Source of the DNA: a candidate division Hyd24-12 bacterium UBA6080 | GTDB taxonomy: Bacteria; Fermentibacterota; Fermentibacteria; Fermentibacterales; JCC-6 | Length of the DNA: 64,000 nucleotides | Direction: 5' to 3' | Assembly: GCA_002436025.1 (NCBI GenBank) | Contig: DIXM01000009.1 | Span: forward strand, 51,735-115,734 | Part shown: positions 1 to 64,000 of the stretch, piece after piece | Layout of the letters: every line of letters starts with the position of its first letter | How positions within the stretch are numbered: position 1 is the stretch's first letter | The notes under the pieces: generated by a model | What the model was told of the DNA's origin: nothing | What the model saw: only the letters and a program-made list of their open reading frames with translations | Databases searched by the model: none | Translations under genes and position numbers: made by a program

Positions 1-595
1 TTGCGAGCATCTCGGGGTTGTCCACTATGGAATGAAGGCCCTGAACGGCCATGTCGATCTGACGTTGGGAGAGGGCAAGGCGCTCGATGGAAGGATCGGT
101 CGCCGTGGAAGCTGTGACAACGGCGCTGGTGACAAGTGTGAGCGTGCCGTCGGCAGGGTTCCAGGAGAAGGGCGACATTTCGAACGAGGCGATCCGGAAT
201 CCCGATTTGCTGCCGGTGCTGAAGCTCAGCACGGGGTCTGCGGGGAACTGCTCAAAACCGCCGTAAACCGAGGAACGTGGGATGAGGGCAGGAATCGGCT
301 CTCCGAGTATGCCGGTGTATGCGGGAGCGATCTGGAACACCCCGAGGTTCACGGATGAGAGGACCTCGATGGTAACGTTCTGAAGGGTTTCCCCCTGGGG
401 GATAACGAAGCTTCTGGAAAGCGCGGGAAGGGCAGGAAAACCGGTTTCGAAGGCGATGGCGCCCTCAGGGATGAAGACCACCGTTTCCCCCCTGAAGTCC
501 ATGGTCTGCACCACGGCCGGGTCCAGTGAGAACTGAAAATCATAGGAGGCGGCCAATACCGTGGATGCCGCCAGGGCCAGGAGGAAGAGCTTCAT
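1..595 (-). CDS. Secreted protein, N-terminal fragment (gene continues past the left edge). Signal peptide followed by a region resembling the propeptide of C25/gingipain-type peptidases.
   Basis: Absent from the ORF track because it is open to the window edge. Hand translation of the reverse strand from ATG at 595 gives MKLFLLALAASTVLAASYDFQFSLDPAVVQTMDFRGETVVFIPEG...FPADPVLSFSTGSKSGFRIASFEMSPFSWNPADGTLTLVTSAVV, with no stop down to base 2. The family call rests on motif memory only. Confidence 0.5.
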   Translation of the reverse strand, partial: MKLFLLALAASTVLAASYDFQFSLDPAVVQTMDFRGETVVFIPEGAIAFETGFPALPALSRSFVIPQGETLQNVTIEVLSSVNLGVFQIAPAYTGILGEPIPALIPRSSVYGGFEQFPADPVLSFSTGSKSGFRIASFEMSPFSWNPADGTLTLVTSAVVTASTATDPSIERLALSQRQIDMAVQGLHSIVDNPEMLA

Positions 596-712
596 CGGAT
601 GGTTCCCCAATCAGGTGATGCCCGGTATCGGGCTTTTTTCGCGAAACGGTTCAAGGCATAACTCTCAATATAGCAGGTTTTTCAGGGAAGTGTTCCCCCC
701 CGTTTTTCCTTC

Positions 713-740
713 TTGACAGGTTGTGAACCAACCGTATGTT
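713..740 (+). promoter_or_regulatory. Candidate sigma70-type promoter of the tetR-efflux operon
   Basis: TTGACA (713-718), 16-nt spacer, TATGTT (735-740). GGAGGA Shine-Dalgarno at 765-770 lies 5 nt before the ATG at 776. Confidence 0.35.
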
Positions 741-756
741 ACTTACGGGTAAGTAA
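739..756. promoter_or_regulatory. Palindromic operator, probable TetR autoregulatory site
   Basis: TTACTTAC-GG-GTAAGTAA: perfect 8-bp inverted arms overlapping the -10 element, immediately upstream of the TetR gene. Confidence 0.45.
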
Positions 757-775
757 GAATGTCTGGAGGATATGA

Positions 776-1366
776 ATGGCGGATCCCAGGGGAAACCGCG
801 AGAAACTTCTCGACTCGGGAGTCGAGCTTCTTTCACAAAAGCGGTTCACCGACATAAAGATGGAAGAGGTGGCAGCCCTCGGGGGAGTCACCAAACCCAT
901 GGTCTACTACTATTTCGGAAGCAAGGGCGGTTTCTATAACGCCCTTGTCGACCACATGTTCGAAATCGCCCGGGAGGCTTTCAGCGGGGCTTTCCCCGAG
1001 AGCATCTCGGTACGGGAAGCTCTCAGAAGGTTCATGCTGACCCGCCTTCGGATACAGCGCGAGAACACGACCTACGCCGAGGCGTGGGACAACCTTCTTC
1101 AGGAGAGCTGGAGGCTGTGCGACATGGAGGTCTCCGGCAGACGGTTCTTCCAGGAGGTTTTCCAGCCCGTGTTCGACAGGGGCGTAAGGGATGGAGAGCT
1201 CAGACCAGATATCAAACCGGGACTGGTTCTTGCCGTTCTGGCCTCTGTGATAGAGGGCGCACTCGAAAGAAAACACATTGACACTTCCAACAATCGTCTC
1301 ATGGAACAACTTGCAGATGATGTTACAGACATTGTTTTCAATGGCATAAAAAGCGAAAAAAGGTGA
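776..1366 (+). CDS. TetR/AcrR family transcriptional repressor
   Basis: N-terminal HTH with the typical ...FTDIKMEEVAALGGVTKPMVYYYFGSKGGFYNAL motif. First gene of the efflux operon. Confidence 0.9.
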   Translation: MADPRGNREKLLDSGVELLSQKRFTDIKMEEVAALGGVTKPMVYYYFGSKGGFYNALVDHMFEIAREAFSGAFPESISVREALRRFMLTRLRIQRENTTYAEAWDNLLQESWRLCDMEVSGRRFFQEVFQPVFDRGVRDGELRPDIKPGLVLAVLASVIEGALERKHIDTSNNRLMEQLADDVTDIVFNGIKSEKR

Positions 1367-1374
1367 GATACAGC

Positions 1375-2697
1375 ATGATCAAAACATTACTGACCCTGGC
1401 CCTGACCGTGACTGTGCTTTCGGTTCCCGCAATGTCACTCTCCCTTTCCGAGGCCGTTGAGATCGCGCTTCGCAACAGGGGGGATGTCTCGGCCTCCAGG
1501 GAATCCCTCGAAAGCGCCCGTTGGGGTGCCAGGACGGCATCAACATGGTTTCTGCCACAGGTGAATGCCGTGCTGGCCTACACGAAGAACGAGGACATCT
1601 CGGGCTTCTCCATCCCGGGGATCGGGGAGATCCAGACCGGGACCACCTACCAGAGCCAGTACGGGCTTACAGCCTCGGTTCCCATCCTTGTTCCCCAGGC
1701 TGTTACAGGCTCGTCCATGGCAGGCATCTCCCGTGAACTTGCCGAGTACGACCTGGCCTCCACCGAAATAGCTGCTGTTCAGCAGGTGATCGCCTCCTTC
1801 TACGGTGTCCTGCTCTCCGAGATGCTGCTGGACGTCTCCACCGAGGCCCTGAACGTGGCCCGGGAAGGATACCGTCTGGCAGAAACCCGCTACGAGGCCG
1901 GAACGATCAGCCGATTCGAACTGCTTCAGAACCAGGTGGCTTACGAGAACCGCAAGCCCGACTCGATCTCTGCGGCCACGGGGCTCGAAAACGCCTGTGC
2001 AGCCCTCGCGGTGGCCATAGGAACCGGATGTGACGTTCCCGCAGTGGTTGAGGGCGACCTCACCGACCCCTTTCCCATTACGCTGCCCTCCACCCTTGAC
2101 GAAGCCAGGGGCGTAATGCTTGCCCACAGCCCCGGGCTGTTCACCGCCGAGGCTCTCAGGGACATGGGTGATGCCGGTGTCAGGCATGCCGCCGCAGCCT
2201 TCGGGCCGACCGTGGCTTTTCAGACATCCCTGATGTACCAGGGTGGCGCGGATGAGATCGAAGAGATCAACAGCACCATTTACAGCAGGAACCTGACCTA
2301 TTCCGTCTCGGTCTCGATACCCATCGTCAGGGGTATCACGGACTACGCCGGCTATCGTGGAGCAAGGGCTGACCGCATGGCCGCGAACGCCCGGGCCGCA
2401 GACCTGGAGAGGTACTCCGAACTGGCCCTTGTCCAGGCCTGGAACAGGCTCGCGGAAGCCAGGCAGACCGTGATCGCCGCTTCGGCCACCGTGGAACTGG
2501 CGGCTGAAGCCCTGGGTATTGCGGTAGTCTCATACGAAGCCGGGTTGATAACCCGTTTGGAGATGGACCAGGCGTTCCTGGCCCACACACAGGCAAGAAC
2601 AAACTACGCCTCGGCCCTCTACGGAATGAAAACCGCAGAGGCCGGGCTTGCGGCGGCCATGGGCATCCTGACCCTGGACGGAGAAGATTCGGAATGA
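1375..2697 (+). CDS. TolC-like outer membrane efflux protein (OEP family)
   Basis: Signal peptide MIKTLLTLALTVTVLSVPAMS, then two-repeat OEP architecture (YEAGTISRFELLQNQ / YEAGLITRLEMDQA). ATG 1375 preferred over the track start GTG 1363 because AAAGGTGAG precedes it. Confidence 0.85.
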   Translation: MIKTLLTLALTVTVLSVPAMSLSLSEAVEIALRNRGDVSASRESLESARWGARTASTWFLPQVNAVLAYTKNEDISGFSIPGIGEIQTGTTYQSQYGLTASVPILVPQAVTGSSMAGISRELAEYDLASTEIAAVQQVIASFYGVLLSEMLLDVSTEALNVAREGYRLAETRYEAGTISRFELLQNQVAYENRKPDSISAATGLENACAALAVAIGTGCDVPAVVEGDLTDPFPITLPSTLDEARGVMLAHSPGLFTAEALRDMGDAGVRHAAAAFGPTVAFQTSLMYQGGADEIEEINSTIYSRNLTYSVSVSIPIVRGITDYAGYRGARADRMAANARAADLERYSELALVQAWNRLAEARQTVIAASATVELAAEALGIAVVSYEAGLITRLEMDQAFLAHTQARTNYASALYGMKTAEAGLAAAMGILTLDGEDSE

Positions 2698-3779
2698 AAA
2701 AAACGCTTGCGCACAGCCCCTCGAGATTGATGCTCATTCTTGCCCTGGTCATGGTTTTCACGGCCTGCGGACCCTCGGGGGAAGAAGAGGAGAGAACCGT
2801 CCGCGTTGTTGTTCAGCCCGCAACAGCGGGAACCATCTCCACCGAATCCTACGCCAGCGCCAGACTGGAAGGCGCCGAAGAGGCGCTCATCTACCCGTCC
2901 ATGCCGGGGAGGGTCGAGGAAGTACTGGTCTCCGAGGGAGACGTTGTCGAGGCGGGTCAGCGGCTTATCAAGATGGACACAGACCAGCAGGCCGGTGCCG
3001 GTTCGTCCGCAGCCCTTGCCGGGCTCAGCGCCGCAAGGGCAAACCAGGAGAACGCCAGGGCCAACTTCGAAAGGCTCGAAGCCCTTTACGAAGCGGGTGC
3101 TGTCAGCGCGCAGGACCTCGACGCCGTGCGGACCGGGCTCGAAGCCGCAAGCGCCCAGCTCTCCCAGGCCCAGGCCGGTTACACCCAGGCCCGGACCGTG
3201 CGGGACAACGCCTGGATAGCGGCGCCGTTCTCCGGAAGGATAGGAAGGATATGGGCAAGGGCCGGGAACACCTCTTCGGGCGCTTCCCCACTGATCTCCA
3301 TCAGCGGCAACGGAGGGGTCCTCGCGCGGATCCTTCTCCCCGAGAGGGACATTTACAGCCTCGAAGTCGGGCAGGCCGCCTATGTAACCATCGGAGCGCT
3401 TGACAACATGTCGATTCCCGGAGTTGTGACAGCTGTTTCGCCATCGGTCGACCCCATAAGCGGCATGGTTTCCGTTGAGGTTCGATTCGACGACACCGAG
3501 GGCGTGCTTCGGCCCGGCCTCAGTGGAAGGGTTGCCGTGATAACCCGGACGGCCGATGACGCCGTTGTCTACCCCGAAAGGGTTCTCAGGCGTACAAGAT
3601 CCGGGTTCCAGGTAGCCGTCGTCGATGAAGGCAGGGCAGTCCTGAGGGAGGTCACTGTGGGCATACGAAGCCACGGGATGGTTGAGGTGGCATCTGGTGT
3701 CGAGCCCGGCGACTCGGTCATCGTCGTGGGTCAGAACAGCGTCATCGACGGCAGCCCCGTGGAAGTGGTGGAGCAATGA
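2694..3779 (+). CDS. RND efflux periplasmic adaptor (membrane fusion protein), lipoprotein
   Basis: Lipobox LVMVFTAC. Coiled-coil hairpin rich in A/Q/L, then beta-barrel region (HlyD_D23-like). ATGA overlap with the upstream gene. Confidence 0.88.
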   Translation: MKKTLAHSPSRLMLILALVMVFTACGPSGEEEERTVRVVVQPATAGTISTESYASARLEGAEEALIYPSMPGRVEEVLVSEGDVVEAGQRLIKMDTDQQAGAGSSAALAGLSAARANQENARANFERLEALYEAGAVSAQDLDAVRTGLEAASAQLSQAQAGYTQARTVRDNAWIAAPFSGRIGRIWARAGNTSSGASPLISISGNGGVLARILLPERDIYSLEVGQAAYVTIGALDNMSIPGVVTAVSPSVDPISGMVSVEVRFDDTEGVLRPGLSGRVAVITRTADDAVVYPERVLRRTRSGFQVAVVDEGRAVLREVTVGIRSHGMVEVASGVEPGDSVIVVGQNSVIDGSPVEVVEQ

Positions 3780-6700
3780 GTCTCTCCAACGTCTCGGTCC
3801 GCCGGCGCATAACCTTCTTGATGCTGTTCATCTTCATGCTGGGTATCGGCTTATTCGGCCTCACCCAGCTGGGCATCGACCTTTACCCAAAGGTCCAGTT
3901 CCCCATGATCATCGTGATGAGCTCCATGACGGGTGCCGGCCCCGAGGAGATGGAGAACCTCGTCACCCGGACGCTGGAAGAGGCCGCCTCCCGTGTGGCC
4001 AGCGTGAAAAAGATAACTTCCACCTCTTCCAACGGGATCAGTGTGATAATGGCCGAGTTTGAGTGGGGTCACGACCTCAACCAGGCCGAGACCGACATCA
4101 GAAGACAGCTCGACCTTTACGAAGACCTTCTTCCCGAGGATGCCTCGGACCCCCTGGTACTGGCGCTCGATCCCAGCCTTCAGCCCATCATGTTCATCGG
4201 CTTCTCCAGCCCGCTTCTTGACGATTTTGCCCTCAGAAGCCTTCTTGAGGGCGAGATCGAGCCCAGGCTCGCAAGGCAGCCCGGCGTCGGCTCGGTAAGC
4301 ACGCTCGGCGGCCAGGTCAGGGAGATCCAGGTAAATGTTGATCCCGCAAGGCTACAGTCCGCAGGGATCTCCCTGGGGCAGGTAACGGGAGCCATCGCCC
4401 AGGCCAGGAACGACATGCCTGCCGGCGAGCTGGAAAGTGGCGGGTTGAACATCAGCGTCAGGGTGGAATCGAGCATCGCAGGTCTGGCAGAACTTTCGCA
4501 GCTGGTAGTTGGCGGAGGGATGCACGGCCCCGTGCTGCTCCGCGATGTTGCCGACGTGATCGACGGCGAGCAGGAGGTCACCCAGTACATAAGGATGGAT
4601 GGCCAGCCCTCGCTGTTCGGCATCGTGCAGCGAAGAAGCGACGCCAACACCGTGAACGTGTGCAACGGTATCCGTGCAGAGCTCGAAGCCGTTGAGAGGG
4701 AGTACGCCGGGCAGGTGGTTCCCTACATCATGTGGGACCAGTCCGACTTCATTCAGCAGTCAATCTCCAACCTGGCGGACACCGCCGTTCAGGCATCCAT
4801 ATTGACGTTCCTTGTCCTCCTTTTCTTCCTCAGGTCACCCAAGGGGTCCCTTATTGCGGGGGCTGCGATACCCGTATCGATAATCACCACATTCGCCGTG
4901 ATGCACTTCTCCAACGTTGACCTGAACATGATCTCCCTCGCGGGGCTTGCCCTCGCTGTGGGAATGCTGGTGGACAACTCGATCGTTGTCCTTGAGAGCA
5001 TCTACAGGTACAGGACAATGGGAGAGAGTGCCTGCTCGGCAGCATGCAAGGGGTCTGAGGAGGTTGGAATGGCGATCACCGCCTCAACACTGACGACCCT
5101 GGCGGTTTTCGTGCCGATACTTTTCGTGCCGGGGCTGGCGGGCCAGATGTTCAAGGAGATGGTCCTCACCATCGTCTTCAGCCTTACCGTATCACTCTTC
5201 GTGGCCCTGAGCCTGGTTCCACTTCTCAGTTCCTTCTCTGAACGTCTGGTTCCCACCCACAAGCAGGGGAGCCTCGGTGACAGGATCAGAAGGATAACCG
5301 AGAGATGGGAGGAAGGTTACCACAAACTTTCTGTCCGCATGGTACAGAAGCGGAAGCTCGTGATACTTTCCACGCTGGGTCTCCTTGTGGCCTGCCTGGC
5401 CATGTTCCCCCTTCTCAAGACCGAGTTCATCCCCGACAACGACAACGGTTTCATAAGCATCGACATGAACGCGGCAATAGGTACCGGGCTCGAGGAAACC
5501 GACGCGATGATAAGGGCGCTTGAAGACACCCTTCCCAAACTTTTCGAAGAGGGCGACCTCATCACCTGGTACGCCCAGGTCGGACAGGAACAGGGGATCG
5601 GGGCGGTTTTCGGGGGTTCTTCCGGCAGCTGGTCCGGCGAGATGATGTTCAGGATGGTTCCCGTGAGCGAGAGAAGCCTGTCCCTTGAAGAGTACGAGGA
5701 AAGGGTCAGGGCGGTCCTCGATGAAGTTCCCGGGCTAACCTACGACATCTCCGGCGGGAACTTCATGGGGGGCAGCCCCATCGAGGTCAAGGTCTACTCC
5801 GACGACCTCGACCAGCTCGTTACCGAGGGGGAAAGGATCCGCGAGGCCATCCAGGGCATCGAGGGGGTAAGGGACGTGACCACATCCATGGACGACATGC
5901 TGCCCGAGCTCTCGTTCCGCCCCGACTACAACGCCATGGTCCTCTACGGCCTCAGCCCTTCCTTCATCGCCTCGGAGATGAGCACCGGCCTCAGGGGAAC
6001 CAACGCCGGGGTTTTCAGGGAGGGGGGGGAGGAGTACGACATAGTCGTCCGGTACCCTGAATACCTCAAGGATTCTCGGGAAGACCTCGACTACCTCCCC
6101 GTGGCGGGGATGCCCGCCGCCGGCCTCGGAACCTTCACCGAGCGAATGGTATCAACGAGCATCCAGCGTACGAACCAGCAGAGGTCGATCACCATCAACT
6201 GCGACGTTGCAGGAAGAAGCCTGGGCCAAGTTTCGGCCGATGTACGCAGGGTGGTGGATCAGGCCAACATTAACAACCTCAGGATCGAATACGGCGGAGA
6301 GATGAAGGACCAGCAGGAGACTTTCCTCTACCTCGGCATAGCCATCATCGTAGCCGCGTTCCTTGTTTACATGGTCATGGCAAGCCAGTTCGAGTCACTT
6401 CTTGAACCGTTCATCATCATATTCACGGTTCCAATGGCGGTCATCGGTGTCGTGCTGGGCCTTCTGATAACGGGCACGCCCCTTTCCGTCATGGCCCTCA
6501 TCGGCATGCTGATGCTCGCGGGCATCGTGGTGAACAACGGCATAGTTCTGGTGGACTACGCCAACCAGCTCCTCAGAAAGGGGGCTGCGACCATCGAGGA
6601 AGCTGTCACCGAAGCGGCGCGTGTGAGAATGAGGCCCATCCTGATGACTGCCCTCACAACGATACTGGCCATGCTTCCCCTTGCGCTGGGCATAGGGGAA

Positions 6701-6853
6701 GGCGCCGAATCATGGGCGCCCATGGCGGTCACGGTGATCTTCGGCATGGTGGCGGCAACAGCGCTCACGCTCCTCGTCGAGCCCTGCATCTATGTTGTCT
6801 TCGGAACCAGGCTGGCAAAAAAGGCGAAGAGGGAGTGTGACATTACGGCGTGA
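3776..6853 (+). CDS. RND efflux permease (AcrB/HAE1-like, 12 TM)
   Basis: 1025 aa with a duplicated TM/periplasmic-loop architecture. Typical motifs include SLAGLALAVGMLVDNSIVVLE and IGMLMLAGIVVNNGIVLVDY. Confidence 0.93.
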   Translation: MSLSNVSVRRRITFLMLFIFMLGIGLFGLTQLGIDLYPKVQFPMIIVMSSMTGAGPEEMENLVTRTLEEAASRVASVKKITSTSSNGISVIMAEFEWGHDLNQAETDIRRQLDLYEDLLPEDASDPLVLALDPSLQPIMFIGFSSPLLDDFALRSLLEGEIEPRLARQPGVGSVSTLGGQVREIQVNVDPARLQSAGISLGQVTGAIAQARNDMPAGELESGGLNISVRVESSIAGLAELSQLVVGGGMHGPVLLRDVADVIDGEQEVTQYIRMDGQPSLFGIVQRRSDANTVNVCNGIRAELEAVEREYAGQVVPYIMWDQSDFIQQSISNLADTAVQASILTFLVLLFFLRSPKGSLIAGAAIPVSIITTFAVMHFSNVDLNMISLAGLALAVGMLVDNSIVVLESIYRYRTMGESACSAACKGSEEVGMAITASTLTTLAVFVPILFVPGLAGQMFKEMVLTIVFSLTVSLFVALSLVPLLSSFSERLVPTHKQGSLGDRIRRITERWEEGYHKLSVRMVQKRKLVILSTLGLLVACLAMFPLLKTEFIPDNDNGFISIDMNAAIGTGLEETDAMIRALEDTLPKLFEEGDLITWYAQVGQEQGIGAVFGGSSGSWSGEMMFRMVPVSERSLSLEEYEERVRAVLDEVPGLTYDISGGNFMGGSPIEVKVYSDDLDQLVTEGERIREAIQGIEGVRDVTTSMDDMLPELSFRPDYNAMVLYGLSPSFIASEMSTGLRGTNAGVFREGGEEYDIVVRYPEYLKDSREDLDYLPVAGMPAAGLGTFTERMVSTSIQRTNQQRSITINCDVAGRSLGQVSADVRRVVDQANINNLRIEYGGEMKDQQETFLYLGIAIIVAAFLVYMVMASQFESLLEPFIIIFTVPMAVIGVVLGLLITGTPLSVMALIGMLMLAGIVVNNGIVLVDYANQLLRKGAATIEEAVTEAARVRMRPILMTALTTILAMLPLALGIGEGAESWAPMAVTVIFGMVAATALTLLVEPCIYVVFGTRLAKKAKRECDITA

Positions 6854-6958
6854 GGTTCTGAACCTCGACAACGGGCACTCTCCGGTATGCGCGGGTTGCG
6901 GCGGGTATGACGCCGCGGCCCGCCGTGCTTTAGATTCGACGGGGAAAGGGGGCAGCCG

Positions 6959-8674
6959 GTGAATCCTCTCGAATACTACGCAAGGTTCATGGACGACACG
7001 GCGCTGGCCGTTTTCGACCGCCGCCTCAAGCTTGTGGACGCCAATCAGGCCTTTGCCACAGCCTTTGGTGAAGGCTCCGATCTCTCGCTGGACAGGGTCC
7101 TGGCGGGCATGGAGCAGTCCGAGGGGGTTCTTCCCTCACTGCTCTACGAGCTTGAGCTGCAGGGCCGGACCTCCCCGGTCAGTCTTGCCCTTAACACCGA
7201 CAAATACAGGTTCCTTTTCAAGGTATCGCTGTTCCGGCTCGGGGAGTCCGACGGAGACATGGTTCTGGCGAGCTTCAGGGATGAGACCGAGAAGGGGTTC
7301 ATGGAACAGACCCTTCGCGACAGGAACCTCTCCCTTGTGACGATCTCCCCGGGTATTCCCGTTGGCTTCTTCAGGGCGGCCCGGTCCGGCAACATCATCT
7401 CCGTGAACAGACCCCTGGTGGAAATGCTTGGTTACGAGAACGAGTACGAGCTTTTCAACGCCCGCATCGAGGATACATGGGTGGACCCATCGGACCGGGA
7501 ACGGATGCTCCAGAACCTCATGGACAACGACACCGTCTCCGGGATGGAAGCCCTGTGGATGCGGCGGGACAAGGGCAGACTGTGGGTTTCCATAAGCGCC
7601 TACGGTGTTTCGGGTGAATCCGGTGAAACCCTTGTCTTCGATGCCGTGATCCTCGACATAACGAAGAGGAAGGAAGCCGAGGACGAACTCAGGAGTTACC
7701 GCAACCGGCTCCAGGAGATGGTTGACGAGAAGACAGGCGAACTTACCAGGGCCAACGACATGCTTGTTCTCGAGGTGGCGGAGCGGCAGAAAGCCGAGAC
7801 CGTTCAGTCCGTCCTCCACGCGATCACCGACGCAGCGGTGACCGCTCAGTCGCTTTTCGGCCTTCTGGAAGAGATACATGCCCAGATGTCGAGGCTTTTC
7901 TACACACCCAACCTCTATTTCGCGTTCTACGATCCGGCGGACAACTCCTACTCCTTCCCCTACGCCATCGACCAGCAGGACGGAGCGGTTGGCCTCACCA
8001 TTCCGGGCTACATGGAGGGGACGCTCACCGACCTTGTCCGGACCACGGGCGAACCCCGTCTTGTGGACAGGGCCTCGTTCACCGAGCTTCTGGCTCAGGG
8101 AAGTATCAGGGAGGTGGGATCGCCATCCGAGCAGTGGATCGGCGTTCCCCTCAGAGACTCCTCGGGGGTCTGGGGTGTGCTGGCCACACAGAGCTACGAG
8201 ATGGTCAACGCATATTCACGCGATGACCTCGTGCTGTTCGCCAGGATCGCCGAGCACGTGGCCCTGGCCATAAGCAGACACAGGACCGAGCAGGAACTCC
8301 GCAGGAACGGAGCCCTTTTCCGTGCGGTCCTCGAGGCTGAGAACCGCGGGATAATAGTCACCGATTCAGACGGAATGGTCGTGTACATAAACCCCGTGCT
8401 CTCCCGCGAGATGGAGATCCCCCCCGAGCATGTCAGGGGACGGGAACTCTCGAACATCCTCCACGCGGAAGACCAGCTTCCCCTGGCGGAAGCCGTTGAG
8501 AACTGGAAAAGGGGGGGGGCCAGACCAGCTCTGCTTAGGATCCTTTCGGGGGCCTGCACCGTCAGCGCCCAGCCGCTGCGTGATTCCACGGGCCGGCTTC
8601 TCGGGATGATAGCCATCGAGGATAGTATCGAGGAGATCCATCCCCGGGACCTCACCGAGCCTTCGGAACCCTGA
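6959..8674 (+). CDS. Cytoplasmic PAS-PAS-GAF-PAS sensor protein without a recognisable output domain
   Basis: PAS-like segments (SVNRPLVEMLGYENEYELFN..., IVTDSDGMVVYINPVL...), coiled-coil linker, GAF-like block (WIGVPLRDSSGVWGVLATQSYE). No HisKA/HATPase, GGDEF or HTH at the C-terminus. GTG start preceded by GAAAGGGGG. Confidence 0.75.
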   Translation: MNPLEYYARFMDDTALAVFDRRLKLVDANQAFATAFGEGSDLSLDRVLAGMEQSEGVLPSLLYELELQGRTSPVSLALNTDKYRFLFKVSLFRLGESDGDMVLASFRDETEKGFMEQTLRDRNLSLVTISPGIPVGFFRAARSGNIISVNRPLVEMLGYENEYELFNARIEDTWVDPSDRERMLQNLMDNDTVSGMEALWMRRDKGRLWVSISAYGVSGESGETLVFDAVILDITKRKEAEDELRSYRNRLQEMVDEKTGELTRANDMLVLEVAERQKAETVQSVLHAITDAAVTAQSLFGLLEEIHAQMSRLFYTPNLYFAFYDPADNSYSFPYAIDQQDGAVGLTIPGYMEGTLTDLVRTTGEPRLVDRASFTELLAQGSIREVGSPSEQWIGVPLRDSSGVWGVLATQSYEMVNAYSRDDLVLFARIAEHVALAISRHRTEQELRRNGALFRAVLEAENRGIIVTDSDGMVVYINPVLSREMEIPPEHVRGRELSNILHAEDQLPLAEAVENWKRGGARPALLRILSGACTVSAQPLRDSTGRLLGMIAIEDSIEEIHPRDLTEPSEP

Positions 8675-8685
8675 GGGGTTCGGGG

Positions 8686-10869
8686 TCAGCGCAGGAGCAC
8701 CACCCTCGAAACGGCTGTCTCGCTCGCAGTAAAAGCCTTAACCAGGTAGACACCCGCAGGAGTGCTCTCGTCGGGCGTCCAGACAACGCTCCCCCCGAAA
8801 CCGTCCAGGGTTGCGGAAAGCCTGCCCGCTGTGTCGTAAACCCTCACTGTTACGGGTCCGCTGCCTGAACCGATAACGGAAAGGGTGACCGGACCCCTTG
8901 CGGGGTTTGGCCTGGCGCTTACTGAAAGAAGGGCGGGTGAAGGTCCGGCGATGCCCAGCTGGTCTTCCGTGAGTTCAACCACGCCGAAACCCCGAAGACC
9001 GGCGAAAAGCTGCCCCGGTGTGTCGCCGTAGGCGATGTCCCACACACACCGGTTCTCGATGCCGGTGTTCAGAAGCTGCCATGTGTCGCCCAGGTCGGGG
9101 CTCCATCTCACACCCGTGCTGCCTGTCCCGTTGAAGACGTTGTCGTCCTGCTCCCCAAGCACAGCCCATGACATTCCAGAAGACCCGGGGCACTGCTCCC
9201 AGGTCGCCCCCCTGTCCCACGAACGATGGATGCCGCCGTCGGTGGACAGGTACGCCATGGCATCATCACCCCAGCGGGTGGAGAGGCCGGGATGGTAGGA
9301 ACCTGGAACGGGAGCCGCGTTGAAGGTCGCTCCGCCGTCATCGGACCAGTACACGGCCGTGGCGCTCTGCTGGAAGGAAACAAGTACGCGAAGGCCTCCG
9401 CCCTCGAGATCGATCAGTTCCAACGAAGGGTACAGGGCGAAGGGAAGGCCTGAGCCAGCGGTCCAGCTCTGTCCGCCGTCGGTGGTGTAATGCACGCCCG
9501 TCGTTGCCGTTCCGGCCCACGCCCGGTCAGGGTCTGCGGGGTCGAACGCCACGCTCGAGACCTGTGTGCCGGTGAAACCTGCGCCTGCCCAGCTGTCGCC
9601 CGAGTCATCCGACCTGTAAACACCTGAGGCGGTCGCGACGTACATCACCGGCCCCTGGTAGTGCAGGTCGGACCCCGGAGCGATGTCGTAAATGGTCCAG
9701 TTCGCAGGGCCGGGGTTTACTATTCCCCAGCTTTCGCCGGCATCGGTGCTTTTCCAGAGACCGTGGTATTCACCTGCGGCAAATAGAGTCCCCGTAGCGG
9801 AAAGGTATGACACCGTGTGAATGTAGGCGTTTCCGATGCCCTGCTGAGACACCTGGTACTGGTTGCCCGTGAACAGCGTTCTGTAGACGCCGCCGTTGTG
9901 ACCTGCAAGGTATCCCGCCGAGGATGTGCACCCCGCCTGCCAGTAGGAAGCTGTGATCCCCGAGGTGTTAAGATACCAGTTCGAGCCTCCGTTGGTACTT
10001 TCGTACACCCCGCCGGCCCCGATAACGGGAGCGTAAAGATTCGAGGCGTCGCAAGCCGCCGGGGCGTAACTTGTTCCCGGAACCACAAGATCCCAGTTGG
10101 CTCCGTAGTTGCCGGTCATGTAGAAGCCGTCGCTATGCGTAAGGATGATGGTCTCAGCGTAACCGAAAGGCGCAACGAGAAGCCCCCACCCGGAGCCGGC
10201 AGGTCCCATCGGGCTCCATGAAGCGCCGCCATCGGTGGTTCGGTAGAGAGGTTGGGCCAGGCCGGACATGGCCACATACATCGTGTCGGGGTGGTCGGGG
10301 TCGCACCCGAAGCCTTTCATGAAGCCTGTGCTCAGGCCGACCTCGTGCCATGTGGCACCGCCGTCGACCGAACGCCTTATGCCCGTGTTGGATGAGAGCC
10401 CCGCGATGAGAACGTCCGGGTTTGCCTGTGAAACGCCGATCTTGATGACGTAGGCTGAAGGCATGCCCGGAACCACCGACCAGTTCTCACCGTTGTCGGT
10501 CGATACGTAAAGGCCCGTGCGTGTCGCGGCGTAGAATGTTGACGGGGGGGCGGCGCAAACGTCGTTCACCTGAATGCCGAACATGCTTGTGCCGTTCCAG
10601 GTGACCCCACCGTTCGTGCTTCTCCACACACCGCCTGCATCGGGCGTCATGGAGTAGCCGCATGCCGCCACGACGATGCTGTTGTTGCCCACTGCGGGAA
10701 CAAGTGCCCTCAGGTTGCCCCCCCATGGACCGCTGCCGGTCCACTCCCCCTGCCCTGCGACGTAACCAGGCATTGGAGTTTCGTTGCAGTAGCCGTGAAG
10801 GAACTCTTCCCGTGGGAAACCGGTTTCCGTATCCATCAGCCCCAGTATCACCATGATGACAACAAACAT
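8686..10869 (-). CDS. BNR/Asp-box repeat (sialidase/Ycf48-like beta-propeller) protein with T9SS C-terminal sorting domain
   Basis: At least eleven S/T-x-D-x-G-x-T/S-W boxes (STNGGVTW, STDNGENW, SVDGGATW, TTDGGASW, STDAGESW, TTDGGQSW ...). C-terminus ...ARPNPARGPVTLSV...VRVYDTAGRL...GVYLVKAF...SRVVLLR matches the Por/T9SS CTD pattern. ATG 10869 preceded by AAGGTGG; the track start is GTG 10878. Confidence 0.85.
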   Translation of the reverse strand: MFVVIMVILGLMDTETGFPREEFLHGYCNETPMPGYVAGQGEWTGSGPWGGNLRALVPAVGNNSIVVAACGYSMTPDAGGVWRSTNGGVTWNGTSMFGIQVNDVCAAPPSTFYAATRTGLYVSTDNGENWSVVPGMPSAYVIKIGVSQANPDVLIAGLSSNTGIRRSVDGGATWHEVGLSTGFMKGFGCDPDHPDTMYVAMSGLAQPLYRTTDGGASWSPMGPAGSGWGLLVAPFGYAETIILTHSDGFYMTGNYGANWDLVVPGTSYAPAACDASNLYAPVIGAGGVYESTNGGSNWYLNTSGITASYWQAGCTSSAGYLAGHNGGVYRTLFTGNQYQVSQQGIGNAYIHTVSYLSATGTLFAAGEYHGLWKSTDAGESWGIVNPGPANWTIYDIAPGSDLHYQGPVMYVATASGVYRSDDSGDSWAGAGFTGTQVSSVAFDPADPDRAWAGTATTGVHYTTDGGQSWTAGSGLPFALYPSLELIDLEGGGLRVLVSFQQSATAVYWSDDGGATFNAAPVPGSYHPGLSTRWGDDAMAYLSTDGGIHRSWDRGATWEQCPGSSGMSWAVLGEQDDNVFNGTGSTGVRWSPDLGDTWQLLNTGIENRCVWDIAYGDTPGQLFAGLRGFGVVELTEDQLGIAGPSPALLSVSARPNPARGPVTLSVIGSGSGPVTVRVYDTAGRLSATLDGFGGSVVWTPDESTPAGVYLVKAFTASETAVSRVVLLR

Positions 10870-11068
10870 GATTACCACCTTTCAAAGGCTTGCTAATCCC
10901 ATAAGATAGATGTCACATAAGTATAAGTTGCACAGGTACTTGTACGCAAGAAGCCCAAGGTGCCTATCCCGGGGGCTCTCAATCGGCCACGGTATGAAAC
11001 CGAAACATCCATGAAAAACAGAAGTGTCAACTCTAATTTTCATGGTAAATGATTCCGGTAATGAGAAT

Positions 11069-11086
11069 GGGGAGCCGAAGCTCCCC
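11069..11086 (-). terminator. Stem-loop terminator downstream of tRNA-Gln
   Basis: On the tRNA strand GGGGAGC-UUCG-GCUCCCC, 10 nt after the CCA end. Followed by AUUCUCAUU, which is a weak U-tract. Confidence 0.45.
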
Positions 11087-11096
11087 ATTGACGATC

Positions 11097-11170
11097 TGGC
11101 TGGCGGGCAGGGATTCGAACCCCAATAGGCGGATCCAGAGTCCGCAGTCCTACCATTGGACGACCCGCCA
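11097..11170 (-). tRNA. tRNA-Gln (anticodon CUG)
   Basis: The reverse complement folds as a cloverleaf. Acceptor stem UGGCGGG/CCCGCCA (U1-A72); D arm GUCC-AAUGGUA-GGAC; anticodon arm GCGGA-CUCUGGA-UCCGC; T loop UUCGAAU; discriminator G plus encoded CCA. Confidence 0.92.
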
Positions 11171-11234
11171 ACGGAGTCGGAATTATCGCGAAGCCATATA
11201 TTCCTGTCAAGCATTGAAGCAAAGGAGGGCGTAC

Positions 11235-11609
11235 ATGGGTGAAAGAAGTGAAAACAGACGGGGCGGGCTGATTGTGGCATGGGCCGTTTCAGGGCTCAGC
11301 CTCTATCTGACAAGCCTCATCCTGGGTTCGAGGATGGTTTTCGACGGGTTCTGGAGCATCGCGCTGACAGCCCTTGCCGTGGGGTTGCTGAACTTTCTGC
11401 TGGGACCGCTTCTCTCCCTCATCACCTGTCCCCTCATCATACTGACGCTGGGGCTCGCACGGTTCCTCGTGAGCGGGTTGATCCTGCTGATGGCATCATG
11501 GTGGGTGCCCGCCGGGTTTCACCTGGCAAGTTTCTGGTGGGCCGTGCTTGCGGCGGTGATCGTCGCTGTTCTTAACGGCGCACTGGAGAGGGTGTTCGGG
11601 GTCAGGTAG
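11235..11609 (+). CDS. Small 4-TM membrane protein, phage holin family IV / YvlD-like
   Basis: GLIVAWAVSGLSLYLTSLIL...LNFLLGPLLSLITCPLIILTLGLARFLV... pattern. ATG 11235 preceded by AAGGAGGG. The longer track ORF (from 11049) overlaps the tRNA and is rejected. Confidence 0.7.
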   Translation: MGERSENRRGGLIVAWAVSGLSLYLTSLILGSRMVFDGFWSIALTALAVGLLNFLLGPLLSLITCPLIILTLGLARFLVSGLILLMASWWVPAGFHLASFWWAVLAAVIVAVLNGALERVFGVR

Positions 11610-12255
11610 GAACCGGACGCGCTATTCCGACCGGGGTCTGCTGGGTTCCCTGCCCAAGCGGGTTGTCCGCCAGTATCTCCACAAGGAGCGCGCGATCGAT
11701 GCTTTTCGGCCAGGCTCCCAGGATGTTGCCCCCCAGATCGTTGATGTCCACAACAGCCGCGCCGCAGCCGAACCTTTCCGAAAGACGCCTGGCAACTCCG
11801 TCAGGGTCGAGGGGGGCCAGACTGACAGCCCTGTTGAAGGGGGGAAGGGTGCCGTTCGTGGGGCCGTCTATCGAGCGCGCCCGGGGGCCCGCAACCCTGT
11901 AGAAGTCCCCCTTCCTGCCCAGAAGTTTTCCCAGAAAGCCCGCCGCTGCCGCGAACAGTATCCTTGCGGCACCGCACTCGTCGATGGCGCACTGCATCGT
12001 TTCGGGAATGCCAAGACCAATGCCGGCAGGGGTCCTTGTGACATGACGGGAGAGGAAGACGGCAAGTCTGCCGGGTTTCACTTCACCCTTGTCCAGAAGG
12101 AAATACCGGCCCTGGCTGGCCCCCACCGCCTTCTCGCTCATGAAGAGGATATCGCCGTCCCCCGCAGTGAGGTTTGCCTGGGAAAGCCCCAGTGAAACTG
12201 CCTCGGTAAGGTCGTCACCCTTGAGGATCAGGCTTGTCTTCACGGGGATCCTCAT
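11602..12255 (-). CDS. CofE-like (F420-0:gamma-glutamyl ligase family, PF01996-type) protein
   Basis: MRIPVKTSLILKGDDL...GDGDILFMSEKAVGASQGRY... matches the CofE fold signature. ATG 12255 chosen because GGAGGAAG lies 9 nt upstream; the track ORF extends to 12330. Confidence 0.65.
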   Translation of the reverse strand: MRIPVKTSLILKGDDLTEAVSLGLSQANLTAGDGDILFMSEKAVGASQGRYFLLDKGEVKPGRLAVFLSRHVTRTPAGIGLGIPETMQCAIDECGAARILFAAAAGFLGKLLGRKGDFYRVAGPRARSIDGPTNGTLPPFNRAVSLAPLDPDGVARRLSERFGCGAAVVDINDLGGNILGAWPKSIDRALLVEILADNPLGQGTQQTPVGIARPVPT

Positions 12256-12303
12256 CCAGGTTCTTCCTCCGGCGCGGATTTCGGTTTGCATATATTCACC
12301 CCC

Positions 12304-12996
12304 ATGGAATACGAACTGCTGCTCTCCCACCAGGCTTCACTACTCCCGGTCGTCACGGTGCTTCTGCCATCGGGCAGCCTTGAACAGCACGGAACCGAAG
12401 CGCCCCTGGGATGTGACGCCATCGTGGCGAAACACCTCTGCCTCGAAGCCGGCCGCGAGACCGGAGCGCCGGTCCTGCCTGTGGTCTCATACGGCGATTC
12501 CCTCTCCCACCTGGGCTTCCCGGGCACTTTCTCGCTTGCGACCCGAACGCTGGCACAGGTCTACTCGGATATCCTCGAATCGGCATCACGCAACGGCTTT
12601 CGCAGGTGCCTGATTATAAGCGGTCACGGCGGAAACCGAAGCGCCGCTGAAGACGCCTGCGCCCGCGATTACGGCGGGCTGTCGCCACGGTACCTGGGCT
12701 GGTGGCAGCTCCCCGGCGCCGCGGAAAAGGAGAGGGAGCTCTTTCCAGAAAGCGGTCATCACGTGACCTCCTCCGAGGTTTCCATGGTCTGGTTCCTTCT
12801 TGGTGGAACCCCTCCCGGCGTCTTCACGGGAAAATACCCGCCCTGGCAGGATGTTTTCGGGGACCCCGAAGCATTCAAACTGGCCTATCCCGACGGGGGG
12901 GTTGGCGGGGACATGTCGCAGGTCTCCGTTGCAAAGGGCGCCCTTCTCTTCAACCACCTGGTGAAGGCGCTCTGCCTGGTTGTCCGGGAGCCCTGA
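12304..12996 (+). CDS. Creatininase-family amidohydrolase (creatinine amidohydrolase / ArfB / MftE family)
   Basis: VLLPSGSLEQHGTEAPLGCD...PVVSYGDSLSHLGFPGT...LIISGHGGN motifs. Start is ATG 12304, or TTG 12286 as in the track. Confidence 0.75.
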   Translation: MEYELLLSHQASLLPVVTVLLPSGSLEQHGTEAPLGCDAIVAKHLCLEAGRETGAPVLPVVSYGDSLSHLGFPGTFSLATRTLAQVYSDILESASRNGFRRCLIISGHGGNRSAAEDACARDYGGLSPRYLGWWQLPGAAEKERELFPESGHHVTSSEVSMVWFLLGGTPPGVFTGKYPPWQDVFGDPEAFKLAYPDGGVGGDMSQVSVAKGALLFNHLVKALCLVVREP

Positions 12997-13886
12997 TGGG
13001 AAACCCCTCCGCCTCCCTCAGTAATGTCACGGTTTCATACGGCCGGGTACTGGCCCTCGACGGGTTCGACCTCGAGATACCGTCCCGCGGCGTGCACGGT
13101 CTTCTGGGCAGGAACGGCGCGGGTAAAACAACAGCCATCAGAGCCCTTCTGGGTCTCCTGCACCTCAAGGGCGGCTCGGTGTGCGTTCTTGGGGCCGATC
13201 CCGTGAAAACCCCTGAAACAAGACGCAGGATATCCGTTCTCTTCAGCGAGGACGGGCTTTTGCCTGCGCTCACTGTGATGGAGAACCTCAGTGTCTGGTG
13301 CGGGTTTTACGGCTGCAGCCCCGGGGAATGCGCTGATCTCACCACGGGGTCCCTCGAAGCCTTCGGTATGCTCCATGCCGCGAAAACACCTGTGAAGGAC
13401 CTTTCCACGGGCAACCGCAGGGCCGTGGCCATGGCAAGGGTCTTTGCCGTTCCATCCGACCTGGTGGTGCTCGATGAGCCCACCGCCTCACTTGACCCTG
13501 TAAAGGCGTCCGAGGTCAGGGCCGTGATAAAAGGCTGTGCCGGGGACAGGCCCGTTCTGCTCTCCACCCACAACATGTCCGAGGCCGAATCGGTCTGCGA
13601 AAGCATCACCATGGTGCACAGGGGTAAACGGGTCCTCCACGGTGAGACCGGGGCTCTGACCGCATCGTCGGGATTCTTTGTCAGAACCACGGGGGGCGCT
13701 GTCGTTCACCGGGGCGAAGTCCTTTCCCCCGGACCGGATGGCGCGGTTATCCTGGAAAGCCCCCTTCCCGCTTCGGAGCTTCTCGAAAGCCTGATCGCCC
13801 AGGGCAACAGGGTCGAGGAGTTCAGAAGGGCGGGCCGGAACCTTGAAGATGTGTTCATGAGCCTGGCCAGGGAGGAGGGGGAGTGA
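12996..13886 (+). CDS. ABC transporter ATP-binding protein (ABC-2 exporter type)
   Basis: Walker A GRNGAGKTT, signature LSTGNRR, Walker B LVVLDEPTASLD. ATG overlaps the previous stop (TGATG). The upstream part of track ORF 12702.. lies in another gene. Confidence 0.9.
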   Translation: MGNPSASLSNVTVSYGRVLALDGFDLEIPSRGVHGLLGRNGAGKTTAIRALLGLLHLKGGSVCVLGADPVKTPETRRRISVLFSEDGLLPALTVMENLSVWCGFYGCSPGECADLTTGSLEAFGMLHAAKTPVKDLSTGNRRAVAMARVFAVPSDLVVLDEPTASLDPVKASEVRAVIKGCAGDRPVLLSTHNMSEAESVCESITMVHRGKRVLHGETGALTASSGFFVRTTGGAVVHRGEVLSPGPDGAVILESPLPASELLESLIAQGNRVEEFRRAGRNLEDVFMSLAREEGE

Positions 13887-14602
13887 TCGTTCCGTTGTTT
13901 CGCCGCGAGTACCTTTCCTTCGCCCGCTCACTGGGCCGGGGGGGCTTCATCCGCCTTGTCGTGATCTACCTGGGGCTTTTTGGAATGTACCTTCCCTCAT
14001 CCATCGAAAGCCCTGATCTGGCACTTCTTCCGTTCGTGCTCTTTCCCCTTTACATGGCCGGTCCCGTGGGCATCGACACAATAGCAGGAGAGCGTGAGAG
14101 GGGCACGCTTGAAACGCTTCTGTCGTCACCCCTGGCCCTCAGGGACCTTCTCTGGGGCAAATACCTTTTCAGCGTTGCCGCGGGCAGCGCCTTTTTGTCT
14201 TTAAGCCTTCTGGTGTCGCTTTGCTTCAGGACCTTCCGCGGAATGGAGGTGGCTGAGCCTGGCGCGATCATCGTGGTTTTGCTCACAAGCTTTGTTGTCA
14301 GTGCGTTCAGTGCCGTTACGGGCATGCACGTCTCGGTTCGGGCACGGTCATCAAGGGCCGCCCAGCAGTGGTTCGCCGCTCTTTCAGCGGTGTTTTTCGT
14401 GGCAACGGGCGCCATGCTCAAGTTATTCGCCGACAAACTTTTTCCGGGATTGAAAGGTGTCATTGAAACCGCGTTTGCAGGTGGATGGGAATCACGGGTG
14501 GTGATCGGTTTTGCCGTATTTCTTCTTGTTGTCACGGGAGCCATGCTTTTGTGGCTGTCGGGAAGGATGAGGATCCTGTGGAAACTGAATTCTTTCAGGT
14601 GA
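13883..14602 (+). CDS. ABC-2 type transporter permease
   Basis: Six hydrophobic spans and the ABC-2 hallmark GERERGTLETLLSSP. GTGA overlap with the ATPase gene. Confidence 0.8.
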   Translation: MIVPLFRREYLSFARSLGRGGFIRLVVIYLGLFGMYLPSSIESPDLALLPFVLFPLYMAGPVGIDTIAGERERGTLETLLSSPLALRDLLWGKYLFSVAAGSAFLSLSLLVSLCFRTFRGMEVAEPGAIIVVLLTSFVVSAFSAVTGMHVSVRARSSRAAQQWFAALSAVFFVATGAMLKLFADKLFPGLKGVIETAFAGGWESRVVIGFAVFLLVVTGAMLLWLSGRMRILWKLNSFR

Positions 14603-14901
14603 GCAGCACCGTTGACCGGGAAGACATCGCCTCGCTTCTCGTGAAGAGGGTGGTGAAGGCGAGGCTCGCCGCCTGCGGAAGGGTGTCCGGACCTGTTACC
14701 AGCGTCTACTGGTGGAAGGACGGCCTTCACAGGGAGGAGGAGTACCTGATGGTCTTCAAGACCACCTCCATGGCGGTGAACAAGCTCGTTGAATACTTGA
14801 AGAAGAATCACACCTACGAGAACCCCGAGATCATCGTGACCCCCATCTCGGGCGGTTCAGCCGAATACCTTGATTGGCTGCGCGTTGAAACAAGGGGATA
14901 G
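14578..14901 (+). CDS. cutA: Divalent-cation tolerance protein CutA
   Basis: ...ARLAACGRVSGPVTSVYWWKDGLHREEEYLMVFKT...HTYENPEIIVTPI is the CutA1 signature. Start uncertain: GTG 14578 with GAGGA 4 nt upstream; the track ORF begins 14485 inside the permease gene. Confidence 0.8.
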   Translation: METEFFQVSSTVDREDIASLLVKRVVKARLAACGRVSGPVTSVYWWKDGLHREEEYLMVFKTTSMAVNKLVEYLKKNHTYENPEIIVTPISGGSAEYLDWLRVETRG

Positions 14902-15745
14902 GGTTCGGTTCCTGGAAGCCCGGGCGGTCTCCGAAGCCGTGGCTTCAATGTGCGTTGAAGCGTGTACCCGGCCTTCGGAGGGGTTGAGGGCGCTGCTTGT
15001 CAAGGCAATGTCCGCGTCCCCCATGGGCCCGGGAAGAAGCGCGCTTGACCTTTGTTTGCGTAACCTCGACGAAACAGTTTCCACCGGCCTTCCAATCTGC
15101 CAGGATACAGGCATCGCGGTAGTGTTCGCGGAGAGGGGGAACCGGCTTGTCATCGAGGGAGGGTCACTGCGCGAAGCCGTGGATCGGGGAGTGGAAAAGG
15201 GGTACAGGGAGGGCAGGCTCAGGAATTCACTTGTGAACGATCCCCTGAACCGTACACCCCTTCCTGTCAACTCGCCTGCGATCATTCATCTGAGCGAGGT
15301 TCCCGGCGATTCCCTCACCCTTGAGCTGCTGGTCAAGGGTGCCGGTTCAGAAAACGCCTCGGCCTCAGCCATGCTGCCGCCCCTGGCGGGAGAGGACGGG
15401 ATCACATGTTTTGTGAGGGATGCCGTGCTGGCAAAAGCGGCCTGTGCCTGTCCTCCCCTGTTCCTGGGTGTGGGGCTCGGAGGGAACCAGGAAATGTGCG
15501 GTATCCTCTCCAAAAAGGCTCTGCTGCGCCCTTTCGGGACCCCGGGCGAAACCCCGGCGCAAAAGCGTCTCGAAGAGCGGATCCTTGCCGCCGTGAACGA
15601 AACCGGGATCGGGCCGCAGGGGTTCGGTGGTCCAGTAACCGCCCTTGAGGTGCGGGTTGAGCTTGCGCCCTGCCACATGGCTTCCCTTCCGGTGGCTGTC
15701 TGCATCGAATGCCATGCTCACCGTACAGCGCGGCGGGTCCTGTGA
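14870..15745 (+). CDS. Fe-S hydro-lyase alpha subunit (class I fumarate hydratase / tartrate dehydratase, N-terminal domain type)
   Basis: LPICQDTGIAVVF and GAGSEN motifs of the class I fumarase alpha domain. TTG start at 14870, or TTG 14885. Confidence 0.85.
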   Translation: MIGCALKQGDRVRFLEARAVSEAVASMCVEACTRPSEGLRALLVKAMSASPMGPGRSALDLCLRNLDETVSTGLPICQDTGIAVVFAERGNRLVIEGGSLREAVDRGVEKGYREGRLRNSLVNDPLNRTPLPVNSPAIIHLSEVPGDSLTLELLVKGAGSENASASAMLPPLAGEDGITCFVRDAVLAKAACACPPLFLGVGLGGNQEMCGILSKKALLRPFGTPGETPAQKRLEERILAAVNETGIGPQGFGGPVTALEVRVELAPCHMASLPVAVCIECHAHRTARRVL

Positions 15746-16278
15746 AGCGGATCATTGCAGATTGCGGACCCGGGCCGCTTGAGAAGCTTGAAGCGGGCGA
15801 AATGCTTTATCTCTCTGGAACGGTAATGGCGTGCCGGGACAGGGCACACAGGCGGATGGCGGAACTGCTCTCCTCGGGGATGCCGCTTCCGTTTGACCCC
15901 AGGGGCGCAGCCCTGTTCTATGCGGCCCCCACCCCCGCCCCACCCGGAAGGGTATGCGGCGCTCTCGGGCCCACCACATCACTTCGAATGGACCCCTTCA
16001 CCCTGCCGCTGGTGGCCGCGGGAGTGAGGATGTTCATCGGAAAGGGCCCCCGAACCCCACAGGTCACAAGTTCACTGGCCGCGGCCGGTGCCGTCTACCT
16101 GGCCGCCGCGGGTGGAACCGCAGCCCTGGGTGGCGGGTGCGTGGATTCCTGCGAAGTGGCGGCCTGGGAAGACCTTGGCTCCGAGGCCCTTTACAAGATC
16201 GTTTTGAGGGACTACCCCGTGTTTGTGGCGCTGGACCTCCATGGCGGCAACCTGTTCGAAATGAGGATGCGGAAATGA
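15742..16278 (+). CDS. Fe-S hydro-lyase beta subunit (class I fumarate hydratase C-terminal domain type)
   Basis: LYLSGTVMACRDRAHRRM...GPTTSLRMDPF...IGKG pattern. GTG 15742 overlaps the alpha stop (GTGA). Confidence 0.85.
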   Translation: MKRIIADCGPGPLEKLEAGEMLYLSGTVMACRDRAHRRMAELLSSGMPLPFDPRGAALFYAAPTPAPPGRVCGALGPTTSLRMDPFTLPLVAAGVRMFIGKGPRTPQVTSSLAAAGAVYLAAAGGTAALGGGCVDSCEVAAWEDLGSEALYKIVLRDYPVFVALDLHGGNLFEMRMRK

Positions 16279-17702
16279 AACCCTTCGGGCTTAAGGAAGC
16301 CCTGTCCCGAATCGATGGAATGCCGGATTCCGGAGCGAAGAGAACGACGTTCCTGAAAGCCCTATCCCTTGTCGCCCACGAAAAATGTCAGGGCAAGATA
16401 CACACGCTTCCATCTGTGTCGCGCATTGAACCCGAGTGGCTCGGTGTCTGGTACACCCCCGGCGTTTCCGCGGTGTCCACGGCGATCCGCGAGGACCGGT
16501 CGAAAAGCCTCACAATGACTTCCAGGGGGTCCACGGTCGCCGTGGTTTCCGACTCCACGAGGGTCCTGGGGGACGGAGACTGCACGCCGCCCGGCGGGAT
16601 GGGCGTGATGGAGGGCAAGGCCCTCCTCATGAGCTGGCTTGGCGGGCTGAACGCCGTTCCACTCTGCGTGGACACAAGGAATGAAAGCGGCGCCTCCGAC
16701 CCCTCAAGGCTTGTCGACTTCGTTCTTGCGGCTTCACCCTCCTTCGGCGCCGTGAACCTCGAAGACATCTCCCAGCCGAACTGCTACACGGTACTGGAAG
16801 AACTGAAGCGGAGGTGCAGCATCCCTGTCTGGCATGACGACGCACAGGGAACGGCATGCGTGATCCTCGCGGGACTGATGAATGCCCTGGAGATTGCCGG
16901 TAAAAGGCTGGACGGGGTGAGGATAGTGTTCCTCGGGGCGGGTGCCTCCTGTTCCGCGTCCGCCAGGCTTCTGATCGCCTCCGGCGTGGAACCCGGACAG
17001 ATCGTACTGAACGACTCCAAGGGGTGTTTGTCGCGCTCCCGGATCGATTACAGGGGCGAGGGCTTTTCCTGGCACCGGGAGCTTTGCGGGATAACCAACG
17101 CAGAGCAGTTCCAGAGTTTCGAAGATGCGGTGAAGGGCGCCGATGTTCTGATCGCCGCTTCGGCTCCGGGGCTAGTGGGAAGGGGCCATGTGATGTCCAT
17201 GGCGGAAAAGGCGATAGTCTTCGCCTGCGCCAACCCCGTTCCCGAGATCTATCCCGAAGCCGCTCTCGAAGCCGGGGCTGTGGTTGTCGCTACTGGAAGG
17301 AGCGATCTGCCAAACCAGGTGAACAACTGCCTGGGCTTTCCCGGCATACTTAAGGGGGTCCTTCTTTCCGGTGCCTCGGCCATCAGTGACGGAATGGCCA
17401 TCGCTGCCGCCAGGGCCATTGCACGGGCAGGCAGATCAGGGGATTTCGGCCCCGGGAACATTATGCCAGGCGTTGACGATCCCGGGGTTCACGCGGCGGT
17501 CGCCGCAGCAGTGGCCGAGCAGGCGGTCGCGGAGGGGCTCGCATCACCTTCGGTCGACCCGCAGGATGTGTTCCGGCGCGCGATAGAGGACATCGGGCGC
17601 GTCAGGCGTTCCCACGAAGCCCTTCTCGGGGCCGGGCTTCTCAATGACGTCCCGGACGGGGAAGTCATGATGGCGTTCCGGGAGGCTGTGGGCAAAGGCT
17701 GA
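16275..17702 (+). CDS. NAD(P)-dependent malic enzyme (oxaloacetate-decarboxylating malate dehydrogenase)
   Basis: VWYTPGVSAVSTAI, VVSDSTRVLGDGD, FGAVNLEDISQPNC, VWHDDAQGTA and the Rossmann motif FLGAGAS. ATG 16275 overlaps the previous stop (ATGA). Confidence 0.9.
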   Translation: MKPFGLKEALSRIDGMPDSGAKRTTFLKALSLVAHEKCQGKIHTLPSVSRIEPEWLGVWYTPGVSAVSTAIREDRSKSLTMTSRGSTVAVVSDSTRVLGDGDCTPPGGMGVMEGKALLMSWLGGLNAVPLCVDTRNESGASDPSRLVDFVLAASPSFGAVNLEDISQPNCYTVLEELKRRCSIPVWHDDAQGTACVILAGLMNALEIAGKRLDGVRIVFLGAGASCSASARLLIASGVEPGQIVLNDSKGCLSRSRIDYRGEGFSWHRELCGITNAEQFQSFEDAVKGADVLIAASAPGLVGRGHVMSMAEKAIVFACANPVPEIYPEAALEAGAVVVATGRSDLPNQVNNCLGFPGILKGVLLSGASAISDGMAIAAARAIARAGRSGDFGPGNIMPGVDDPGVHAAVAAAVAEQAVAEGLASPSVDPQDVFRRAIEDIGRVRRSHEALLGAGLLNDVPDGEVMMAFREAVGKG

Positions 17703-17909
17703 GAGATCCGCGCCGCTCTTGACGCAAGCTCTTCCTCCTGTGATATCGCTTCCGGGGAAAGAACTGGAGGAGCAGCGATCGCCGACAAGAATTCCACCGG
17801 CCCCGACCACACAGGGGGCTCGTTCCAGATTGACACACTTCTGAAGGCCGTCATTGACAATGTCGCTGACTGCATCTTCATCAAGGACATCTCCCTTTCC
17901 TACATTTTC

Positions 17910-20507
17910 GTGAACAGGGCGATGTGCGAGCTGTTCCGCATGGAGCGCTCCGAGATCCTTGGAGAGACTTACGCGAAGCTGTTTGGAGATGAAGCCGCCG
18001 CTCACATCACGGAGATGGATGAAAGGGTTATCCGGGGCGAGACCGTCAGGGAAACAGTGGAGCGGTCCATTCTGGGTGAGATACGCACCTTCGACATGGT
18101 TAAGGTTCCCGTGCGGGATGCTGACGGCAGTATTGCCGGCGTTTGCGGCATCGCAAGGGACATCACCGACAGAAAGCAGAGCGAAAGAGCTCTGCTCGAC
18201 AAGTCGCGGGAGTTCGAGACTTTCTTTTCCTGCTCACTTGATCTGATGTGCATAGCAGATCTGGGAGGGTGCTTCCGCCGCCTGAACCCGGAATGGGAAC
18301 GAACCCTCGGATACCCGCTGACCGAACTCGAAGGCAGGCAGTTCCTCGATTTCGTGCACCCCGATGACCGGGAAGCCACAAGTCAGGCGCTCGAGTCCCT
18401 TGGCGCGGGCGAAGCCGTGCTTCGGTTCACCAACCGTTACAGGTGCCGGGATGGTTCGTACCGCTTCATCGAATGGCGCTCACTTCCGGTGGGGGAACTT
18501 GTTTTCGCCGCCGCCCGCGACATGACCGAGAGCAGGAAGACCGAGGAGGAGATACACAGCAGGGAGCGTCTTCTTCAGAAGATATTCGATACCCTGCCCA
18601 TAGGCCTTTGGTTCGCCGACAAGGACGGTAGGCTCCTCAGCGGAAACCCTGCGGGGATCAGGATCTGGGGAGCCGAACCCAGGGTGGGGCTTTCGGATTA
18701 CAGTGTTTTCAAGGCCTGGAGGCTTCCCTCCCGGGAGTTCGTCGAGCCTGCGGACTGGGCGCTGGCACACACCGTGCGGGAAGGCGTCACCATCCTCGAC
18801 GAGATGCTTCTCATCGAGGCCTTCGATGGGAGGATGAAGACCATCCTCAACAGCACTGCTCCGGTGACTGACGACGACGGGGTGGTACAGGGCGCGATCG
18901 TGGTCAACCAGGACATCACGGACAGGATGCGGGTTGAGGAGGCCCTCAGGGCCAGCGAGGAGAAGTACCGTCTCATCGCCGAGAATACCGCCGATGTCAT
19001 AACGGTGCTGGACATGGACCTCAATTTCACATACGTGAGCCCCTCCATAGAACGGCTCAGAGGGTACACGGCGGACGAGGCAATGGGCCAGACCCTCGAC
19101 CAGGTGATCACACCCGAGTCAATGGAGCAGATCAGGGGGCTTTTCTACGAAGAACTCGGCAGGGAAGCCGGGCAAGACTCCGACTCGTCCAGGTTTCGCA
19201 CCCTGATAATCGAGGAGTACTGCCGCGGGGGAGGCACGGTCATGGCCGAGGTCAGCTGTTCCTTCCTCAGGGACGAGAACGGGAAACCAGTGGGCGTTCT
19301 CACCGTCTCACGCGACATCTCCGAGCGCAGGAAGGCCGAGGCGGAGAAGGAGAGCCTGCAACAGCAGCTCATCCAGTCTCAGAAGATGGAGTCTGTTGGC
19401 CGTCTTGCCGGCGGTGTGGCCCACGATTTCAACAACATGCTTGGCGTTATCATAGGCTACGCCGAGATGGCTGTGGCCGGACTCGATGCCGGAAACCCCC
19501 TTCAGAAAAACCTTGGCGAGATCATCAGGGCTGCACGCCATTCCGCTGAGCTGACGGGTCAGCTCCTGGCCTTTGCCCGGCGTCAGGAGGTCAGCCCCCG
19601 TGTGCTCAGCCTGAACAGGTTGATCGACGGCACGCTCAACATGCTTCGCAGACTTTTGGGAGAGGATGTCGACCTGGAATGGAACCCCGGCACTTCCCTC
19701 TGGAACGTCAGGATCGACCCCACCCAGGTTGACCAGATACTTGCGAACCTCACCGCCAACGCCCGCGATGCCATCTCAGGCGTGGGATCCCTTGTCATCT
19801 CCACATCGAACGTATCGGTTGCCGGGCGGAGTGACGCCCTCCCCGGCCTTATTCCCGGTGATTACGTTCTTCTCACAGTGTCTGATGATGGGTGCGGAAT
19901 AGAACCCGAGCAGATAGACCACCTGTTCGAGCCGTTCTTCACCACCAAAGAGATGGGAAAGGGCACTGGTTTAGGTCTGGCAACGGTTTACGGCATTGTC
20001 AAGCAGAACATGGGCTACATCTACGTTGACAGCTCGTACGGCAGGGGAACCACTGTCACTGTCTACCTTCCCAGGACCCTTGCCGGTTCGGCAGAGCACG
20101 GTGACACCGAAAGGTGCGCCTCCCCCGTCCGGGGCAGCGAAACCGTTCTTTTCGTGGAGGATGAGGACTCCATACTCGACCTGGGAACGGTCATCCTTGA
20201 GCAGTGCGGCTACAAGGTTCTGAAGGCGAAAAGCCCATCGGACGCATTGGCTCTGCTGAAGGGCCTGAAAACGAAGGTCGACCTTCTGATCTCCGATGTC
20301 GTGATGCCGGGCATGAACGGCCGGGATCTCAGGAAGCTCATCGAAGTGGGGATGCCTGGGATCAAAGTGCTCTACATCTCCGGCTACACCTCGGACATCC
20401 TGGCAGGCCAGGGTATAGCCGACGACAGCCGCTTCTTTCTTCAGAAACCCTTCTCACCCTCGGCGTTCTCCGAGAAGGTCAGGCTGGTCCTCGACAGCAA
20501 CCCGTAA
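17910..20507 (+). CDS. Multi-PAS hybrid sensor histidine kinase with C-terminal receiver domain
   Basis: Four or more PAS/PAC units ([34 protein letters not shown] linkers). HisKA H-box [11 protein letters not shown]; HATPase N/G boxes ([23 protein letters not shown]); receiver (VLFVEDED...[12 protein letters not shown]...K). 17910 is the first canonical start (GTG), but the first PAS fold is encoded upstream of it (see findings). Confidence 0.9.
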
Positions 20508-20520
20508 GAAAACCCCAGGC

Positions 20521-22713
20521 TCAGAGCATGTGGAACGAAACCGTGAGACCCGCCATGACAATGGAAACCATGCTCATCAGTTTGATCAGGATGTTGAGGC
20601 TGGGTCCGGAAGTGTCCTTGAAGGGGTCTCCCACCGTATCGCCGATGATGGTTGCCTTGTGTGCTTCAGAGCCCTTGCCGCCAAGGTTTCCCTCTTCCAC
20701 ATACTTTTTGGCGTTGTCCCAGGCTCCGCCCGAATTGGCCATGAAGATTGCAAGCACGAAACCCGCTGCCAGCCCTCCGAAAAGCAGGCCCATGACGCCC
20801 CCGACCCCGAGGATCAGCCCGGTCAGGATCGGCACCACTATTGCCAGGGAGGCTGGAAGGACCATCTCCCTCTGCGCTCCACGGGTCGAGATCGCGACAC
20901 ATCTCGTGTAATCGGGTTCGTCGGTGCCCTCCATGATGCCGGGTTTTTCGGCAAACTGCCTGCGGACCTCGTCGACCATGCTCCCCGCTGCTCGTCCGAC
21001 CGCCTGCATCGTCAGGCCGCAGAACAGGAAGGCCATCATTGAGCCGATGAAGGCGCCGATGAGGACTATGGGGTTCATCAGGTGGATATGGTAGTGTGTC
21101 ATCAGGTCCACAAGTGTGGCTGTGGCGACTTCGACAGAATGCCCCCCCACATCTATTGCTTCAACACCCACACGCACCAGACCGACCTTTATCTCCTCGA
21201 GGTAGGAAGCAAGAAGGGCAAGCGCGGTGAGCGCCGCCGAACCAATGGCGAAGCCTTTACCGGTGGCGGCAGTTGTGTTCCCAAGGGCATCCAGGGCGTC
21301 GGTGCGCTCTCTGACCTCCTTCTCGAGCCCGGCCATTTCAGCGTTCCCGCCGGCGTTGTCGGCGATTGGGCCGTAGGCGTCAGTGGCAAGGGTTATGCCC
21401 AGGGTGGAGAGCATGCCAACAGCGGCGATGCCAATACCGTAGAGCCCCATGGAGAGATTGTCGAACTGGAAGCCGGAAGCGAAGAGAAATGACATGACGG
21501 TCCCAATGGAAACCATCAGCACGGGAACCGCCGTGGAGATCATGCCGGTGCCTATCCCCGAGATTATGACCGTGGCAGCACCGGTCCTGGCCTGTGCGGC
21601 TATCGCCTGGGTGGGTTTGTAGGCGTGCGAGGTGTAGTACTCGGTTGATTTGCCTATCACTATCCCCACGATCAGTCCCGTCACCAGTGAGCCCCACACT
21701 CCCCATGCGTTCGGGATGCCGAGAAGGTTCAGGACAACTGCTGATGCCGCAACGATGAGAATGGAGCTTGCGTTCACACCCCTGCCCAGGGCCGCCAGCA
21801 GCTGCTTCTGATCCGCCCCTTCACGGGTGCGGACAAGCAGCATGCCTATCACGGACAGCATGGTTCCTATTCCCGCAATGACAATGGGAGCTATGACGCT
21901 GTTCATCTGAACGGTGCCGCCTGCGGCGGAGAAAGCCGTTGCCCCAAGTGCTGCCGTTGCGAGGATTGCCCCGCAGTAAGACTCGTAAAGGTCGGCGCCC
22001 ATGCCGGCCACATCACCCACGTTGTCACCAACGTTGTCGGCAATCGTGGCGGGATTCCTGGGGTCGTCTTCGGGGATCCCCGCTTCAACTTTACCCACGA
22101 GGTCGGCGCCCACATCGGCGGCCTTTGTAAAAATCCCGCCCCCGACCCTGGCGAAAAGGGCCTGGGTCGACGCTCCCATGCCGAAGGTCAGCATCGTGGT
22201 CGTGATGATGATCAGTGAGGAGGACCCCCCTGATGCGGGGTAGAAGTGGTTCAGGATCAGGAACCACGCCGAGATGTCCAGAAGGGCCAGCCCCACAACG
22301 ACAAGCCCCATGACCGCTCCGCTTCTGAAAGCAAGGGTCAGGCCTTTGTTCAGGGAGTGCCGGGCGGCGTTTGCCGTTCGTGCCGAAGCCTGGGTGGCGG
22401 TCTTCATGCCGAAGAAACCGGCGAGACCCGAGAAGAAGCCTCCGGTGATGAACGCGAAGGGAACCCAGCCGTTCTGCACCTTGAGCACATAGGCCATAAC
22501 CGCGAAAAGCACGGTCAGACAGAGAAAGACGATCAGGACTACCTTGTACTGCTGTTTCAGATAGGCCATTGCACCCTTGCGAACCGCAAGGGCAATGGAG
22601 GCCATCTTCGGTGTACCCTCACTCTGCCTCATCATGTCCTTGTAGAAGAGGAACGCCACAATGAGGGCAAGAACAGATCCGATCGGAGCTATCCAGAACC
22701 ATGGTGTGAGCAT
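20521..22713 (-). CDS. hppA: Membrane-bound ion-translocating pyrophosphatase, K+-dependent type
   Basis: Typical M-PPase motifs: [80 protein letters not shown] 22713 preceded by GGAGGA. The 155-codon upstream extension in the track is unsupported. Confidence 0.95.
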
Positions 22714-22925
22714 TATATCCTCCGTTATCCCGATCGTGCTGAAAAACATGATCGAGTGAGTCGAAAGTTCCCGAAGAAGGATGGGTCGAAGAGTGGATTG
22801 GCAAACATAACTCCGCCCCATTGCAAGGCAAGATGTGTCGGGCGCGGAGGGTGGCCGTGGATAACACCCTTGAGCCCATTGATTTTGATCCGATCCGCCA
22901 CATAATTGCATGAGCAGATCGAGGG

Positions 22926-24062
22926 ATGATCGTACACAGTGAGAGGGAGGGCGAATTGGCAACCAAGTGTCCCGAGTGCGGCCATCTTTCCCCGGGTGAT
23001 CCCCGGATATGCCCGGGCTGTGGCCGGGAAGCCCGAAGGTATGATCCTTCCAGGTGCGAGTTCTGCGGCTCCCGGGTTGCGTTCGGTTCCGAGTCGTGCG
23101 GAAACTGCGGGGCGCCTTTGCAACAGGGACCTGCAGTTCCGGAAACTGGCGGCGCTCCTGTTGTTTCATCCTCGACAACCGCTCTCAGGACCGGCTGCAT
23201 CGTGGCCGTGGCTGTTCTTATCGCGCTGGTAGCGGGGTTGGTAATGTTTCTGTCCAGAAGTTCAAGAGTGTTTTCCCCGGAGGTCTCCAGCACCGAAACC
23301 ATCGAAAAACTCGAGGAGGTCGTTGTCGACGCCTCCGTACCCGATTCCATCCACACGGGGTACATCGAGGAGGACCGCAACACGGTGGAGATCATCTGGC
23401 CCAGGGTTCTCACCGACCTGCCGGACAGTTGCTACTACCCCAGCCCCTACGATCCCTGCGCCGCTTTCCGGTTCAGGGTCGAGGATCGCAGGGCGCTTGT
23501 GAAACTTGAAGCCTCTGCACCCATCGACCTTGTGATGACCCTGCTGCGCGAGGATGAGACGGGTCTTTCATATGCTGACTGGAACGAGGACGGCCCCTCC
23601 GGCTCCGACCCCATGATCGTGACGCCCCTTTCCGAGGGCACTTACGTAGCTCTGGTAACGTGCCTGGGAGGGTGGGAGTACGGCAGGGTTCGCTTCCTGT
23701 GGTCGGTGGTGATGGAGGAGATTCCCCTGGTTACAGGCGACACCACCTTCACTGTGAGTTTGAGCAGCACCAACCCAATGGCCTGTTTCGACATCGATGT
23801 TCAAAGGGGACGTACATACTCCATCAGAACGATTTCCCGGTCTCAGAACATGGATGCGTTCGTTGAGCTCACCACCGAGGGAGGTTCGGTGCTGAGCGAC
23901 GACGACAGCGGCAGGAACGACAACTGCTGGGGCGATGCTTGCCTTTCCTTCACCGCCGGACCCCTCCAGGAAGGCAGGGCCTTCGTGGTCGTGAGGCCTT
24001 ACAGCACCATGAGTCCGTCCTACAGCGACATGGATGTTGTCTTCACTGTAGGGAGCCCTTGA
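22926..24062 (+). CDS. Membrane-anchored double zinc-ribbon protein with two beta-sandwich (pre-peptidase-C-terminal-like) domains
   Basis: N-terminal CPECG...CPGCG...CEFCG...CGNCG, one TM span (IVAVAVLIALVAGLVMFL), then two roughly 100-aa repeats resembling PPC domains. An alternative TTG start at 22956 follows GAGAGGGAGGG. Confidence 0.6.
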   Translation: MIVHSEREGELATKCPECGHLSPGDPRICPGCGREARRYDPSRCEFCGSRVAFGSESCGNCGAPLQQGPAVPETGGAPVVSSSTTALRTGCIVAVAVLIALVAGLVMFLSRSSRVFSPEVSSTETIEKLEEVVVDASVPDSIHTGYIEEDRNTVEIIWPRVLTDLPDSCYYPSPYDPCAAFRFRVEDRRALVKLEASAPIDLVMTLLREDETGLSYADWNEDGPSGSDPMIVTPLSEGTYVALVTCLGGWEYGRVRFLWSVVMEEIPLVTGDTTFTVSLSSTNPMACFDIDVQRGRTYSIRTISRSQNMDAFVELTTEGGSVLSDDDSGRNDNCWGDACLSFTAGPLQEGRAFVVVRPYSTMSPSYSDMDVVFTVGSP

Positions 24063-24101
24063 GCAAGGGCGTGTTATGCTCTTCTCACAAGCCCCGATTC
24101 C

Positions 24102-24130
24102 TTGACGGGTGTACGCCGGGGCGCTATGCT
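24102..24130 (+). promoter_or_regulatory. Candidate sigma70 promoter of the 276-aa unknown gene
   Basis: TTGACG (24102-24107), 17-nt spacer, TATGCT (24125-24130). AAGGAG lies 7 nt before the ATG at 24184. Confidence 0.4.
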
Positions 24131-24183
24131 CAATTTTGGAAAGAGTGCGATCGTACCGCAAAGCGGACGCAAAGGAGTGACCC

Positions 24184-25014
24184 ATGCCTGAAGTAAATCT
24201 CGTTCTTTCGATTCCGCAGGGGCTGATAACGGCCACTTCACTGGGGATAGGCGGGCTCGCCCGACACAGCAGCCCCGGTTCCGGCAAACATTTCAAGGGT
24301 CGCAAGTTGTTCGTCGATCTGACCCTGAAGGATGGAAGCCCCGACTTCGAGTATCTCGACGAGGGCAACTGGAGGAACACCAGGGGCGACACTGTCAACG
24401 CTCTGAGAGCCGCCGGGGAAGGCAAGCGCACCAAGACGGCCCTCTCCAACAACGCCTTTTCCTGCACCCCGATCAAGGCATACAGAAGCATTTATCTGGT
24501 CAAGACCGCCGGTGAAGTCATGGAGATGGAACCCCAGGGGCAGATCCATGTCTTCAAATCCAGGGACTGCCACGAGGAGATGTCCCCCGACCAGGTGGCC
24601 GAAGCCGCCGGTATTCCTTTCCAGCCCCGTCAGGGAGTTCACCTGTACCTTGTGATGTGCCCCATCCAGCTGATCCTTCTGTCCAACCTCACGCCGGTCG
24701 AGTACGCATGGTACGCCACGCACCGGCCGGGAAAGGTCTTCCGCCAGGTGATCTTCACCGAGCTGCATGACGAGCAGTTCCAGTTCGCCGCGCAGAGCCG
24801 CTTCGAGGACGCCAGGCAGGAACTCGAGACCCAGCCCGACAAGAAGACGAAGACCATCGTTTCCGACAACTGCATCAACGATGTCCTCTTCAACACCTGG
24901 CTTGGATACGGGAAGAACACCGAGGGCGGGATCTACGCGGCCGATCAGACACACATCGATCTCTGGCGTTTCCCGTCAGTGATCCCTGTGAACTGGGACA
25001 GGGCGATCGGCTGA
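24184..25014 (+). CDS. Hypothetical protein, 276 aa, no family recognised
   Basis: Clean ORF with its own promoter-like element, AAGGAG RBS and strong preference for C-ending codons (AAC, GAC, TTC, ATC, TAC, AAG). No signal peptide, TM span or recognisable motif. Confidence 0.7.
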   Translation: MPEVNLVLSIPQGLITATSLGIGGLARHSSPGSGKHFKGRKLFVDLTLKDGSPDFEYLDEGNWRNTRGDTVNALRAAGEGKRTKTALSNNAFSCTPIKAYRSIYLVKTAGEVMEMEPQGQIHVFKSRDCHEEMSPDQVAEAAGIPFQPRQGVHLYLVMCPIQLILLSNLTPVEYAWYATHRPGKVFRQVIFTELHDEQFQFAAQSRFEDARQELETQPDKKTKTIVSDNCINDVLFNTWLGYGKNTEGGIYAADQTHIDLWRFPSVIPVNWDRAIG

Positions 25015-25102
25015 CAGACCACTTCCAGGAACGGACTGAACCCAACCGCCAAACAGCCAACTGCGGCGGCCAAAATGATTTCCAAACAATGCCTTTTTAA
25101 GG

Positions 25103-26302
25103 ATGAAAATGAAAAAGAACGCAGGGTTTGACACAATTCTCGTGCACGGCGGCCAGAAGCCCGACGCCCTCATGGCGGTCAACCCGCCGATCTACCAGAC
25201 GTCAACCTTCGCCTTCCGGAACGCGCAGGACGGGGCGGACTGCTTTTCCGGTGAGAGCGACGGGTTCATCTATACACGCCTTGGAAACCCCACGATCAGG
25301 GTGCTGGAAGACGCCGTGGCAGCCCTGGAGGGCGGATTCGGCGGCATTGCGGTTGCCAGCGGCATGGCAGCGGTGACAACGGTTTACATGACATTCCTTG
25401 GTGCGGGAGACCACATAGTCTCCACCGATGCAGTCTACGGCGCTTCCAGGGGCGTGCTCGAGAAGCAGTTCGTACGCTTCGGCGTGGAGTCGACCTTCGT
25501 GGATACGAGCCGTACCGAACTGATCGAGGCGGCCATCCGCCCCAACACAAAGCTTCTTTTCATCGAGACCCCCGCCAACCCCACCATTTCCATCACGGAC
25601 ATCGAGGCGTGCGCGGTTATCGCCCGCAGGCACGGTATACGCCTCGTGGTGGACAACACTTTCTGCTCGCCCTATCTGCAGAGGCCCTTAGAACTTGGCG
25701 CGGATGTGGTGCTTCACTCTGTCACGAAATTCATCAACGGTCATGCCGATGTTGTGGGCGGCATCATCGTGGCAAAGACAGAAGCCGACCACAGGAACAT
25801 GTACACCGTGATGACCAGCATGGGCCCCAACATGGACCCTCATCAGGCATTCCTGGTCATCCGCGGTCTGAAGACGCTTGCCTTAAGGATCGAGCGCGCC
25901 CAGGCCAACGCCATGCTCATTGCGAAGCACCTCGAAGCCCATCCCGCAGTCGCCTGGGTCAGGTTCCCCGGGTTGCCCTCACATCCCCAGCACATGCTGG
26001 CCAGGCGACAGCAGAAAGGCCCCGGGGCAATGATCTCCTTCGGCCTCAAGGGGGGGCTCGAAGCGGGAAGGGTCCTGATGGACAATGTGGAGCTCGCGGT
26101 CCTCGCGGTGTCACTGGGCGGTGTGGAGACGCTGATCCAGCACCCCGCCTCCATGACCCACGCAAAGGTGTCCCCCGAGGCCAAACTGAAGGCGGGGATA
26201 ACCGACGACCTCGTGCGGTATTCCGTTGGCATCGAAGATGTGAACGACCTGATGGCCGACCTCGACCAGGCCCTGGCCAGGATAGACCAGCCCCTCGGCT
26301 GA
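25103..26302 (+). CDS. Cys/Met-metabolism PLP enzyme, methionine gamma-lyase-like
   Basis: FDTILVHGG, YTRLGNPT, and HSVTKFINGHADVVGG containing the PLP lysine. Length and N-terminus fit MGL / cystathionine gamma-synthase family members. The start could also be ATG 25109. Confidence 0.85.
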   Translation: MKMKKNAGFDTILVHGGQKPDALMAVNPPIYQTSTFAFRNAQDGADCFSGESDGFIYTRLGNPTIRVLEDAVAALEGGFGGIAVASGMAAVTTVYMTFLGAGDHIVSTDAVYGASRGVLEKQFVRFGVESTFVDTSRTELIEAAIRPNTKLLFIETPANPTISITDIEACAVIARRHGIRLVVDNTFCSPYLQRPLELGADVVLHSVTKFINGHADVVGGIIVAKTEADHRNMYTVMTSMGPNMDPHQAFLVIRGLKTLALRIERAQANAMLIAKHLEAHPAVAWVRFPGLPSHPQHMLARRQQKGPGAMISFGLKGGLEAGRVLMDNVELAVLAVSLGGVETLIQHPASMTHAKVSPEAKLKAGITDDLVRYSVGIEDVNDLMADLDQALARIDQPLG

Positions 26303-26305
26303 CCC

Positions 26306-27481
26306 ATGCACAAACCGGTCGTTCTTAAAAAGGGAAGGGAAACCCCGGTAAGGGCCGGGCATCCCTGGGTGTTCTCCCAGGGCATCGAGAGTGAGACCTT
26401 GTTCACGCCCGGCGAGCCCGTGAGCGTTCTTTCCTTCGATGGGGCTTTCATGGGCACGGGCATCATCAACCCCCGCTCGGACATTCGCGTTCGAATGATT
26501 GACAGCTCCGACGTCACCCCCGACACGGCGTACTTTCAGGATCGTCTCTCCCGCCTTCTCGCTTACAAGAGAACACTGCTTTCTGCGGACAGCACAGGAT
26601 TTCGGCTGGTGAACGCCGACGCCGACAGGATACCCGGACTCATAGTGGACATCTACGGTCCCTGCCTTGTCGTGCAGTTTCACGCGGTGAGCGCCGAAGC
26701 CTTTCGGAAGCCCATCCTCGAAGCCCTCGAGAAAGTGGTGAGCCCCGATGTCATTGTTGAGCGCTCCGACCTCGAGGTCAGGAAGCGCGAGGGCCTTGAG
26801 CCCATTCCGGCCCGAATTCTGAAGGGCAGCCTCAACGGTTTCCCCAGGTTCACCGAGAACGGTCTTGTGTTCTTTGCTGATGTCATGCAGGGTCAGAAAA
26901 CGGGTTTCTTCCTCGACCAGCGCATCGCGCGGGAGGTGCTGGGACGGTATGCAAAGGGAAAAACCCTCCTGAACCTGTTCTCCTACTCCGGTGCGTTTGG
27001 CGTGTACGGTGCGAGGCACGGCGCCATCCGTGTCGTGAATGTGGATATCTCCGAAAGGGCGCAGGAGGTTGCCCGGGACAACTTCAGTGTGAACGGCTTC
27101 AAGGGTTCGGGAATCGAGTTCGCAACGACCGATGCCTTCGAGTACCTTTACAACTCCCGGGAAAGTTTCGATTTGGTGGTCTGCGACCCGCCGGCCTTTG
27201 CCAAGACCCAGCGCGCGATTGAAAAGGCCCTGAAGGCGTACACCTCCCTCAACGCCCAGTGCATCGCGAAACTGTCAGAAAGCGGTGTTCTGCTCACATC
27301 CTCGTGTTCGGGACGGATCACCATGGATGATTTCCGGCATACGCTCAGGGTGGCGGCTTACCAGTCACGCCGAAGGCTGCACATCCTTCACGAATTCTCC
27401 CACGCGCCGGACCATACCGACGCCCTCTCCTTCCCCGAGGGAAGGTACCTGAAGACCATCGTGCTCAGGGCGCTGGACTGA
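26306..27481 (+). CDS. rlmI: PUA-domain class I SAM-dependent rRNA (cytosine-C5) methyltransferase, RlmI-like
   Basis: N-terminal KKGRE..VRAGHPWVF, GFRLVNADADRIPGLIVDIY, QKTGFFLDQR, and a methyltransferase core (LNLFSYSGAFG, VCDPPAFAK). Confidence 0.8.
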   Translation: MHKPVVLKKGRETPVRAGHPWVFSQGIESETLFTPGEPVSVLSFDGAFMGTGIINPRSDIRVRMIDSSDVTPDTAYFQDRLSRLLAYKRTLLSADSTGFRLVNADADRIPGLIVDIYGPCLVVQFHAVSAEAFRKPILEALEKVVSPDVIVERSDLEVRKREGLEPIPARILKGSLNGFPRFTENGLVFFADVMQGQKTGFFLDQRIAREVLGRYAKGKTLLNLFSYSGAFGVYGARHGAIRVVNVDISERAQEVARDNFSVNGFKGSGIEFATTDAFEYLYNSRESFDLVVCDPPAFAKTQRAIEKALKAYTSLNAQCIAKLSESGVLLTSSCSGRITMDDFRHTLRVAAYQSRRRLHILHEFSHAPDHTDALSFPEGRYLKTIVLRALD

Positions 27482-27594
27482 CACCACCGCCCTGGCCCGA
27501 CCTTCCCGCAGCAGACAGGTTCGCATTGACTTGTTTGGGATTTGTGCGTAGTGTCCTGCCAAACAAAGATTTGCTTCAGGAAAGGTTTCAAGAA

Positions 27595-27623
27595 TTGCAA
27601 CCGGACCGGGAAGTATTTATATT
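27595..27623 (+). promoter_or_regulatory. Candidate sigma70 promoter upstream of cysteine desulfurase-dsrC
   Basis: TTGCAA (27595-27600), 17-nt spacer, TATATT (27618-27623), inside an unusually AT-rich 195-nt intergenic region. A second candidate, TTGACT-17-TAGTGT, lies at 27526-27554. Confidence 0.4.
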
Positions 27624-27676
27624 CTATTAGCATATAAGAAGATACGAATTAAGAGTGAAGCAGGGAAGGAAATCAA

Positions 27677-28837
27677 ATGGACGGTCTGATCTATCTGGAC
27701 AACTCAGCGACATCTTTTCCGAAACCCCAGGTAGTCTACGATTTCATGAAGGAGTTCTACCAGTCCCACGGAGTCAGTCCGGGACGCTCCGGGTTCGACA
27801 AGGCCCTCGAGGCCGAAGAGGTGGTTCACTCCACCCGCAAACTCCTGACCGAGCTGTTCAACGGCACTGACCCCAACCGCCTCACCTTCAGCTACAACGC
27901 CACAGACTCGCTGAACAGGATAATCCAGGGGATGGTCTCGAAGGGCGACCACGTCATAACGACCAACCTCGAGCACAACTCGGTGCTCCGCCCGCTTTAT
28001 CACAGGAAGCACGAAGGCGACATCGACGTCACCTACATTCCCTTCGACAGCAGGGGCTACATCGACCCCGACGACGTGAAAAGGGCCTTCCGGAAGAACA
28101 CCCGGCTCGTGATAGTCAACCATTCGTCCAACATCATCGGCACGGTTCAGCCCGTGGCGGAGATAGGCAGATACTGCAGGGAGGCCGGCGTCTATTTCGC
28201 GGTCGACGCCAGCCAGAGCGCGGGTGCCGTTCCCATAGACGTAAAGGCCATGAACATCGACCTTCTGGCCTTCACCGGGCACAAATGCCTCATGGGGCCC
28301 ACCGGCATCGGCGGGTCCTACGTGGGAGAGAACGTTCCCATAAAGTGCACCATCTTCGGCGGAACCGGCGTGAGGTCGGCCCACCCGTTCCATCTTGACG
28401 AGTTCCCCTACCGCATGGAGGCGGGAACCCTGAACACCGTAGGTGTCGCGGGGCTCTTCGCGGGGGTGAAATGGGTGCTCAGCGAGGGCATGGACAACAT
28501 CCATTCACATGAGATGCGTCTGTGGGACAAACTTCGCAGGGGTGTGCAGGCCATCGACGGGGTCACCACCTACTGCGCCGACGACACAGAGAACCAGAAC
28601 CCCGTGCTCAGCCTCAACATAGACGGATGGCTGGCGGGAGACGCGGGAACGATGCTGGACGTAGATCACAACATAGCCACCCGCACGGGGTTGCAGTGCG
28701 CGCCACTGGTGCATGTCCAGCTGGGGACCGACAAACTTCACGGCACAGTGCGGTTCAGTGCCGGCCCCTTCAACACCGAAGCGGAGATAGACACCTCGAT
28801 CGAAGCGGTTCGCGAGATCGCTTCAATGAAGAAGTAG
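27677..28837 (+). CDS. Class V aminotransferase-fold cysteine desulfurase family protein
   Basis: IYLDNSATSFPKP, NLEHNSVLRP, AVDASQSAG, FTGHKCLMGPTGIGG (PLP lysine) and the C-terminal ATRTGLQCAPL loop typical of NifS/CsdA-like enzymes. RBS GGAAGGAAA. Confidence 0.88.
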   Translation: MDGLIYLDNSATSFPKPQVVYDFMKEFYQSHGVSPGRSGFDKALEAEEVVHSTRKLLTELFNGTDPNRLTFSYNATDSLNRIIQGMVSKGDHVITTNLEHNSVLRPLYHRKHEGDIDVTYIPFDSRGYIDPDDVKRAFRKNTRLVIVNHSSNIIGTVQPVAEIGRYCREAGVYFAVDASQSAGAVPIDVKAMNIDLLAFTGHKCLMGPTGIGGSYVGENVPIKCTIFGGTGVRSAHPFHLDEFPYRMEAGTLNTVGVAGLFAGVKWVLSEGMDNIHSHEMRLWDKLRRGVQAIDGVTTYCADDTENQNPVLSLNIDGWLAGDAGTMLDVDHNIATRTGLQCAPLVHVQLGTDKLHGTVRFSAGPFNTEAEIDTSIEAVREIASMKK

Positions 28838-28874
28838 CCCGGTCTCAACGGGGCACAAACAGAGGGACAGGTCG

Positions 28875-29192
28875 ATGGACATTGTAAGGGTGAACGACAG
28901 GGAACTTCATGTGGACGGCGACGGATTCCTGCAGGAACCGGAACTCTGGGATGAAGCGGTCGCGGTCGAGTTCGCAAGGCTCGACGGCACCGGTGAACTC
29001 GGCCCCAAGCACTGGGAGTTGATCACGTACATCCGTGCGTTCTGGAAGGATTCGGACATGGCGCCCACAGTCAGGAGCCTTTGCAAGGAAAGCGGGCTCA
29101 AACTGAAGGAACTGTACGAGCTCTTTCCCAAGGGTCCCGCCAGGGGAGCATGCAAGATCGCCGGTCTGCCCAAACCTGACGGTTGCGTGTAA
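28875..29192 (+). CDS. dsrC: DsrC/TusE-family sulfur-relay protein, DsrC type (both C-terminal cysteines)
   Basis: GFLQEPELWDE...HWELITYIRAFW...LFPKGPARGACKIAGLPKPDGCV. Penultimate Cys plus a second Cys 10 residues upstream. Confidence 0.9.
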   Translation: MDIVRVNDRELHVDGDGFLQEPELWDEAVAVEFARLDGTGELGPKHWELITYIRAFWKDSDMAPTVRSLCKESGLKLKELYELFPKGPARGACKIAGLPKPDGCV

Positions 29193-29208
29193 GAAGAAGG
29201 GGTGGGTC

Positions 29209-30102
29209 TCAGGACCTCGTGATCCTTGCGATCAACCCGTCCCGGGGGATCGTCGATATCGAGGCTACCTGTGACGGGTCGAACCCCATGCACACCGCAA
29301 GAAGCTGGTTGTAGTCGAATACGGGGAAGGCGCAGGCCGAATCGCCGTTCTTTTTATTCATCTCGTTCTGCATCCTGTCCATGTGTTCAAGACAGGTGAT
29401 GCAGGACACGACGATCAACTCGGCGTCGGTTTCCTTTTTCATGGCATCGAGCTTCTTGAAGGCGAACTCCGACGCACCTGCAAAGCTTCCCTTGGTAAAA
29501 CCGCCGGCCCCTCCGCAGCACTGCAGCTCCCGGCTGTAGGTTTGCACCGTTGCGCCCAGTGCCTCCACCAGTTCCTGCAGCATGCGGGGCCGCCCCGGTG
29601 GTGAGTCGAACCCCACGATCTCGCTTGGGAAGAGCGTGTGGCAGGGGTACTGAACCGTGGCGTTCACGCCCTCGAGGGGGAACTTCAGGGCGCCGCGAAT
29701 GGTCTCGGTGCCCACATCGTTGTAGAGCACGTCAATGATGTGCCGTACTGCCACGGTTCCGCTGAAGCTCTTTCCCGCCGGTTTCAGAAGCCGGTTCACG
29801 GCTTCCCTCTTCTCACCGTCTTCCAGAAGCTTTTTTCGGGCAATCCGCAGTGAGCTGTAGCACGAGCCGCACTCGGTCACGAGGTCGACGCCCATCTCCT
29901 CGGCGATTGAGAAGTTCCACGCGCTCACTGCAAGCCCCGCCGTCTCGTCGGCGGACGGGAACGCGCCGAAGGCCGGGCAGCACACACTTCCCTCGAGGTC
30001 GACCAGCTCGGCTCCGAGAGCGGGCATAGTGAGCCTTATCGCCCGTTCAACATCGGGTCTCACCGCCGGAACATTGCATCCGAGGAAGAATCCGTACTTC
30101 AT
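29209..30102 (-). CDS. hdrB: Heterodisulfide reductase subunit B-like (two CCG domains)
   Basis: YGFFLGCNVP..., CCPAFG and QCCGGAGG cysteine-rich CCG motifs. Confidence 0.9.
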   Translation of the reverse strand: MKYGFFLGCNVPAVRPDVERAIRLTMPALGAELVDLEGSVCCPAFGAFPSADETAGLAVSAWNFSIAEEMGVDLVTECGSCYSSLRIARKKLLEDGEKREAVNRLLKPAGKSFSGTVAVRHIIDVLYNDVGTETIRGALKFPLEGVNATVQYPCHTLFPSEIVGFDSPPGRPRMLQELVEALGATVQTYSRELQCCGGAGGFTKGSFAGASEFAFKKLDAMKKETDAELIVVSCITCLEHMDRMQNEMNKKNGDSACAFPVFDYNQLLAVCMGFDPSQVASISTIPRDGLIARITRS

Positions 30103-30105
30103 TGG

Positions 30106-30615
30106 TCAGTCCTTGAACATGTATTCGTTGTCTCGTACGATGTCGGTGTTTCTCAGCATCTCCCTGAACTTCTCCAGAAGCTCGGGGAACTTCACGATTG
30201 TGGGAGGGACCTCGTCGAGCCCCACCGCCCGCCTCTTTTCCCTGACCTGGCCCAGCGCCTGGGTGTGCCCGGTCTCGAATATCTCGGAGATGGCGGCGGG
30301 AATGAACGTTTCGTCGTTCCGGCTCTGCCATCGTCTTATCGCCAGGCACACCTCGAAGGGATGGACCCCCATCGGGCACATCTCCTCACAAGCGGAGCAT
30401 GTGACGCAGAGCCAGGGCGTCTCATCCTCGAGAAGCGCTTCCTCGAGCCCCAGAAGGACCTTCCGGACCAGGTTGCGTATGAGGAGGGGAGGGGAACCCT
30501 CGGCTGCGGGGCAACCCGCCACGCAGGTATTGCAGTTGAAGCATTTCCTGATGTCGCCGCACGACTCGGTGATCTCGCGCCAGAGCGCGGTATTGATGTT
30601 CGTCAGGTCGGTCAT
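30106..30615 (-). CDS. hdrC: Heterodisulfide reductase subunit C-like (2x[4Fe-4S])
   Basis: CFNCNTCVAGCP and CVTCSACEEMCP ferredoxin motifs. Size and position directly upstream of hdrB. Confidence 0.88.
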   Translation of the reverse strand: MTDLTNINTALWREITESCGDIRKCFNCNTCVAGCPAAEGSPPLLIRNLVRKVLLGLEEALLEDETPWLCVTCSACEEMCPMGVHPFEVCLAIRRWQSRNDETFIPAAISEIFETGHTQALGQVREKRRAVGLDEVPPTIVKFPELLEKFREMLRNTDIVRDNEYMFKD

Positions 30616-30616
30616 G

Positions 30617-31456
30617 TCAGTACTCTCCCGGCAGGGTGCTCAGACGGGCCGTGCTGAAAACCGGACCGTCCGTGCACACATAGGCTTCCCCGATGTTGCA
30701 CCGTCCGCATTTGCCAATGCCGCACTTCATCTTCATCTCGAGCGACAGGAAGATCCTTTCGGGCGGAAGGCCCAGCTCTGTCAGAACGGGGAGTGTGTAC
30801 CTTATCATTGCCGGGGGGCCGCACACCAGGGCTGTGGTTTTCCCGGCATCGATGGAGAGCTCCCTCACGACGGCCGGCACCACTCCGGTCCTGCCGGTCC
30901 ACGAATCATCCGGGGTATCGACCGTAACACGAAGGTCGATGTCGTTCCTTTTGCCCCATTCCAGAAGGTCCTGCCGGTAGAGAAGGAGACCGGGGTTCCT
31001 GGCGCCGTACACAACTGTCAGGTCGCCGAAGAGACCGCGGTTGTCCGGGTGCAGGGCGTATCCCGTGAAGGCGCGCAGTGTTGAGAAGCCGAACCCCCCT
31101 CCCACGACAAGGACGTTCCGGCCCTCCAGTTCCTCGAGTGGGTACCCGTTTCCCAGCGGACCCCTCATTCCTACAGAGTCCCCGGTTTCCAGGTTGTGAA
31201 GCTCCGATGTGACAAGGCCTATCCTGCTGACCGTGAAATCCAGCAAACCTGGGTCGACAGGTGACGATGCGATACCGAATGGCGCCTCCCCCGTACCAAG
31301 CAGGGATAGTTCAGCGAACTGCCCGGCCCTGAAGCTGAAGGCTTCCGAGTCCCCTTTTCTCGCGAATGACAGCGAAAGCGTCCGGATGCTGCCGTCATCG
31401 GTCTCTGTCACGCTCTTCGAAACCCTCATGGGAAAGGGCAGGTAGGGGTTCATCAT
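30617..31456 (-). CDS. FAD/NAD(P)-binding oxidoreductase with C-terminal [2Fe-2S] (HydG/AsrB/FlxA-like)
   Basis: FRAGQFAELS...GEAPFGIASSP (FAD site), VLVVGGGFGFS (NAD(P) Rossmann), C-terminal CGIGKCGRCNIG. Confidence 0.85.
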   Translation of the reverse strand: MMNPYLPFPMRVSKSVTETDDGSIRTLSLSFARKGDSEAFSFRAGQFAELSLLGTGEAPFGIASSPVDPGLLDFTVSRIGLVTSELHNLETGDSVGMRGPLGNGYPLEELEGRNVLVVGGGFGFSTLRAFTGYALHPDNRGLFGDLTVVYGARNPGLLLYRQDLLEWGKRNDIDLRVTVDTPDDSWTGRTGVVPAVVRELSIDAGKTTALVCGPPAMIRYTLPVLTELGLPPERIFLSLEMKMKCGIGKCGRCNIGEAYVCTDGPVFSTARLSTLPGEY

Positions 31457-31457
31457 C

Positions 31458-32516
31458 CTACTCCTCTCCCGGTTTGTTGTGGAAGAACGCCATGATCCTG
31501 CGGATGTCGAGGTTCACCGGGCATTCAGTGACGCACCGGCCGCACCCCACGCAGCCCACTGTGCCGTACCTGTCGGCGCAGAAGCTGAACTTGTGCATGA
31601 AGCGCTGGCGGTACCTTTCCCTGTAAGTGGGCCTGGGGTTGAACCCCGAAGCCTGCCGCGTGAAACAGGGGAACTGGCACGAGTCCCAGATCCGGTTTCT
31701 CACACGGGAGTTTCCGCAAACCTCATCGACGATGTCAAAGCAGTGACAGGTCGGACAAACGTAGGTGCAGACCCCGCACCCCACGCACTTCTCAGTCAGT
31801 GCGTTCCAGGCAGCCGCATCGAAGGAGCCGTCCAGCGACTCCTTCAGGACGGACAGGCCGACCCTGGGCTGCATCTCCGCCATGCACAGTTCTGCGGTCT
31901 TTCTGACGGCCTGCACAGAGCTTTCATCGGCTTGAGCGAGCCCGTGCTGCGAAAGGAACCTGGCGCCCTTTTCGGTCACGGTGAACACGATGTACTCATC
32001 CCCGTGCTCCGCCATGAGCAGGTCGGACCCCTCGGTCGAGAACGGACCACCACCGGTCGTGGTGCAGAAACACGTCGTGTGCGGGTGCGAACACCCCAGG
32101 GAGACAACGAGCAGCGATTCCCTCCTCCTGGCGTAATAGGTGTCGCGGTCAGCCTCTCCGTCGAAAACACCGTCGAGGAAGCGTATTCCCCTGGCGTCGC
32201 AGGGGCGGACACCGAACAGGACCACCCGGCCGGGTTCAGGGGTGTGTTCGACAACATCCTCCCCTTCAGGGGACGAACACGGGCATGACAGAAGTGTTTC
32301 CACCTGGGGCAGTACGACGCCCTTCGGGGACGAGACGCTGTTCGAGTAATCGAGCGCGGCCTCGGTGCCGGAGGATATCGCCCTGAAGCTTACCACGCCG
32401 TCATGTTTCACAGGGGCAACCACGGTGCAATCAGGATCGGCCAGAAGCCCGTCCAGGAAACCGGCCATATCGCCCTTCCCCAAACGCACTGAAAGCATCT
32501 CCTTCATTCCGCGCAT
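31458..32516 (-). CDS. 4Fe-4S dicluster protein (HydB/AsrA/FlxB-like)
   Basis: CVGCGVCTYVCPTCHCFD and CVGCGRCVTECP motifs. Paralogue of 49313-50341. ATG 32507 would give an ATGA overlap with the upstream stop and may be the true start. Confidence 0.82.
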   Translation of the reverse strand: MRGMKEMLSVRLGKGDMAGFLDGLLADPDCTVVAPVKHDGVVSFRAISSGTEAALDYSNSVSSPKGVVLPQVETLLSCPCSSPEGEDVVEHTPEPGRVVLFGVRPCDARGIRFLDGVFDGEADRDTYYARRRESLLVVSLGCSHPHTTCFCTTTGGGPFSTEGSDLLMAEHGDEYIVFTVTEKGARFLSQHGLAQADESSVQAVRKTAELCMAEMQPRVGLSVLKESLDGSFDAAAWNALTEKCVGCGVCTYVCPTCHCFDIVDEVCGNSRVRNRIWDSCQFPCFTRQASGFNPRPTYRERYRQRFMHKFSFCADRYGTVGCVGCGRCVTECPVNLDIRRIMAFFHNKPGEE

Positions 32517-33478
32517 GGTGATCCGCCCGTCATGAAATCCTCAGGGTCATCGGGTTCGAAACAGGAAAGCGGCGCCGGTTCGCTCAGGCTCATTCCCGGC
32601 CTGTACCCGAACATGCCTGCCACATCGGATGACACCTTCCGGTGAAGCGTGCGTATGTCAACGTTCATGGGACATGCCCGTTCACAGGCTCCGCACTCCA
32701 CGCACCTTCCCGCGAGGTGCAGCGAACGCATCAGATGGAAAGAGAGCGTGTCGCTTCCGCCGACACCCTTGCCCACCCACTGGGGCATCGTGGCGTCGAC
32801 GAAGCAGTTCGCACAGTAGCAGAGGGGGCACGCGTCGCGGCAGGCGTAACAGCGGATGCATCGGTCCATCTCCCCGGTGATCCGTGCCCACCTCTCGTCC
32901 GCCGGGACCGCAGCAAAGCTGGTCACGTCACGATACGTGTCGCCCGGCAGTTCCTGAACCGGCTCGCCCGCCAGAACGTCATGAATGACCGGGTTCCTTT
33001 GAGTGCAGACCCTGCAGCCCGAATGCAGGCATTCATCCCGGGGGATACGAACGGTCCGCGCGGCATCAGTGACAAGAAGAAAGCCGTCCCGTTCCTCGAC
33101 CGACAGTATCTCCCTGCCTTCGCACAGTCCGTGCAAAATGCTTTCATCGACCATGCCGTCGCAGGGAACTCCGATTATCACCAGGTTTTCCCTTTGGACC
33201 TGATTCTCCTTTATGAGTTCGACGATCGAGCGTGTGTCACAGCCCTTGGCAACAAGGGCTATCCGTTTGTCAAAGCGGCGTATGTACCTGCTCAGATTGT
33301 TGCCGCAGAATGAATTCCAGACAAGCCTCCCGGCATCGGCAGCATCGGAGACAAAACACGGCGTTGCCCGGAGGGGCAGGGAGCCCTGCTCGAAACCGAT
33401 GACCACGTCTACCGTGCCCTCGGCAAGGAGGTGTGCCGCCTCTTCGCGTATCCTTGCGGTGAGACCGGTGCGGCTCAC
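32504..33478 (-). CDS. Iron-sulfur protein, FrhB-like N-terminal region plus 4Fe-4S dicluster (FlxC-like)
   Basis: IALVAKGCDTRSIVELI...IIGVPCDG, then CIRCYACRDACPLCYC and CVECGACERACP. GTGA overlap with mvhD. Confidence 0.7.
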   Translation of the reverse strand: MSRTGLTARIREEAAHLLAEGTVDVVIGFEQGSLPLRATPCFVSDAADAGRLVWNSFCGNNLSRYIRRFDKRIALVAKGCDTRSIVELIKENQVQRENLVIIGVPCDGMVDESILHGLCEGREILSVEERDGFLLVTDAARTVRIPRDECLHSGCRVCTQRNPVIHDVLAGEPVQELPGDTYRDVTSFAAVPADERWARITGEMDRCIRCYACRDACPLCYCANCFVDATMPQWVGKGVGGSDTLSFHLMRSLHLAGRCVECGACERACPMNVDIRTLHRKVSSDVAGMFGYRPGMSLSEPAPLSCFEPDDPEDFMTGGSPCAE

Positions 33479-33945
33479 TTCCGAACCCCCGTTCCGACCA
33501 TCTGCCTCACGGGGCCCAGAGCCCGCACGGTTTCGGTGACCGAGCCCATCACATCCGCGAACCTGCCGCCCTCCGATGCGGATATCCAGGTGAAGTGAAG
33601 CCTGCCCTCCTCGATGCCTATGTGGTCAAGCAGGCCCTTCAAAAGGGCGAACTTGCGGCGTGCGCTGTAGTTGCCGCTTATGTAATGGCAGTCGCCGGGG
33701 TGGCAGCCGCTCACGATGACTCCGTCGGCGCCCTTCTGGAAAGCCGACAGAATGAAGAACGGGCTGATCCGTCCCGAACAGGGCACCCTTATGACCCTCA
33801 CGTTGGGCGGGTACTGAAGCCGCCCCACCCCGGCCAGGTCGGCGCCGGCGTAACTGCACCAGTTGCAGAGAAAGGCGATTATCCGGGGTTCCCACTCCAC
33901 GGCCTGGTTCTCCATCCCTTCCCCTTCGCGCAATTCCGTGTTCAT
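33475..33945 (-). CDS. mvhD: MvhD/FlxD-like [2Fe-2S] protein (methyl-viologen-reducing hydrogenase delta subunit family)
   Basis: IIAFLCNWCSYAGADLAG...IRVPCSGRI...GADGVIVSGCHPGDCHY signature. ATG 33945 forms an ATGA overlap with the hdrA stop; the track ORF extends to 34038. Confidence 0.9.
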   Translation of the reverse strand: MNTELREGEGMENQAVEWEPRIIAFLCNWCSYAGADLAGVGRLQYPPNVRVIRVPCSGRISPFFILSAFQKGADGVIVSGCHPGDCHYISGNYSARRKFALLKGLLDHIGIEEGRLHFTWISASEGGRFADVMGSVTETVRALGPVRQMVGTGVRK

Positions 33946-36900
33946 GACCGCAGCACACTTGTCTGTATCATCGAGAATATCTCGTTGTCGGTGAACCCCT
34001 TTATCCCGGCTGCGCCGCTGCGGCACGACGACGCGCATACGCCGCAGCCCTTGCAGAGGGCCTCGTTCACAGCCGCAATGCTCTCGTTGTCAACAAGATC
34101 AATTGCGCCGTAGGGGCAGAGTTCCACGCACAACCCGCAGCCCCTGCACCTGTTCCTGTCTATGAAACTGACGGTTCCGCCGGCTTCGATGAAATCACGG
34201 GACAGGATGACGGCGGCCCTCGAGGCCGCGGCCCCGGCCTGGATCATGCTCTCTCCGATGAGCTTGGGGCTGTGGGCCAACCCGCAGACGAAGACGCCCT
34301 CGGAGGGGAAATCGACAGGACGTAGCTTGATGTGCGATTCCATGAAAAAGCCGTCCTCGTTCAGTGGGACCTTGAACATCCCCGCAAGCTCCCTGGCCCC
34401 GGGTGACGGGACTATGGCCGTGGCGAGTCCCAGGACATCGGCGTCGACCGAGAGCTCCTCGTTGAGTATCAGGTCGGTCACGGTGACCCTGACGCGTTCC
34501 TCTCCGTCGCGAATGACCAGCTCGACCGTGGGCTTCTGCTCAGGGTCGTACTGAAGGAACTGCACGCCCGCTTCCCGCGCCTCGAGGTAGTACTGCTCGA
34601 GGAACCCGTAGGTTCGAATGTCGCGGTAGAGCACGTAGATGTTCGCATCGGGGCTGGCTTTCCTGATCTCGAGGGCGATCTTGACGGATTTGCTGCAGCA
34701 GGTACGGCTGCAGTAGGGCCTCTCGGCGTCCCGGGAACCAACGCACTGGATAAGCACGATGTTCCTCGCCCCGAGGACAAGGGGGTTCTTCGCGGCCACT
34801 TCGCCCTCGAGTTCCAGAAGCGAGAAGACGCGGGGGCTCTGTCCGTACAGGTACTCACCGGTCCGGTACGGCTCGCCCCCCGAGGCTATCACGGCCACGC
34901 CGTGTGTGACCTCGGTCCTGCCGCCACCGGAGGTGTGTTCAAGCGTGGTGGTGAAGTTGCCAACGAACCCCCGAACATCGCTGATGCGGGATTCGGTGTG
35001 AAGCGTTATCAGCGGTTCGTTCGAAATCCTTTCCGAAAGCTCCTTCACGAACCCGGGAACATCCATGCCCTCGATGGTGGAATGAAGCCTTCGGGCGTTG
35101 CCGCCCAGCACGGAAGACATCTCCACCAGGTGAACCCCGAACCCCAGCGACGCGAGAGCAAGTGCGTTCACCATGCCCGCGATGCCGCCCCCCACCACAA
35201 GGGCCGACCTGTTCACATCGAGCCTGGTCTGGAACAGGGGCTCGATAAGCTTTGCCTTCGCCACGGACATCCGGACAAGGTCCTTTGCCTTTTGTGTGGC
35301 CATTTCTGGCTGGTCCTGATGGACCCAGGAACACTGGTCCCGGATGTTTGCCATCTCGAACAGGTACTTGTTGAGGCCAGCTTCCCGCATCGTCTCCATG
35401 AAAAGCGGCTCATGGGTCCTGGGCGTGCACGCCGCAACGACTACCCGGTTGAGCCGGTGGGTGGCTATGCAGTCCTTTATCCTGTGCTGGTTGTCCTGCG
35501 AGCAGGAGAAGAGGGCGTCATCCACGTAAACCACGTTCGGAAGGGTCTGAGCGTAGGCTTTGACCTCGGCGATGTTCACGACGCTGCTTATGTTGATGCC
35601 GCAGTGGCAGATGAAAACCCCGATGCGGGGTTTCCCCCCGGCCGCAACAGTTTCCCGGGGGTACGACTTCGCAAGGGTGAGGTTGTGCCTGGAACCGGCC
35701 AGAAGGGCCGAGGCTTCTGCTGCTGCAGCGCTTGCCCCCATGACCGTCTCGGGGATGTCCTTCGGGCCTGTGAAAGCCCCCGCGGCGAATATCCCGGGTG
35801 AGGAAGTGCCGACCGGCGAGAAGACCCCGGTTGCGCAGAACCCGTGCTCGTTCAGCTCGAGGCCCAGCCTCTTCGCCATCTCGCGGTTGGCGCTGCCCTG
35901 AACCATCCCCACGGACAGAACGACGAGGTCGTAGACTTCCTCGCGGATCGCGCCATTCTCAACGTACCTGAGCGTGAGGTTCTCGGAGCGGTCACGGTAT
36001 ATCCGGTGTATCTCGGACTTCACGAACCTGACTCCATGACAGCTCTTCGCGCGTTCGTAGTAACGCTCGAAGCCCTTGCCGTGGGTCCTTATATCGATGT
36101 AGAAGATGGTCGTGCCAAGTTCGGAACCTGAGTGCTCCTTTGCGACCACCGCCTCCTTGATGGCGTAGGTGCAGCACACCGAGGAGCAGTAGTTGTTGTG
36201 CACGCGGTGCGTGTCCCGCGAGCCCACGCACTGTATCCATGCGATGTTCCGCGGCGCCTTCCCGTCCGACGGCCTGAGCAGTCTGCCCTGATATGGCCCG
36301 GAGGCGCTGAGTATCCTCTCGAACTCCATGCTTGTTATCACGTTGGGGAAAGCTCCGTAGCCGTAGTTGGCCAGAAGGCCTGCATCGAACGCCTCGAAAC
36401 CCGGACACGCAATGACGGCCCCCACGTAGAGCGCAAGGGTCTTCGGCTCCATGCAAAGATCTATCGCGCCGGCGCTGCATGTCTTCTCGCAGAGCCTGCA
36501 CTTTCTGCACACGTCCATGTCGATCTCGAACGAGGGCGGATACGCCTGCTCGTAAAGGCGGAACACCGCCTTCTTCCCGTTCAGCCCCCTGTTGAACGGA
36601 TCGGGCAGCCCGACCGGGCACTTTTTCGCGCATTCGCCGCAGCCCGTGCACTTGAGGGGGTCGACGTACCTTGGCTCCTGTCGAACCGTGGCCGTGAATG
36701 CGCCCGGGTTTCCCTCGATGCCAAGGAATTCGGAGTTGGTGAGTATCTCGATGTTCAGGTGCCTGCCGCACTCGACCAGCTTGGGGGAGAGGATGCACAT
36801 TGAGCAGTCGTTGGTGGGGAACGTCTTGTCCAGCGCGGCCATGGTGCCGCCTATGGCTCCAAGCTTCTCCACCAGATAGACCTTGAACCCCGAATCGGCA

Positions 36901-36977
36901 AGATCGAGCGAGGCCTGAATGCCGCCTATGCCGCCCCCGAGCACAAGGACCGCGCCTGTAGGGTCAAGGGGTTTCAT
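33942..36977 (-). CDS. hdrA: Large HdrA-family flavo-iron-sulfur protein with two FAD (thioredoxin-reductase-like) modules
   Basis: Two dinucleotide-binding motifs (VLGGGIGGIQASLDLADSG; VVGGGIAGMVNALALASLG). Two IQCVGSRD...C..CC motifs. TFPTNDCSMCIL. Internal HdrA N-domain (IGVFICHCGINI...VVVAACTPRTHEPLF...NIRDQCSWVH). Inserted and C-terminal ferredoxin domains. Confidence 0.9.
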   Translation of the reverse strand: MKPLDPTGAVLVLGGGIGGIQASLDLADSGFKVYLVEKLGAIGGTMAALDKTFPTNDCSMCILSPKLVECGRHLNIEILTNSEFLGIEGNPGAFTATVRQEPRYVDPLKCTGCGECAKKCPVGLPDPFNRGLNGKKAVFRLYEQAYPPSFEIDMDVCRKCRLCEKTCSAGAIDLCMEPKTLALYVGAVIACPGFEAFDAGLLANYGYGAFPNVITSMEFERILSASGPYQGRLLRPSDGKAPRNIAWIQCVGSRDTHRVHNNYCSSVCCTYAIKEAVVAKEHSGSELGTTIFYIDIRTHGKGFERYYERAKSCHGVRFVKSEIHRIYRDRSENLTLRYVENGAIREEVYDLVVLSVGMVQGSANREMAKRLGLELNEHGFCATGVFSPVGTSSPGIFAAGAFTGPKDIPETVMGASAAAAEASALLAGSRHNLTLAKSYPRETVAAGGKPRIGVFICHCGINISSVVNIAEVKAYAQTLPNVVYVDDALFSCSQDNQHRIKDCIATHRLNRVVVAACTPRTHEPLFMETMREAGLNKYLFEMANIRDQCSWVHQDQPEMATQKAKDLVRMSVAKAKLIEPLFQTRLDVNRSALVVGGGIAGMVNALALASLGFGVHLVEMSSVLGGNARRLHSTIEGMDVPGFVKELSERISNEPLITLHTESRISDVRGFVGNFTTTLEHTSGGGRTEVTHGVAVIASGGEPYRTGEYLYGQSPRVFSLLELEGEVAAKNPLVLGARNIVLIQCVGSRDAERPYCSRTCCSKSVKIALEIRKASPDANIYVLYRDIRTYGFLEQYYLEAREAGVQFLQYDPEQKPTVELVIRDGEERVRVTVTDLILNEELSVDADVLGLATAIVPSPGARELAGMFKVPLNEDGFFMESHIKLRPVDFPSEGVFVCGLAHSPKLIGESMIQAGAAASRAAVILSRDFIEAGGTVSFIDRNRCRGCGLCVELCPYGAIDLVDNESIAAVNEALCKGCGVCASSCRSGAAGIKGFTDNEIFSMIQTSVLRS

Positions 36978-37418
36978 GAATAGTTTTCTGCTCTCCCGTA
37001 AGATGGCACACCAGATTAACGCGCATTGCCTGTTGCGGTGGAACCGCCACTTTGCATCTGAAACCTTGGAAAACTAAGTCAGCTCTGAAGTTACCGAACA
37101 CGCCGAAGTGGCGCCGGCCCGGGAAAGCTATCCACCCAGGCCCTCCGCTCCAGAGCAAAAATAGCGTGTTGGGCGAGCCAAGGCAATCTCCACCGGGGGG
37201 TAGCGAACGTTCCTGGCACAGTGCCGCTGCAATCCCACTCAGCATTGCATCCGGCACATGAGGATTATTAAGCCTCATCGCTCGGGGAACAGTCTCTTTA
37301 CCTGTTCTGTCAGCCCTTCACATCACCAGCAGTCATTGCGTAATGAGATGAAATGCGTCATTGTGCATCCATCGGTATCGAGAGGTGCCTTCTGTTCTGC
37401 GGAAGTGGAAGGAGCAAT

Positions 37419-38177
37419 GTGAAGCAGGTCAGGGCTGCCGATCTCAGGCTTGTGTCAGCGACCTTCGAAGAGGCTGCTTCATTGATCATCGAGCAGGCCG
37501 CAGGCCGCTGCGAAAAGACTGCCGTGGTAGTTCATGTCAACGCAAGGAATTACCACTACCTCATGAAGGAACCCGGCCTCGCAGAAGCCCTTTCCAGAAG
37601 GACGATTACGATTCTCGATGGAATCGGTCTGAAGGTTGGGATCTGGTTGTCGGGAAAAGGCTGGCATTCTGATCTGAACGGGACCGATCTGTTTCCCATC
37701 GTCATGGAAAGAGCATCTCAGAGAGCTCTGCGGGTCTACCTTCTGGGAGGTCTGCCGGGGGTTGCGGAAACAGCAGCGTTGAACACACAAACGGCCTACC
37801 CCGGGTTGGATGTGTGCGGAAGTCATCACGGCTACTTCGCCGAATCTGAAGAGGAAGCCATAATGCTGGAGATCAACGGCCTGAAGCCGCACATCCTTCT
37901 CGTGGGAATGGGTTTTCCGCGGCAGGAGCACTTCTGTCTGCGATGGGCGGAGGCGGCCGATGTGAAACTGATGTGGAACGTGGGGGGTTTGTTCGACTTC
38001 ATCTCACGGAAGAAGCCAAGAGCCCCCCTCATGATCAGAAGACTTCGCCTTGAATGGCTTTACAGATGGTACGTCGAACCGGTAAGGCTTTTCAGGCGCA
38101 CCTTCCTGGAAGCGCCGCTGTCGATTGCCAGGATCGCCGTTTCCGGCCTCCGCGGAAAGGGGGCATGCCCCAGGTGA
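37419..38177 (+). CDS. WecG/TagA/CpsF-family glycosyltransferase (GT26)
   Basis: LLVGMGFPRQEHF...WNVGGLFDFISRKKPRAP...RRLRLEWLYRWYVEP signature. GTG 37419 preceded by GGAAGGAG; the track start is ATG 37353. Confidence 0.85.
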   Translation: MKQVRAADLRLVSATFEEAASLIIEQAAGRCEKTAVVVHVNARNYHYLMKEPGLAEALSRRTITILDGIGLKVGIWLSGKGWHSDLNGTDLFPIVMERASQRALRVYLLGGLPGVAETAALNTQTAYPGLDVCGSHHGYFAESEEEAIMLEINGLKPHILLVGMGFPRQEHFCLRWAEAADVKLMWNVGGLFDFISRKKPRAPLMIRRLRLEWLYRWYVEPVRLFRRTFLEAPLSIARIAVSGLRGKGACPR

Positions 38178-39271
38178 GCACTGATGATGTCGTTTCCCGG
38201 CTCGTCGGAACCCCTCCCTATCTGATTCTGTTCGTCAGCGACAAATGCTGGATGCGCTGTTCCCACTGCTGGTACCACGATGCCTGGAAATCAGCGCATC
38301 ACCACGGAGAACCGCTTACTAAAACGGAGTTTGGGAAGATTGCCCGGTCAATGCCACGGGTGAGCTTTCTCTCGCTCACAGGCGGCGAGGCGTTCATGCG
38401 CGATGACATCGTCGAGATCGCAGGCATGTTCGGAAAGCTGACAAGACTTGAAAGGTACGACATCCCCACGTCGGGGTACGAGCCCGGGCTCATCCGGGAA
38501 AAGGTCGGGGAAATGCTGCGTGTCAATCGTGGGATTCCATTCAGGGTTGGCATCTCGCTGGACGGAACAAGGGAAGTTCACGATTCGATAAGGGGTGTTG
38601 CCGGAGCCTTCGACCGAACAATGAAGACCATTGAGCTGCTGAGGGAAGTGAAAAGGGAATGCCGGACCTTCGACATGGGGATCATCACGACCGTATCCAG
38701 GCAAAATCAGGAACATGTCAGGAGCATCGGCGCACTGGTGGAGGAGATCTACCCGGAAGGGGAGTGGCAGGTAAACTTCATCAGGGGCGATCCCCGGGAT
38801 CCGGGGGCGGCGGATATCTCCATCGGGAACTTCGAGCTTGCCCACAGGATGATAGAGGACCGCATCGCCCGGGGGTGTTTCGGAGGGCATGATTTCGGGT
38901 TTCTCGGTCCATGGTTGAGCGCGAAGAACTCGCTGAGAAGAAAGGTCATCCTTGAGCATGTGCGGAAGAGGCGCGCGGGGGTGCGCTGTGCCGCAGGCAT
39001 GCTTGGGGGCGTCGTTTTTCTCGACGGAGGCACATACCCGTGCGAGCTCATGGAGGAGTCCATGGGCAATCTGCGCGACTACGACTGTGATCTCTCAAGG
39101 CTCTGGAATTCGAAACGGGCCTCCGAGGTTCGGAAGCTGATCCGTAAAAAGCGGTGTTTCTGCACGCAGGAATGCTTCCTCACTGTAAGCATCCTCTCCA
39201 GTCCCGCCAAATGGCCCTCACTTGTCAGGGAGCGCTTTGCCCTGCGTCGGGCCAGGTCGTCGCTGAAGTGA
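38165..39271 (+). CDS. Radical SAM enzyme with SPASM-like C-terminal cysteine cluster
   Basis: CWMRCSHCW (CX3CX2C), LTGGEAF, and C-terminal CAAG...GTYPCE...CFCTQEC. The start is ATG 38165, or GTG 38174 (GTGA overlap with the GT26 stop). Confidence 0.8.
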   Translation: MPQVSTDDVVSRLVGTPPYLILFVSDKCWMRCSHCWYHDAWKSAHHHGEPLTKTEFGKIARSMPRVSFLSLTGGEAFMRDDIVEIAGMFGKLTRLERYDIPTSGYEPGLIREKVGEMLRVNRGIPFRVGISLDGTREVHDSIRGVAGAFDRTMKTIELLREVKRECRTFDMGIITTVSRQNQEHVRSIGALVEEIYPEGEWQVNFIRGDPRDPGAADISIGNFELAHRMIEDRIARGCFGGHDFGFLGPWLSAKNSLRRKVILEHVRKRRAGVRCAAGMLGGVVFLDGGTYPCELMEESMGNLRDYDCDLSRLWNSKRASEVRKLIRKKRCFCTQECFLTVSILSSPAKWPSLVRERFALRRARSSLK

Positions 39272-40452
39272 GGATACTGCATTGCGTTCTGTCCCTCGAC
39301 ATGGGCGGAGCCCATCGCTCAGCCGTCAACATCGCCTGCGCAATGAGATCGATGGGGCATGACGTATTCGTGCTGTACTCATCCGGTGGTTCACGGCGCG
39401 ACAAAACACATCCGATCCTTCTGGAAGAGCTGACGAAGGCGGGTGTGGTCGTTCTGAACATCCCCTCCATGGTCAGGGGACTCAACCCGTACAGGGACGC
39501 GGAAACGTTCTTCTCGTTCCTCGGCGCGGTCAAACGGATCAGGCCTGACGTCATCAACACCCATTCCGCCAAACCCGGGCTCATGACGGGCGCTGTAACC
39601 GGAATCCTCAAGGTGCCCCTGACGGTTCACACCCTGAGAGGCTTCATTCATGAACGAACCGGCTCAAGGCTTGCGTCATGGTTGCTTCTGACGGCTGAGC
39701 GGACCATCGCTGCGCGTTTGGATCGCATCGTTGCCGTTTCGCCTCTCCTTGTGGAGAAGGCGCTGCAAAAAGGCATTGGCAGGAGGCGCCAGTACTCAGT
39801 GATCAGATCGGGCATCGATGTCGGGCATTACAGGGCCCATCGTGACAGAGCCTCCGAAGCGCGGGGCATTTTCGGAATTCCTGCCGGGGCGAGGGTTGTG
39901 GGCTCCGTATGCGCACTCGTTCCCGAAAAGAGGGTGCTCGACCTCGCAAGGGCGTTCAAGGCGATTGGTGAGATCGATGGTGGAGCATTCTTCATTCTGG
40001 CCGGAGACGGCCCCCAGAGAAATGCCTTCCTTGATCAGGTCCGGTCCCTCGGTGACAGGTTCCGCTTCGCGGGTATCCAGCCGGACCCCGCGCTGACCAT
40101 TTCCGCAATGGACTGCCTTCTTCTCGCATCGGGAGCGGAGGGACTTCCCCGGGTCGTACAGGAGGCGTTCTGCGCTGGTGTTCCAGTGGTTGCCACGGAT
40201 ACCGGTGCAACAAGGGAACTGGTGAAGGACGGGGAAACGGGATTCGTTGTTCCGGTGGGTGACGTGAAGGCCATGACCGATAGCACTATCCGTATCCTGA
40301 AGAATGACGGCATGCGTCGGAAAATGTCGGTCAATGCAGGACAGTTGATCGGAGATGAGTTCGACACCGCAACTGTTGCGGACCGCTACCTGAAACTGTA
40401 CGAATCCGTGCTGGCTGAAGGCAGGGGTTCTGCCCCTGCCGCACCTTCCTGA
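39268..40452 (+). CDS. Glycosyltransferase family 4 (GT-B, RfaB-like)
   Basis: ILHCVLSLDMGGAHR N-terminus and the C-terminal E-x7-E region (SGAEGLPRVVQEAFCAGVPVVATDTGATRELV). GTG 39268 forms a GTGA overlap with the radical SAM stop. Confidence 0.85.
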   Translation: MRILHCVLSLDMGGAHRSAVNIACAMRSMGHDVFVLYSSGGSRRDKTHPILLEELTKAGVVVLNIPSMVRGLNPYRDAETFFSFLGAVKRIRPDVINTHSAKPGLMTGAVTGILKVPLTVHTLRGFIHERTGSRLASWLLLTAERTIAARLDRIVAVSPLLVEKALQKGIGRRRQYSVIRSGIDVGHYRAHRDRASEARGIFGIPAGARVVGSVCALVPEKRVLDLARAFKAIGEIDGGAFFILAGDGPQRNAFLDQVRSLGDRFRFAGIQPDPALTISAMDCLLLASGAEGLPRVVQEAFCAGVPVVATDTGATRELVKDGETGFVVPVGDVKAMTDSTIRILKNDGMRRKMSVNAGQLIGDEFDTATVADRYLKLYESVLAEGRGSAPAAPS

Positions 40453-40513
40453 GCCTGAGAATGACAAGAGCACGGAATAGGGTTTGTTACCCCTGCCCAC
40501 AAGTGGGTCGGCC

Positions 40514-40578
40514 GGGAAACACTTTTGCGAGCCTTGCCTTTCCCAGAAGGGGAAACATATTTCCCAATATGGGAACAC
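40514..40578. promoter_or_regulatory. Repeat-rich putative operator of the MNT-HEPN toxin-antitoxin operon
   Basis: GGGAAACAC (40514), TTTCCC (40539), GGGAAACAT (40550), TTTCCC (40560), GGGAACAC (40571). These form TTTCCC-N5-GGGAAA and GGGAAA-CATA-TTTCCC palindromes abutting the ATG at 40569. Confidence 0.35.
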
Positions 40579-41171
40579 TTTTTCATTCAGACGAAGCCGA
40601 TGCCCTGTTCGGAAAGGTGAGAAGAAGCCTGCTCTCAATCCTTCTTCTGAACCCCGATCGCTCCTACTTCTTCAGGGAGATTCGGGACCTTCTGCAGGCG
40701 GGGTCCGGAGCCGTTCACAGAGAACTCGCAAACCTTGTGGAGGCAGGCCTGATCACACTGACCAAACAGGCCAATCAGACCCGATACCAGGCCAACACCC
40801 GATCCCCGGTCTATCGGGAACTCCATGACTTCCTGCAGAAGACCGCCGGCATACCCCAGCAGCTCAGACAAGCTCTGAAGCCCATGGAGTCACATATCAG
40901 GATCGCCTTCATCTATGGAAGCTTCGCCGCAGGTGAGATGAGGCCTGAAAGCGACATCGACCTGATGGTTTGCGGGGACATTGAATTCGAAGACCTTGTC
41001 GGACTGATCCAGGAAGCTCAAACGAAACTTGACCGTGAGATCAACCCGGTGCTATACACGGAGGAATCCATACGTGAGCGCCTGGGAACGGGTTTTCTGC
41101 AGGGGGTACTTGAAGCGCCCAAGCTGTATTTGATCGGGGGTGACGATGAGCTTGCAGAAGTGGTTGGATAG
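40569..41171 (+). CDS. wHTH + minimal nucleotidyltransferase (MNT) domain protein, type VII antitoxin-like
   Basis: ArsR-like wHTH (FFREIRDLLQAGSGAVHRELANLVEAGLI) followed by the NTase motif YGSFAAGE...SDIDLMV. ATG 40569; the upstream part of the track ORF is unsupported. Confidence 0.8.
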   Translation: MGTLFHSDEADALFGKVRRSLLSILLLNPDRSYFFREIRDLLQAGSGAVHRELANLVEAGLITLTKQANQTRYQANTRSPVYRELHDFLQKTAGIPQQLRQALKPMESHIRIAFIYGSFAAGEMRPESDIDLMVCGDIEFEDLVGLIQEAQTKLDREINPVLYTEESIRERLGTGFLQGVLEAPKLYLIGGDDELAEVVG

Positions 41172-41601
41172 CGGGTTTCTGCGTACTGCGAAGCCTGTGG
41201 CAAAGGACATTGCCGAGAAATATCGCATTGCGGAGCGCAATCTCAGGGCTGCCTCCCTGGAGGGACAACCCGATGACATTGCCTTCCGGCTCGCCTACGA
41301 AGCCGTTGTTGTCGTCGCCCAGGCGCTGCTGCTGGCGGACGGCTACAGACCAGCAACTACCTGCAGCCATTACTATTCGATCGAGAGCCTTGAGTACACT
41401 CTCGGAGAGAGCCGGGACAAACTCATCCTTCTTCAGGCCATGGTCAAGAAACGTCATATCTCCCAGTACGAGATGATCGACACGATCAGTCCGGGAGAAC
41501 TCAAAGCAATGCTGAAGGAAGCCAGGCGGATACAGGACTTGGGTACCGCAATCCTTATGGCGAAACATCCCGAGTTGGCGGAATGGATCAGTAAGGGCTG
41601 A
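41146..41601 (+). CDS. HEPN-domain protein (toxin partner of the MNT)
   Basis: All-helical, about 150 aa, overlapping the MNT gene. Carries an R-x-x-x-x-Y/H type motif (VKKRHISQYE) as in PF05168-like HEPN domains. Confidence 0.65.
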   Translation: MSLQKWLDSGFLRTAKPVAKDIAEKYRIAERNLRAASLEGQPDDIAFRLAYEAVVVVAQALLLADGYRPATTCSHYYSIESLEYTLGESRDKLILLQAMVKKRHISQYEMIDTISPGELKAMLKEARRIQDLGTAILMAKHPELAEWISKG

Positions 41602-41672
41602 CAAGAAAAGACATCTCATGAAACGATCCCTCCAGGAGCAACCAAAGCCCATGCTCATCGGAAAACGGCATC

Positions 41673-42269
41673 ATGCACCCTGACGGCCTGGTTCGCTGCC
41701 CGTGGGTGGATCTCTCCAAGCCGGATTACATGGCCTACCACGACCGGGAGTGGGGAACACCCCTCCACGACGACCGGATGCTCTTCGAGTTCCTGGTTCT
41801 TGAGGGCATGCAGGCCGGGCTGAGCTGGTACACCGTGCTCCGGAAGCGGGAGAACTTCCGCGACGCCCTGGACGGGTTCGATCCCGTGCTTATTGCCCGG
41901 TACGATGACAGCAGGCTGGAACAGCTCCTTCAGAACCCGGGCATCGTACGGAACAGGGCGAAACTCAGGGCAACGGTATCCAACGCCCGGGCCTTCCTTG
42001 CGGTGCAGGAGGAGTTCGGGAGTTTCGACAGGTATATGTGGGGCTTCGTAAATCACCGGCCCATCGTGAACGAGATACGCACCCCGGCCGACTACAGGGC
42101 TAAAAGCCCCGAGTCAGACTCCATGAGCCGCGACCTTCTGTCCAGGGGATTCCGGTTCGTGGGATCGACCATCTGCTACGCCCACATGCAGGCCACGGGG
42201 ATGGTGAACGACCACTCGGTCGAATGCTTCCGGAGAGCGGAGATACTGGCTGCATCTGCCGGCGTCTAA
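41673..42269 (+). CDS. tag: DNA-3-methyladenine glycosylase I
   Basis: CPW...YMAYHDREWGTPLHDDRMLFEFLVLEGMQAGLSWYTVLRKRENFR...ICYAHMQATGMVNDH is the Tag signature. Confidence 0.93.
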   Translation: MHPDGLVRCPWVDLSKPDYMAYHDREWGTPLHDDRMLFEFLVLEGMQAGLSWYTVLRKRENFRDALDGFDPVLIARYDDSRLEQLLQNPGIVRNRAKLRATVSNARAFLAVQEEFGSFDRYMWGFVNHRPIVNEIRTPADYRAKSPESDSMSRDLLSRGFRFVGSTICYAHMQATGMVNDHSVECFRRAEILAASAGV

Positions 42270-42327
42270 CAGCTGCCACAGAAGGCAACCACCCGCTGTC
42301 TGCTTCTGAATCAGACCACACGGTCCG

Positions 42328-43329
42328 TCAGGGTGTTATGTTGAACACCTCGCAGCGATTCTGCGAGTTGACGGTCAACCCCCAGAGCTCGTTCATGCCG
42401 GGGTGCGAGATGAGTTCGTCGAGAGGGTTGGTCAGCGTGAGCCCGCTTACCGTTCCCTTCCATGCCAGGTCGGCCAGGTCGTAGATGTCGATGGTGTTGC
42501 CTGTGGAAACGGTGTACAGGAATACCGATTCACCAACCGGGTGCAGCGCGAAGACAGATGAGGATGGAGTGGCCTTGAACTCGACCATGCTCAGGTCATC
42601 GGCTTCCAGTATCGTCAGCAGGCCGTTCGCAAGAAGGAATACCCTTCCCTCTTCGCTGATCACAGGCGTGCATTCGGAACCCGTCAGGGCGTTCTGCGTC
42701 ATCTGGCACGTTGCCGGATCGAACTTCAGGATCATTTCGGCGGAGTACCCGTACGTGCCATACCCTTCAACCGAAAAACCCTTTGACACAGTACAGAGAA
42801 CCGTATCCACCCTGGAAAGGGAGGGTATCTCAAGCACCACGGCGTTCAGACCAAGGCACATGAGCACCTTGTCACCGCCCAGCATCGGGATGAATCCCGT
42901 TACTGTCTCGCCTGTGGTGAACTCCGCCTGCGTGAGAAGGTCTTCGCTGGCCAGGATGACCCTGGTCCCGCTTCCCTCCAGACTGGAATAGATGACATCA
43001 CCCGTCTGGGGAATTACGGCGAAGTGGGAACCGCTGCCTTCGGGAAGCTCCGGAGATGACTGAGTGTAGCCGTTCGCATAGCAGACCAGCCTGTCATGGT
43101 TCTCAGACAGATCGCTGATCCAGAAGTACACCCTGTCCTCATTCCCTGAGGGACACTGCAGACCGAAGACCTGGTTGCTTCCGGAACCCGAAGGCGCCAC
43201 CCAGCTGTCAGCCTTCTTCGCGGGAAAATCCTCGGGTGGCTGTTCTTCCGGGGGACCCGCCGCATTGTCGCCACATGCCGAAAAGACCAGAAGAAGTGAC
43301 ACCGAAAGGCAAAGCCACCATCTCAACAT
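42328..43329 (-). CDS. Hypothetical lipoprotein, probably beta-propeller-like
   Basis: Signal/lipobox MLRWWLCLSVSLLLVFSAC. GGAGGG RBS 5 nt upstream. No family recognised. Confidence 0.7.
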   Translation of the reverse strand: MLRWWLCLSVSLLLVFSACGDNAAGPPEEQPPEDFPAKKADSWVAPSGSGSNQVFGLQCPSGNEDRVYFWISDLSENHDRLVCYANGYTQSSPELPEGSGSHFAVIPQTGDVIYSSLEGSGTRVILASEDLLTQAEFTTGETVTGFIPMLGGDKVLMCLGLNAVVLEIPSLSRVDTVLCTVSKGFSVEGYGTYGYSAEMILKFDPATCQMTQNALTGSECTPVISEEGRVFLLANGLLTILEADDLSMVEFKATPSSSVFALHPVGESVFLYTVSTGNTIDIYDLADLAWKGTVSGLTLTNPLDELISHPGMNELWGLTVNSQNRCEVFNITP

Positions 43330-43560
43330 TGCATCCCTCCTCTATGACTCCCGATCCATCTGTTGGTGCAATGATGCTAATGCCGGGCCTCGGTGAACAG
43401 TGCAGGGGTTTCAGCTTTTGTGGCTTCAGGCATGTGGCATATAGGTGCGGTTCTGATGGAGCGGGGGATAGTTCCAAGAGTATCGATAACAGTTGTAACA
43501 GGATTGCAGTCGTTTTGATACTTCCGTTATCTGTCACGGATTTTCATGGCGGGCTGACCC

Positions 43561-43596
43561 TGAATCTGAATCAGAATCTGAATCTGAATCAGTATG
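43561..43596. repeat. Tandem hexamer/18-mer repeat (TGAATC-TGAATC-AGAATC)x2
   Basis: tgaatctgaatcagaatc / tgaatctgaatcagtatg. Five GAATC (GANTC) sites at exact 6-bp spacing, in the 322-nt gap between the hypE 3' end and the lipoprotein gene start. Confidence 0.8.
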
Positions 43597-43651
43597 AACT
43601 TCCCGAACCGGCTTGCCGGCGTTCCTTTGTGTTCCTGCGGGCCCGGGTTTC

Positions 43652-44671
43652 TCAGCAGATCCTGGGCAGAAGCATGCCCGAGGGCATCTCGAGGACCCTT
43701 TTGGTGCCAAGTGTAGTTCTCAGGAAAACCCCGGTCTCCGGTGAATCGTCGACCACGCCGATGAGGGCAGCGCCGGTTCCCATGGCCTTCAGGGCTTTTT
43801 GGGCATGGCCTTCAGGGGTGAACAGCACGAACCTTCCCTCGCATGCCGACTGGAGGGGGTCGAGCCCGAGTATCTCGCAGGCGCCGGCCACCTCGCCGGC
43901 CACGGGGATGGCTGCCTCATCAATCGTCATGCCTTTGGAAGATGCTGTGGCGATCTCGTTCAGTGCCGCTGCCAGCCCGCCTCGGGTGAGGTCCCTCATG
44001 CAGTGGACATCGACGCCCGCATTCGCGAGGGCCAGCATCTTGCCTGTTAGGGGCGCAAGATCGCTTTCAATGGTCAGCTCGAGGGAGATTCCCTCCCTGC
44101 ATGCAAGAACGGAGATGCCATGCCTGCCAATGTCTCCGCTAACAAGCACCGCGTCGCCCGCTGTTACCCTTCCGGGTCTGAAGTCCATTCCGGGTATCAC
44201 CTGGCCCACGCCCGAGGTGCAGATGTAGATGCCGTCACCCTTGCCCCTGTTCACAACCTTCGTGTCACCGGTGACTATCCTCACGTCCGAGTTTGCGGCA
44301 GCGTTCGCCATCGAGGCCACGACCCTTCGAAGGATGCTCATCGAAAGTCCTTCCTCGAGTATGAACCCCGCGCTTATCCACTTCGGCAGGGCGCCGCACA
44401 TGGCCAGATCGTTCACTGTGCCGATGATGGACAGGGAACCAATGTCGCCTCCCGGGAAGAACAGCGGATCGACGACATGGCAGTCCGTCGTGAAGGCGAT
44501 CCCGGAGTTTCCCTGAATGGGAAGGAGAGCCCCGTCGTGCTGTTCGCCGCCCGGAGGTCTTCCGAAGGCCGGTATCATCACGTCCTCGATAAGACGGTTA
44601 GTCAGCCGTCCCCCTCCACCGTGGGCAAGGGTGACGGTGTCGCCGGGAGGCGTTGGAAGCGGGCAGTTCAT
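43652..44671 (-). CDS. hypE: [NiFe]-hydrogenase maturation protein HypE
   Basis: TLAHGGGG, AIR-synthase-like fold motifs and the C-terminal PRIC. ATG 44671 shares one base with the hypD stop (TGATG). The 180-codon upstream extension in the track lies inside hypD. Confidence 0.93.
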   Translation of the reverse strand: MNCPLPTPPGDTVTLAHGGGGRLTNRLIEDVMIPAFGRPPGGEQHDGALLPIQGNSGIAFTTDCHVVDPLFFPGGDIGSLSIIGTVNDLAMCGALPKWISAGFILEEGLSMSILRRVVASMANAAANSDVRIVTGDTKVVNRGKGDGIYICTSGVGQVIPGMDFRPGRVTAGDAVLVSGDIGRHGISVLACREGISLELTIESDLAPLTGKMLALANAGVDVHCMRDLTRGGLAAALNEIATASSKGMTIDEAAIPVAGEVAGACEILGLDPLQSACEGRFVLFTPEGHAQKALKAMGTGAALIGVVDDSPETGVFLRTTLGTKRVLEMPSGMLLPRIC

Positions 44672-45756
44672 CACGTTCTTCTCCCGTACCGGTAGTGGGC
44701 CGCGCACGCGCCCTCGGAGGACACCATCGGGGCGCCCATGGGAGACTCCGGCGTGCAACCCCTTCCGAAGTGCGGGCAGCCCGTTGGGGGGATCTCCCCG
44801 ATGAGGACCCTTCCTGCCATGCATTCGGTGGCTGCGGCCGGCTCGCCCAGCGTTACCCCGAACCTGCGCATCGCATCGTATTCCCGCCAGTCGTCGGAGA
44901 GACGGAGACCGCTTCTCGGGATCATGCCGAGGCCCCGCCACTCCCTGTCCGTCACACTGAAGACGCGGTCCATCAGTTCCCTCGCGGCGGGATTCCCGTC
45001 GGGGGAGACCGAGCGTGTGTACTGGTTTTCGACCCGGTGCGATCCGCTCTCCAGCTGGCTGACACACATGTGGATGGCCTGAAGGATGTCCGCCGGCTCG
45101 AAGCCGGCAACTATCACCGGCACCCTGTAGTCCCGGGCCAGTGCCGAGTACTGGTTCCACCCCATGACGGTGCATACGTGGCCTGCGGCAAGGAATCCTT
45201 TGACCCTGCACCCCTTCATGGACATTACGGCCTCCATGGCAGGCAGCACCAGCACGTGACAGCAGATGACCGAGAAGTTGTCCAGTTCCCTGGCGGAAAG
45301 AAGCGCGGCCGCAGTGGCCGGGGCGGTGGTCTCGAACCCCACGGCGAACATGACGACCTGGCTTTCAGGGTTGTTGCGGGCCAGTTCCACTGCGTCGAAG
45401 GGGGAGTAGACCATTCTCACGTTCCCTCCCCGGGCCCTTGCCGAGTTAAGGTCTCCCCCGCTGCCGGGGACGCGGAGCATGTCGCCGAAGGAGCAGAGGA
45501 TCACTCCCGGCAGTGAAGCGACATGAAGTGCGGCATCGATGAAGGAGGGCGGTGTGACGCACACCGGGCAGCCCGGGCCGTGGATGAGCTCCACGGCGCC
45601 GTTCAGCATTCCTGGAAGGCCGTAACGGAGGATCGTGTGGGTCTGCCCTCCGCAGACCTCCATTATGGTCCAGGGTCGGGTCGCCGTTCGCCTGATCTCT
45701 TCCGCGTAGCCTTTGCAGAGGGAAGCTTCACGGTACTCGTCTACGAACTTCATCAC
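44671..45756 (-). CDS. hypD: [NiFe]-hydrogenase maturation protein HypD
   Basis: KFVDEYR, IMEVCGGQTH, GPGCPVCVTP, SFGDMLRVPG motifs. Confidence 0.95.
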   Translation of the reverse strand: MMKFVDEYREASLCKGYAEEIRRTATRPWTIMEVCGGQTHTILRYGLPGMLNGAVELIHGPGCPVCVTPPSFIDAALHVASLPGVILCSFGDMLRVPGSGGDLNSARARGGNVRMVYSPFDAVELARNNPESQVVMFAVGFETTAPATAAALLSARELDNFSVICCHVLVLPAMEAVMSMKGCRVKGFLAAGHVCTVMGWNQYSALARDYRVPVIVAGFEPADILQAIHMCVSQLESGSHRVENQYTRSVSPDGNPAARELMDRVFSVTDREWRGLGMIPRSGLRLSDDWREYDAMRRFGVTLGEPAAATECMAGRVLIGEIPPTGCPHFGRGCTPESPMGAPMVSSEGACAAHYRYGRRT

Positions 45757-45877
45757 GCCTCCCCTGATGCGGGGTGAAAGGGATCAAAGCGGCCGTACCC
45801 GTTCCTGAACGGATTATACGTGCTGGCGGTACCTGCGGGAACATTGGGGAAACGGTCGGGCCTCGAGAGGTCTTTCC

Positions 45878-48151
45878 TCATAACGCCGGTGGTTCCACCA
45901 CGGCCTGGCCCAAGGCGATGCCGCCGTCACCGGGCGGCACAAGGTGGTGCCTTAGCGGGGTGAAACCATCAGCCCTCAGTTTTGCGATCGTCAGCTCGGT
46001 GAGAAGCCTGTTCGTAAAGCATCCCCCGGTAATGGCGACCTGCTTTGCCCCGACCTCCCGGGCCACCATCAGGATGCCGTCCGACAACCCCTCGTGAAAC
46101 CTTCGGGAGATGACGGCGATGGGCACCGCATTCTGTGCGTCCGCTGAAATGGCATTCAGCATTGGTTCCCAGTCGAGTATCATGGGCGGTCCCTGCTTTC
46201 GAAGGGACATCGGGTAACCCTTTTCCTCCCCTGTGCCGTGGGCAAGGTTTTCAAGCAGGACCGGCGCCTCGCCCTTGAAAGAGCAGACACCCCTCAGGCC
46301 CAGAAGCGCGGTAACACCGTCGAAAAGCCTTCCGGCACTGGTGGTTGGGGGCGTGTTCACCCCCCTTTCCATCATCCGCCCGATAACCTTGAGCTCGGGA
46401 TCACTGAAGGAACTGAAGGAAGGGGGGAGGTAGCCGTTCATTGCCCAGAGGAGCCCGAGGGCCGATCTCCGGGGTTCCAGCGCTGCAGCGTCCCCGCCCG
46501 GGACCGGAAAGGGGCGCAGGCATGCCACCCTTTCAAAGCCGGTGCTGTCACCGACCAGGAGAAACTCGCCCCCCCACGCGGAATTGTCGGTTCCCAGCCC
46601 GACGCCGTCCCAGGCCACACCCAGGACAGGCGCGGCCGTCCCGTTCTCGGCCATGCACCCCAGGATGTGGGCGTGGTGATGCTGGATCGTCGTCTCAGGA
46701 AGCCCGGTCTTCTCCGCCGATTCTGTGGAAGCGTAGTCGGGGTGCATGTCCCGGACCACGCGTGATGCCCTGCCAAAGAGGGTCTGCAGGTCAGTCAGCG
46801 CCCTGCGGTGGGTCTGGACAGAGGCAAGGGTTTCAAGGTCGCCTATGTGCTGGCTGAGGATCACCCCATCCCTTATCGAGATAGCTCCCGTGTTCGCCAG
46901 GTGCCCACCCACAGCAAGAGTGCCTGCAGTAACGCCTTTTACGGTGATAGGAAGGGGGGCATAACCCCTGGCCCTGCGGATCATGAGCGGGCCGTCGGGA
47001 AGCCAGGCGACGACCGAGTCGTCGACCTGCCTGGCAATGGGCCTGTCGTGCACCAGGAAGAGGTCGGCGACGCCCCCAAGCTTTGTCAGGGCCTCGTGGT
47101 TATCGGTGCATATCGGTTCCCCCGAGGCGTTACCGCTGGTGGCCACGAGCGGAAAGCCGGCGTCTGAGGCCAGAAGGTAGTGCAGGGGAGTTGCCGGAAG
47201 CATCACGCCCAGCCATGGGCTGTCCGGGGCCACACCGGCGGAGACCCCGCTGCCCCTGCGTGTAAGCAGTGTTATCGGGGCCGCGGACGAAAGAAGGAGT
47301 TCCCTCTCCCCTGTGTTGATGGAGCAGAGCGCTTCGGCCTCCCCTATGCCCTTCACCAGAAGGGCCAGGGGCTTTGCGGGCCTGCGCTTCCTTTGCCTGA
47401 GGAGATTTACTGCGGCGTCGGAATCGGCCCGGACAAGGAGCTGAAACCCTCCCAGCCCCTTCAGGGCAACCACACCTCCCCGGCGGAGCTCTGTCACCGC
47501 GTCTTCCAGGGCATTGTCATCGCGGGACAGCTCACCGCCTTCCGGGTCCAGAAGCCGAAGCCTCGGGCCGCAGACCGGGCACGCCACGGGTTGTGCGTGG
47601 AAGCGGCGGTCCATCGGGTCCTGATACTCCGAGGCGCAGTCGGAACACATCGTGAAGCCGCGCATGGTCGTGTTGGGACGGTCGTATGGCAGCGCCAGAA
47701 GGATCGAGAAACGCGGTCCGCAGTTCGTGCAGTTGATGAAGGGGTACCTGTGCCTGCGGTCCGAAGGGTCCATCAGTTCCCTGATGCACTCGGGGCAGAC
47801 CGCAATGTCAGGGGTTACAAGGGTTGCCGGGGCACCATCACTGCTGGGGGCAATGTGGAATCCGGTCTCGGACAGGGGAGGGACAGCAACGGTGCTGACG
47901 CCGCTTATCACCGCTGGTCCGGGTTTTTCTTCCCGAAGACATCGAACGAATGCCGCCAGGTCTTCTTCCGTGCCCTGGGCCTCGATGACGACCCCCCCGG
48001 AGGTGTTCCAGACAAGCCCGGTGATGCCCAGTCGACGGGCAAGCCTGTAAACGAAGGGGCGGAACCCGACACCCTGGACCGCCCCCTCAACCGAGACCCG
48101 CAAGCGTTGCACATCCATTCGGTGATTATAAGCAACGGGATGGTCCCGCAA
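45878..48151 (-). CDS. hypF: Carbamoyltransferase HypF
   Basis: Acylphosphatase domain (VQGVGFRPFVYRLA), two zinc-finger pairs (CPECIREL...CTNCGPRFSI; CSDCASEY...CPVCGPRL), and YrdC-like and Kae1-like domains. Alternative start ATG 48118. Confidence 0.95.
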   Translation of the reverse strand: MRDHPVAYNHRMDVQRLRVSVEGAVQGVGFRPFVYRLARRLGITGLVWNTSGGVVIEAQGTEEDLAAFVRCLREEKPGPAVISGVSTVAVPPLSETGFHIAPSSDGAPATLVTPDIAVCPECIRELMDPSDRRHRYPFINCTNCGPRFSILLALPYDRPNTTMRGFTMCSDCASEYQDPMDRRFHAQPVACPVCGPRLRLLDPEGGELSRDDNALEDAVTELRRGGVVALKGLGGFQLLVRADSDAAVNLLRQRKRRPAKPLALLVKGIGEAEALCSINTGERELLLSSAAPITLLTRRGSGVSAGVAPDSPWLGVMLPATPLHYLLASDAGFPLVATSGNASGEPICTDNHEALTKLGGVADLFLVHDRPIARQVDDSVVAWLPDGPLMIRRARGYAPLPITVKGVTAGTLAVGGHLANTGAISIRDGVILSQHIGDLETLASVQTHRRALTDLQTLFGRASRVVRDMHPDYASTESAEKTGLPETTIQHHHAHILGCMAENGTAAPVLGVAWDGVGLGTDNSAWGGEFLLVGDSTGFERVACLRPFPVPGGDAAALEPRRSALGLLWAMNGYLPPSFSSFSDPELKVIGRMMERGVNTPPTTSAGRLFDGVTALLGLRGVCSFKGEAPVLLENLAHGTGEEKGYPMSLRKQGPPMILDWEPMLNAISADAQNAVPIAVISRRFHEGLSDGILMVAREVGAKQVAITGGCFTNRLLTELTIAKLRADGFTPLRHHLVPPGDGGIALGQAVVEPPAL

Positions 48152-48227
48152 CTTTTTTCAGGATTGGGTCAGGCGGTTTGATGGGTCGAAACCGCACCTT
48201 ATACTTGGCCTGAGGTGATGGAAGGAA

Positions 48228-48611
48228 ATGCACGAGTACTCCCTTGCGCAGGACATGGCTGAGGTCATAATCTCCGTTCTCGGCAAACCCAGGAGGCTCT
48301 CCACGGTCACCGTGGTGATTGGTCCCCTTTCCGGGGTATCATGGGAGTCCCTTTCCTTCTGTTTCACCGAGATTGCCTCAGTGAGGGGCCTGGGGAACCC
48401 TGAGCTGGTTGTACGGAAGACCCCGGCGGAAATGCGCTGCCTGCAATGCGGCCACGCATGGCATAGCGACGACTTCGAGCCGGGTTGCCCGGAGTGCGGT
48501 TCGTGGGACAGAAGGATAGTCTCAGGCAGGGAGTTCTTTGTGGAAAGCGTAGAGTTTGACGGGGAGGATGCCGATGAGGATAACATCACCAGTGATGGCC
48601 CGAAACGATGA
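48228..48611 (+). CDS. hypA: Hydrogenase nickel-insertion protein HypA
   Basis: MHEYSLAQ N-terminus and CLQCG...CPECGS zinc site. Confidence 0.92.
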   Translation: MHEYSLAQDMAEVIISVLGKPRRLSTVTVVIGPLSGVSWESLSFCFTEIASVRGLGNPELVVRKTPAEMRCLQCGHAWHSDDFEPGCPECGSWDRRIVSGREFFVESVEFDGEDADEDNITSDGPKR

Positions 48612-49215
48612 CATCGCCGCGGAGAACCGGCGGGCATTCCGCCTGAACGGCCTTCTCGCGTTCAACATCATCAGTTCTCCGGGGGCAGGCAAGACCACCC
48701 TGCTCGAGGCCCTTGCCGGTGAGTTAGGGCCGGAGATGGCAGTGATCGAGGGGGATGTGAAGACCCGCAGGGATGCCGACAGGATCGTCCGGGCCGGGTG
48801 CCGGGCCGTTCAGATCGAGACCGGGGGCTCATGCCACCTTGACGCGGCGGCCGTGAAGGAAGCGTTCTCGGCGCTCGACAAGAGAAAGCCCTTCAAGTAC
48901 CTGGCCATAGAGAACGTTGGCAATCTCATCTGTCCCAGCGCATACGACCTCGGAGAGCACATCAAGGTCGGGATGCTGTCCCTTCCCGAGGGGGACGACA
49001 AGGTGCTGAAGTATCCCTCGCTGTTCAGCCGCATCGACGTGCTCCTTCTGACAAAAACGGATCTCCTGCCCCACATGGAGTTCGACATGGACCGCGTTGA
49101 AAGGGAGTGCAGAAGCCTGAATCCCGGTGTGAAGACCTTCCGTATCTCAGCCAGGACCGGACAGGGTATGGCTGATCTGTGCAGCTTCATGAGGAGCAGG
49201 TGGGAGTCTTTGTAA
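48574..49215 (+). CDS. hypB: Hydrogenase nickel-incorporation GTPase HypB
   Basis: P-loop SSPGAGKTTLLEAL, ENVGNLICP, LTKTDL. ATG 48574 lies 6 nt after GGGGAGG; the track start is TTG 48556. Confidence 0.92.
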   Translation: MRITSPVMARNDDIAAENRRAFRLNGLLAFNIISSPGAGKTTLLEALAGELGPEMAVIEGDVKTRRDADRIVRAGCRAVQIETGGSCHLDAAAVKEAFSALDKRKPFKYLAIENVGNLICPSAYDLGEHIKVGMLSLPEGDDKVLKYPSLFSRIDVLLLTKTDLLPHMEFDMDRVERECRSLNPGVKTFRISARTGQGMADLCSFMRSRWESL

Positions 49216-49277
49216 AGGCACGCCACGGGCGCTGCGGGCAAGTATGGGATAGTTCCGGAAGCCATTCGCCAAGGGTC

Positions 49278-49306
49278 TTGACACAGTTATCAACCAGAAT
49301 TATTAA
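49278..49306 (+). promoter_or_regulatory. Candidate sigma70 promoter of the hydrogenase operon
   Basis: TTGACA (49278-49283), 17-nt spacer, TATTAA (49301-49306). Only 6 nt (GCGCCC, no SD) separate the -10 element from the ATG at 49313. Confidence 0.45.
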
Positions 49307-49312
49307 GCGCCC

Positions 49313-50341
49313 ATGACATTTTTGAGCAGGGTTCACTTCGAGTCACTACTGAAGGCTCTCGGTGGGACCCACAAACTCCTCTTCCCAGTCGGGAGCGGGA
49401 GCAAGTCACATTTCACATCCATTGACAGATCAGACCCGGGCAGCGCTTTCATCGGCGGTGTCAGGTCGGTAGAGCCCCTCAAGGCCTTCTTCTTCTCAGG
49501 CCGCGAGAGGGTTGCCTCGGGTTTCGAACCCGGCCTTCCCGGCCGGGAGCTCCAACCGCTCTGCGTGGTTGGCGCCAAGGCATGCGATCTGAAAGGGTTC
49601 CGCATTCTCGACCATGTCTTTCTCGACCACGAGTTCGGCGATCCCACCTACAAACGCCTGAGGAGGGAAAGCCTCGTGATCTCCTCTGACTGCACCGACG
49701 CCCTGGAAACATGCTTCTGCACGTCACTCGACGGGCTGCCCTACCCGGAAGACGGGTTCGACATCAACCTCTCACCGGTCAGTGGAGGTTTTCTTGCCGA
49801 GGCTGGCTCGGAAAAAGGCCGGGCGCTAATGGCTGCCCATTCATCTCTCTTCACCGATCCTTCGCCAAAGCAGCAGCAGGAACGGAGAGAAAACAGGGAG
49901 GCCGTGCTTGAGAAACTGCGGACAATTGCGGAAGCAGGCGGAACACCCGGCGCTGAAAGCCTGAAGGGCGCTGTGGCAAGAAGATACGATGCTCCACTGT
50001 GGGCGGAAGAGGCCGCGACCTGTGTCGAGTGCGGGGCATGCAACACGATCTGTCCCACCTGCCACTGCTTCTATCTTTACGACCAGATGGCTCAGGGAAC
50101 CACAGGCAGGTTCAGGATGTGGGATTCCTGCCTCATCAACGACTTCGCCCGCGTCGCCGGCGGAGAGAACCCCAGGTCCCGGCTGTGGATGAGGTTGCGG
50201 AACCGCTTCGAGAAGAAGTTCGATTTCTTCCCAAAGGTTGCCGGAGAGTTCGCCTGTACCGGTTGCGGCAGGTGTTCAGCGGCCTGCCCCGGCAGGATCG
50301 ACATAAGGCGCGTATTGAGAAGACTGGTGGAGAATGGATAA
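49313..50341 (+). CDS. 4Fe-4S dicluster protein, sulfhydrogenase-beta/AsrA-like (HydB-like)
   Basis: CVECGACNTICPTCHCFYLYD and CTGCGRCSAACP. Same architecture as 31458-32516. Confidence 0.82.
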   Translation: MTFLSRVHFESLLKALGGTHKLLFPVGSGSKSHFTSIDRSDPGSAFIGGVRSVEPLKAFFFSGRERVASGFEPGLPGRELQPLCVVGAKACDLKGFRILDHVFLDHEFGDPTYKRLRRESLVISSDCTDALETCFCTSLDGLPYPEDGFDINLSPVSGGFLAEAGSEKGRALMAAHSSLFTDPSPKQQQERRENREAVLEKLRTIAEAGGTPGAESLKGAVARRYDAPLWAEEAATCVECGACNTICPTCHCFYLYDQMAQGTTGRFRMWDSCLINDFARVAGGENPRSRLWMRLRNRFEKKFDFFPKVAGEFACTGCGRCSAACPGRIDIRRVLRRLVENG

Positions 50342-51152
50342 AAACCCGTACAGGTCAGTGAAAACGGAAGTACTGGAAGTGATCACTGAAACCCCCTCCA
50401 TAACTACGATCAGGCTCCGGCCCTCGGAGCCTCTTTCTTTCTCCCCCGGGCAGTTCATGGAAGTCTCCGTTCCGGGCGTCGGTGAAGCGCCGTTCACGCC
50501 TTCATCTTTCTGCGGCGACCATGAGAAGATGGACATAACCATTGTAAAGGTCGGCAAGGTCACCGAAGCCATCCACGAGCTGAAAGCCGGTGATATTGTC
50601 GGGCTCAGGGGACCCTACGGCCACGGCTACCCGCTCGACGAATTCAGGGGGAAGGAAGTTCTGGTCGTGGGTGGCGGTGTGGGGCTCGCCCCCCTTAGAA
50701 CCCTCATGTATTCTTTGTTCGACATGAGGGGCGACCTCGGGAAGCTGGCGTATCGTGCCGGCTGCAGGCAGCCCTGCGAGTTCCTGTACCGCGAAGAGAT
50801 AATGGGCTGGCTGGACCGGCCCGACCTCGACATCCGGCTCACCACCGACCAGTGCGACGAAACATGGAGCTGCGCTACCGGGCTTGTGACATCGATCATG
50901 GACAGCTCGTGCGTCAACCCGGCAAACGCCGTGGGAATTTCCTGCGGCCCCCCGGTCATGATGAAATTCGTCACGTTCAGAATGCTGGAGATGGGCATTC
51001 CACCGGAGAGGATCTACCTCTCCATGGAGAAGAACATGTCGTGCGGCTTCGGGAAGTGCGGCCACTGCAGGCTTGGAACGTTCTACTGCTGCAAGGACGG
51101 GCCGGTGTTCACCTACGCGCAGATAAAAGACATTCCCGGGATATGGGACTGA
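50334..51152 (+). CDS. FAD/NAD(P)-binding [2Fe-2S] oxidoreductase, sulfhydrogenase-gamma/AsrB-like (HydG-like)
   Basis: FSPGQFMEVSVPGVGEAPFTPSS, VLVVGGGVGLAPL, C-terminal CGFGKCGHCRLG. Paralogue of 30617-31456. Confidence 0.85.
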   Translation: MDKNPYRSVKTEVLEVITETPSITTIRLRPSEPLSFSPGQFMEVSVPGVGEAPFTPSSFCGDHEKMDITIVKVGKVTEAIHELKAGDIVGLRGPYGHGYPLDEFRGKEVLVVGGGVGLAPLRTLMYSLFDMRGDLGKLAYRAGCRQPCEFLYREEIMGWLDRPDLDIRLTTDQCDETWSCATGLVTSIMDSSCVNPANAVGISCGPPVMMKFVTFRMLEMGIPPERIYLSMEKNMSCGFGKCGHCRLGTFYCCKDGPVFTYAQIKDIPGIWD

Positions 51153-51154
51153 CC

Positions 51155-51721
51155 ATGGAAGGAAAAAACCTCTTGAACACTGTTGAGCAGCTTCAGGGGC
51201 GGGAGGCGGTCGAATCCGGGTCGACCGGTAACACCAGGCTGTTCATCGACCTCGACATCTGTTCCTCGACGGTGTGTCCCGAATGTGTGATACGCTGCAG
51301 CTACCCATGGCACAGCAAGGCCAACCAGGGCATTCTGTCGGTGATCGAACTGGCCACTTACGCCATGGTATGCCGAAGGTGCGAAGAGCCCCACTGCGTG
51401 AAGGCCTGTCCCAAGGAAGCCCTGGAAAAGCTTGCAGACCCGGGCGGAATGCTGGTCCGCCACACCTTCAGGTGCGTCAGCTGCCGTTCATGTTCCCATG
51501 CCTGTCCCTACGGGACCATCTACCCCGAGATCGTGCCCCGTTTCGCATCGAACTGCGATTACTGCCTCTCCCGGAGGGGAGGCGAACCTGTTTGCATTTC
51601 CACCTGCCCCTACGGGGCTTTGCGGCTCATCGAAGGCGAACCGGAGGATATGCAGGACTGCTTCGCCGCAGGAGAGCACCTGATGGTGCACTCGAGGCAC
51701 TGGAAGAAGGAGGAGGCATGA
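51155..51721 (+). CDS. HycB/DmsB-like poly-ferredoxin (four cysteine clusters)
   Basis: CPECVIRC, CRRCEEPHCVKACP, CVSCRSCSHACP, CDYC...CISTCP. ATG 51155; the upstream track extension overlaps the previous gene. Confidence 0.85.
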   Translation: MEGKNLLNTVEQLQGREAVESGSTGNTRLFIDLDICSSTVCPECVIRCSYPWHSKANQGILSVIELATYAMVCRRCEEPHCVKACPKEALEKLADPGGMLVRHTFRCVSCRSCSHACPYGTIYPEIVPRFASNCDYCLSRRGGEPVCISTCPYGALRLIEGEPEDMQDCFAAGEHLMVHSRHWKKEEA

Positions 51722-52638
51722 TCCTGCTCAACCTTCTGGTCTTCGGCTTCCTTGTCACCTCGATACTGGGGTTGACCGCCAGCTGGGTTGACCGCAAGGT
51801 CACCGCCAGGGTGCAGTACCGGGTGGGTCCGCCCTTCTACCAGCCGTTGGTGGACATCATCAAGCTTCTGGGGAAGGAAACTCTGGTTCCGACAGGTTCA
51901 TACAGGTCGGTTTTCCTCGGTGCTCCCCTCCTGGGCCTTGCGGGAGCCGTCACTGCAGCCTCGGTGCTCTGGATGAACCAGATACACCCCCAGACGGGCT
52001 TCACCGGTGACTGGATCGTTGTCATCTACCTGCTCACGATTCCATCAATGAGCATCATCATCGGAGGTTTCGCCTCCCGGAACCCTCTGGCCAGCCTGGG
52101 AGCCAGCCGCGAGATGAAGCTGGTCCTCTCCTATGAACTGCCTTTCATATTGGCGATGCTGGTGCCGGTCGTTCACTCCGGTCTCTCCATACGCCTTGGA
52201 GACATCCTGCTGGCCCAGCGGGAGGCGGGGGCCTTCGCGGGCAACCTGTCCGGAATACTGGCCATGCTCGTGGGACTGCTCTGCATTCAGGCAAAACTGG
52301 CACTGGTTCCGTTCGACGCTCCCGAGGCTGAGACGGAGATAGTCCACGGCCCGCTGATAGAATACTCGGGCACCGGCCTTGCGATGTACAAGCTCACCAA
52401 GAACATGATGCTGTTCATACTGCCTTTCTTCCTGATCCAGATGTTCCTTGGGGGCTTTTCCCTGGCCGGCTGGGGAATTCTCTGGAGCGTTCTGAAGTTC
52501 GTCGGTGTGCTTGCCCTGATCACAGTAATCAGGAACACCAACCCCAGGGTGAGGATCGATCAGGCGATGAGGTTCTTCTGGGGACCCATGACCGTCATCG
52601 CTGCCGTGTCACTGATACTGGCCCTTCTGGGCCTTTGA
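51718..52638 (+). CDS. NuoH/HycD/MbhM-like membrane subunit of group 4 [NiFe]-hydrogenase
   Basis: WVDRKVTARVQYRVGPPFYQPLVDIIKLLGKE and ...FDAPEAETEIV... motifs of the NuoH family. ATGA overlap. Confidence 0.92.
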   Translation: MILLNLLVFGFLVTSILGLTASWVDRKVTARVQYRVGPPFYQPLVDIIKLLGKETLVPTGSYRSVFLGAPLLGLAGAVTAASVLWMNQIHPQTGFTGDWIVVIYLLTIPSMSIIIGGFASRNPLASLGASREMKLVLSYELPFILAMLVPVVHSGLSIRLGDILLAQREAGAFAGNLSGILAMLVGLLCIQAKLALVPFDAPEAETEIVHGPLIEYSGTGLAMYKLTKNMMLFILPFFLIQMFLGGFSLAGWGILWSVLKFVGVLALITVIRNTNPRVRIDQAMRFFWGPMTVIAAVSLILALLGL

Positions 52639-52649
52639 GAGGTGAGTTC

Positions 52650-53072
52650 ATGAGCCTGAAACTCAAAGCCCTTCTCAAGTCACCCTGGGTGTTCCACCTC
52701 TCCACGGGAAGCTGCAACAACTGCGACATCGAAACCCTGGACTGCCTCACGCCCAGGTTCGACGTTGAGCGGTTCGGGATTCTGCTCGCGGGAAGCATCA
52801 AGCACGCGGATGTCCTGCTCGTGAGCGGCTCCTGCAACCGGATGAGCGCGGAGAAGCTGAAAACCCTTTACGAACAGGTACCCAAGCCTTGCCTTGTGGT
52901 GGGCATCGGCACCTGCACCGGCTCCAGGGGGATTTTCATCGACAGCTACAACTGTCCGGTTCCCCTGGACAAGATCATTCCCGTTGACGCCTACATTCCG
53001 GGTTGCCCCCCGAAACCCGAGGCCATCATCGCCGGGGTCGTCAAACTGATAGAGAAGGTGGGCAAAGGCTGA
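52650..53072 (+). CDS. NuoB-like [NiFe]-hydrogenase small subunit (MbhJ/HycG/EchC type)
   Basis: Cluster ligands GSCNNCD, GTCTGS, IPGCPPKPEAI. ATG 52650 follows GAGGTGAG; the track start is TTG 52635. Confidence 0.92.
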   Translation: MSLKLKALLKSPWVFHLSTGSCNNCDIETLDCLTPRFDVERFGILLAGSIKHADVLLVSGSCNRMSAEKLKTLYEQVPKPCLVVGIGTCTGSRGIFIDSYNCPVPLDKIIPVDAYIPGCPPKPEAIIAGVVKLIEKVGKG

Positions 53073-53545
53073 TGACAAGGGAGCAGGTTCTCAGAGATCT
53101 CGGCAACAGGTTTGGTGATGACATTCTGGACATTTTCGTCAAGTCGCCGAAAAGGGTTTTCATCAAAATCAAACCCAGGGCCATTGCCTGGGTCGGCCCT
53201 TACATCTTCAGGGAGTTGGGAGCAAGGTTCAACATTGCGACGGGCACCGACACCCCCGACGGAATAGAGATCCTCTACCACTTCACCCTGGAAGACATCA
53301 ACCTGATGCTGAACATCAGGGTGCTGCTGAATCGGGACAATCCCGTGATCACCTCCCTCGGGAAGGAAATCGAGGCTGTGAACTGGATAGAGAGGGAGAT
53401 GAAGGAACTGCTCGGTATAACCTTCGAGGGACATCCCGACCCCCGCAGGCTCCTTCTTCCGGACAACTGGCCCGATGGCGTCTATCCGCTTCGACAGGAT
53501 TACTCGGAGTGGGACGAAACCGCCATCAGAACAAGGGGTGTGTGA
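53072..53545 (+). CDS. NuoC-like 30-kDa subunit (MbhK type)
   Basis: ...ILYHF......NWIEREMKELLGITFEGHPDPRRLLLPDNWP... signature. TGATG overlap. Confidence 0.9.
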   Translation: MTREQVLRDLGNRFGDDILDIFVKSPKRVFIKIKPRAIAWVGPYIFRELGARFNIATGTDTPDGIEILYHFTLEDINLMLNIRVLLNRDNPVITSLGKEIEAVNWIEREMKELLGITFEGHPDPRRLLLPDNWPDGVYPLRQDYSEWDETAIRTRGV

Positions 53546-54729
53546 TGGGAAGATCAGTCATACCCATCGGACCTTACCACCCGCTTCAGGAGGAGCCCGA
53601 GCTCTTCACCCTCACCGTGGAGGGTGAGCGGATAGTGGAGGTGGACGTCCGGATCGGCTACAATCATCGGGGCATCGAGAAGCTGTCTGAGAGCAAGTCC
53701 TTCGACAACAGCACCTTCGTTGTGGAGAGGATTTGCGGCATTTGTTCCACCAGCCACCCCTTCGCCTATGTGAGGGCGGTGGAGGACATCTTTCCCATGG
53801 AGGTTCCGGACAGGGCCAAGTACATCCGCACCATCATAGCCGAGGGCGAGAGGATCCACTCCCACCTGCTGTGGCTCGGGCTGGCCGGGCATTTCCTGGG
53901 CTACAACACCGTTTACATGTGGGCCTGGAAGCTCCGTGAGGAGATCCTCGACGTCATGGAGATCCTCTCCGGCAACAGGAACAACTACGCCATGTTCACC
54001 CCCGGAGGGGTCAGGCGAGATATCAGACCACAGGACATTCCCGTGGTCCTTGCCAAGATCGATTCCATAGTCCCGACGCTGGAGATGCTCAGGGACGCAA
54101 TTCTGGATGATCCGGTCCTTCACGCCAGATTGAAGGGGGTGGGTGTTCTCACCAAGGAGAAGGCCATAGAGTTCAGCGCCCTGGGACCCACCTCCAGGGC
54201 TTCCGGAGTTGCCCGTGATGTCAGGAAGGACAGCCCCTACGGAGTCTACGACCGGGTTGACTGGAAAATGATAGTCACCTCCAACGGAGACGTCTTCGAC
54301 AAGGCGGTCGTTCGAATCCTTGAGATGTTTGAATCCATCGGCATCGTGAGGCAGTGCTTCGAGGCTCTTCCCGAAGGTCCGATCAACGCCGGCATCGAGA
54401 GCATACCGCCCGGGGAGGGCATCGGACACATCGAGGCGCCCCGGGGGGAGACTTTCCACTACGTCAGGAGCGACGGCACCAACAGGGCCATCCGTCACAA
54501 GGTGAGGGCACCGACCTTCATGAACCTGCCCACCTACAAGGCCACCATCGTTGGTGAGACCATATCTGACGCCACCATCATCCTCGCATCCATCGATCCA
54601 TGCTACTGCTGCACCGAGAGGATGGCGGTGAGGAACCACCGGGGAAGGCTTCTCTACGACGGCGAAGCCCTGGTGGAGCTGTCCAGGGCCAAAACCGAGA
54701 ACCTGAAGAGGAGGATGGGCAGAACATGA
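53545..54729 (+). CDS. Group 4 [NiFe]-hydrogenase large subunit (NuoD-like, MbhL/HycE type)
   Basis: N-terminal Ni-Fe ligands RICGICSTSH and C-terminal DPCYCCTER, followed by a 35-residue extension. IGYNHRGIEKL motif. TGATG overlap. Confidence 0.93.
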   Translation: MGRSVIPIGPYHPLQEEPELFTLTVEGERIVEVDVRIGYNHRGIEKLSESKSFDNSTFVVERICGICSTSHPFAYVRAVEDIFPMEVPDRAKYIRTIIAEGERIHSHLLWLGLAGHFLGYNTVYMWAWKLREEILDVMEILSGNRNNYAMFTPGGVRRDIRPQDIPVVLAKIDSIVPTLEMLRDAILDDPVLHARLKGVGVLTKEKAIEFSALGPTSRASGVARDVRKDSPYGVYDRVDWKMIVTSNGDVFDKAVVRILEMFESIGIVRQCFEALPEGPINAGIESIPPGEGIGHIEAPRGETFHYVRSDGTNRAIRHKVRAPTFMNLPTYKATIVGETISDATIILASIDPCYCCTERMAVRNHRGRLLYDGEALVELSRAKTENLKRRMGRT

Positions 54730-56423
54730 GCCTTGAGAACCTTTTCAGCCTTGACCTCTTCAGCTTTTCTCCTCTGGCCTGGTTGGCCGCTGCATTTGCG
54801 GGTCTCTTCTTCATCCTTGTTGTGATCTATTCCCTGAATTTCATGAAGGGAAGAAAGGGGCTGTTCAGGTATTACCTCTATACAGTTCTCACCCTGGTGC
54901 TCACGCTGGGCGTGATCTTCGCAGACAATCTGCTTCTTCTCGTCATCCTGTGGGGTTTTCTGGGGTTGCTGCTTTATCTCTTGATAGGGTTCGGAAGAAC
55001 TCCCTCCACGCCCGCCACCGCCCGGAAAGCCCTGCTCATTGTCGGTGGAACCGACGCCATGATGCTGCTGGGTCTGGCCCTGGTCTGGTTTTTGGTCTAC
55101 GGACCGGGAACCGGCCTTTCAGGTCTTGCAAAACTTTCCTTTTCCACTGTAACCATTCCGGTAGCGGGAGGCCTGTCCGTTGCCGCATTCCTGCTGCTGG
55201 CATCCGCCGCCCTGGCCAAGGCCGGGGCAATGCCTTTCCACACCTGGGTTCCCGACATGGCCGAAGACGCTCCCATTCCTGTCACGGCGTATCTTCCCGC
55301 CTCGCTGGACAAGCTTCTTGGGGTCTTCTTCCTGGCCAGGATATCGCTGGAGCTCTTCATCCTCGACAGCACCCTTGGTATCGTGCTCATGGCCCTGGGC
55401 AGCATCACCATCATGGCCGCGGTTATGATGGCCATGGTTCAGCATGACATGAAGAGGCTTCTGGGCTACCACGCCGTGAGTCAGGTCGGCTACATGGTCC
55501 TGGGGATCGGCACCGGGAATCCGATAGGCATTTGCGGGGCTCTGTTCCACATGTTCAACCACACCATTTACAAATCCTGCCTCTTCATGGCCGCAGGCGC
55601 GGTCGAAAAGAGCATGAATACCACCGACCTCCACCGGCTTGGCGGGCTGGCAAAACTGATGCCACTGGTGTTCGGTGCTTTCTTCGTGGCTTCCCTTTCG
55701 ATATCGGGGGTTCCGCCGTTCAACGGTTTTGCCTCCAAGTGGATGATTTACCAGGGGATCATCGGCACTGCCGGGAACGGCTGGACATGGATCATCTGGC
55801 TCACTGCGGCCATGATGGGCAGTGCGCTGACCCTGGCCAGCTTCATGAAGCTCATCCATGCAGTGTTCCTCGGCCAGGCTTCGCCCCATGTGACAAAGAT
55901 CGCCGAATCATCAAGGCCCGGAACGCCATTCGCCCTCGCTGCCCCGATCGCTGTGCTGGCGGTCCTTTGCATACTCTTCGGTGTTTTTGCTGACAGGATC
56001 CCGTTCGGAGAGCTCTTCAGTCCGGTTCTCGCCGGGGAACCCGTCTTCCCGGGGCTCTGGAGTTCCACCTCGGCAACGATACTGATCCTTGCCGGGTTGT
56101 TCCTGGGAATGGTTGTGTATCTCCTTGGCAGCGCCGGGAAAACCAGGTCAGTCGCTCCCTTCATCGGAGGCGAGGATCTCGATGCCAGGCCGTCCATGAG
56201 GGTGTCCGGGGTTGATTTCTACAGTACGGTAAAAGACGTGAAGCCTCTCGGAGTGCTTTTTGACTGGGCCGAAAGGAAACACTTCGACTGCTATGTGGTG
56301 GGTCTCAGGTTCGCCGATTTCCTGGGCGGCATCCTGTCGGGGCTTCACAACGGGCTGCTCGGGAGGTACGTGCTCTGGTGCCTTGCGGGAGTGGTGGCTC
56401 TCTATCTCGCGCTGATTGGATGA
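54726..56423 (+). CDS. NuoL/HycC/MbhH-like antiporter-type membrane subunit
   Basis: 565 aa, multi-TM, with motifs AGAMPFHTWVPDMAEDAPIPVTAYL, LLGYHAVSQVGYM, LFHMFNHTIYKSCLFMAAG. ATGA overlap. Confidence 0.9.
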   Translation: MSLENLFSLDLFSFSPLAWLAAAFAGLFFILVVIYSLNFMKGRKGLFRYYLYTVLTLVLTLGVIFADNLLLLVILWGFLGLLLYLLIGFGRTPSTPATARKALLIVGGTDAMMLLGLALVWFLVYGPGTGLSGLAKLSFSTVTIPVAGGLSVAAFLLLASAALAKAGAMPFHTWVPDMAEDAPIPVTAYLPASLDKLLGVFFLARISLELFILDSTLGIVLMALGSITIMAAVMMAMVQHDMKRLLGYHAVSQVGYMVLGIGTGNPIGICGALFHMFNHTIYKSCLFMAAGAVEKSMNTTDLHRLGGLAKLMPLVFGAFFVASLSISGVPPFNGFASKWMIYQGIIGTAGNGWTWIIWLTAAMMGSALTLASFMKLIHAVFLGQASPHVTKIAESSRPGTPFALAAPIAVLAVLCILFGVFADRIPFGELFSPVLAGEPVFPGLWSSTSATILILAGLFLGMVVYLLGSAGKTRSVAPFIGGEDLDARPSMRVSGVDFYSTVKDVKPLGVLFDWAERKHFDCYVVGLRFADFLGGILSGLHNGLLGRYVLWCLAGVVALYLALIG

Positions 56424-56427
56424 CGAA

Positions 56428-56958
56428 ATGATTGAACTGTACATCGTTATGGCCCTGATGATCGCGGGAGCCCTGGCTGCGGTGGAGATGAGGAACCTGC
56501 TTTCCGCAGTGATTGCAGTAGGAGTCGTGGGACTCGGGCTTTCCATCGTCTTTCTTCTGCTGAAGGCCCCCGAAATCGCCCTTACACAGCTTGTGGTGGA
56601 GATAGTGGCGGTGATCATCCTGATAAGGGCAACTCTTACATTGGAGGATTCAGGGGAGTGGCTGGGTTCCAGACCCCTGGGATCCCTGCTGGGCGCCCTG
56701 TTCGCGGCCCTTACCGTCTGGGTCGGGATCGTGGCCTTCAAGAGCCTTCCGGCCTTTGGCGATCCGCTGATGCTCGTTTCACAGCGGTACCTTGCTGATG
56801 CCGCGGCGGACACCGGAGCAGCCAACATTGTGGCGGCGATCATACTTGACTACCGGGCGTATGACACCCTGGGTGAAGCCACTGTGCTGTTCACGGCGGT
56901 GGTGGGCGTTCTTACCGTGATGCGCCGCAAGGGGGTGAAGGACCATGGCGAGAAATGA
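56428..56958 (+). CDS. MbhD/MbhE-like (DUF4040 + MnhB-related) membrane subunit
   Basis: LSAVIAVGVVGLGLSIVFLLLKAPEIALTQLVVE... then ...NIVAAIILDYRAYDTLGE, typical of MnhB-family N-terminal parts. The start is ATG 56428 or TTG 56416. Confidence 0.8.
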   Translation: MIELYIVMALMIAGALAAVEMRNLLSAVIAVGVVGLGLSIVFLLLKAPEIALTQLVVEIVAVIILIRATLTLEDSGEWLGSRPLGSLLGALFAALTVWVGIVAFKSLPAFGDPLMLVSQRYLADAAADTGAANIVAAIILDYRAYDTLGEATVLFTAVVGVLTVMRRKGVKDHGEK

Positions 56959-57400
56959 TGGGGAAGCCGGCATGACCCTGGTGGTTAAAACAGTGACAAG
57001 GCTCACGGTGGGGCTCATTTTCCTTTACGGCATCTATATCGTCCTGAACGGGCACCTCAGCCCCGGAGGCGGTTTCGCCGGCGGAGTGATAATCGCCCTC
57101 AGCTTCATCAACCTCTTTCTTGCCTTCGGAGCAAAAAAGACATTCGAGATCATCAGGAAGGACGCGGTGACGGCGCTGGAAAGCGTCGGGGCCGTCCTGT
57201 TCCTGGGGATTGCCCTGCTGGGCTTCATCGACGGTGGATTCTTCAGTAACTTCCTTCCCCAGGGCGAGTTGTTCAGCCTGGTCAGCGGGGGTGCCATCCC
57301 GCTGTCTAACATTGCGATCTGCATCAAGGTGGGGGCAGGCATCTTCGGGATGTTCCTGGCCCTCGTTGCCTTCCGGGGAAGCGAAAGGGAGGGGAAATGA
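56945..57400 (+). CDS. MnhB-like Na+/H+ antiporter subunit (MbhF type)
   Basis: NGHLSPGGGFAGGVI motif. Three to four TM spans. Confidence 0.85.
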   Translation: MARNDGEAGMTLVVKTVTRLTVGLIFLYGIYIVLNGHLSPGGGFAGGVIIALSFINLFLAFGAKKTFEIIRKDAVTALESVGAVLFLGIALLGFIDGGFFSNFLPQGELFSLVSGGAIPLSNIAICIKVGAGIFGMFLALVAFRGSEREGK

Positions 57401-57747
57401 TACACTCCTGGCTCCCTTACGTGCTCTGCATTCTGCTCTTCTGCGTGGGTGTCTATGCCGTTCTGAGCAAGAAGAACCTGATCAGGATCATCCTGGGAAT
57501 CGTCATTGCCGACTATGCGGTCAACCTCTTCCTGATCCTCCTTTGCTGGAAGAAGGGCGGTGAGGCGCCGATCCTTCAACCGGGCGCGATGGAACAGGTA
57601 ATGGTGGATCCGCTTCCCCAGGCCCTGGTGCTAACTTCCATCGTGATCGGCCTGGCCACCACTGCGTTCCTGGTGGCAATCGCCATGAGGCTGCACGAGC
57701 GTTACGGTACTTATGACATCACCCGTATCAGGGAGTTGAGGGGATGA
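57397..57747 (+). CDS. MnhC/NuoK-like subunit (MbhG type)
   Basis: 116 aa, three TM spans. VGVYAVLSKKNLIRIILGI... and ...PQALVLTSIVIGLATTAF match the NuoK/MnhC pattern. ATGA overlap. Confidence 0.88.
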   Translation: MIHSWLPYVLCILLFCVGVYAVLSKKNLIRIILGIVIADYAVNLFLILLCWKKGGEAPILQPGAMEQVMVDPLPQALVLTSIVIGLATTAFLVAIAMRLHERYGTYDITRIRELRG

Positions 57748-59228
57748 TGGCCGGCGAATACATTCCTCTGCTGGTGGCGGTTCCCCTTGCGGGAGCATTC
57801 TTCTGTGCCCTTGCGGCCAGAAAGTCGGGCGTCCTGGCGGACACCATCGGCACACTGATCGTAGCCCTTGTTCTGGCTCTTTCCATCTACGCAGTTGTCT
57901 CTCCCCCTTCCACCCACGCCGTCGGTGGCTGGCCGGCCCCCCTGGGCATCCTCCTGGTGATGGACGGCCTGGCGTCGTTAATGCTGTTGGTTGTCAGCCT
58001 GGTCGCCTTCCTGGTCATGATCTACTCCCTGAGCTACATGAACGCATACTCCGGGCGCTGGCAGTTCCACACCCTGTTCCTGCTGATGCTGGCGGGGATG
58101 AACGGGGTGGTTATCACCGGCGACCTCTTCAACCTGTTCGTATTCCTTGAAGTGGCTTCTCTGGCGAGTTACGCCCTTGTGGCCTTCGGAACCGGGAAGC
58201 ACGAACTCGAGGCCGCTTTCAAGTACGCGGTCATGGGAAGCCTGGGTTCCCTCCTGCTTCTTCTGGGCATAGCGTTCCTATACGGCTACACAGGCACCCT
58301 CAACATGGCCCATATGGCGGAGAGGCTTGGTGAACTGGGGGTTGCTCCGATAACCGTCGCCGCGCTGGTACTGCTTCTCAGCGGATTCGCCCTCAAAGCC
58401 GCCATCGTTCCGTTCCACTCATGGCTTCCCGACGCACACCCGTCTGCACCTGCGCCCATCTCAGCCATGCTCTCCGGTGTCCTCATCAAGTCCCTCGGGG
58501 TCTATACCATCGCCAGGCTCGTATTCAACGTGTACGGTGCAAGTCCGGACCTGCTGAACCTTCTTCTGGTGCTTGGTGCCGTCTCGATGGGGATCGGTGT
58601 CATCCTGGCCCTGAGGCAGTGGGACATGAAGAGGCTGCTCGCCTACCATTCGGTGAGCCAGGTCGGCTACATGATCCTCGGTTTCGGCCTTGGTTCACCG
58701 CTCGGGATCCTCGGAGGGCTTTTTCACCTGTTCAACCATTCCATCTTCAAGAGCCTTCTCTTCCTGAACTCCGGCGCCCTGGAACAGGCAACGGGCACAA
58801 GGAACCTGAAGGAGATGGGGGGTTTGTCCGGCAGAATGCCCACCACCTCCTGGACCACTCTTTCAGCGTCCATGTCAATCTCCGGCGTTCCACCCTTCTC
58901 CGGGTTCTGGAGCAAGCTCATCATCGTCATGGCCTGCGTTGAGCAGGGAAGGTGGTTCTACGGGGCCTGGGCTATCCTGGTAAGTGTTCTGACCCTGGCC
59001 TCCTTCCTCAAGGTCACCAAATTCGCTTTCCTTGGAAAACTCGGGAAGGGCTTCGAGAACGTTCGGGAGGTTCCTTGGCCCATGAGGTTCGGCATGGTTG
59101 TCCTGGCGCTGCTCTGCATTGTGGGGGGTCTCATGCTTGTTCCGGAAGTGAAGGAGATGGTTCTCACCCCTGCGGTCAGGGTTCTCGACCATGGTATCCT
59201 CACCCTCGGGGAGGTGGTTCGCCTGTGA
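57744..59228 (+). CDS. MnhD/NuoM/N-like antiporter-type membrane subunit (second copy)
   Basis: VPFHSWLPDAHPSAPAPISAMLSGVLIK, LLAYHSVSQVGYM, LFHLFNHSIFKSLLFLNSG. ATGA overlap. Confidence 0.9.
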   Translation: MMAGEYIPLLVAVPLAGAFFCALAARKSGVLADTIGTLIVALVLALSIYAVVSPPSTHAVGGWPAPLGILLVMDGLASLMLLVVSLVAFLVMIYSLSYMNAYSGRWQFHTLFLLMLAGMNGVVITGDLFNLFVFLEVASLASYALVAFGTGKHELEAAFKYAVMGSLGSLLLLLGIAFLYGYTGTLNMAHMAERLGELGVAPITVAALVLLLSGFALKAAIVPFHSWLPDAHPSAPAPISAMLSGVLIKSLGVYTIARLVFNVYGASPDLLNLLLVLGAVSMGIGVILALRQWDMKRLLAYHSVSQVGYMILGFGLGSPLGILGGLFHLFNHSIFKSLLFLNSGALEQATGTRNLKEMGGLSGRMPTTSWTTLSASMSISGVPPFSGFWSKLIIVMACVEQGRWFYGAWAILVSVLTLASFLKVTKFAFLGKLGKGFENVREVPWPMRFGMVVLALLCIVGGLMLVPEVKEMVLTPAVRVLDHGILTLGEVVRL

Positions 59229-59734
59229 AAAGCCGTGCTCTGATGTTCCTGGCGGCCTTTGCGGTGTGGTGCCTTCTGTCCTGGCCCCCAACTGCATTAC
59301 AGCTCGCAGCCGGTGCTGCAGCCTCTTTGCTGGCGGCGGCTGTCATGGGGCGGATGTTCATCACCAGACACCATATGCTGGGCCATCCCATGAGGATTCT
59401 CACGTTCATCTTCCACTACATGCCGGTCTTCACTTGGGAGCTGATCAAGGCCAACTTCGATGTTGCCTACCGGGTGCTTCACCCCGGTCTGCCAATCAAC
59501 CCCGGAATAGTGAAATTGAAAACCGGACTCAAGTCCGACATGGGCCTCACCTTCCTGGCAAACTCGATCACCCTGACTCCCGGCACCCTTACGGTAGATG
59601 TGGACAAGGAACAGGGGATCCTCTACATACACTGGATATACGTGCGGGGAAGGGATATCGATTCGGCCAGCAGGGCCATCGGGGGAAGATTCGAGCCAAT
59701 ACTCAGGAGGATATTCGAAGAGGTCGTGCCATGA
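59225..59734 (+). CDS. MnhE-like subunit (MbhA type)
   Basis: ...VFTWELIKANFDVAYRVLHP...LANSITLTPGTLTVDV... is the MnhE signature. GTG 59225 overlaps the previous stop (GTGA). Confidence 0.88.
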   Translation: MKSRALMFLAAFAVWCLLSWPPTALQLAAGAAASLLAAAVMGRMFITRHHMLGHPMRILTFIFHYMPVFTWELIKANFDVAYRVLHPGLPINPGIVKLKTGLKSDMGLTFLANSITLTPGTLTVDVDKEQGILYIHWIYVRGRDIDSASRAIGGRFEPILRRIFEEVVP

Positions 59735-60102
59735 AGACTGTAAGATGGATACTCGGGGCATTGGTGCTACTGGGGATACTTCTGGTTGTCATTCTCTACG
59801 CCACAGACGTGGTGTTTCTTCCATCGGGCAGGGAGCATTCCGGCTTTTTCGCCAGGGCCCTTTACATTGTCATCCTGAGCGCCCTCATGGTGTTTTTCAG
59901 GATCCTGAAGGGCCCCACCCCCGCGGACAGGATAGTGGGAGTGGACATCCTTGGGATTCTGGTGGTGGGGCTTTGTGCGATCCTCGCCCTGGCTACCGAC
60001 CGGTCATGGTATCTTGACATCGGAATAGCCTGGGGCCTTCAGAGCTTCATAGGCACCCTTGCCCTGGCCAAGTTCATGGAAGGGAGAACCTTCGATGACT
60101 GA
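59731..60102 (+). CDS. MnhF-like subunit (MbhB type)
   Basis: ...FRILKGPTPADRIVGVDILG... motif. Three TM spans. ATGA overlap. Confidence 0.85.
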   Translation: MKTVRWILGALVLLGILLVVILYATDVVFLPSGREHSGFFARALYIVILSALMVFFRILKGPTPADRIVGVDILGILVVGLCAILALATDRSWYLDIGIAWGLQSFIGTLALAKFMEGRTFDD

Positions 60103-60433
60103 TACGATAGGCCTTGTGATGATAGTCGCCGGGCTGGTCTTCGATGTCCTGGGGTGTCTGGGGCTGATCCGCCTGCCCGACGTGTACAACCGTCTGCAGG
60201 CTTCAACCAAATGCGTCACCCTGGGAACCTGCAGTATCCTCATCGGAACCTTTTTTATCACGGGGTTCACATCCACCGGTTTCAAGGCGCTTCTGGCGGT
60301 GTTCTTCCTGGTGCTCACCTCCCCGGTGTCAGCACATGCCATTTCACGCGGAGCCCACAAGGCGGGGATCAAGCTCTGGAAGGGCAGCACCTGTGATGCC
60401 CTGGAAGAGCGGAACAAGGAGGCGCAGCAGTGA
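60095..60433 (+). CDS. MnhG-like subunit (MbhC type)
   Basis: GCLGLIRLPDVYNRLQASTK...TSPVSAHAISRGAH is the MnhG signature. Confidence 0.88.
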   Translation: MTDTIGLVMIVAGLVFDVLGCLGLIRLPDVYNRLQASTKCVTLGTCSILIGTFFITGFTSTGFKALLAVFFLVLTSPVSAHAISRGAHKAGIKLWKGSTCDALEERNKEAQQ

Positions 60434-61041
60434 GATATCCCAAGATTCGGGAGCTCGGTGAAGCGGTCAAATCCCTGTTCACGAAACCCTACACCTCAGA
60501 CTTCCCCGGGAAACCCCACGTCCCGCACGAGAATTTTCGCGGACAGCCCGTGTTCAACCCGGACAAGTGTCTGGGGTGCCTGGCGTGTGAGGAAGCATGC
60601 CCCGCAGGTGCCATCGCCCACGAAGACACAACTGATCCACCCGATGCCGCCAAACGCAGGATGATCCATTACACCGACACATGCATATTCTGCAGCCAGT
60701 GCCAGGCGGCGTGTATCGCTGACCACGAAGGCATTGTTCTCGGAAACGAATGGGAGCTCTCATACTTCGACAGAGCGCAGGCCCACGAGAGCATCGAACT
60801 CGACCTGCAGCTCTGCGAGGTCTGCGGGACCATCATTGCCACGAAGCATCATCTGGCCTGGCTTGCGGACAGACTTGATGAGATGGCCTTCTCCAACCCC
60901 ACGGTTTACCTGGCCCGGTTGAAGGAACTGGGCGTTGCGGACGACAATCTCGTTCCCGTTCTCAGGGATCGGGGCCGTTCCGACAGAGTGAAGATCCTCT
61001 GCGTGAAGTGTCGTCGGGAGACCACCCGTTACAACGAATGA
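60430..61041 (+). CDS. NuoI/HycF/MbhN-like 2x[4Fe-4S] subunit with cysteine-containing C-terminal extension
   Basis: CLGCLACEEACP and CIFCSQCQAAC, followed by CEVCG...CVKCRRE. GTGA overlap. Confidence 0.85.
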   Translation: MRYPKIRELGEAVKSLFTKPYTSDFPGKPHVPHENFRGQPVFNPDKCLGCLACEEACPAGAIAHEDTTDPPDAAKRRMIHYTDTCIFCSQCQAACIADHEGIVLGNEWELSYFDRAQAHESIELDLQLCEVCGTIIATKHHLAWLADRLDEMAFSNPTVYLARLKELGVADDNLVPVLRDRGRSDRVKILCVKCRRETTRYNE

Positions 61042-61063
61042 GTTTACCAGGAGACTGAGGGCG

Positions 61064-61501
61064 TGTCTTCAGGACACGCCCCTGATCCTCGGCATCGGGA
61101 ATCCGTTGAGGGGCGACGACGGGTTCGGCCCGGAGCTTGTTTTCAGGATCAGGGGCATCCCCGTTCATGCCATAGACGCAGGAACAACCCCGGAGAATCA
61201 TCTGGGGTCCGTTGCCAGAATGAAGCCGAAGCTGGTGCTGGTCGCCGATGCGGCGGACATTGGCGCGAGCCCGGGCGAACCGGCGCTGCTTGGCAGGGAT
61301 GAGATCGACCAGGTCGGAGGTTTCTCCACCCACACGATGTCTCCCGCCCTGTTCATGCGGCAGCTGGAGGATCTCTGCGGCGCACGGATACTCATGCTTG
61401 CGGTACAGCCCGCTTCAACCGCATTCGGACAATGTCTTTCCCGTGAGGTCGAGGCATGCCTCGAGGAGCTGGTGACTGTTTTCGAGGAAGCCTTCGCGTG
61501 A
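61064..61501 (+). CDS. Hydrogenase maturation endopeptidase (HycI-like)
   Basis: In-frame GTG 61064 gives VLQDTPLILGIGNPLRGDDGFGPEL..., restoring the conserved GIGN..RGDDG motif that the track start (TTG 61106) truncates. ...LVLVADAAD... is also present. Confidence 0.85.
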   Translation, partial: CLQDTPLILGIGNPLRGDDGFGPELVFRIRGIPVHAIDAGTTPENHLGSVARMKPKLVLVADAADIGASPGEPALLGRDEIDQVGGFSTHTMSPALFMRQLEDLCGARILMLAVQPASTAFGQCLSREVEACLEELVTVFEEAFA

Positions 61502-61569
61502 TCCAGGCCCCTGATGCCCCAACGGCCTCAGTGGTATAATCACCATGGAAGCATTGGATTGGAGTAGAC

Positions 61570-61821
61570 ATGTGCCTCGGCGTTCCTGGTGAGATACTTG
61601 AGGTCTGGGGGGATGAACCCCTGACCCGCAGGGCCAGGGTCAGCTTCGGAGGAGCAGTCCGGGAGGTTTGCCTGGCGGGAGTTCCCGACGCCAAACCCGG
61701 CGAGTACGTCATTGTTCACGCGGGCTTCGCCCTCAACCGGCTCAATCAGGCCGAGGCTGACGAAGTTAAGGGCTACCTCAGACGCATTCAGGAATTCGGA
61801 CGTGAGGAGTGCGGTGGTTAG
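61570..61821 (+). CDS. hypC: Hydrogenase assembly chaperone HypC
   Basis: MCLGVPGEILEV... N-terminal Cys2 signature; VHAGFAL; 83 aa. Confidence 0.93.
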   Translation: MCLGVPGEILEVWGDEPLTRRARVSFGGAVREVCLAGVPDAKPGEYVIVHAGFALNRLNQAEADEVKGYLRRIQEFGREECGG

Positions 61822-61839
61822 CGCCGGGTTCCCCCTTGT

Positions 61840-62994
61840 TCACTCGCTCATCTCGGGCAGGATAACCGGGTCATCCCCCGGCTCACAGGCCGGAAGCTCA
61901 AAGGAGAACACGCTGCCCCTTTCTGGTTCGCTTTCCAGAAAAACCCTTCCTCCGTGCATATCCACAATTCTCTTTGCTATGGACAGCCCCAGACCTATTC
62001 CGGGGATCTTTATCTCCCCCTCCCGGGGTTCCCTGCGGATCCTGGAGAACTCCTGGAACAGCTTCTTCTGATCCTCCTGATCGATACCGATACCCGTATC
62101 CTCCACCTCCACCCTCACCCTGCCCCCAACGTCGATGCACCGCAGAGTGATCCGGCCCCCCTCCGGAGTGTACTTGATGGCGTTGGTGAGAAAGTTTGCA
62201 ATGACCTCCTTCACCAGGATCGGTATCGCCGCCACCGGGGGAGCATTATCGGATATCTCCAGAACCGCCGTGTGTCTGTTGCCAGAGATCAAACCCTGGT
62301 TCTCCACCACCACCTGCTTCACCAGCTTCCCCACGTCAACCCGCACCGCCTGGTTGCGAAGCTGTGAGGAATCGAAGGATGAGAGAAGCTGGAAGTCCCG
62401 AAGGAAGGAGATGACCTCCTGCATCCTGGCCTGGGCCCGGACCAGCAGGTGCTTCTCCCGGGGCGCCAATCGATCGCCGGCGAGGGTGGACAACCCTGTC
62501 AGGAGCGCCGAGGCCGCTCCCACTGGGGAACGGAGATCATGAATGGCTATGTGCAGAAAATCCCGGTGCAGCTTGGAAAGCCTTCTGAGCTTGACGTTGG
62601 CCTCGCGCAAATCCTGCTGCGCGAGGCGCCTGCGGTGGTTCAGCTCCCCCACCAGGAATCCGACCGCCAGGAACATTCCCACCCTTGCCAGCCCGGGCCA
62701 TATGGGAAAGGCGCTCATGTCCAGGAGTTCCAGGGCGATTATCCAGGCCCCGAGGAAAATGGGAACAAAGACTGCCTTGCGTCCCCACCAGATGCTGGAG
62801 AGGAAGATGGGAACGTAAGCGAAGTGGGAGTAGGCCACATCGGTATTCAGCCTGAAATGGAACAGAAGGCTGAGCGCCATGAATACCAGCATCAGCCCGA
62901 TCACCAGGGCGTCCCTGCGCCAGCTGTGCCGGAGAGGCCTCCTGAAGCCCGCCCAGAAATTGGGGCTGTCAACCAGCTGGTTTTCCTCGCCCAT
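61840..62994 (-). CDS. Membrane sensor histidine kinase
   Basis: Four to five N-terminal TM spans. H-box FLHIAIHDLRSPV; HATPase motifs (NFLTNAIKYTPEGG, DTGIGI, GIGLGLSI). ATG 62994 preceded by GGAAAGGG; the upstream track extension is unsupported. Confidence 0.88.
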   Translation of the reverse strand: MGEENQLVDSPNFWAGFRRPLRHSWRRDALVIGLMLVFMALSLLFHFRLNTDVAYSHFAYVPIFLSSIWWGRKAVFVPIFLGAWIIALELLDMSAFPIWPGLARVGMFLAVGFLVGELNHRRRLAQQDLREANVKLRRLSKLHRDFLHIAIHDLRSPVGAASALLTGLSTLAGDRLAPREKHLLVRAQARMQEVISFLRDFQLLSSFDSSQLRNQAVRVDVGKLVKQVVVENQGLISGNRHTAVLEISDNAPPVAAIPILVKEVIANFLTNAIKYTPEGGRITLRCIDVGGRVRVEVEDTGIGIDQEDQKKLFQEFSRIRREPREGEIKIPGIGLGLSIAKRIVDMHGGRVFLESEPERGSVFSFELPACEPGDDPVILPEMSE

Positions 62995-63227
62995 CAAACC
63001 CTTTCCGCAATAGCCTGCATCGGGCTGCCAAGGGGTGGACTGGGAGGAGCATTCAACAAATGAAAATAAGCCCAAGGGCGGGGTGTGTAAAGCCGGGGGA
63101 AGCTCACTCCACGCAGGCCTTTCAGCGTGGGGGCACTTGCCTGAGAGACAGTACCTGCCAGCTCGGAAGGTCGAGTTGAAGCAATGCAATGAGTGAGGTT
63201 CAGGATTCTACGGGATGCGCGAAAAGA

Positions 63228-63791
63228 TCATCGGGTCAGGACAGGGGCGCATCGCGCGCCCCCATCAGTCAATGCGAACCTTTCGGCTCCCACCTGAAGC
63301 CCATCACCCCCAAGGGCGTTCAGTATCTCCCGGACCGCCATTTCGGCCCCGGCCCGCACCGGAGGGCACAGCCCTTCCCCGAGGGTGTCGGGGATGCGAA
63401 TGGAGACCCCCCATACCGTCCATTGTGGAAAGCTGCCCTGATAGAGCCTTTCCAGTTTCTTCATGACCGTGGCCGCGTCGGTCTGGTGGAATGAGGGCGT
63501 GAAGCCTTTTGGCATGGGCTGGGCAGCGTACACCGTGCCGGGTTCATCGCCTGCCACCGCATCGAGTATCACCATCGCGCGTGTTTCGGGCAGCAGGTCC
63601 CACAGGGCGTAAAGGTCTCCTGCAACGAGATGGAAGGAAATCCCATCCACCCCCCCCAGAGCCTCCCGGAGCCTCCCGAGCATCACCGGGCCGACCCCGT
63701 CGTCGCCTGCCAGGGTGTTTCCTATCCCCACGAAGGCAAGGCTGCGCTCCTGTGTCAACTCCTGCGTATCACCTGCACCTTGTACCGGCAT
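63228..63791 (-). CDS. Hydrogenase maturation protease (HyaD/HoxW-like), second copy
   Basis: LAFVGIGNTLAGDDGVGP..., ILDAV, ...SFHQ... motifs. An alternative TTG start at 63758 would form a TTGA overlap with the upstream gene. Confidence 0.8.
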   Translation of the reverse strand: MPVQGAGDTQELTQERSLAFVGIGNTLAGDDGVGPVMLGRLREALGGVDGISFHLVAGDLYALWDLLPETRAMVILDAVAGDEPGTVYAAQPMPKGFTPSFHQTDAATVMKKLERLYQGSFPQWTVWGVSIRIPDTLGEGLCPPVRAGAEMAVREILNALGGDGLQVGAERFALTDGGARCAPVLTR

Positions 63792-64000
63792 GCCTTGTCA
63801 CCCGGCGCGGATTCCACCAGTTTCAGCCTGGAATCGGACATCCTGCCGATGTATCCCGCCAGGTAGTTGTAGAACAGCACGCAGAGGTCGCCCCCGAGCT
63901 CCAGCCCCTTCGCCTTGCACAGCTCGCGTATGTAGCAGTCCCCAACGTCCACCGTGAGGTTCTCATCCCCATCCATCACCGGTTTCAGGACCCATGTCGG
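63755..64000 (-). CDS. C-terminal fragment of a V4R-like (small-molecule-binding) domain protein; gene starts beyond the right edge
   Basis: The frame is open from the window end: ...PTWVLKPVMDGDENLTVDVGDCYIRELCKAKGLELGGDLCVLFYNYLAGYIGRM...VESAPGDKACRYKV. The cysteine pattern recalls V4R domains; assignment is tentative. Confidence 0.4.
   Translation of the reverse strand, partial: PTWVLKPVMDGDENLTVDVGDCYIRELCKAKGLELGGDLCVLFYNYLAGYIGRMSDSRLKLVESAPGDKACRYKVQVIRRS

Follow-up and report, generated by a model that had tools for sequence, protein, structure and literature searches.

Gene content and organization of the locus

The analysed window comprises 64,000 nucleotides of contig DIXM01000009.1 from the Fermentibacterota genome UBA6080. 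On its minus strand, positions 29209-36977 are taken up by a run of seven tightly coupled genes for HdrA, FlxD/MvhD, FlxC, FlxB, FlxA, HdrC and HdrB (Table 1), assigned from their open reading frames and from Pfam and NCBIfam matches. All seven FlxABCD-HdrABC genes are arranged as a single operon with overlaps or gaps of 1-3 nt, and the reading frames and domains which the original prediction had ascribed to them were recovered. With ATG 33945 as the start of flxD, the hdrA/flxD junction is an ATGA overlap; another possible start codon, ATG 33915, is preceded by a ribosome binding site. flxD and flxC are joined by a GTGA overlap, and flxC and flxB overlap by 13 nt unless flxB starts later. The remaining junctions (flxB/flxA, flxA/hdrC, hdrC/hdrB) have gaps of 1, 1 and 3 nt, respectively. 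Neither an Rfam search nor a consensus scan for sigma-70-like sites gave a match in the non-coding region upstream of hdrA.

On the opposite strand, dsrC converges on hdrB, as had been noted before, with 16 nt between the two genes (previously given as 17 nt). It is preceded on its own strand, at a spacing of 37 nt, by a gene for a cysteine desulfurase.

Table 1 Features of the flx-hdr/dsrC locus. Positions refer to the analysed window.
Feature	Position	Strand	Evidence or remark
Promoter-like site TTGCAA-17-TATATT	27595-27623	+	AT-rich leader 5' of desulfurase gene; consensus match only
Cysteine desulfurase, TIGR01977 family, SufS-like short active-site loop	27677-28837	+	Aminotran_5, TIGR01977
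dsrC, 105 aa, two-cysteine C-terminal arm (C93-x10-C104-V)	28875-29192	+	Pfam, NCBIfam
hdrB, two CCG domains	29209-30102	-	Pfam, NCBIfam, alignment to 5odc_B
hdrC, two [4Fe-4S] motifs	30106-30615	-	TIGR03290, Fer4_8
flxA, FAD, NAD(P)H and [2Fe-2S] entry subunit	30617-31456	-	FAD_binding_6, NAD_binding_1, DHODB_Fe-S_bind
flxB, Fe-S subunit of HydB/AsrA type	31458-32516 (true start may be ATG 32498)	-	Fer4_22
flxC, FrhB/FdhB-like Fe-S subunit	32504-33478	-	FrhB_FdhB_C and two 4Fe-4S motifs
flxD, MvhD-type [2Fe-2S] protein	33475-33945 (longest ORF 33475-34038)	-	FlpD/MvhD, E 2e-54
hdrA, 1011 aa, two FAD modules	33942-36977	-	three HdrA stretches
Non-coding region 5' of hdrA, 375 nt	36978-37352	-	presumably with operon promoter

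Subunits of the Flx-Hdr system

The gene content had been equated with that of a Flx-Hdr system, and this is borne out by matches for all seven subunit types in Pfam, NCBIfam and comparisons with solved structures. HdrA is a variant form with an unusual two-flavin build, both FAD modules being accommodated within a single chain. A first TrxR-FAD module with an inserted ferredoxin domain is followed by the HdrA N-terminal domain, a second TrxR-FAD module and a C-terminal ferredoxin domain. Three stretches align to 5odc_A, the cluster cysteines are all invariant across 14 homologs, and the best fold matches of an AF2 model (pTM 0.79) are HdrA chains. The CCG motifs of HdrB, for which degeneracy had been considered, are intact: 10 of 10 cluster cysteines align to the solved HdrB 5odc_B over its full length. 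The disulfide or persulfide of DsrC is proposed to be reduced at HdrB, with HdrC as the predicted electron wire leading to this subunit.

FlxA and FlxB most resemble the NADPH module in sulfhydrogenase I, their closest solved chains being the gamma subunit (9nez_C, E 1e-51) and 9nez_B (E 3e-45), respectively. The domain set of FlxA resembles HydG/AsrB, and FlxB resembles ShyB/HydB/AsrA. Among solved structures, FlxC is most similar to FdhB from Fdh-Hdr supercomplexes (7bkb_E, 9t1s_M, 8rvu_E). As FdhB is the subunit that docks on MvhD/HdrA in the solved complexes, FlxC is the probable docking partner of FlxD.

DsrC and the adjacent cysteine desulfurase

DsrC has the two-cysteine arm that sets DsrC apart from TusE or RspA, and its C-terminal end reads ...GACKIAGLPKPDGCV. 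It is the only DsrC-family protein encoded in the genome. While it also matches the TusE/DsrC family TIGR03342, its closest matches among solved structures are DsrCs (1ji8, 2v4j_C), not TusE. The C-x10-C spacing is kept in all 84 complete DsrCs that are linked to a desulfurase.

The desulfurase scores 415 bits against TIGR01977 (cut-off 377), and both its PLP lysine (FTGHKC) and its catalytic cysteine (RTGLQCAP) are invariant in the desulfurase alignment. This upstream gene is the piece that the original prediction missed, and we consider its product the best candidate for re-oxidising DsrC.

Co-inheritance and gene order

Co-inheritance and synteny of desulfurase, DsrC and CCG reductase are strict. 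An identical set of 18 of the 70 Fermentibacterota genomes encodes DsrC together with orthologs of HdrB (72% identity or more) and of the desulfurase (80% identity or more), none of the three occurs outside this set, and the layout desulfurase>dsrC> <hdrB<hdrC is found in all 18. In the desulfurase tree, the association with Flx-Hdr has a single origin and therefore counts as one evolutionary event within the phylum. Among the 31 metagenome contigs that extend at least 3.5 kb to either side of a desulfurase of this subfamily, 30 encode both a two-cysteine DsrC and a CCG reductase. The reductase is of the DsrMK/HmcEF-like type on 24 of the 30 contigs and of the HdrBC-Flx type on the other 6. 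The sample of 80 metagenome loci was selected for similarity to a single Bacteroidales ortholog and includes many related loci.

The order of the operon had been regarded as permuted and thus special. This does not hold, since the order recurs in the closest relative and, as complete hdrA-flxDCBA-hdrCB, in an Archaeoglobi MAG with dsrAB-like genes; hdrA-flxDCBA is a common block.

Genomic context

The genome is 95% complete. Searching it for genes of sulfite and sulfate reduction, as had been proposed, confirmed that DsrA, DsrB, AprA, the NIR_SIR domain and a DsrK-type CCG protein are all absent, so that DsrAB as well as DsrMK and AprAB are missing from the set required for Dsr-dependent sulfite or sulfate reduction. 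TIGR02064 had no match in the genome and TIGR02066 only weak ferredoxin-like matches below the cut-off, and PF01077 (NIR_SIR) was found neither in this genome nor in any of the 70 Fermentibacterota genomes, one of which is closed. ATP sulfurylase, which had also been on the list, does exist, encoded elsewhere in the genome as an orphan without adjoining APS reductase or sulfite reductase. There is one HdrA, one MvhD and one HdrB/C, and this HdrB is the only CCG protein.

As to Tus relay partners (TusBCD/DsrEFH), the set is incomplete: DsrH/TusB was not found in the genome, and TusA and one DsrE-like domain are confined to a CoADR-rhodanese-TusA-DsrE fusion protein of a kind typical of persulfide handling. 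A second small DsrE-family ORF is located at C2:107866-108219.

The window also codes for fumarase, malic enzyme, hydrogenase maturation proteins and a hydrogenase. This fermentative context, together with the lack of a sulfite reductase, agrees with the original prediction of a redox valve in a fermenter. However, that reading named no oxidiser of DsrC, having overlooked the desulfurase. As any such valve needs DsrC to be re-oxidised, omission of the co-inherited desulfurase leaves it incomplete.

Comparison with known systems

The FlxABCD-HdrABC NADH dehydrogenase/heterodisulfide reductase has reportedly been described from Desulfovibrio vulgaris (Ramos et al. 2015 and Ferreira et al. 2023, as cited in PMC7382037 and PMC10504309). 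Each of FlxA, FlxB, FlxC, FlxD, HdrA, HdrB and HdrC has its features in the Fermentibacterota operon, as judged by sequence and structure comparison. Common to both are the seven subunit types in one operon, the entry of NAD(P)H through a HydG/AsrB-like FlxA and a two-cysteine DsrC as presumed thiol/disulfide substrate. The system described here differs in its order hdrA-flxDCBA-hdrCB, its two-module HdrA, the DsrC tail (PKPDGCV versus PKPTGCV), a host without DsrAB, DsrMK and AprAB, and the pairing of DsrC with a dedicated desulfurase. With the MvhAGD-HdrABC and Fdh-Hdr complexes of methanogens (5odc, 7bkb, 8rvu) it shares an HdrB with all CCG cysteines, the HdrA domains, MvhD and the FdhB-like FlxC. 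It has the NAD(P)H-linked FlxAB as electron donor module in place of a hydrogenase or formate dehydrogenase, its presumed substrate is the protein DsrC rather than CoM-S-S-CoB, and a second FAD module is built into its HdrA chain.

In the DsrC/DsrMK(JOP) step of sulfite reduction, a two-cysteine DsrC is likewise reduced by a CCG-type protein and sulfide is released, as we propose here. The likeness extends to other lineages, where a DsrK/HmcF-like and DsrM/HmcE-like pair adjoins desulfurase and DsrC (one contig from Bacteroidales, one from Ignavibacteria). In our case there is no DsrAB for trisulfide formation on DsrC, cysteine is the proposed sulfur donor, and a soluble Flx-Hdr replaces the membrane reductase. 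Group II desulfurase-acceptor pairs (SufS-SufE, SufS-SufU, CsdA-CsdE) also consist of a short-loop PLP enzyme beside a small cysteine-bearing acceptor; here, DsrC is the acceptor, and the linkage is to a redox enzyme and not to Fe-S or cofactor biosynthesis. Finally, hdrA/hdrL-flxDCBA-dsrC loci of Desulfobacteraceae and Desulfosudis (three loci) have a double-module HdrA and FlxDCBA beside a two-cysteine dsrC. In these, which belong to organisms named as sulfate-reducer lineages, dsrC directly follows flxA on the same strand, and hdrBC and an adjacent desulfurase are lacking.

Proposed function

From the sequences we infer the route of the electrons, their bifurcation, the passing of sulfur by the desulfurase to DsrC and the direction in which the system runs physiologically. 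The seven genes would specify a soluble FlxABCD-HdrABC-type complex that would reduce DsrC and ferredoxin with NADH, probably by flavin-based electron bifurcation. NAD(P)H would be oxidised at FlxA and electrons passed via FlxB, FlxC and FlxD to the HdrA flavin(s), where they would probably bifurcate, one branch reducing ferredoxin and the other running through HdrC to the CCG clusters in HdrB, which would reduce the adjacent two-cysteine DsrC. As the phylum is devoid of sulfite reductase, oxidised DsrC is most likely made by the co-inherited desulfurase. This enzyme would convert L-cysteine to alanine and place the sulfane sulfur so removed on the penultimate cysteine of DsrC. The persulfide could then be resolved by the second cysteine or be reduced directly by HdrB, with release of H2S. 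In sum, 2 NADH, cysteine and oxidised ferredoxin would yield 2 NAD+, alanine, H2S and reduced ferredoxin, and the latter could feed the hydrogenases encoded nearby.

From the formation energies of Thauer 1977, the reaction of cysteine with H2 to alanine and H2S is estimated at about -60 kJ/mol (E0' about -105 mV), similar to the heterodisulfide used for bifurcation by methanogens. If, however, the DsrC disulfide or persulfide has a potential near that of S0/H2S (-270 mV), NADH bifurcation to ferredoxin would not be exergonic. Further points count against a cysteine sink: the module is missing from 52 of the 70 Fermentibacterota genomes, and the desulfurase-dsrC pair converges on the hdr operon and is not co-transcribed with it. 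The single origin of the Flx-Hdr association, the relatedness of many metagenome loci and the unusual two-flavin HdrA also weigh against it. Individual steps have precedents, as IscS and cysteine persulfurate DsrC at its penultimate cysteine in vitro (PMC3397948) and an interaction of DsrC with FlxABCD-HdrABC in D. vulgaris is cited in a passage of PMC10504309. Weighing these points, we give about an even chance to a scheme in which DsrC receives cysteine sulfur and Flx-Hdr uses NADH to reduce it to H2S, yielding reduced ferredoxin as well.

The most serious competitor is the kind of valve suggested for Desulfovibrio, consisting of Flx-Hdr and DsrC alone, with DsrC as dithiol/disulfide carrier to another oxidant or partner and a desulfurase that serves some other purpose. 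Gene content, the interaction just cited and the position of dsrC outside the hdr transcription unit speak for it. Nevertheless, we think it unlikely, as the genome has no candidate DsrC oxidant (no DsrAB, DsrK or other CCG protein), and the desulfurase ortholog occurs only where DsrC and HdrB do and stays linked to DsrC even when the CCG partner is a different one.

DsrC might instead be persulfurated mainly by environmental S0 or polysulfide, with Flx-Hdr forming H2S with NADH and the desulfurase in an auxiliary or priming role. On independent grounds, Ca. Fermentibacter has been suggested to reduce S0 (PMC5030696). In vitro, DsrC can be persulfurated by sulfide or S0 species (PMC3397948), and the CoADR-rhodanese-TusA-DsrE fusion would suit such a system. 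Yet the module is not linked to a sulfur importer or to a free-standing rhodanese or TusA, and the cysteine desulfurase is its only invariant partner across lineages, which makes such a sulfur reductase rather improbable.

We give still less credit to a biosynthetic sulfur relay, in which desulfurase and a TusE-like DsrC serve tRNA thiolation, thio-cofactor or Fe-S assembly and the Hdr operon is merely adjacent. Desulfurase-acceptor pairs are the rule in biosynthesis, and membership in TIGR03342 is compatible with it. The second cysteine is missing in TusE, though, and is kept here in a protein much closer to DsrC than to a TusE-type chain; DsrH/TusB is lacking, and TusA and DsrE are restricted to the fusion; absence from those 52 genomes is unlike a housekeeping function, and a CCG reductase always accompanies the module. 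That the desulfurase is an SclA-type selenocysteine lyase feeding SelD via DsrC is hardly credible: although SclA is the second-best NCBIfam match (312 bits) and the phylum uses selenocysteine (selD has an in-frame TGA), the cut-off of 525 is far from reached, SelD is found in 63 of the 70 genomes regardless of the module, and selD neighbours are different paralogs (41-45% identical), this selD lying elsewhere.

The preferred reading, reduction of cysteine-derived sulfur on DsrC, can be extended beyond the phylum, tentatively and with the balance somewhat against it. A DsrAB-independent DsrC cycle may exist in which a TIGR01977-type desulfurase loads cysteine sulfur on a two-cysteine DsrC clade with a PKPDGCV tail and a CCG reductase releases H2S. 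This reductase would be the soluble, NADH-driven and ferredoxin-reducing Flx-Hdr in Fermentibacterota, and a membrane-bound DsrMK/HmcEF-like enzyme in Bacteroidales, Ignavibacteria and other contigs. The co-inheritance hints at an undescribed use of cysteine sulfur as an electron sink. If true, conversion of cysteine to alanine and H2S would be an energy-conserving electron sink and an overlooked sulfide-forming route in anaerobic digesters and sediments.

The Flx-Hdr operon and the convergent dsrC gene

The original prediction of a tightly coupled seven-gene operon, facing dsrC, could be confirmed with respect to open reading frames, domain content and the convergent orientation of dsrC and hdrB (see the table). 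Coupling is indeed tight: flxD overlaps flxC by GTGA, hdrA and flxD share an ATGA if flxD starts at 33945 (an alternative start at 33915 has a good ribosome-binding site), and the remaining junctions are gaps of 1-3 nt.

Features of the Flx-Hdr/dsrC locus, its surroundings and related genes of the source genome (window positions unless a contig is given)
Feature	Position	Strand	Description	Assigned by
Flx-Hdr operon	29209-36977	-	seven ORFs	Pfam, NCBIfam
hdrA		-	1011-aa HdrA	Pfam, NCBIfam
flxD		-	MvhD/FlpD protein	Pfam, NCBIfam
flxC		-	FrhB/FdhB-like Fe-S protein	Pfam, NCBIfam
flxB		-	HydB/ShyB/AsrA-like Fe-S protein	Pfam, NCBIfam
flxA		-	HydG/AsrB-like; FAD, NAD(P) and [2Fe-2S] domains	Pfam, NCBIfam
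hdrC		-	HdrC	Pfam, NCBIfam
hdrB		-	HdrB, two CCG domains	Pfam, NCBIfam
dsrC	28875-29192	+	convergent with hdrB, 16 nt between stop codons	
cysteine desulfurase	27677-28837	+	class-V PLP enzyme, 37 nt upstream of dsrC, same strand	
H+-pyrophosphatase	20521-23178	-	885 aa as listed; match begins at residue 169	Pfam
276-aa ORF	24184-25014	+	no Pfam/NCBIfam match; flanked by a zinc-ribbon/PPC protein and a methionine-gamma-lyase-like gene	
flxA/flxB paralogs	~49538-51140		the only paralogs of flxA/flxB	
[NiFe]-hydrogenase large subunit	~53668		inside the window	
[NiFe]-hydrogenase large subunit	G000:C17:116295-117494		490-aa open frame, just past the window end	
orphan ATP sulfurylase	G000:C8:187308-188405 (L200:1492-2613)		PUA_2 and ATP-sulfurylase domains; 404 bits, above cut-off	TIGR00339
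CoADR-rhodanese-TusA-DsrE fusion	G000:C1 ~249959-252121 (L196:52-2214)		one protein of at least 720 aa: CoA-disulfide-reductase-like flavoprotein, rhodanese, TusA, DsrE_2	

The DsrC protein ends in GACKIAGLPKPDGCV and thus has both cysteines of redox-active DsrC. Its best solved matches are DsrC proteins (1ji8, 1e-28; 2v4j_C, 4e-25), while the TusE-type sulfurtransferase 7syb reaches only 7e-6. HdrB aligns over its full length with the solved Methanothermococcus HdrB (5odc_B, E 2e-58) with 10 of 10 cluster-binding cysteines in register, so its CCG motifs are intact and not degenerate. Near-identical proteins come from 'Candidatus Fermentibacteraceae bacterium', Ca. Fermentibacter daniensis, Hyd24-12 and Ca. 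Aegiribacteria. In the leaders of both operons, no riboswitch or known RNA was detected apart from a chance miRNA match, and a scan found no intrinsic terminator between dsrC and hdrB.

We ruled out that flxA and flxB are parts of a sulfhydrogenase, since they are flanked by flxC and hdrC and not by hydrogenase genes; [NiFe] large-subunit genes are located ~17 and ~28 kb away. Elsewhere in the window, the true start of the H+-pyrophosphatase is probably well downstream of its first TTG.

HdrA architecture and gene order

The 1011-aa HdrA is not a simple tandem duplication. When mapped on 5odc_A, residues 7-374 represent an FAD domain with an inserted ferredoxin domain, residues 449-602 the HdrA N-terminal domain and residues 856-1005 the C-terminal ferredoxin domain; the second FAD domain, which comes after the HdrA N-terminal domain, has neither the inserted ferredoxin domain nor the TFPTNDCSMC motif. 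The cysteines for seven predicted [4Fe-4S] clusters are all invariant in 14 homologs, and the best fold matches of the AF2 model (pTM 0.79) are HdrA chains. We infer that a single chain with two FAD modules does here what the HdrA homodimer does in methanogens.

HdrA proteins of ~1010 aa are widespread across bacteria and archaea. Of 80 loci collected with an HdrA profile, nearly all have hdrA-flxD and many have hdrA-flxDCBA. The complete order hdrA-flxDCBA-hdrCB, which had been described as permuted, is no novelty, as an Archaeoglobi MAG (L067) and the closest relative (L002) share it; the genome of the Archaeoglobi MAG carries two adjacent genes with the sulfite reductase domain NIR_SIR. Desulfobacteraceae MAGs and Desulfosudis oleivorans differ in that the double-module hdrA-flxDCBA is followed directly by a same-strand two-Cys dsrC (PKPTGCV) and hdrBC is missing (L016:2249-9207, L023:10001-17009, L026:10001-16927). 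Two Promethearchaeota (Asgard) MAGs have two HdrA genes per cluster, in the order hdrC-hdrB-hdrA-flxD-hdrA(double)-flxDCBA (L047:3687-16394, L072:2902-14512). In a deltaproteobacterial MAG, two tandem DsrC-family genes lacking both C-terminal cysteines (tail ...ALKIAGLYV) are found downstream of two HdrA-MvhD pairs (L014:17494-18141).

Sulfur metabolism genes in genome and phylum

The source genome (18 contigs, 2.82 Mb, 95% complete) contains no DsrA, no AprA, no NIR_SIR domain of any type and no DsrB above noise. HdrB is its sole CCG-domain protein, so DsrK and HdrD are absent as well. HdrA, MvhD and HdrBC are each present once, and the DsrC of the locus is the only member of its family. A complete dsr regulon, which would have refuted the original reading, was thus not found. 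A full-genome check for dsr, apr and sat genes had been suggested; the dsr and apr genes searched for are absent but an orphan ATP sulfurylase is present. It is surrounded by small unknown ORFs and an S49 peptidase, and neither APS reductase nor sulfite reductase, which follow in the pathway, was found in the genome. NIR_SIR is absent from all 70 Fermentibacterota genomes, including a closed genome that bears the genes described here.

No TusA domain occurs in the genome outside the CoADR-rhodanese-TusA-DsrE fusion, which also accounts for one of two DsrE-family matches. This protein appears to be an NAD(P)H persulfide or polysulfide reductase. In the founding paper on Hyd24-12, a sulfhydrogenase and reduction of S0 are proposed and a potential for sulfate reduction is denied; Hdr and DsrC go unmentioned (PMC5030696).

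A cysteine desulfurase is co-inherited with DsrC and HdrB

The original reading of the locus is partly supported and is extended here: the desulfurase gene upstream of dsrC had been left out. The enzyme belongs to TIGR01977 (415 bits, cut-off 377), has the SufS-like short loop RTGLQCAP and an invariant PLP lysine.

In a survey of 70 Fermentibacterota genomes, which rests on MAGs, DsrC is present in 18. Orthologs of HdrB (72-96% identical) and of the desulfurase (80-96% identical) occur in the same 18 genomes; elsewhere, CCG paralogs are at most 40% identical, and the next desulfurase paralogs at most 45%. The layout desulfurase>dsrC> <hdrB<hdrC is found in all 18, and the type species Ca. Fermentibacter daniensis has the full module (L151, L158). 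Open frames of 374-563 aa around dsrC hinted at a desulfurase-DsrC fusion, but tblastn placed the two genes in different frames or apart from each other, so that a fusion can be rejected.

A class-V paralog with 41-45% identity to the module desulfurase adjoins selD in other places (e.g. G036:C31:4343-6441, G026:C70:8238-10351 and G013:C74:5815-7931, in three genomes of the phylum). In almost all phylum genomes selD has one in-frame TGA, so that SelD is probably a selenoprotein.

The desulfurase-DsrC pair outside the phylum

Desulfurase orthologs with 68-76% identity are found in proteins named Bacteroidales, Ignavibacteria, Latescibacterota and Zhuqueibacterota. A metagenome scan, using a profile headed by the Bacteroidales ortholog, yielded 80 loci, which are not phylogenetically independent. 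Partners were counted for the 31 loci in which the desulfurase gene has at least 3.5 kb of flanking sequence on each side. The majority (24) code for a two-Cys DsrC, a 435-aa protein with ferredoxin and CCG domains, which is HmcF/TmcB/DsrK-like, and a 210-aa protein, which is weakly HmcE-like. DsrC together with HdrBC-Flx is found in six, and one has neither partner set in view. Only two taxon names occur among the non-Fermentibacterota loci (L116, Bacteroidales; L129, Ignavibacteria).

All complete DsrCs linked to the module desulfurase (84 of 84) have 105 aa, the spacing C-x10-C and the tail PKP(D/E/N)GCV. In contrast, the tail is PKPTGCV at the Desulfobacteraceae, Desulfosudis and Desulfotomaculum loci (L016, L023, L026, L071) and also in D. 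vulgaris DsrC (2v4j_C).

A desulfurase tree was built by a quick search, with a long-branch paralog as root. In this tree, the Flx-Hdr-linked sequences are monophyletic (SH-aLRT 89) and lie within the DsrMK-like-linked ones, which suggests that the CCG partner was exchanged only once. From the partner surveys within and outside the phylum, the constant core consists of desulfurase, DsrC and a CCG reductase, the latter being either membrane-bound or soluble. In one DsrMK-like version (L153:7410-12687), a VitK2_biosynth menaquinone-biosynthesis gene precedes dsrC at a distance of ~0.5 kb and is separated from it by an 89-aa ORF without family assignment; such a neighbour is consistent with a quinol-linked reductase.

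Proposed mechanism and alternative explanations

FlxA and FlxB have their closest solved relatives in the NADPH module of Pyrococcus sulfhydrogenase I (gamma and beta subunit, respectively), and FlxC is closest to FdhB subunits docking on MvhD/HdrA in solved Fdh-Hdr supercomplexes. These relationships support a path in which electrons would pass from NAD(P)H through FlxA, FlxB, FlxC and FlxD to HdrA and be split there, one branch leading to ferredoxin and the other through HdrC and HdrB to DsrC. The same scheme was put forward for the Flx-Hdr of D. vulgaris, for which a direct DsrC interaction is reported, as cited in PMC10504309.

Without DsrAB, DsrC requires another oxidant, and the co-inherited desulfurase offers one. 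We propose that the desulfurase moves sulfane sulfur from cysteine onto the penultimate cysteine of DsrC. There is a precedent in A. vinosum DsrC, which is persulfurated at this position by E. coli IscS in vitro (PMC3397948). The persulfide would then be resolved by the second cysteine or reduced by HdrB, releasing H2S. The potential of the couple cysteine/(alanine + H2S) is estimated from standard formation energies at about -105 mV, which is close to that of the heterodisulfide. With this couple as the overall acceptor, bifurcation from NADH to ferredoxin would be feasible. Reduced ferredoxin could supply the nearby hydrogenases.

It is possible that DsrC is a plain dithiol/disulfide shuttle with another oxidant, but this leaves its strict linkage to the desulfurase unexplained. 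Environmental S0 or polysulfide could also load DsrC, and the CoADR-rhodanese-TusA-DsrE fusion speaks for this, but the desulfurase alone is invariant as a partner. A biosynthetic relay of the TusE type is improbable given the two cysteines of DsrC and its closeness to solved DsrC rather than TusE-type proteins, the lack of DsrH in the genome, the patchy distribution of the module and the CCG reductase that always accompanies the pair. A role in selenium metabolism, as a selenocysteine lyase, is also unlikely because the SclA score is below cut-off, SelD occurs in 63 of 70 genomes irrespective of the module, and it is other paralogs that adjoin selD.

Significance

Neither the Flx-Hdr enzyme family nor its link to DsrC is new. 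Until now, two-Cys DsrC has been taken to indicate DsrAB-based sulfur metabolism: its second cysteine was stated to occur only with DsrAB, rare exceptions aside (PMC3397948), and DsrC matches from genomes that lack DsrAB are regarded as false positives by the DiSCo tool (PMC8477390). In the present case, two-Cys DsrC is retained in a phylum with no sulfite reductase, and always in company with a cysteine desulfurase and a reductase of the heterodisulfide type. In the literature outside subscription papers we found no description of a two-Cys DsrC clade in DsrAB-less phyla, of its obligatory pairing with a TIGR01977 desulfurase, or of DsrMK-like and Flx-Hdr reductases taking each other's place.

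Should the proposed cycle be correct, it would supply Flx-Hdr with a defined oxidant in organisms that do not reduce sulfate. It would then be clear how fermenters that are abundant in digesters, Ca. Fermentibacter among them, can push electrons from NADH to ferredoxin and H2, and H2S would have a further source, one that depends on cysteine and conserves energy.
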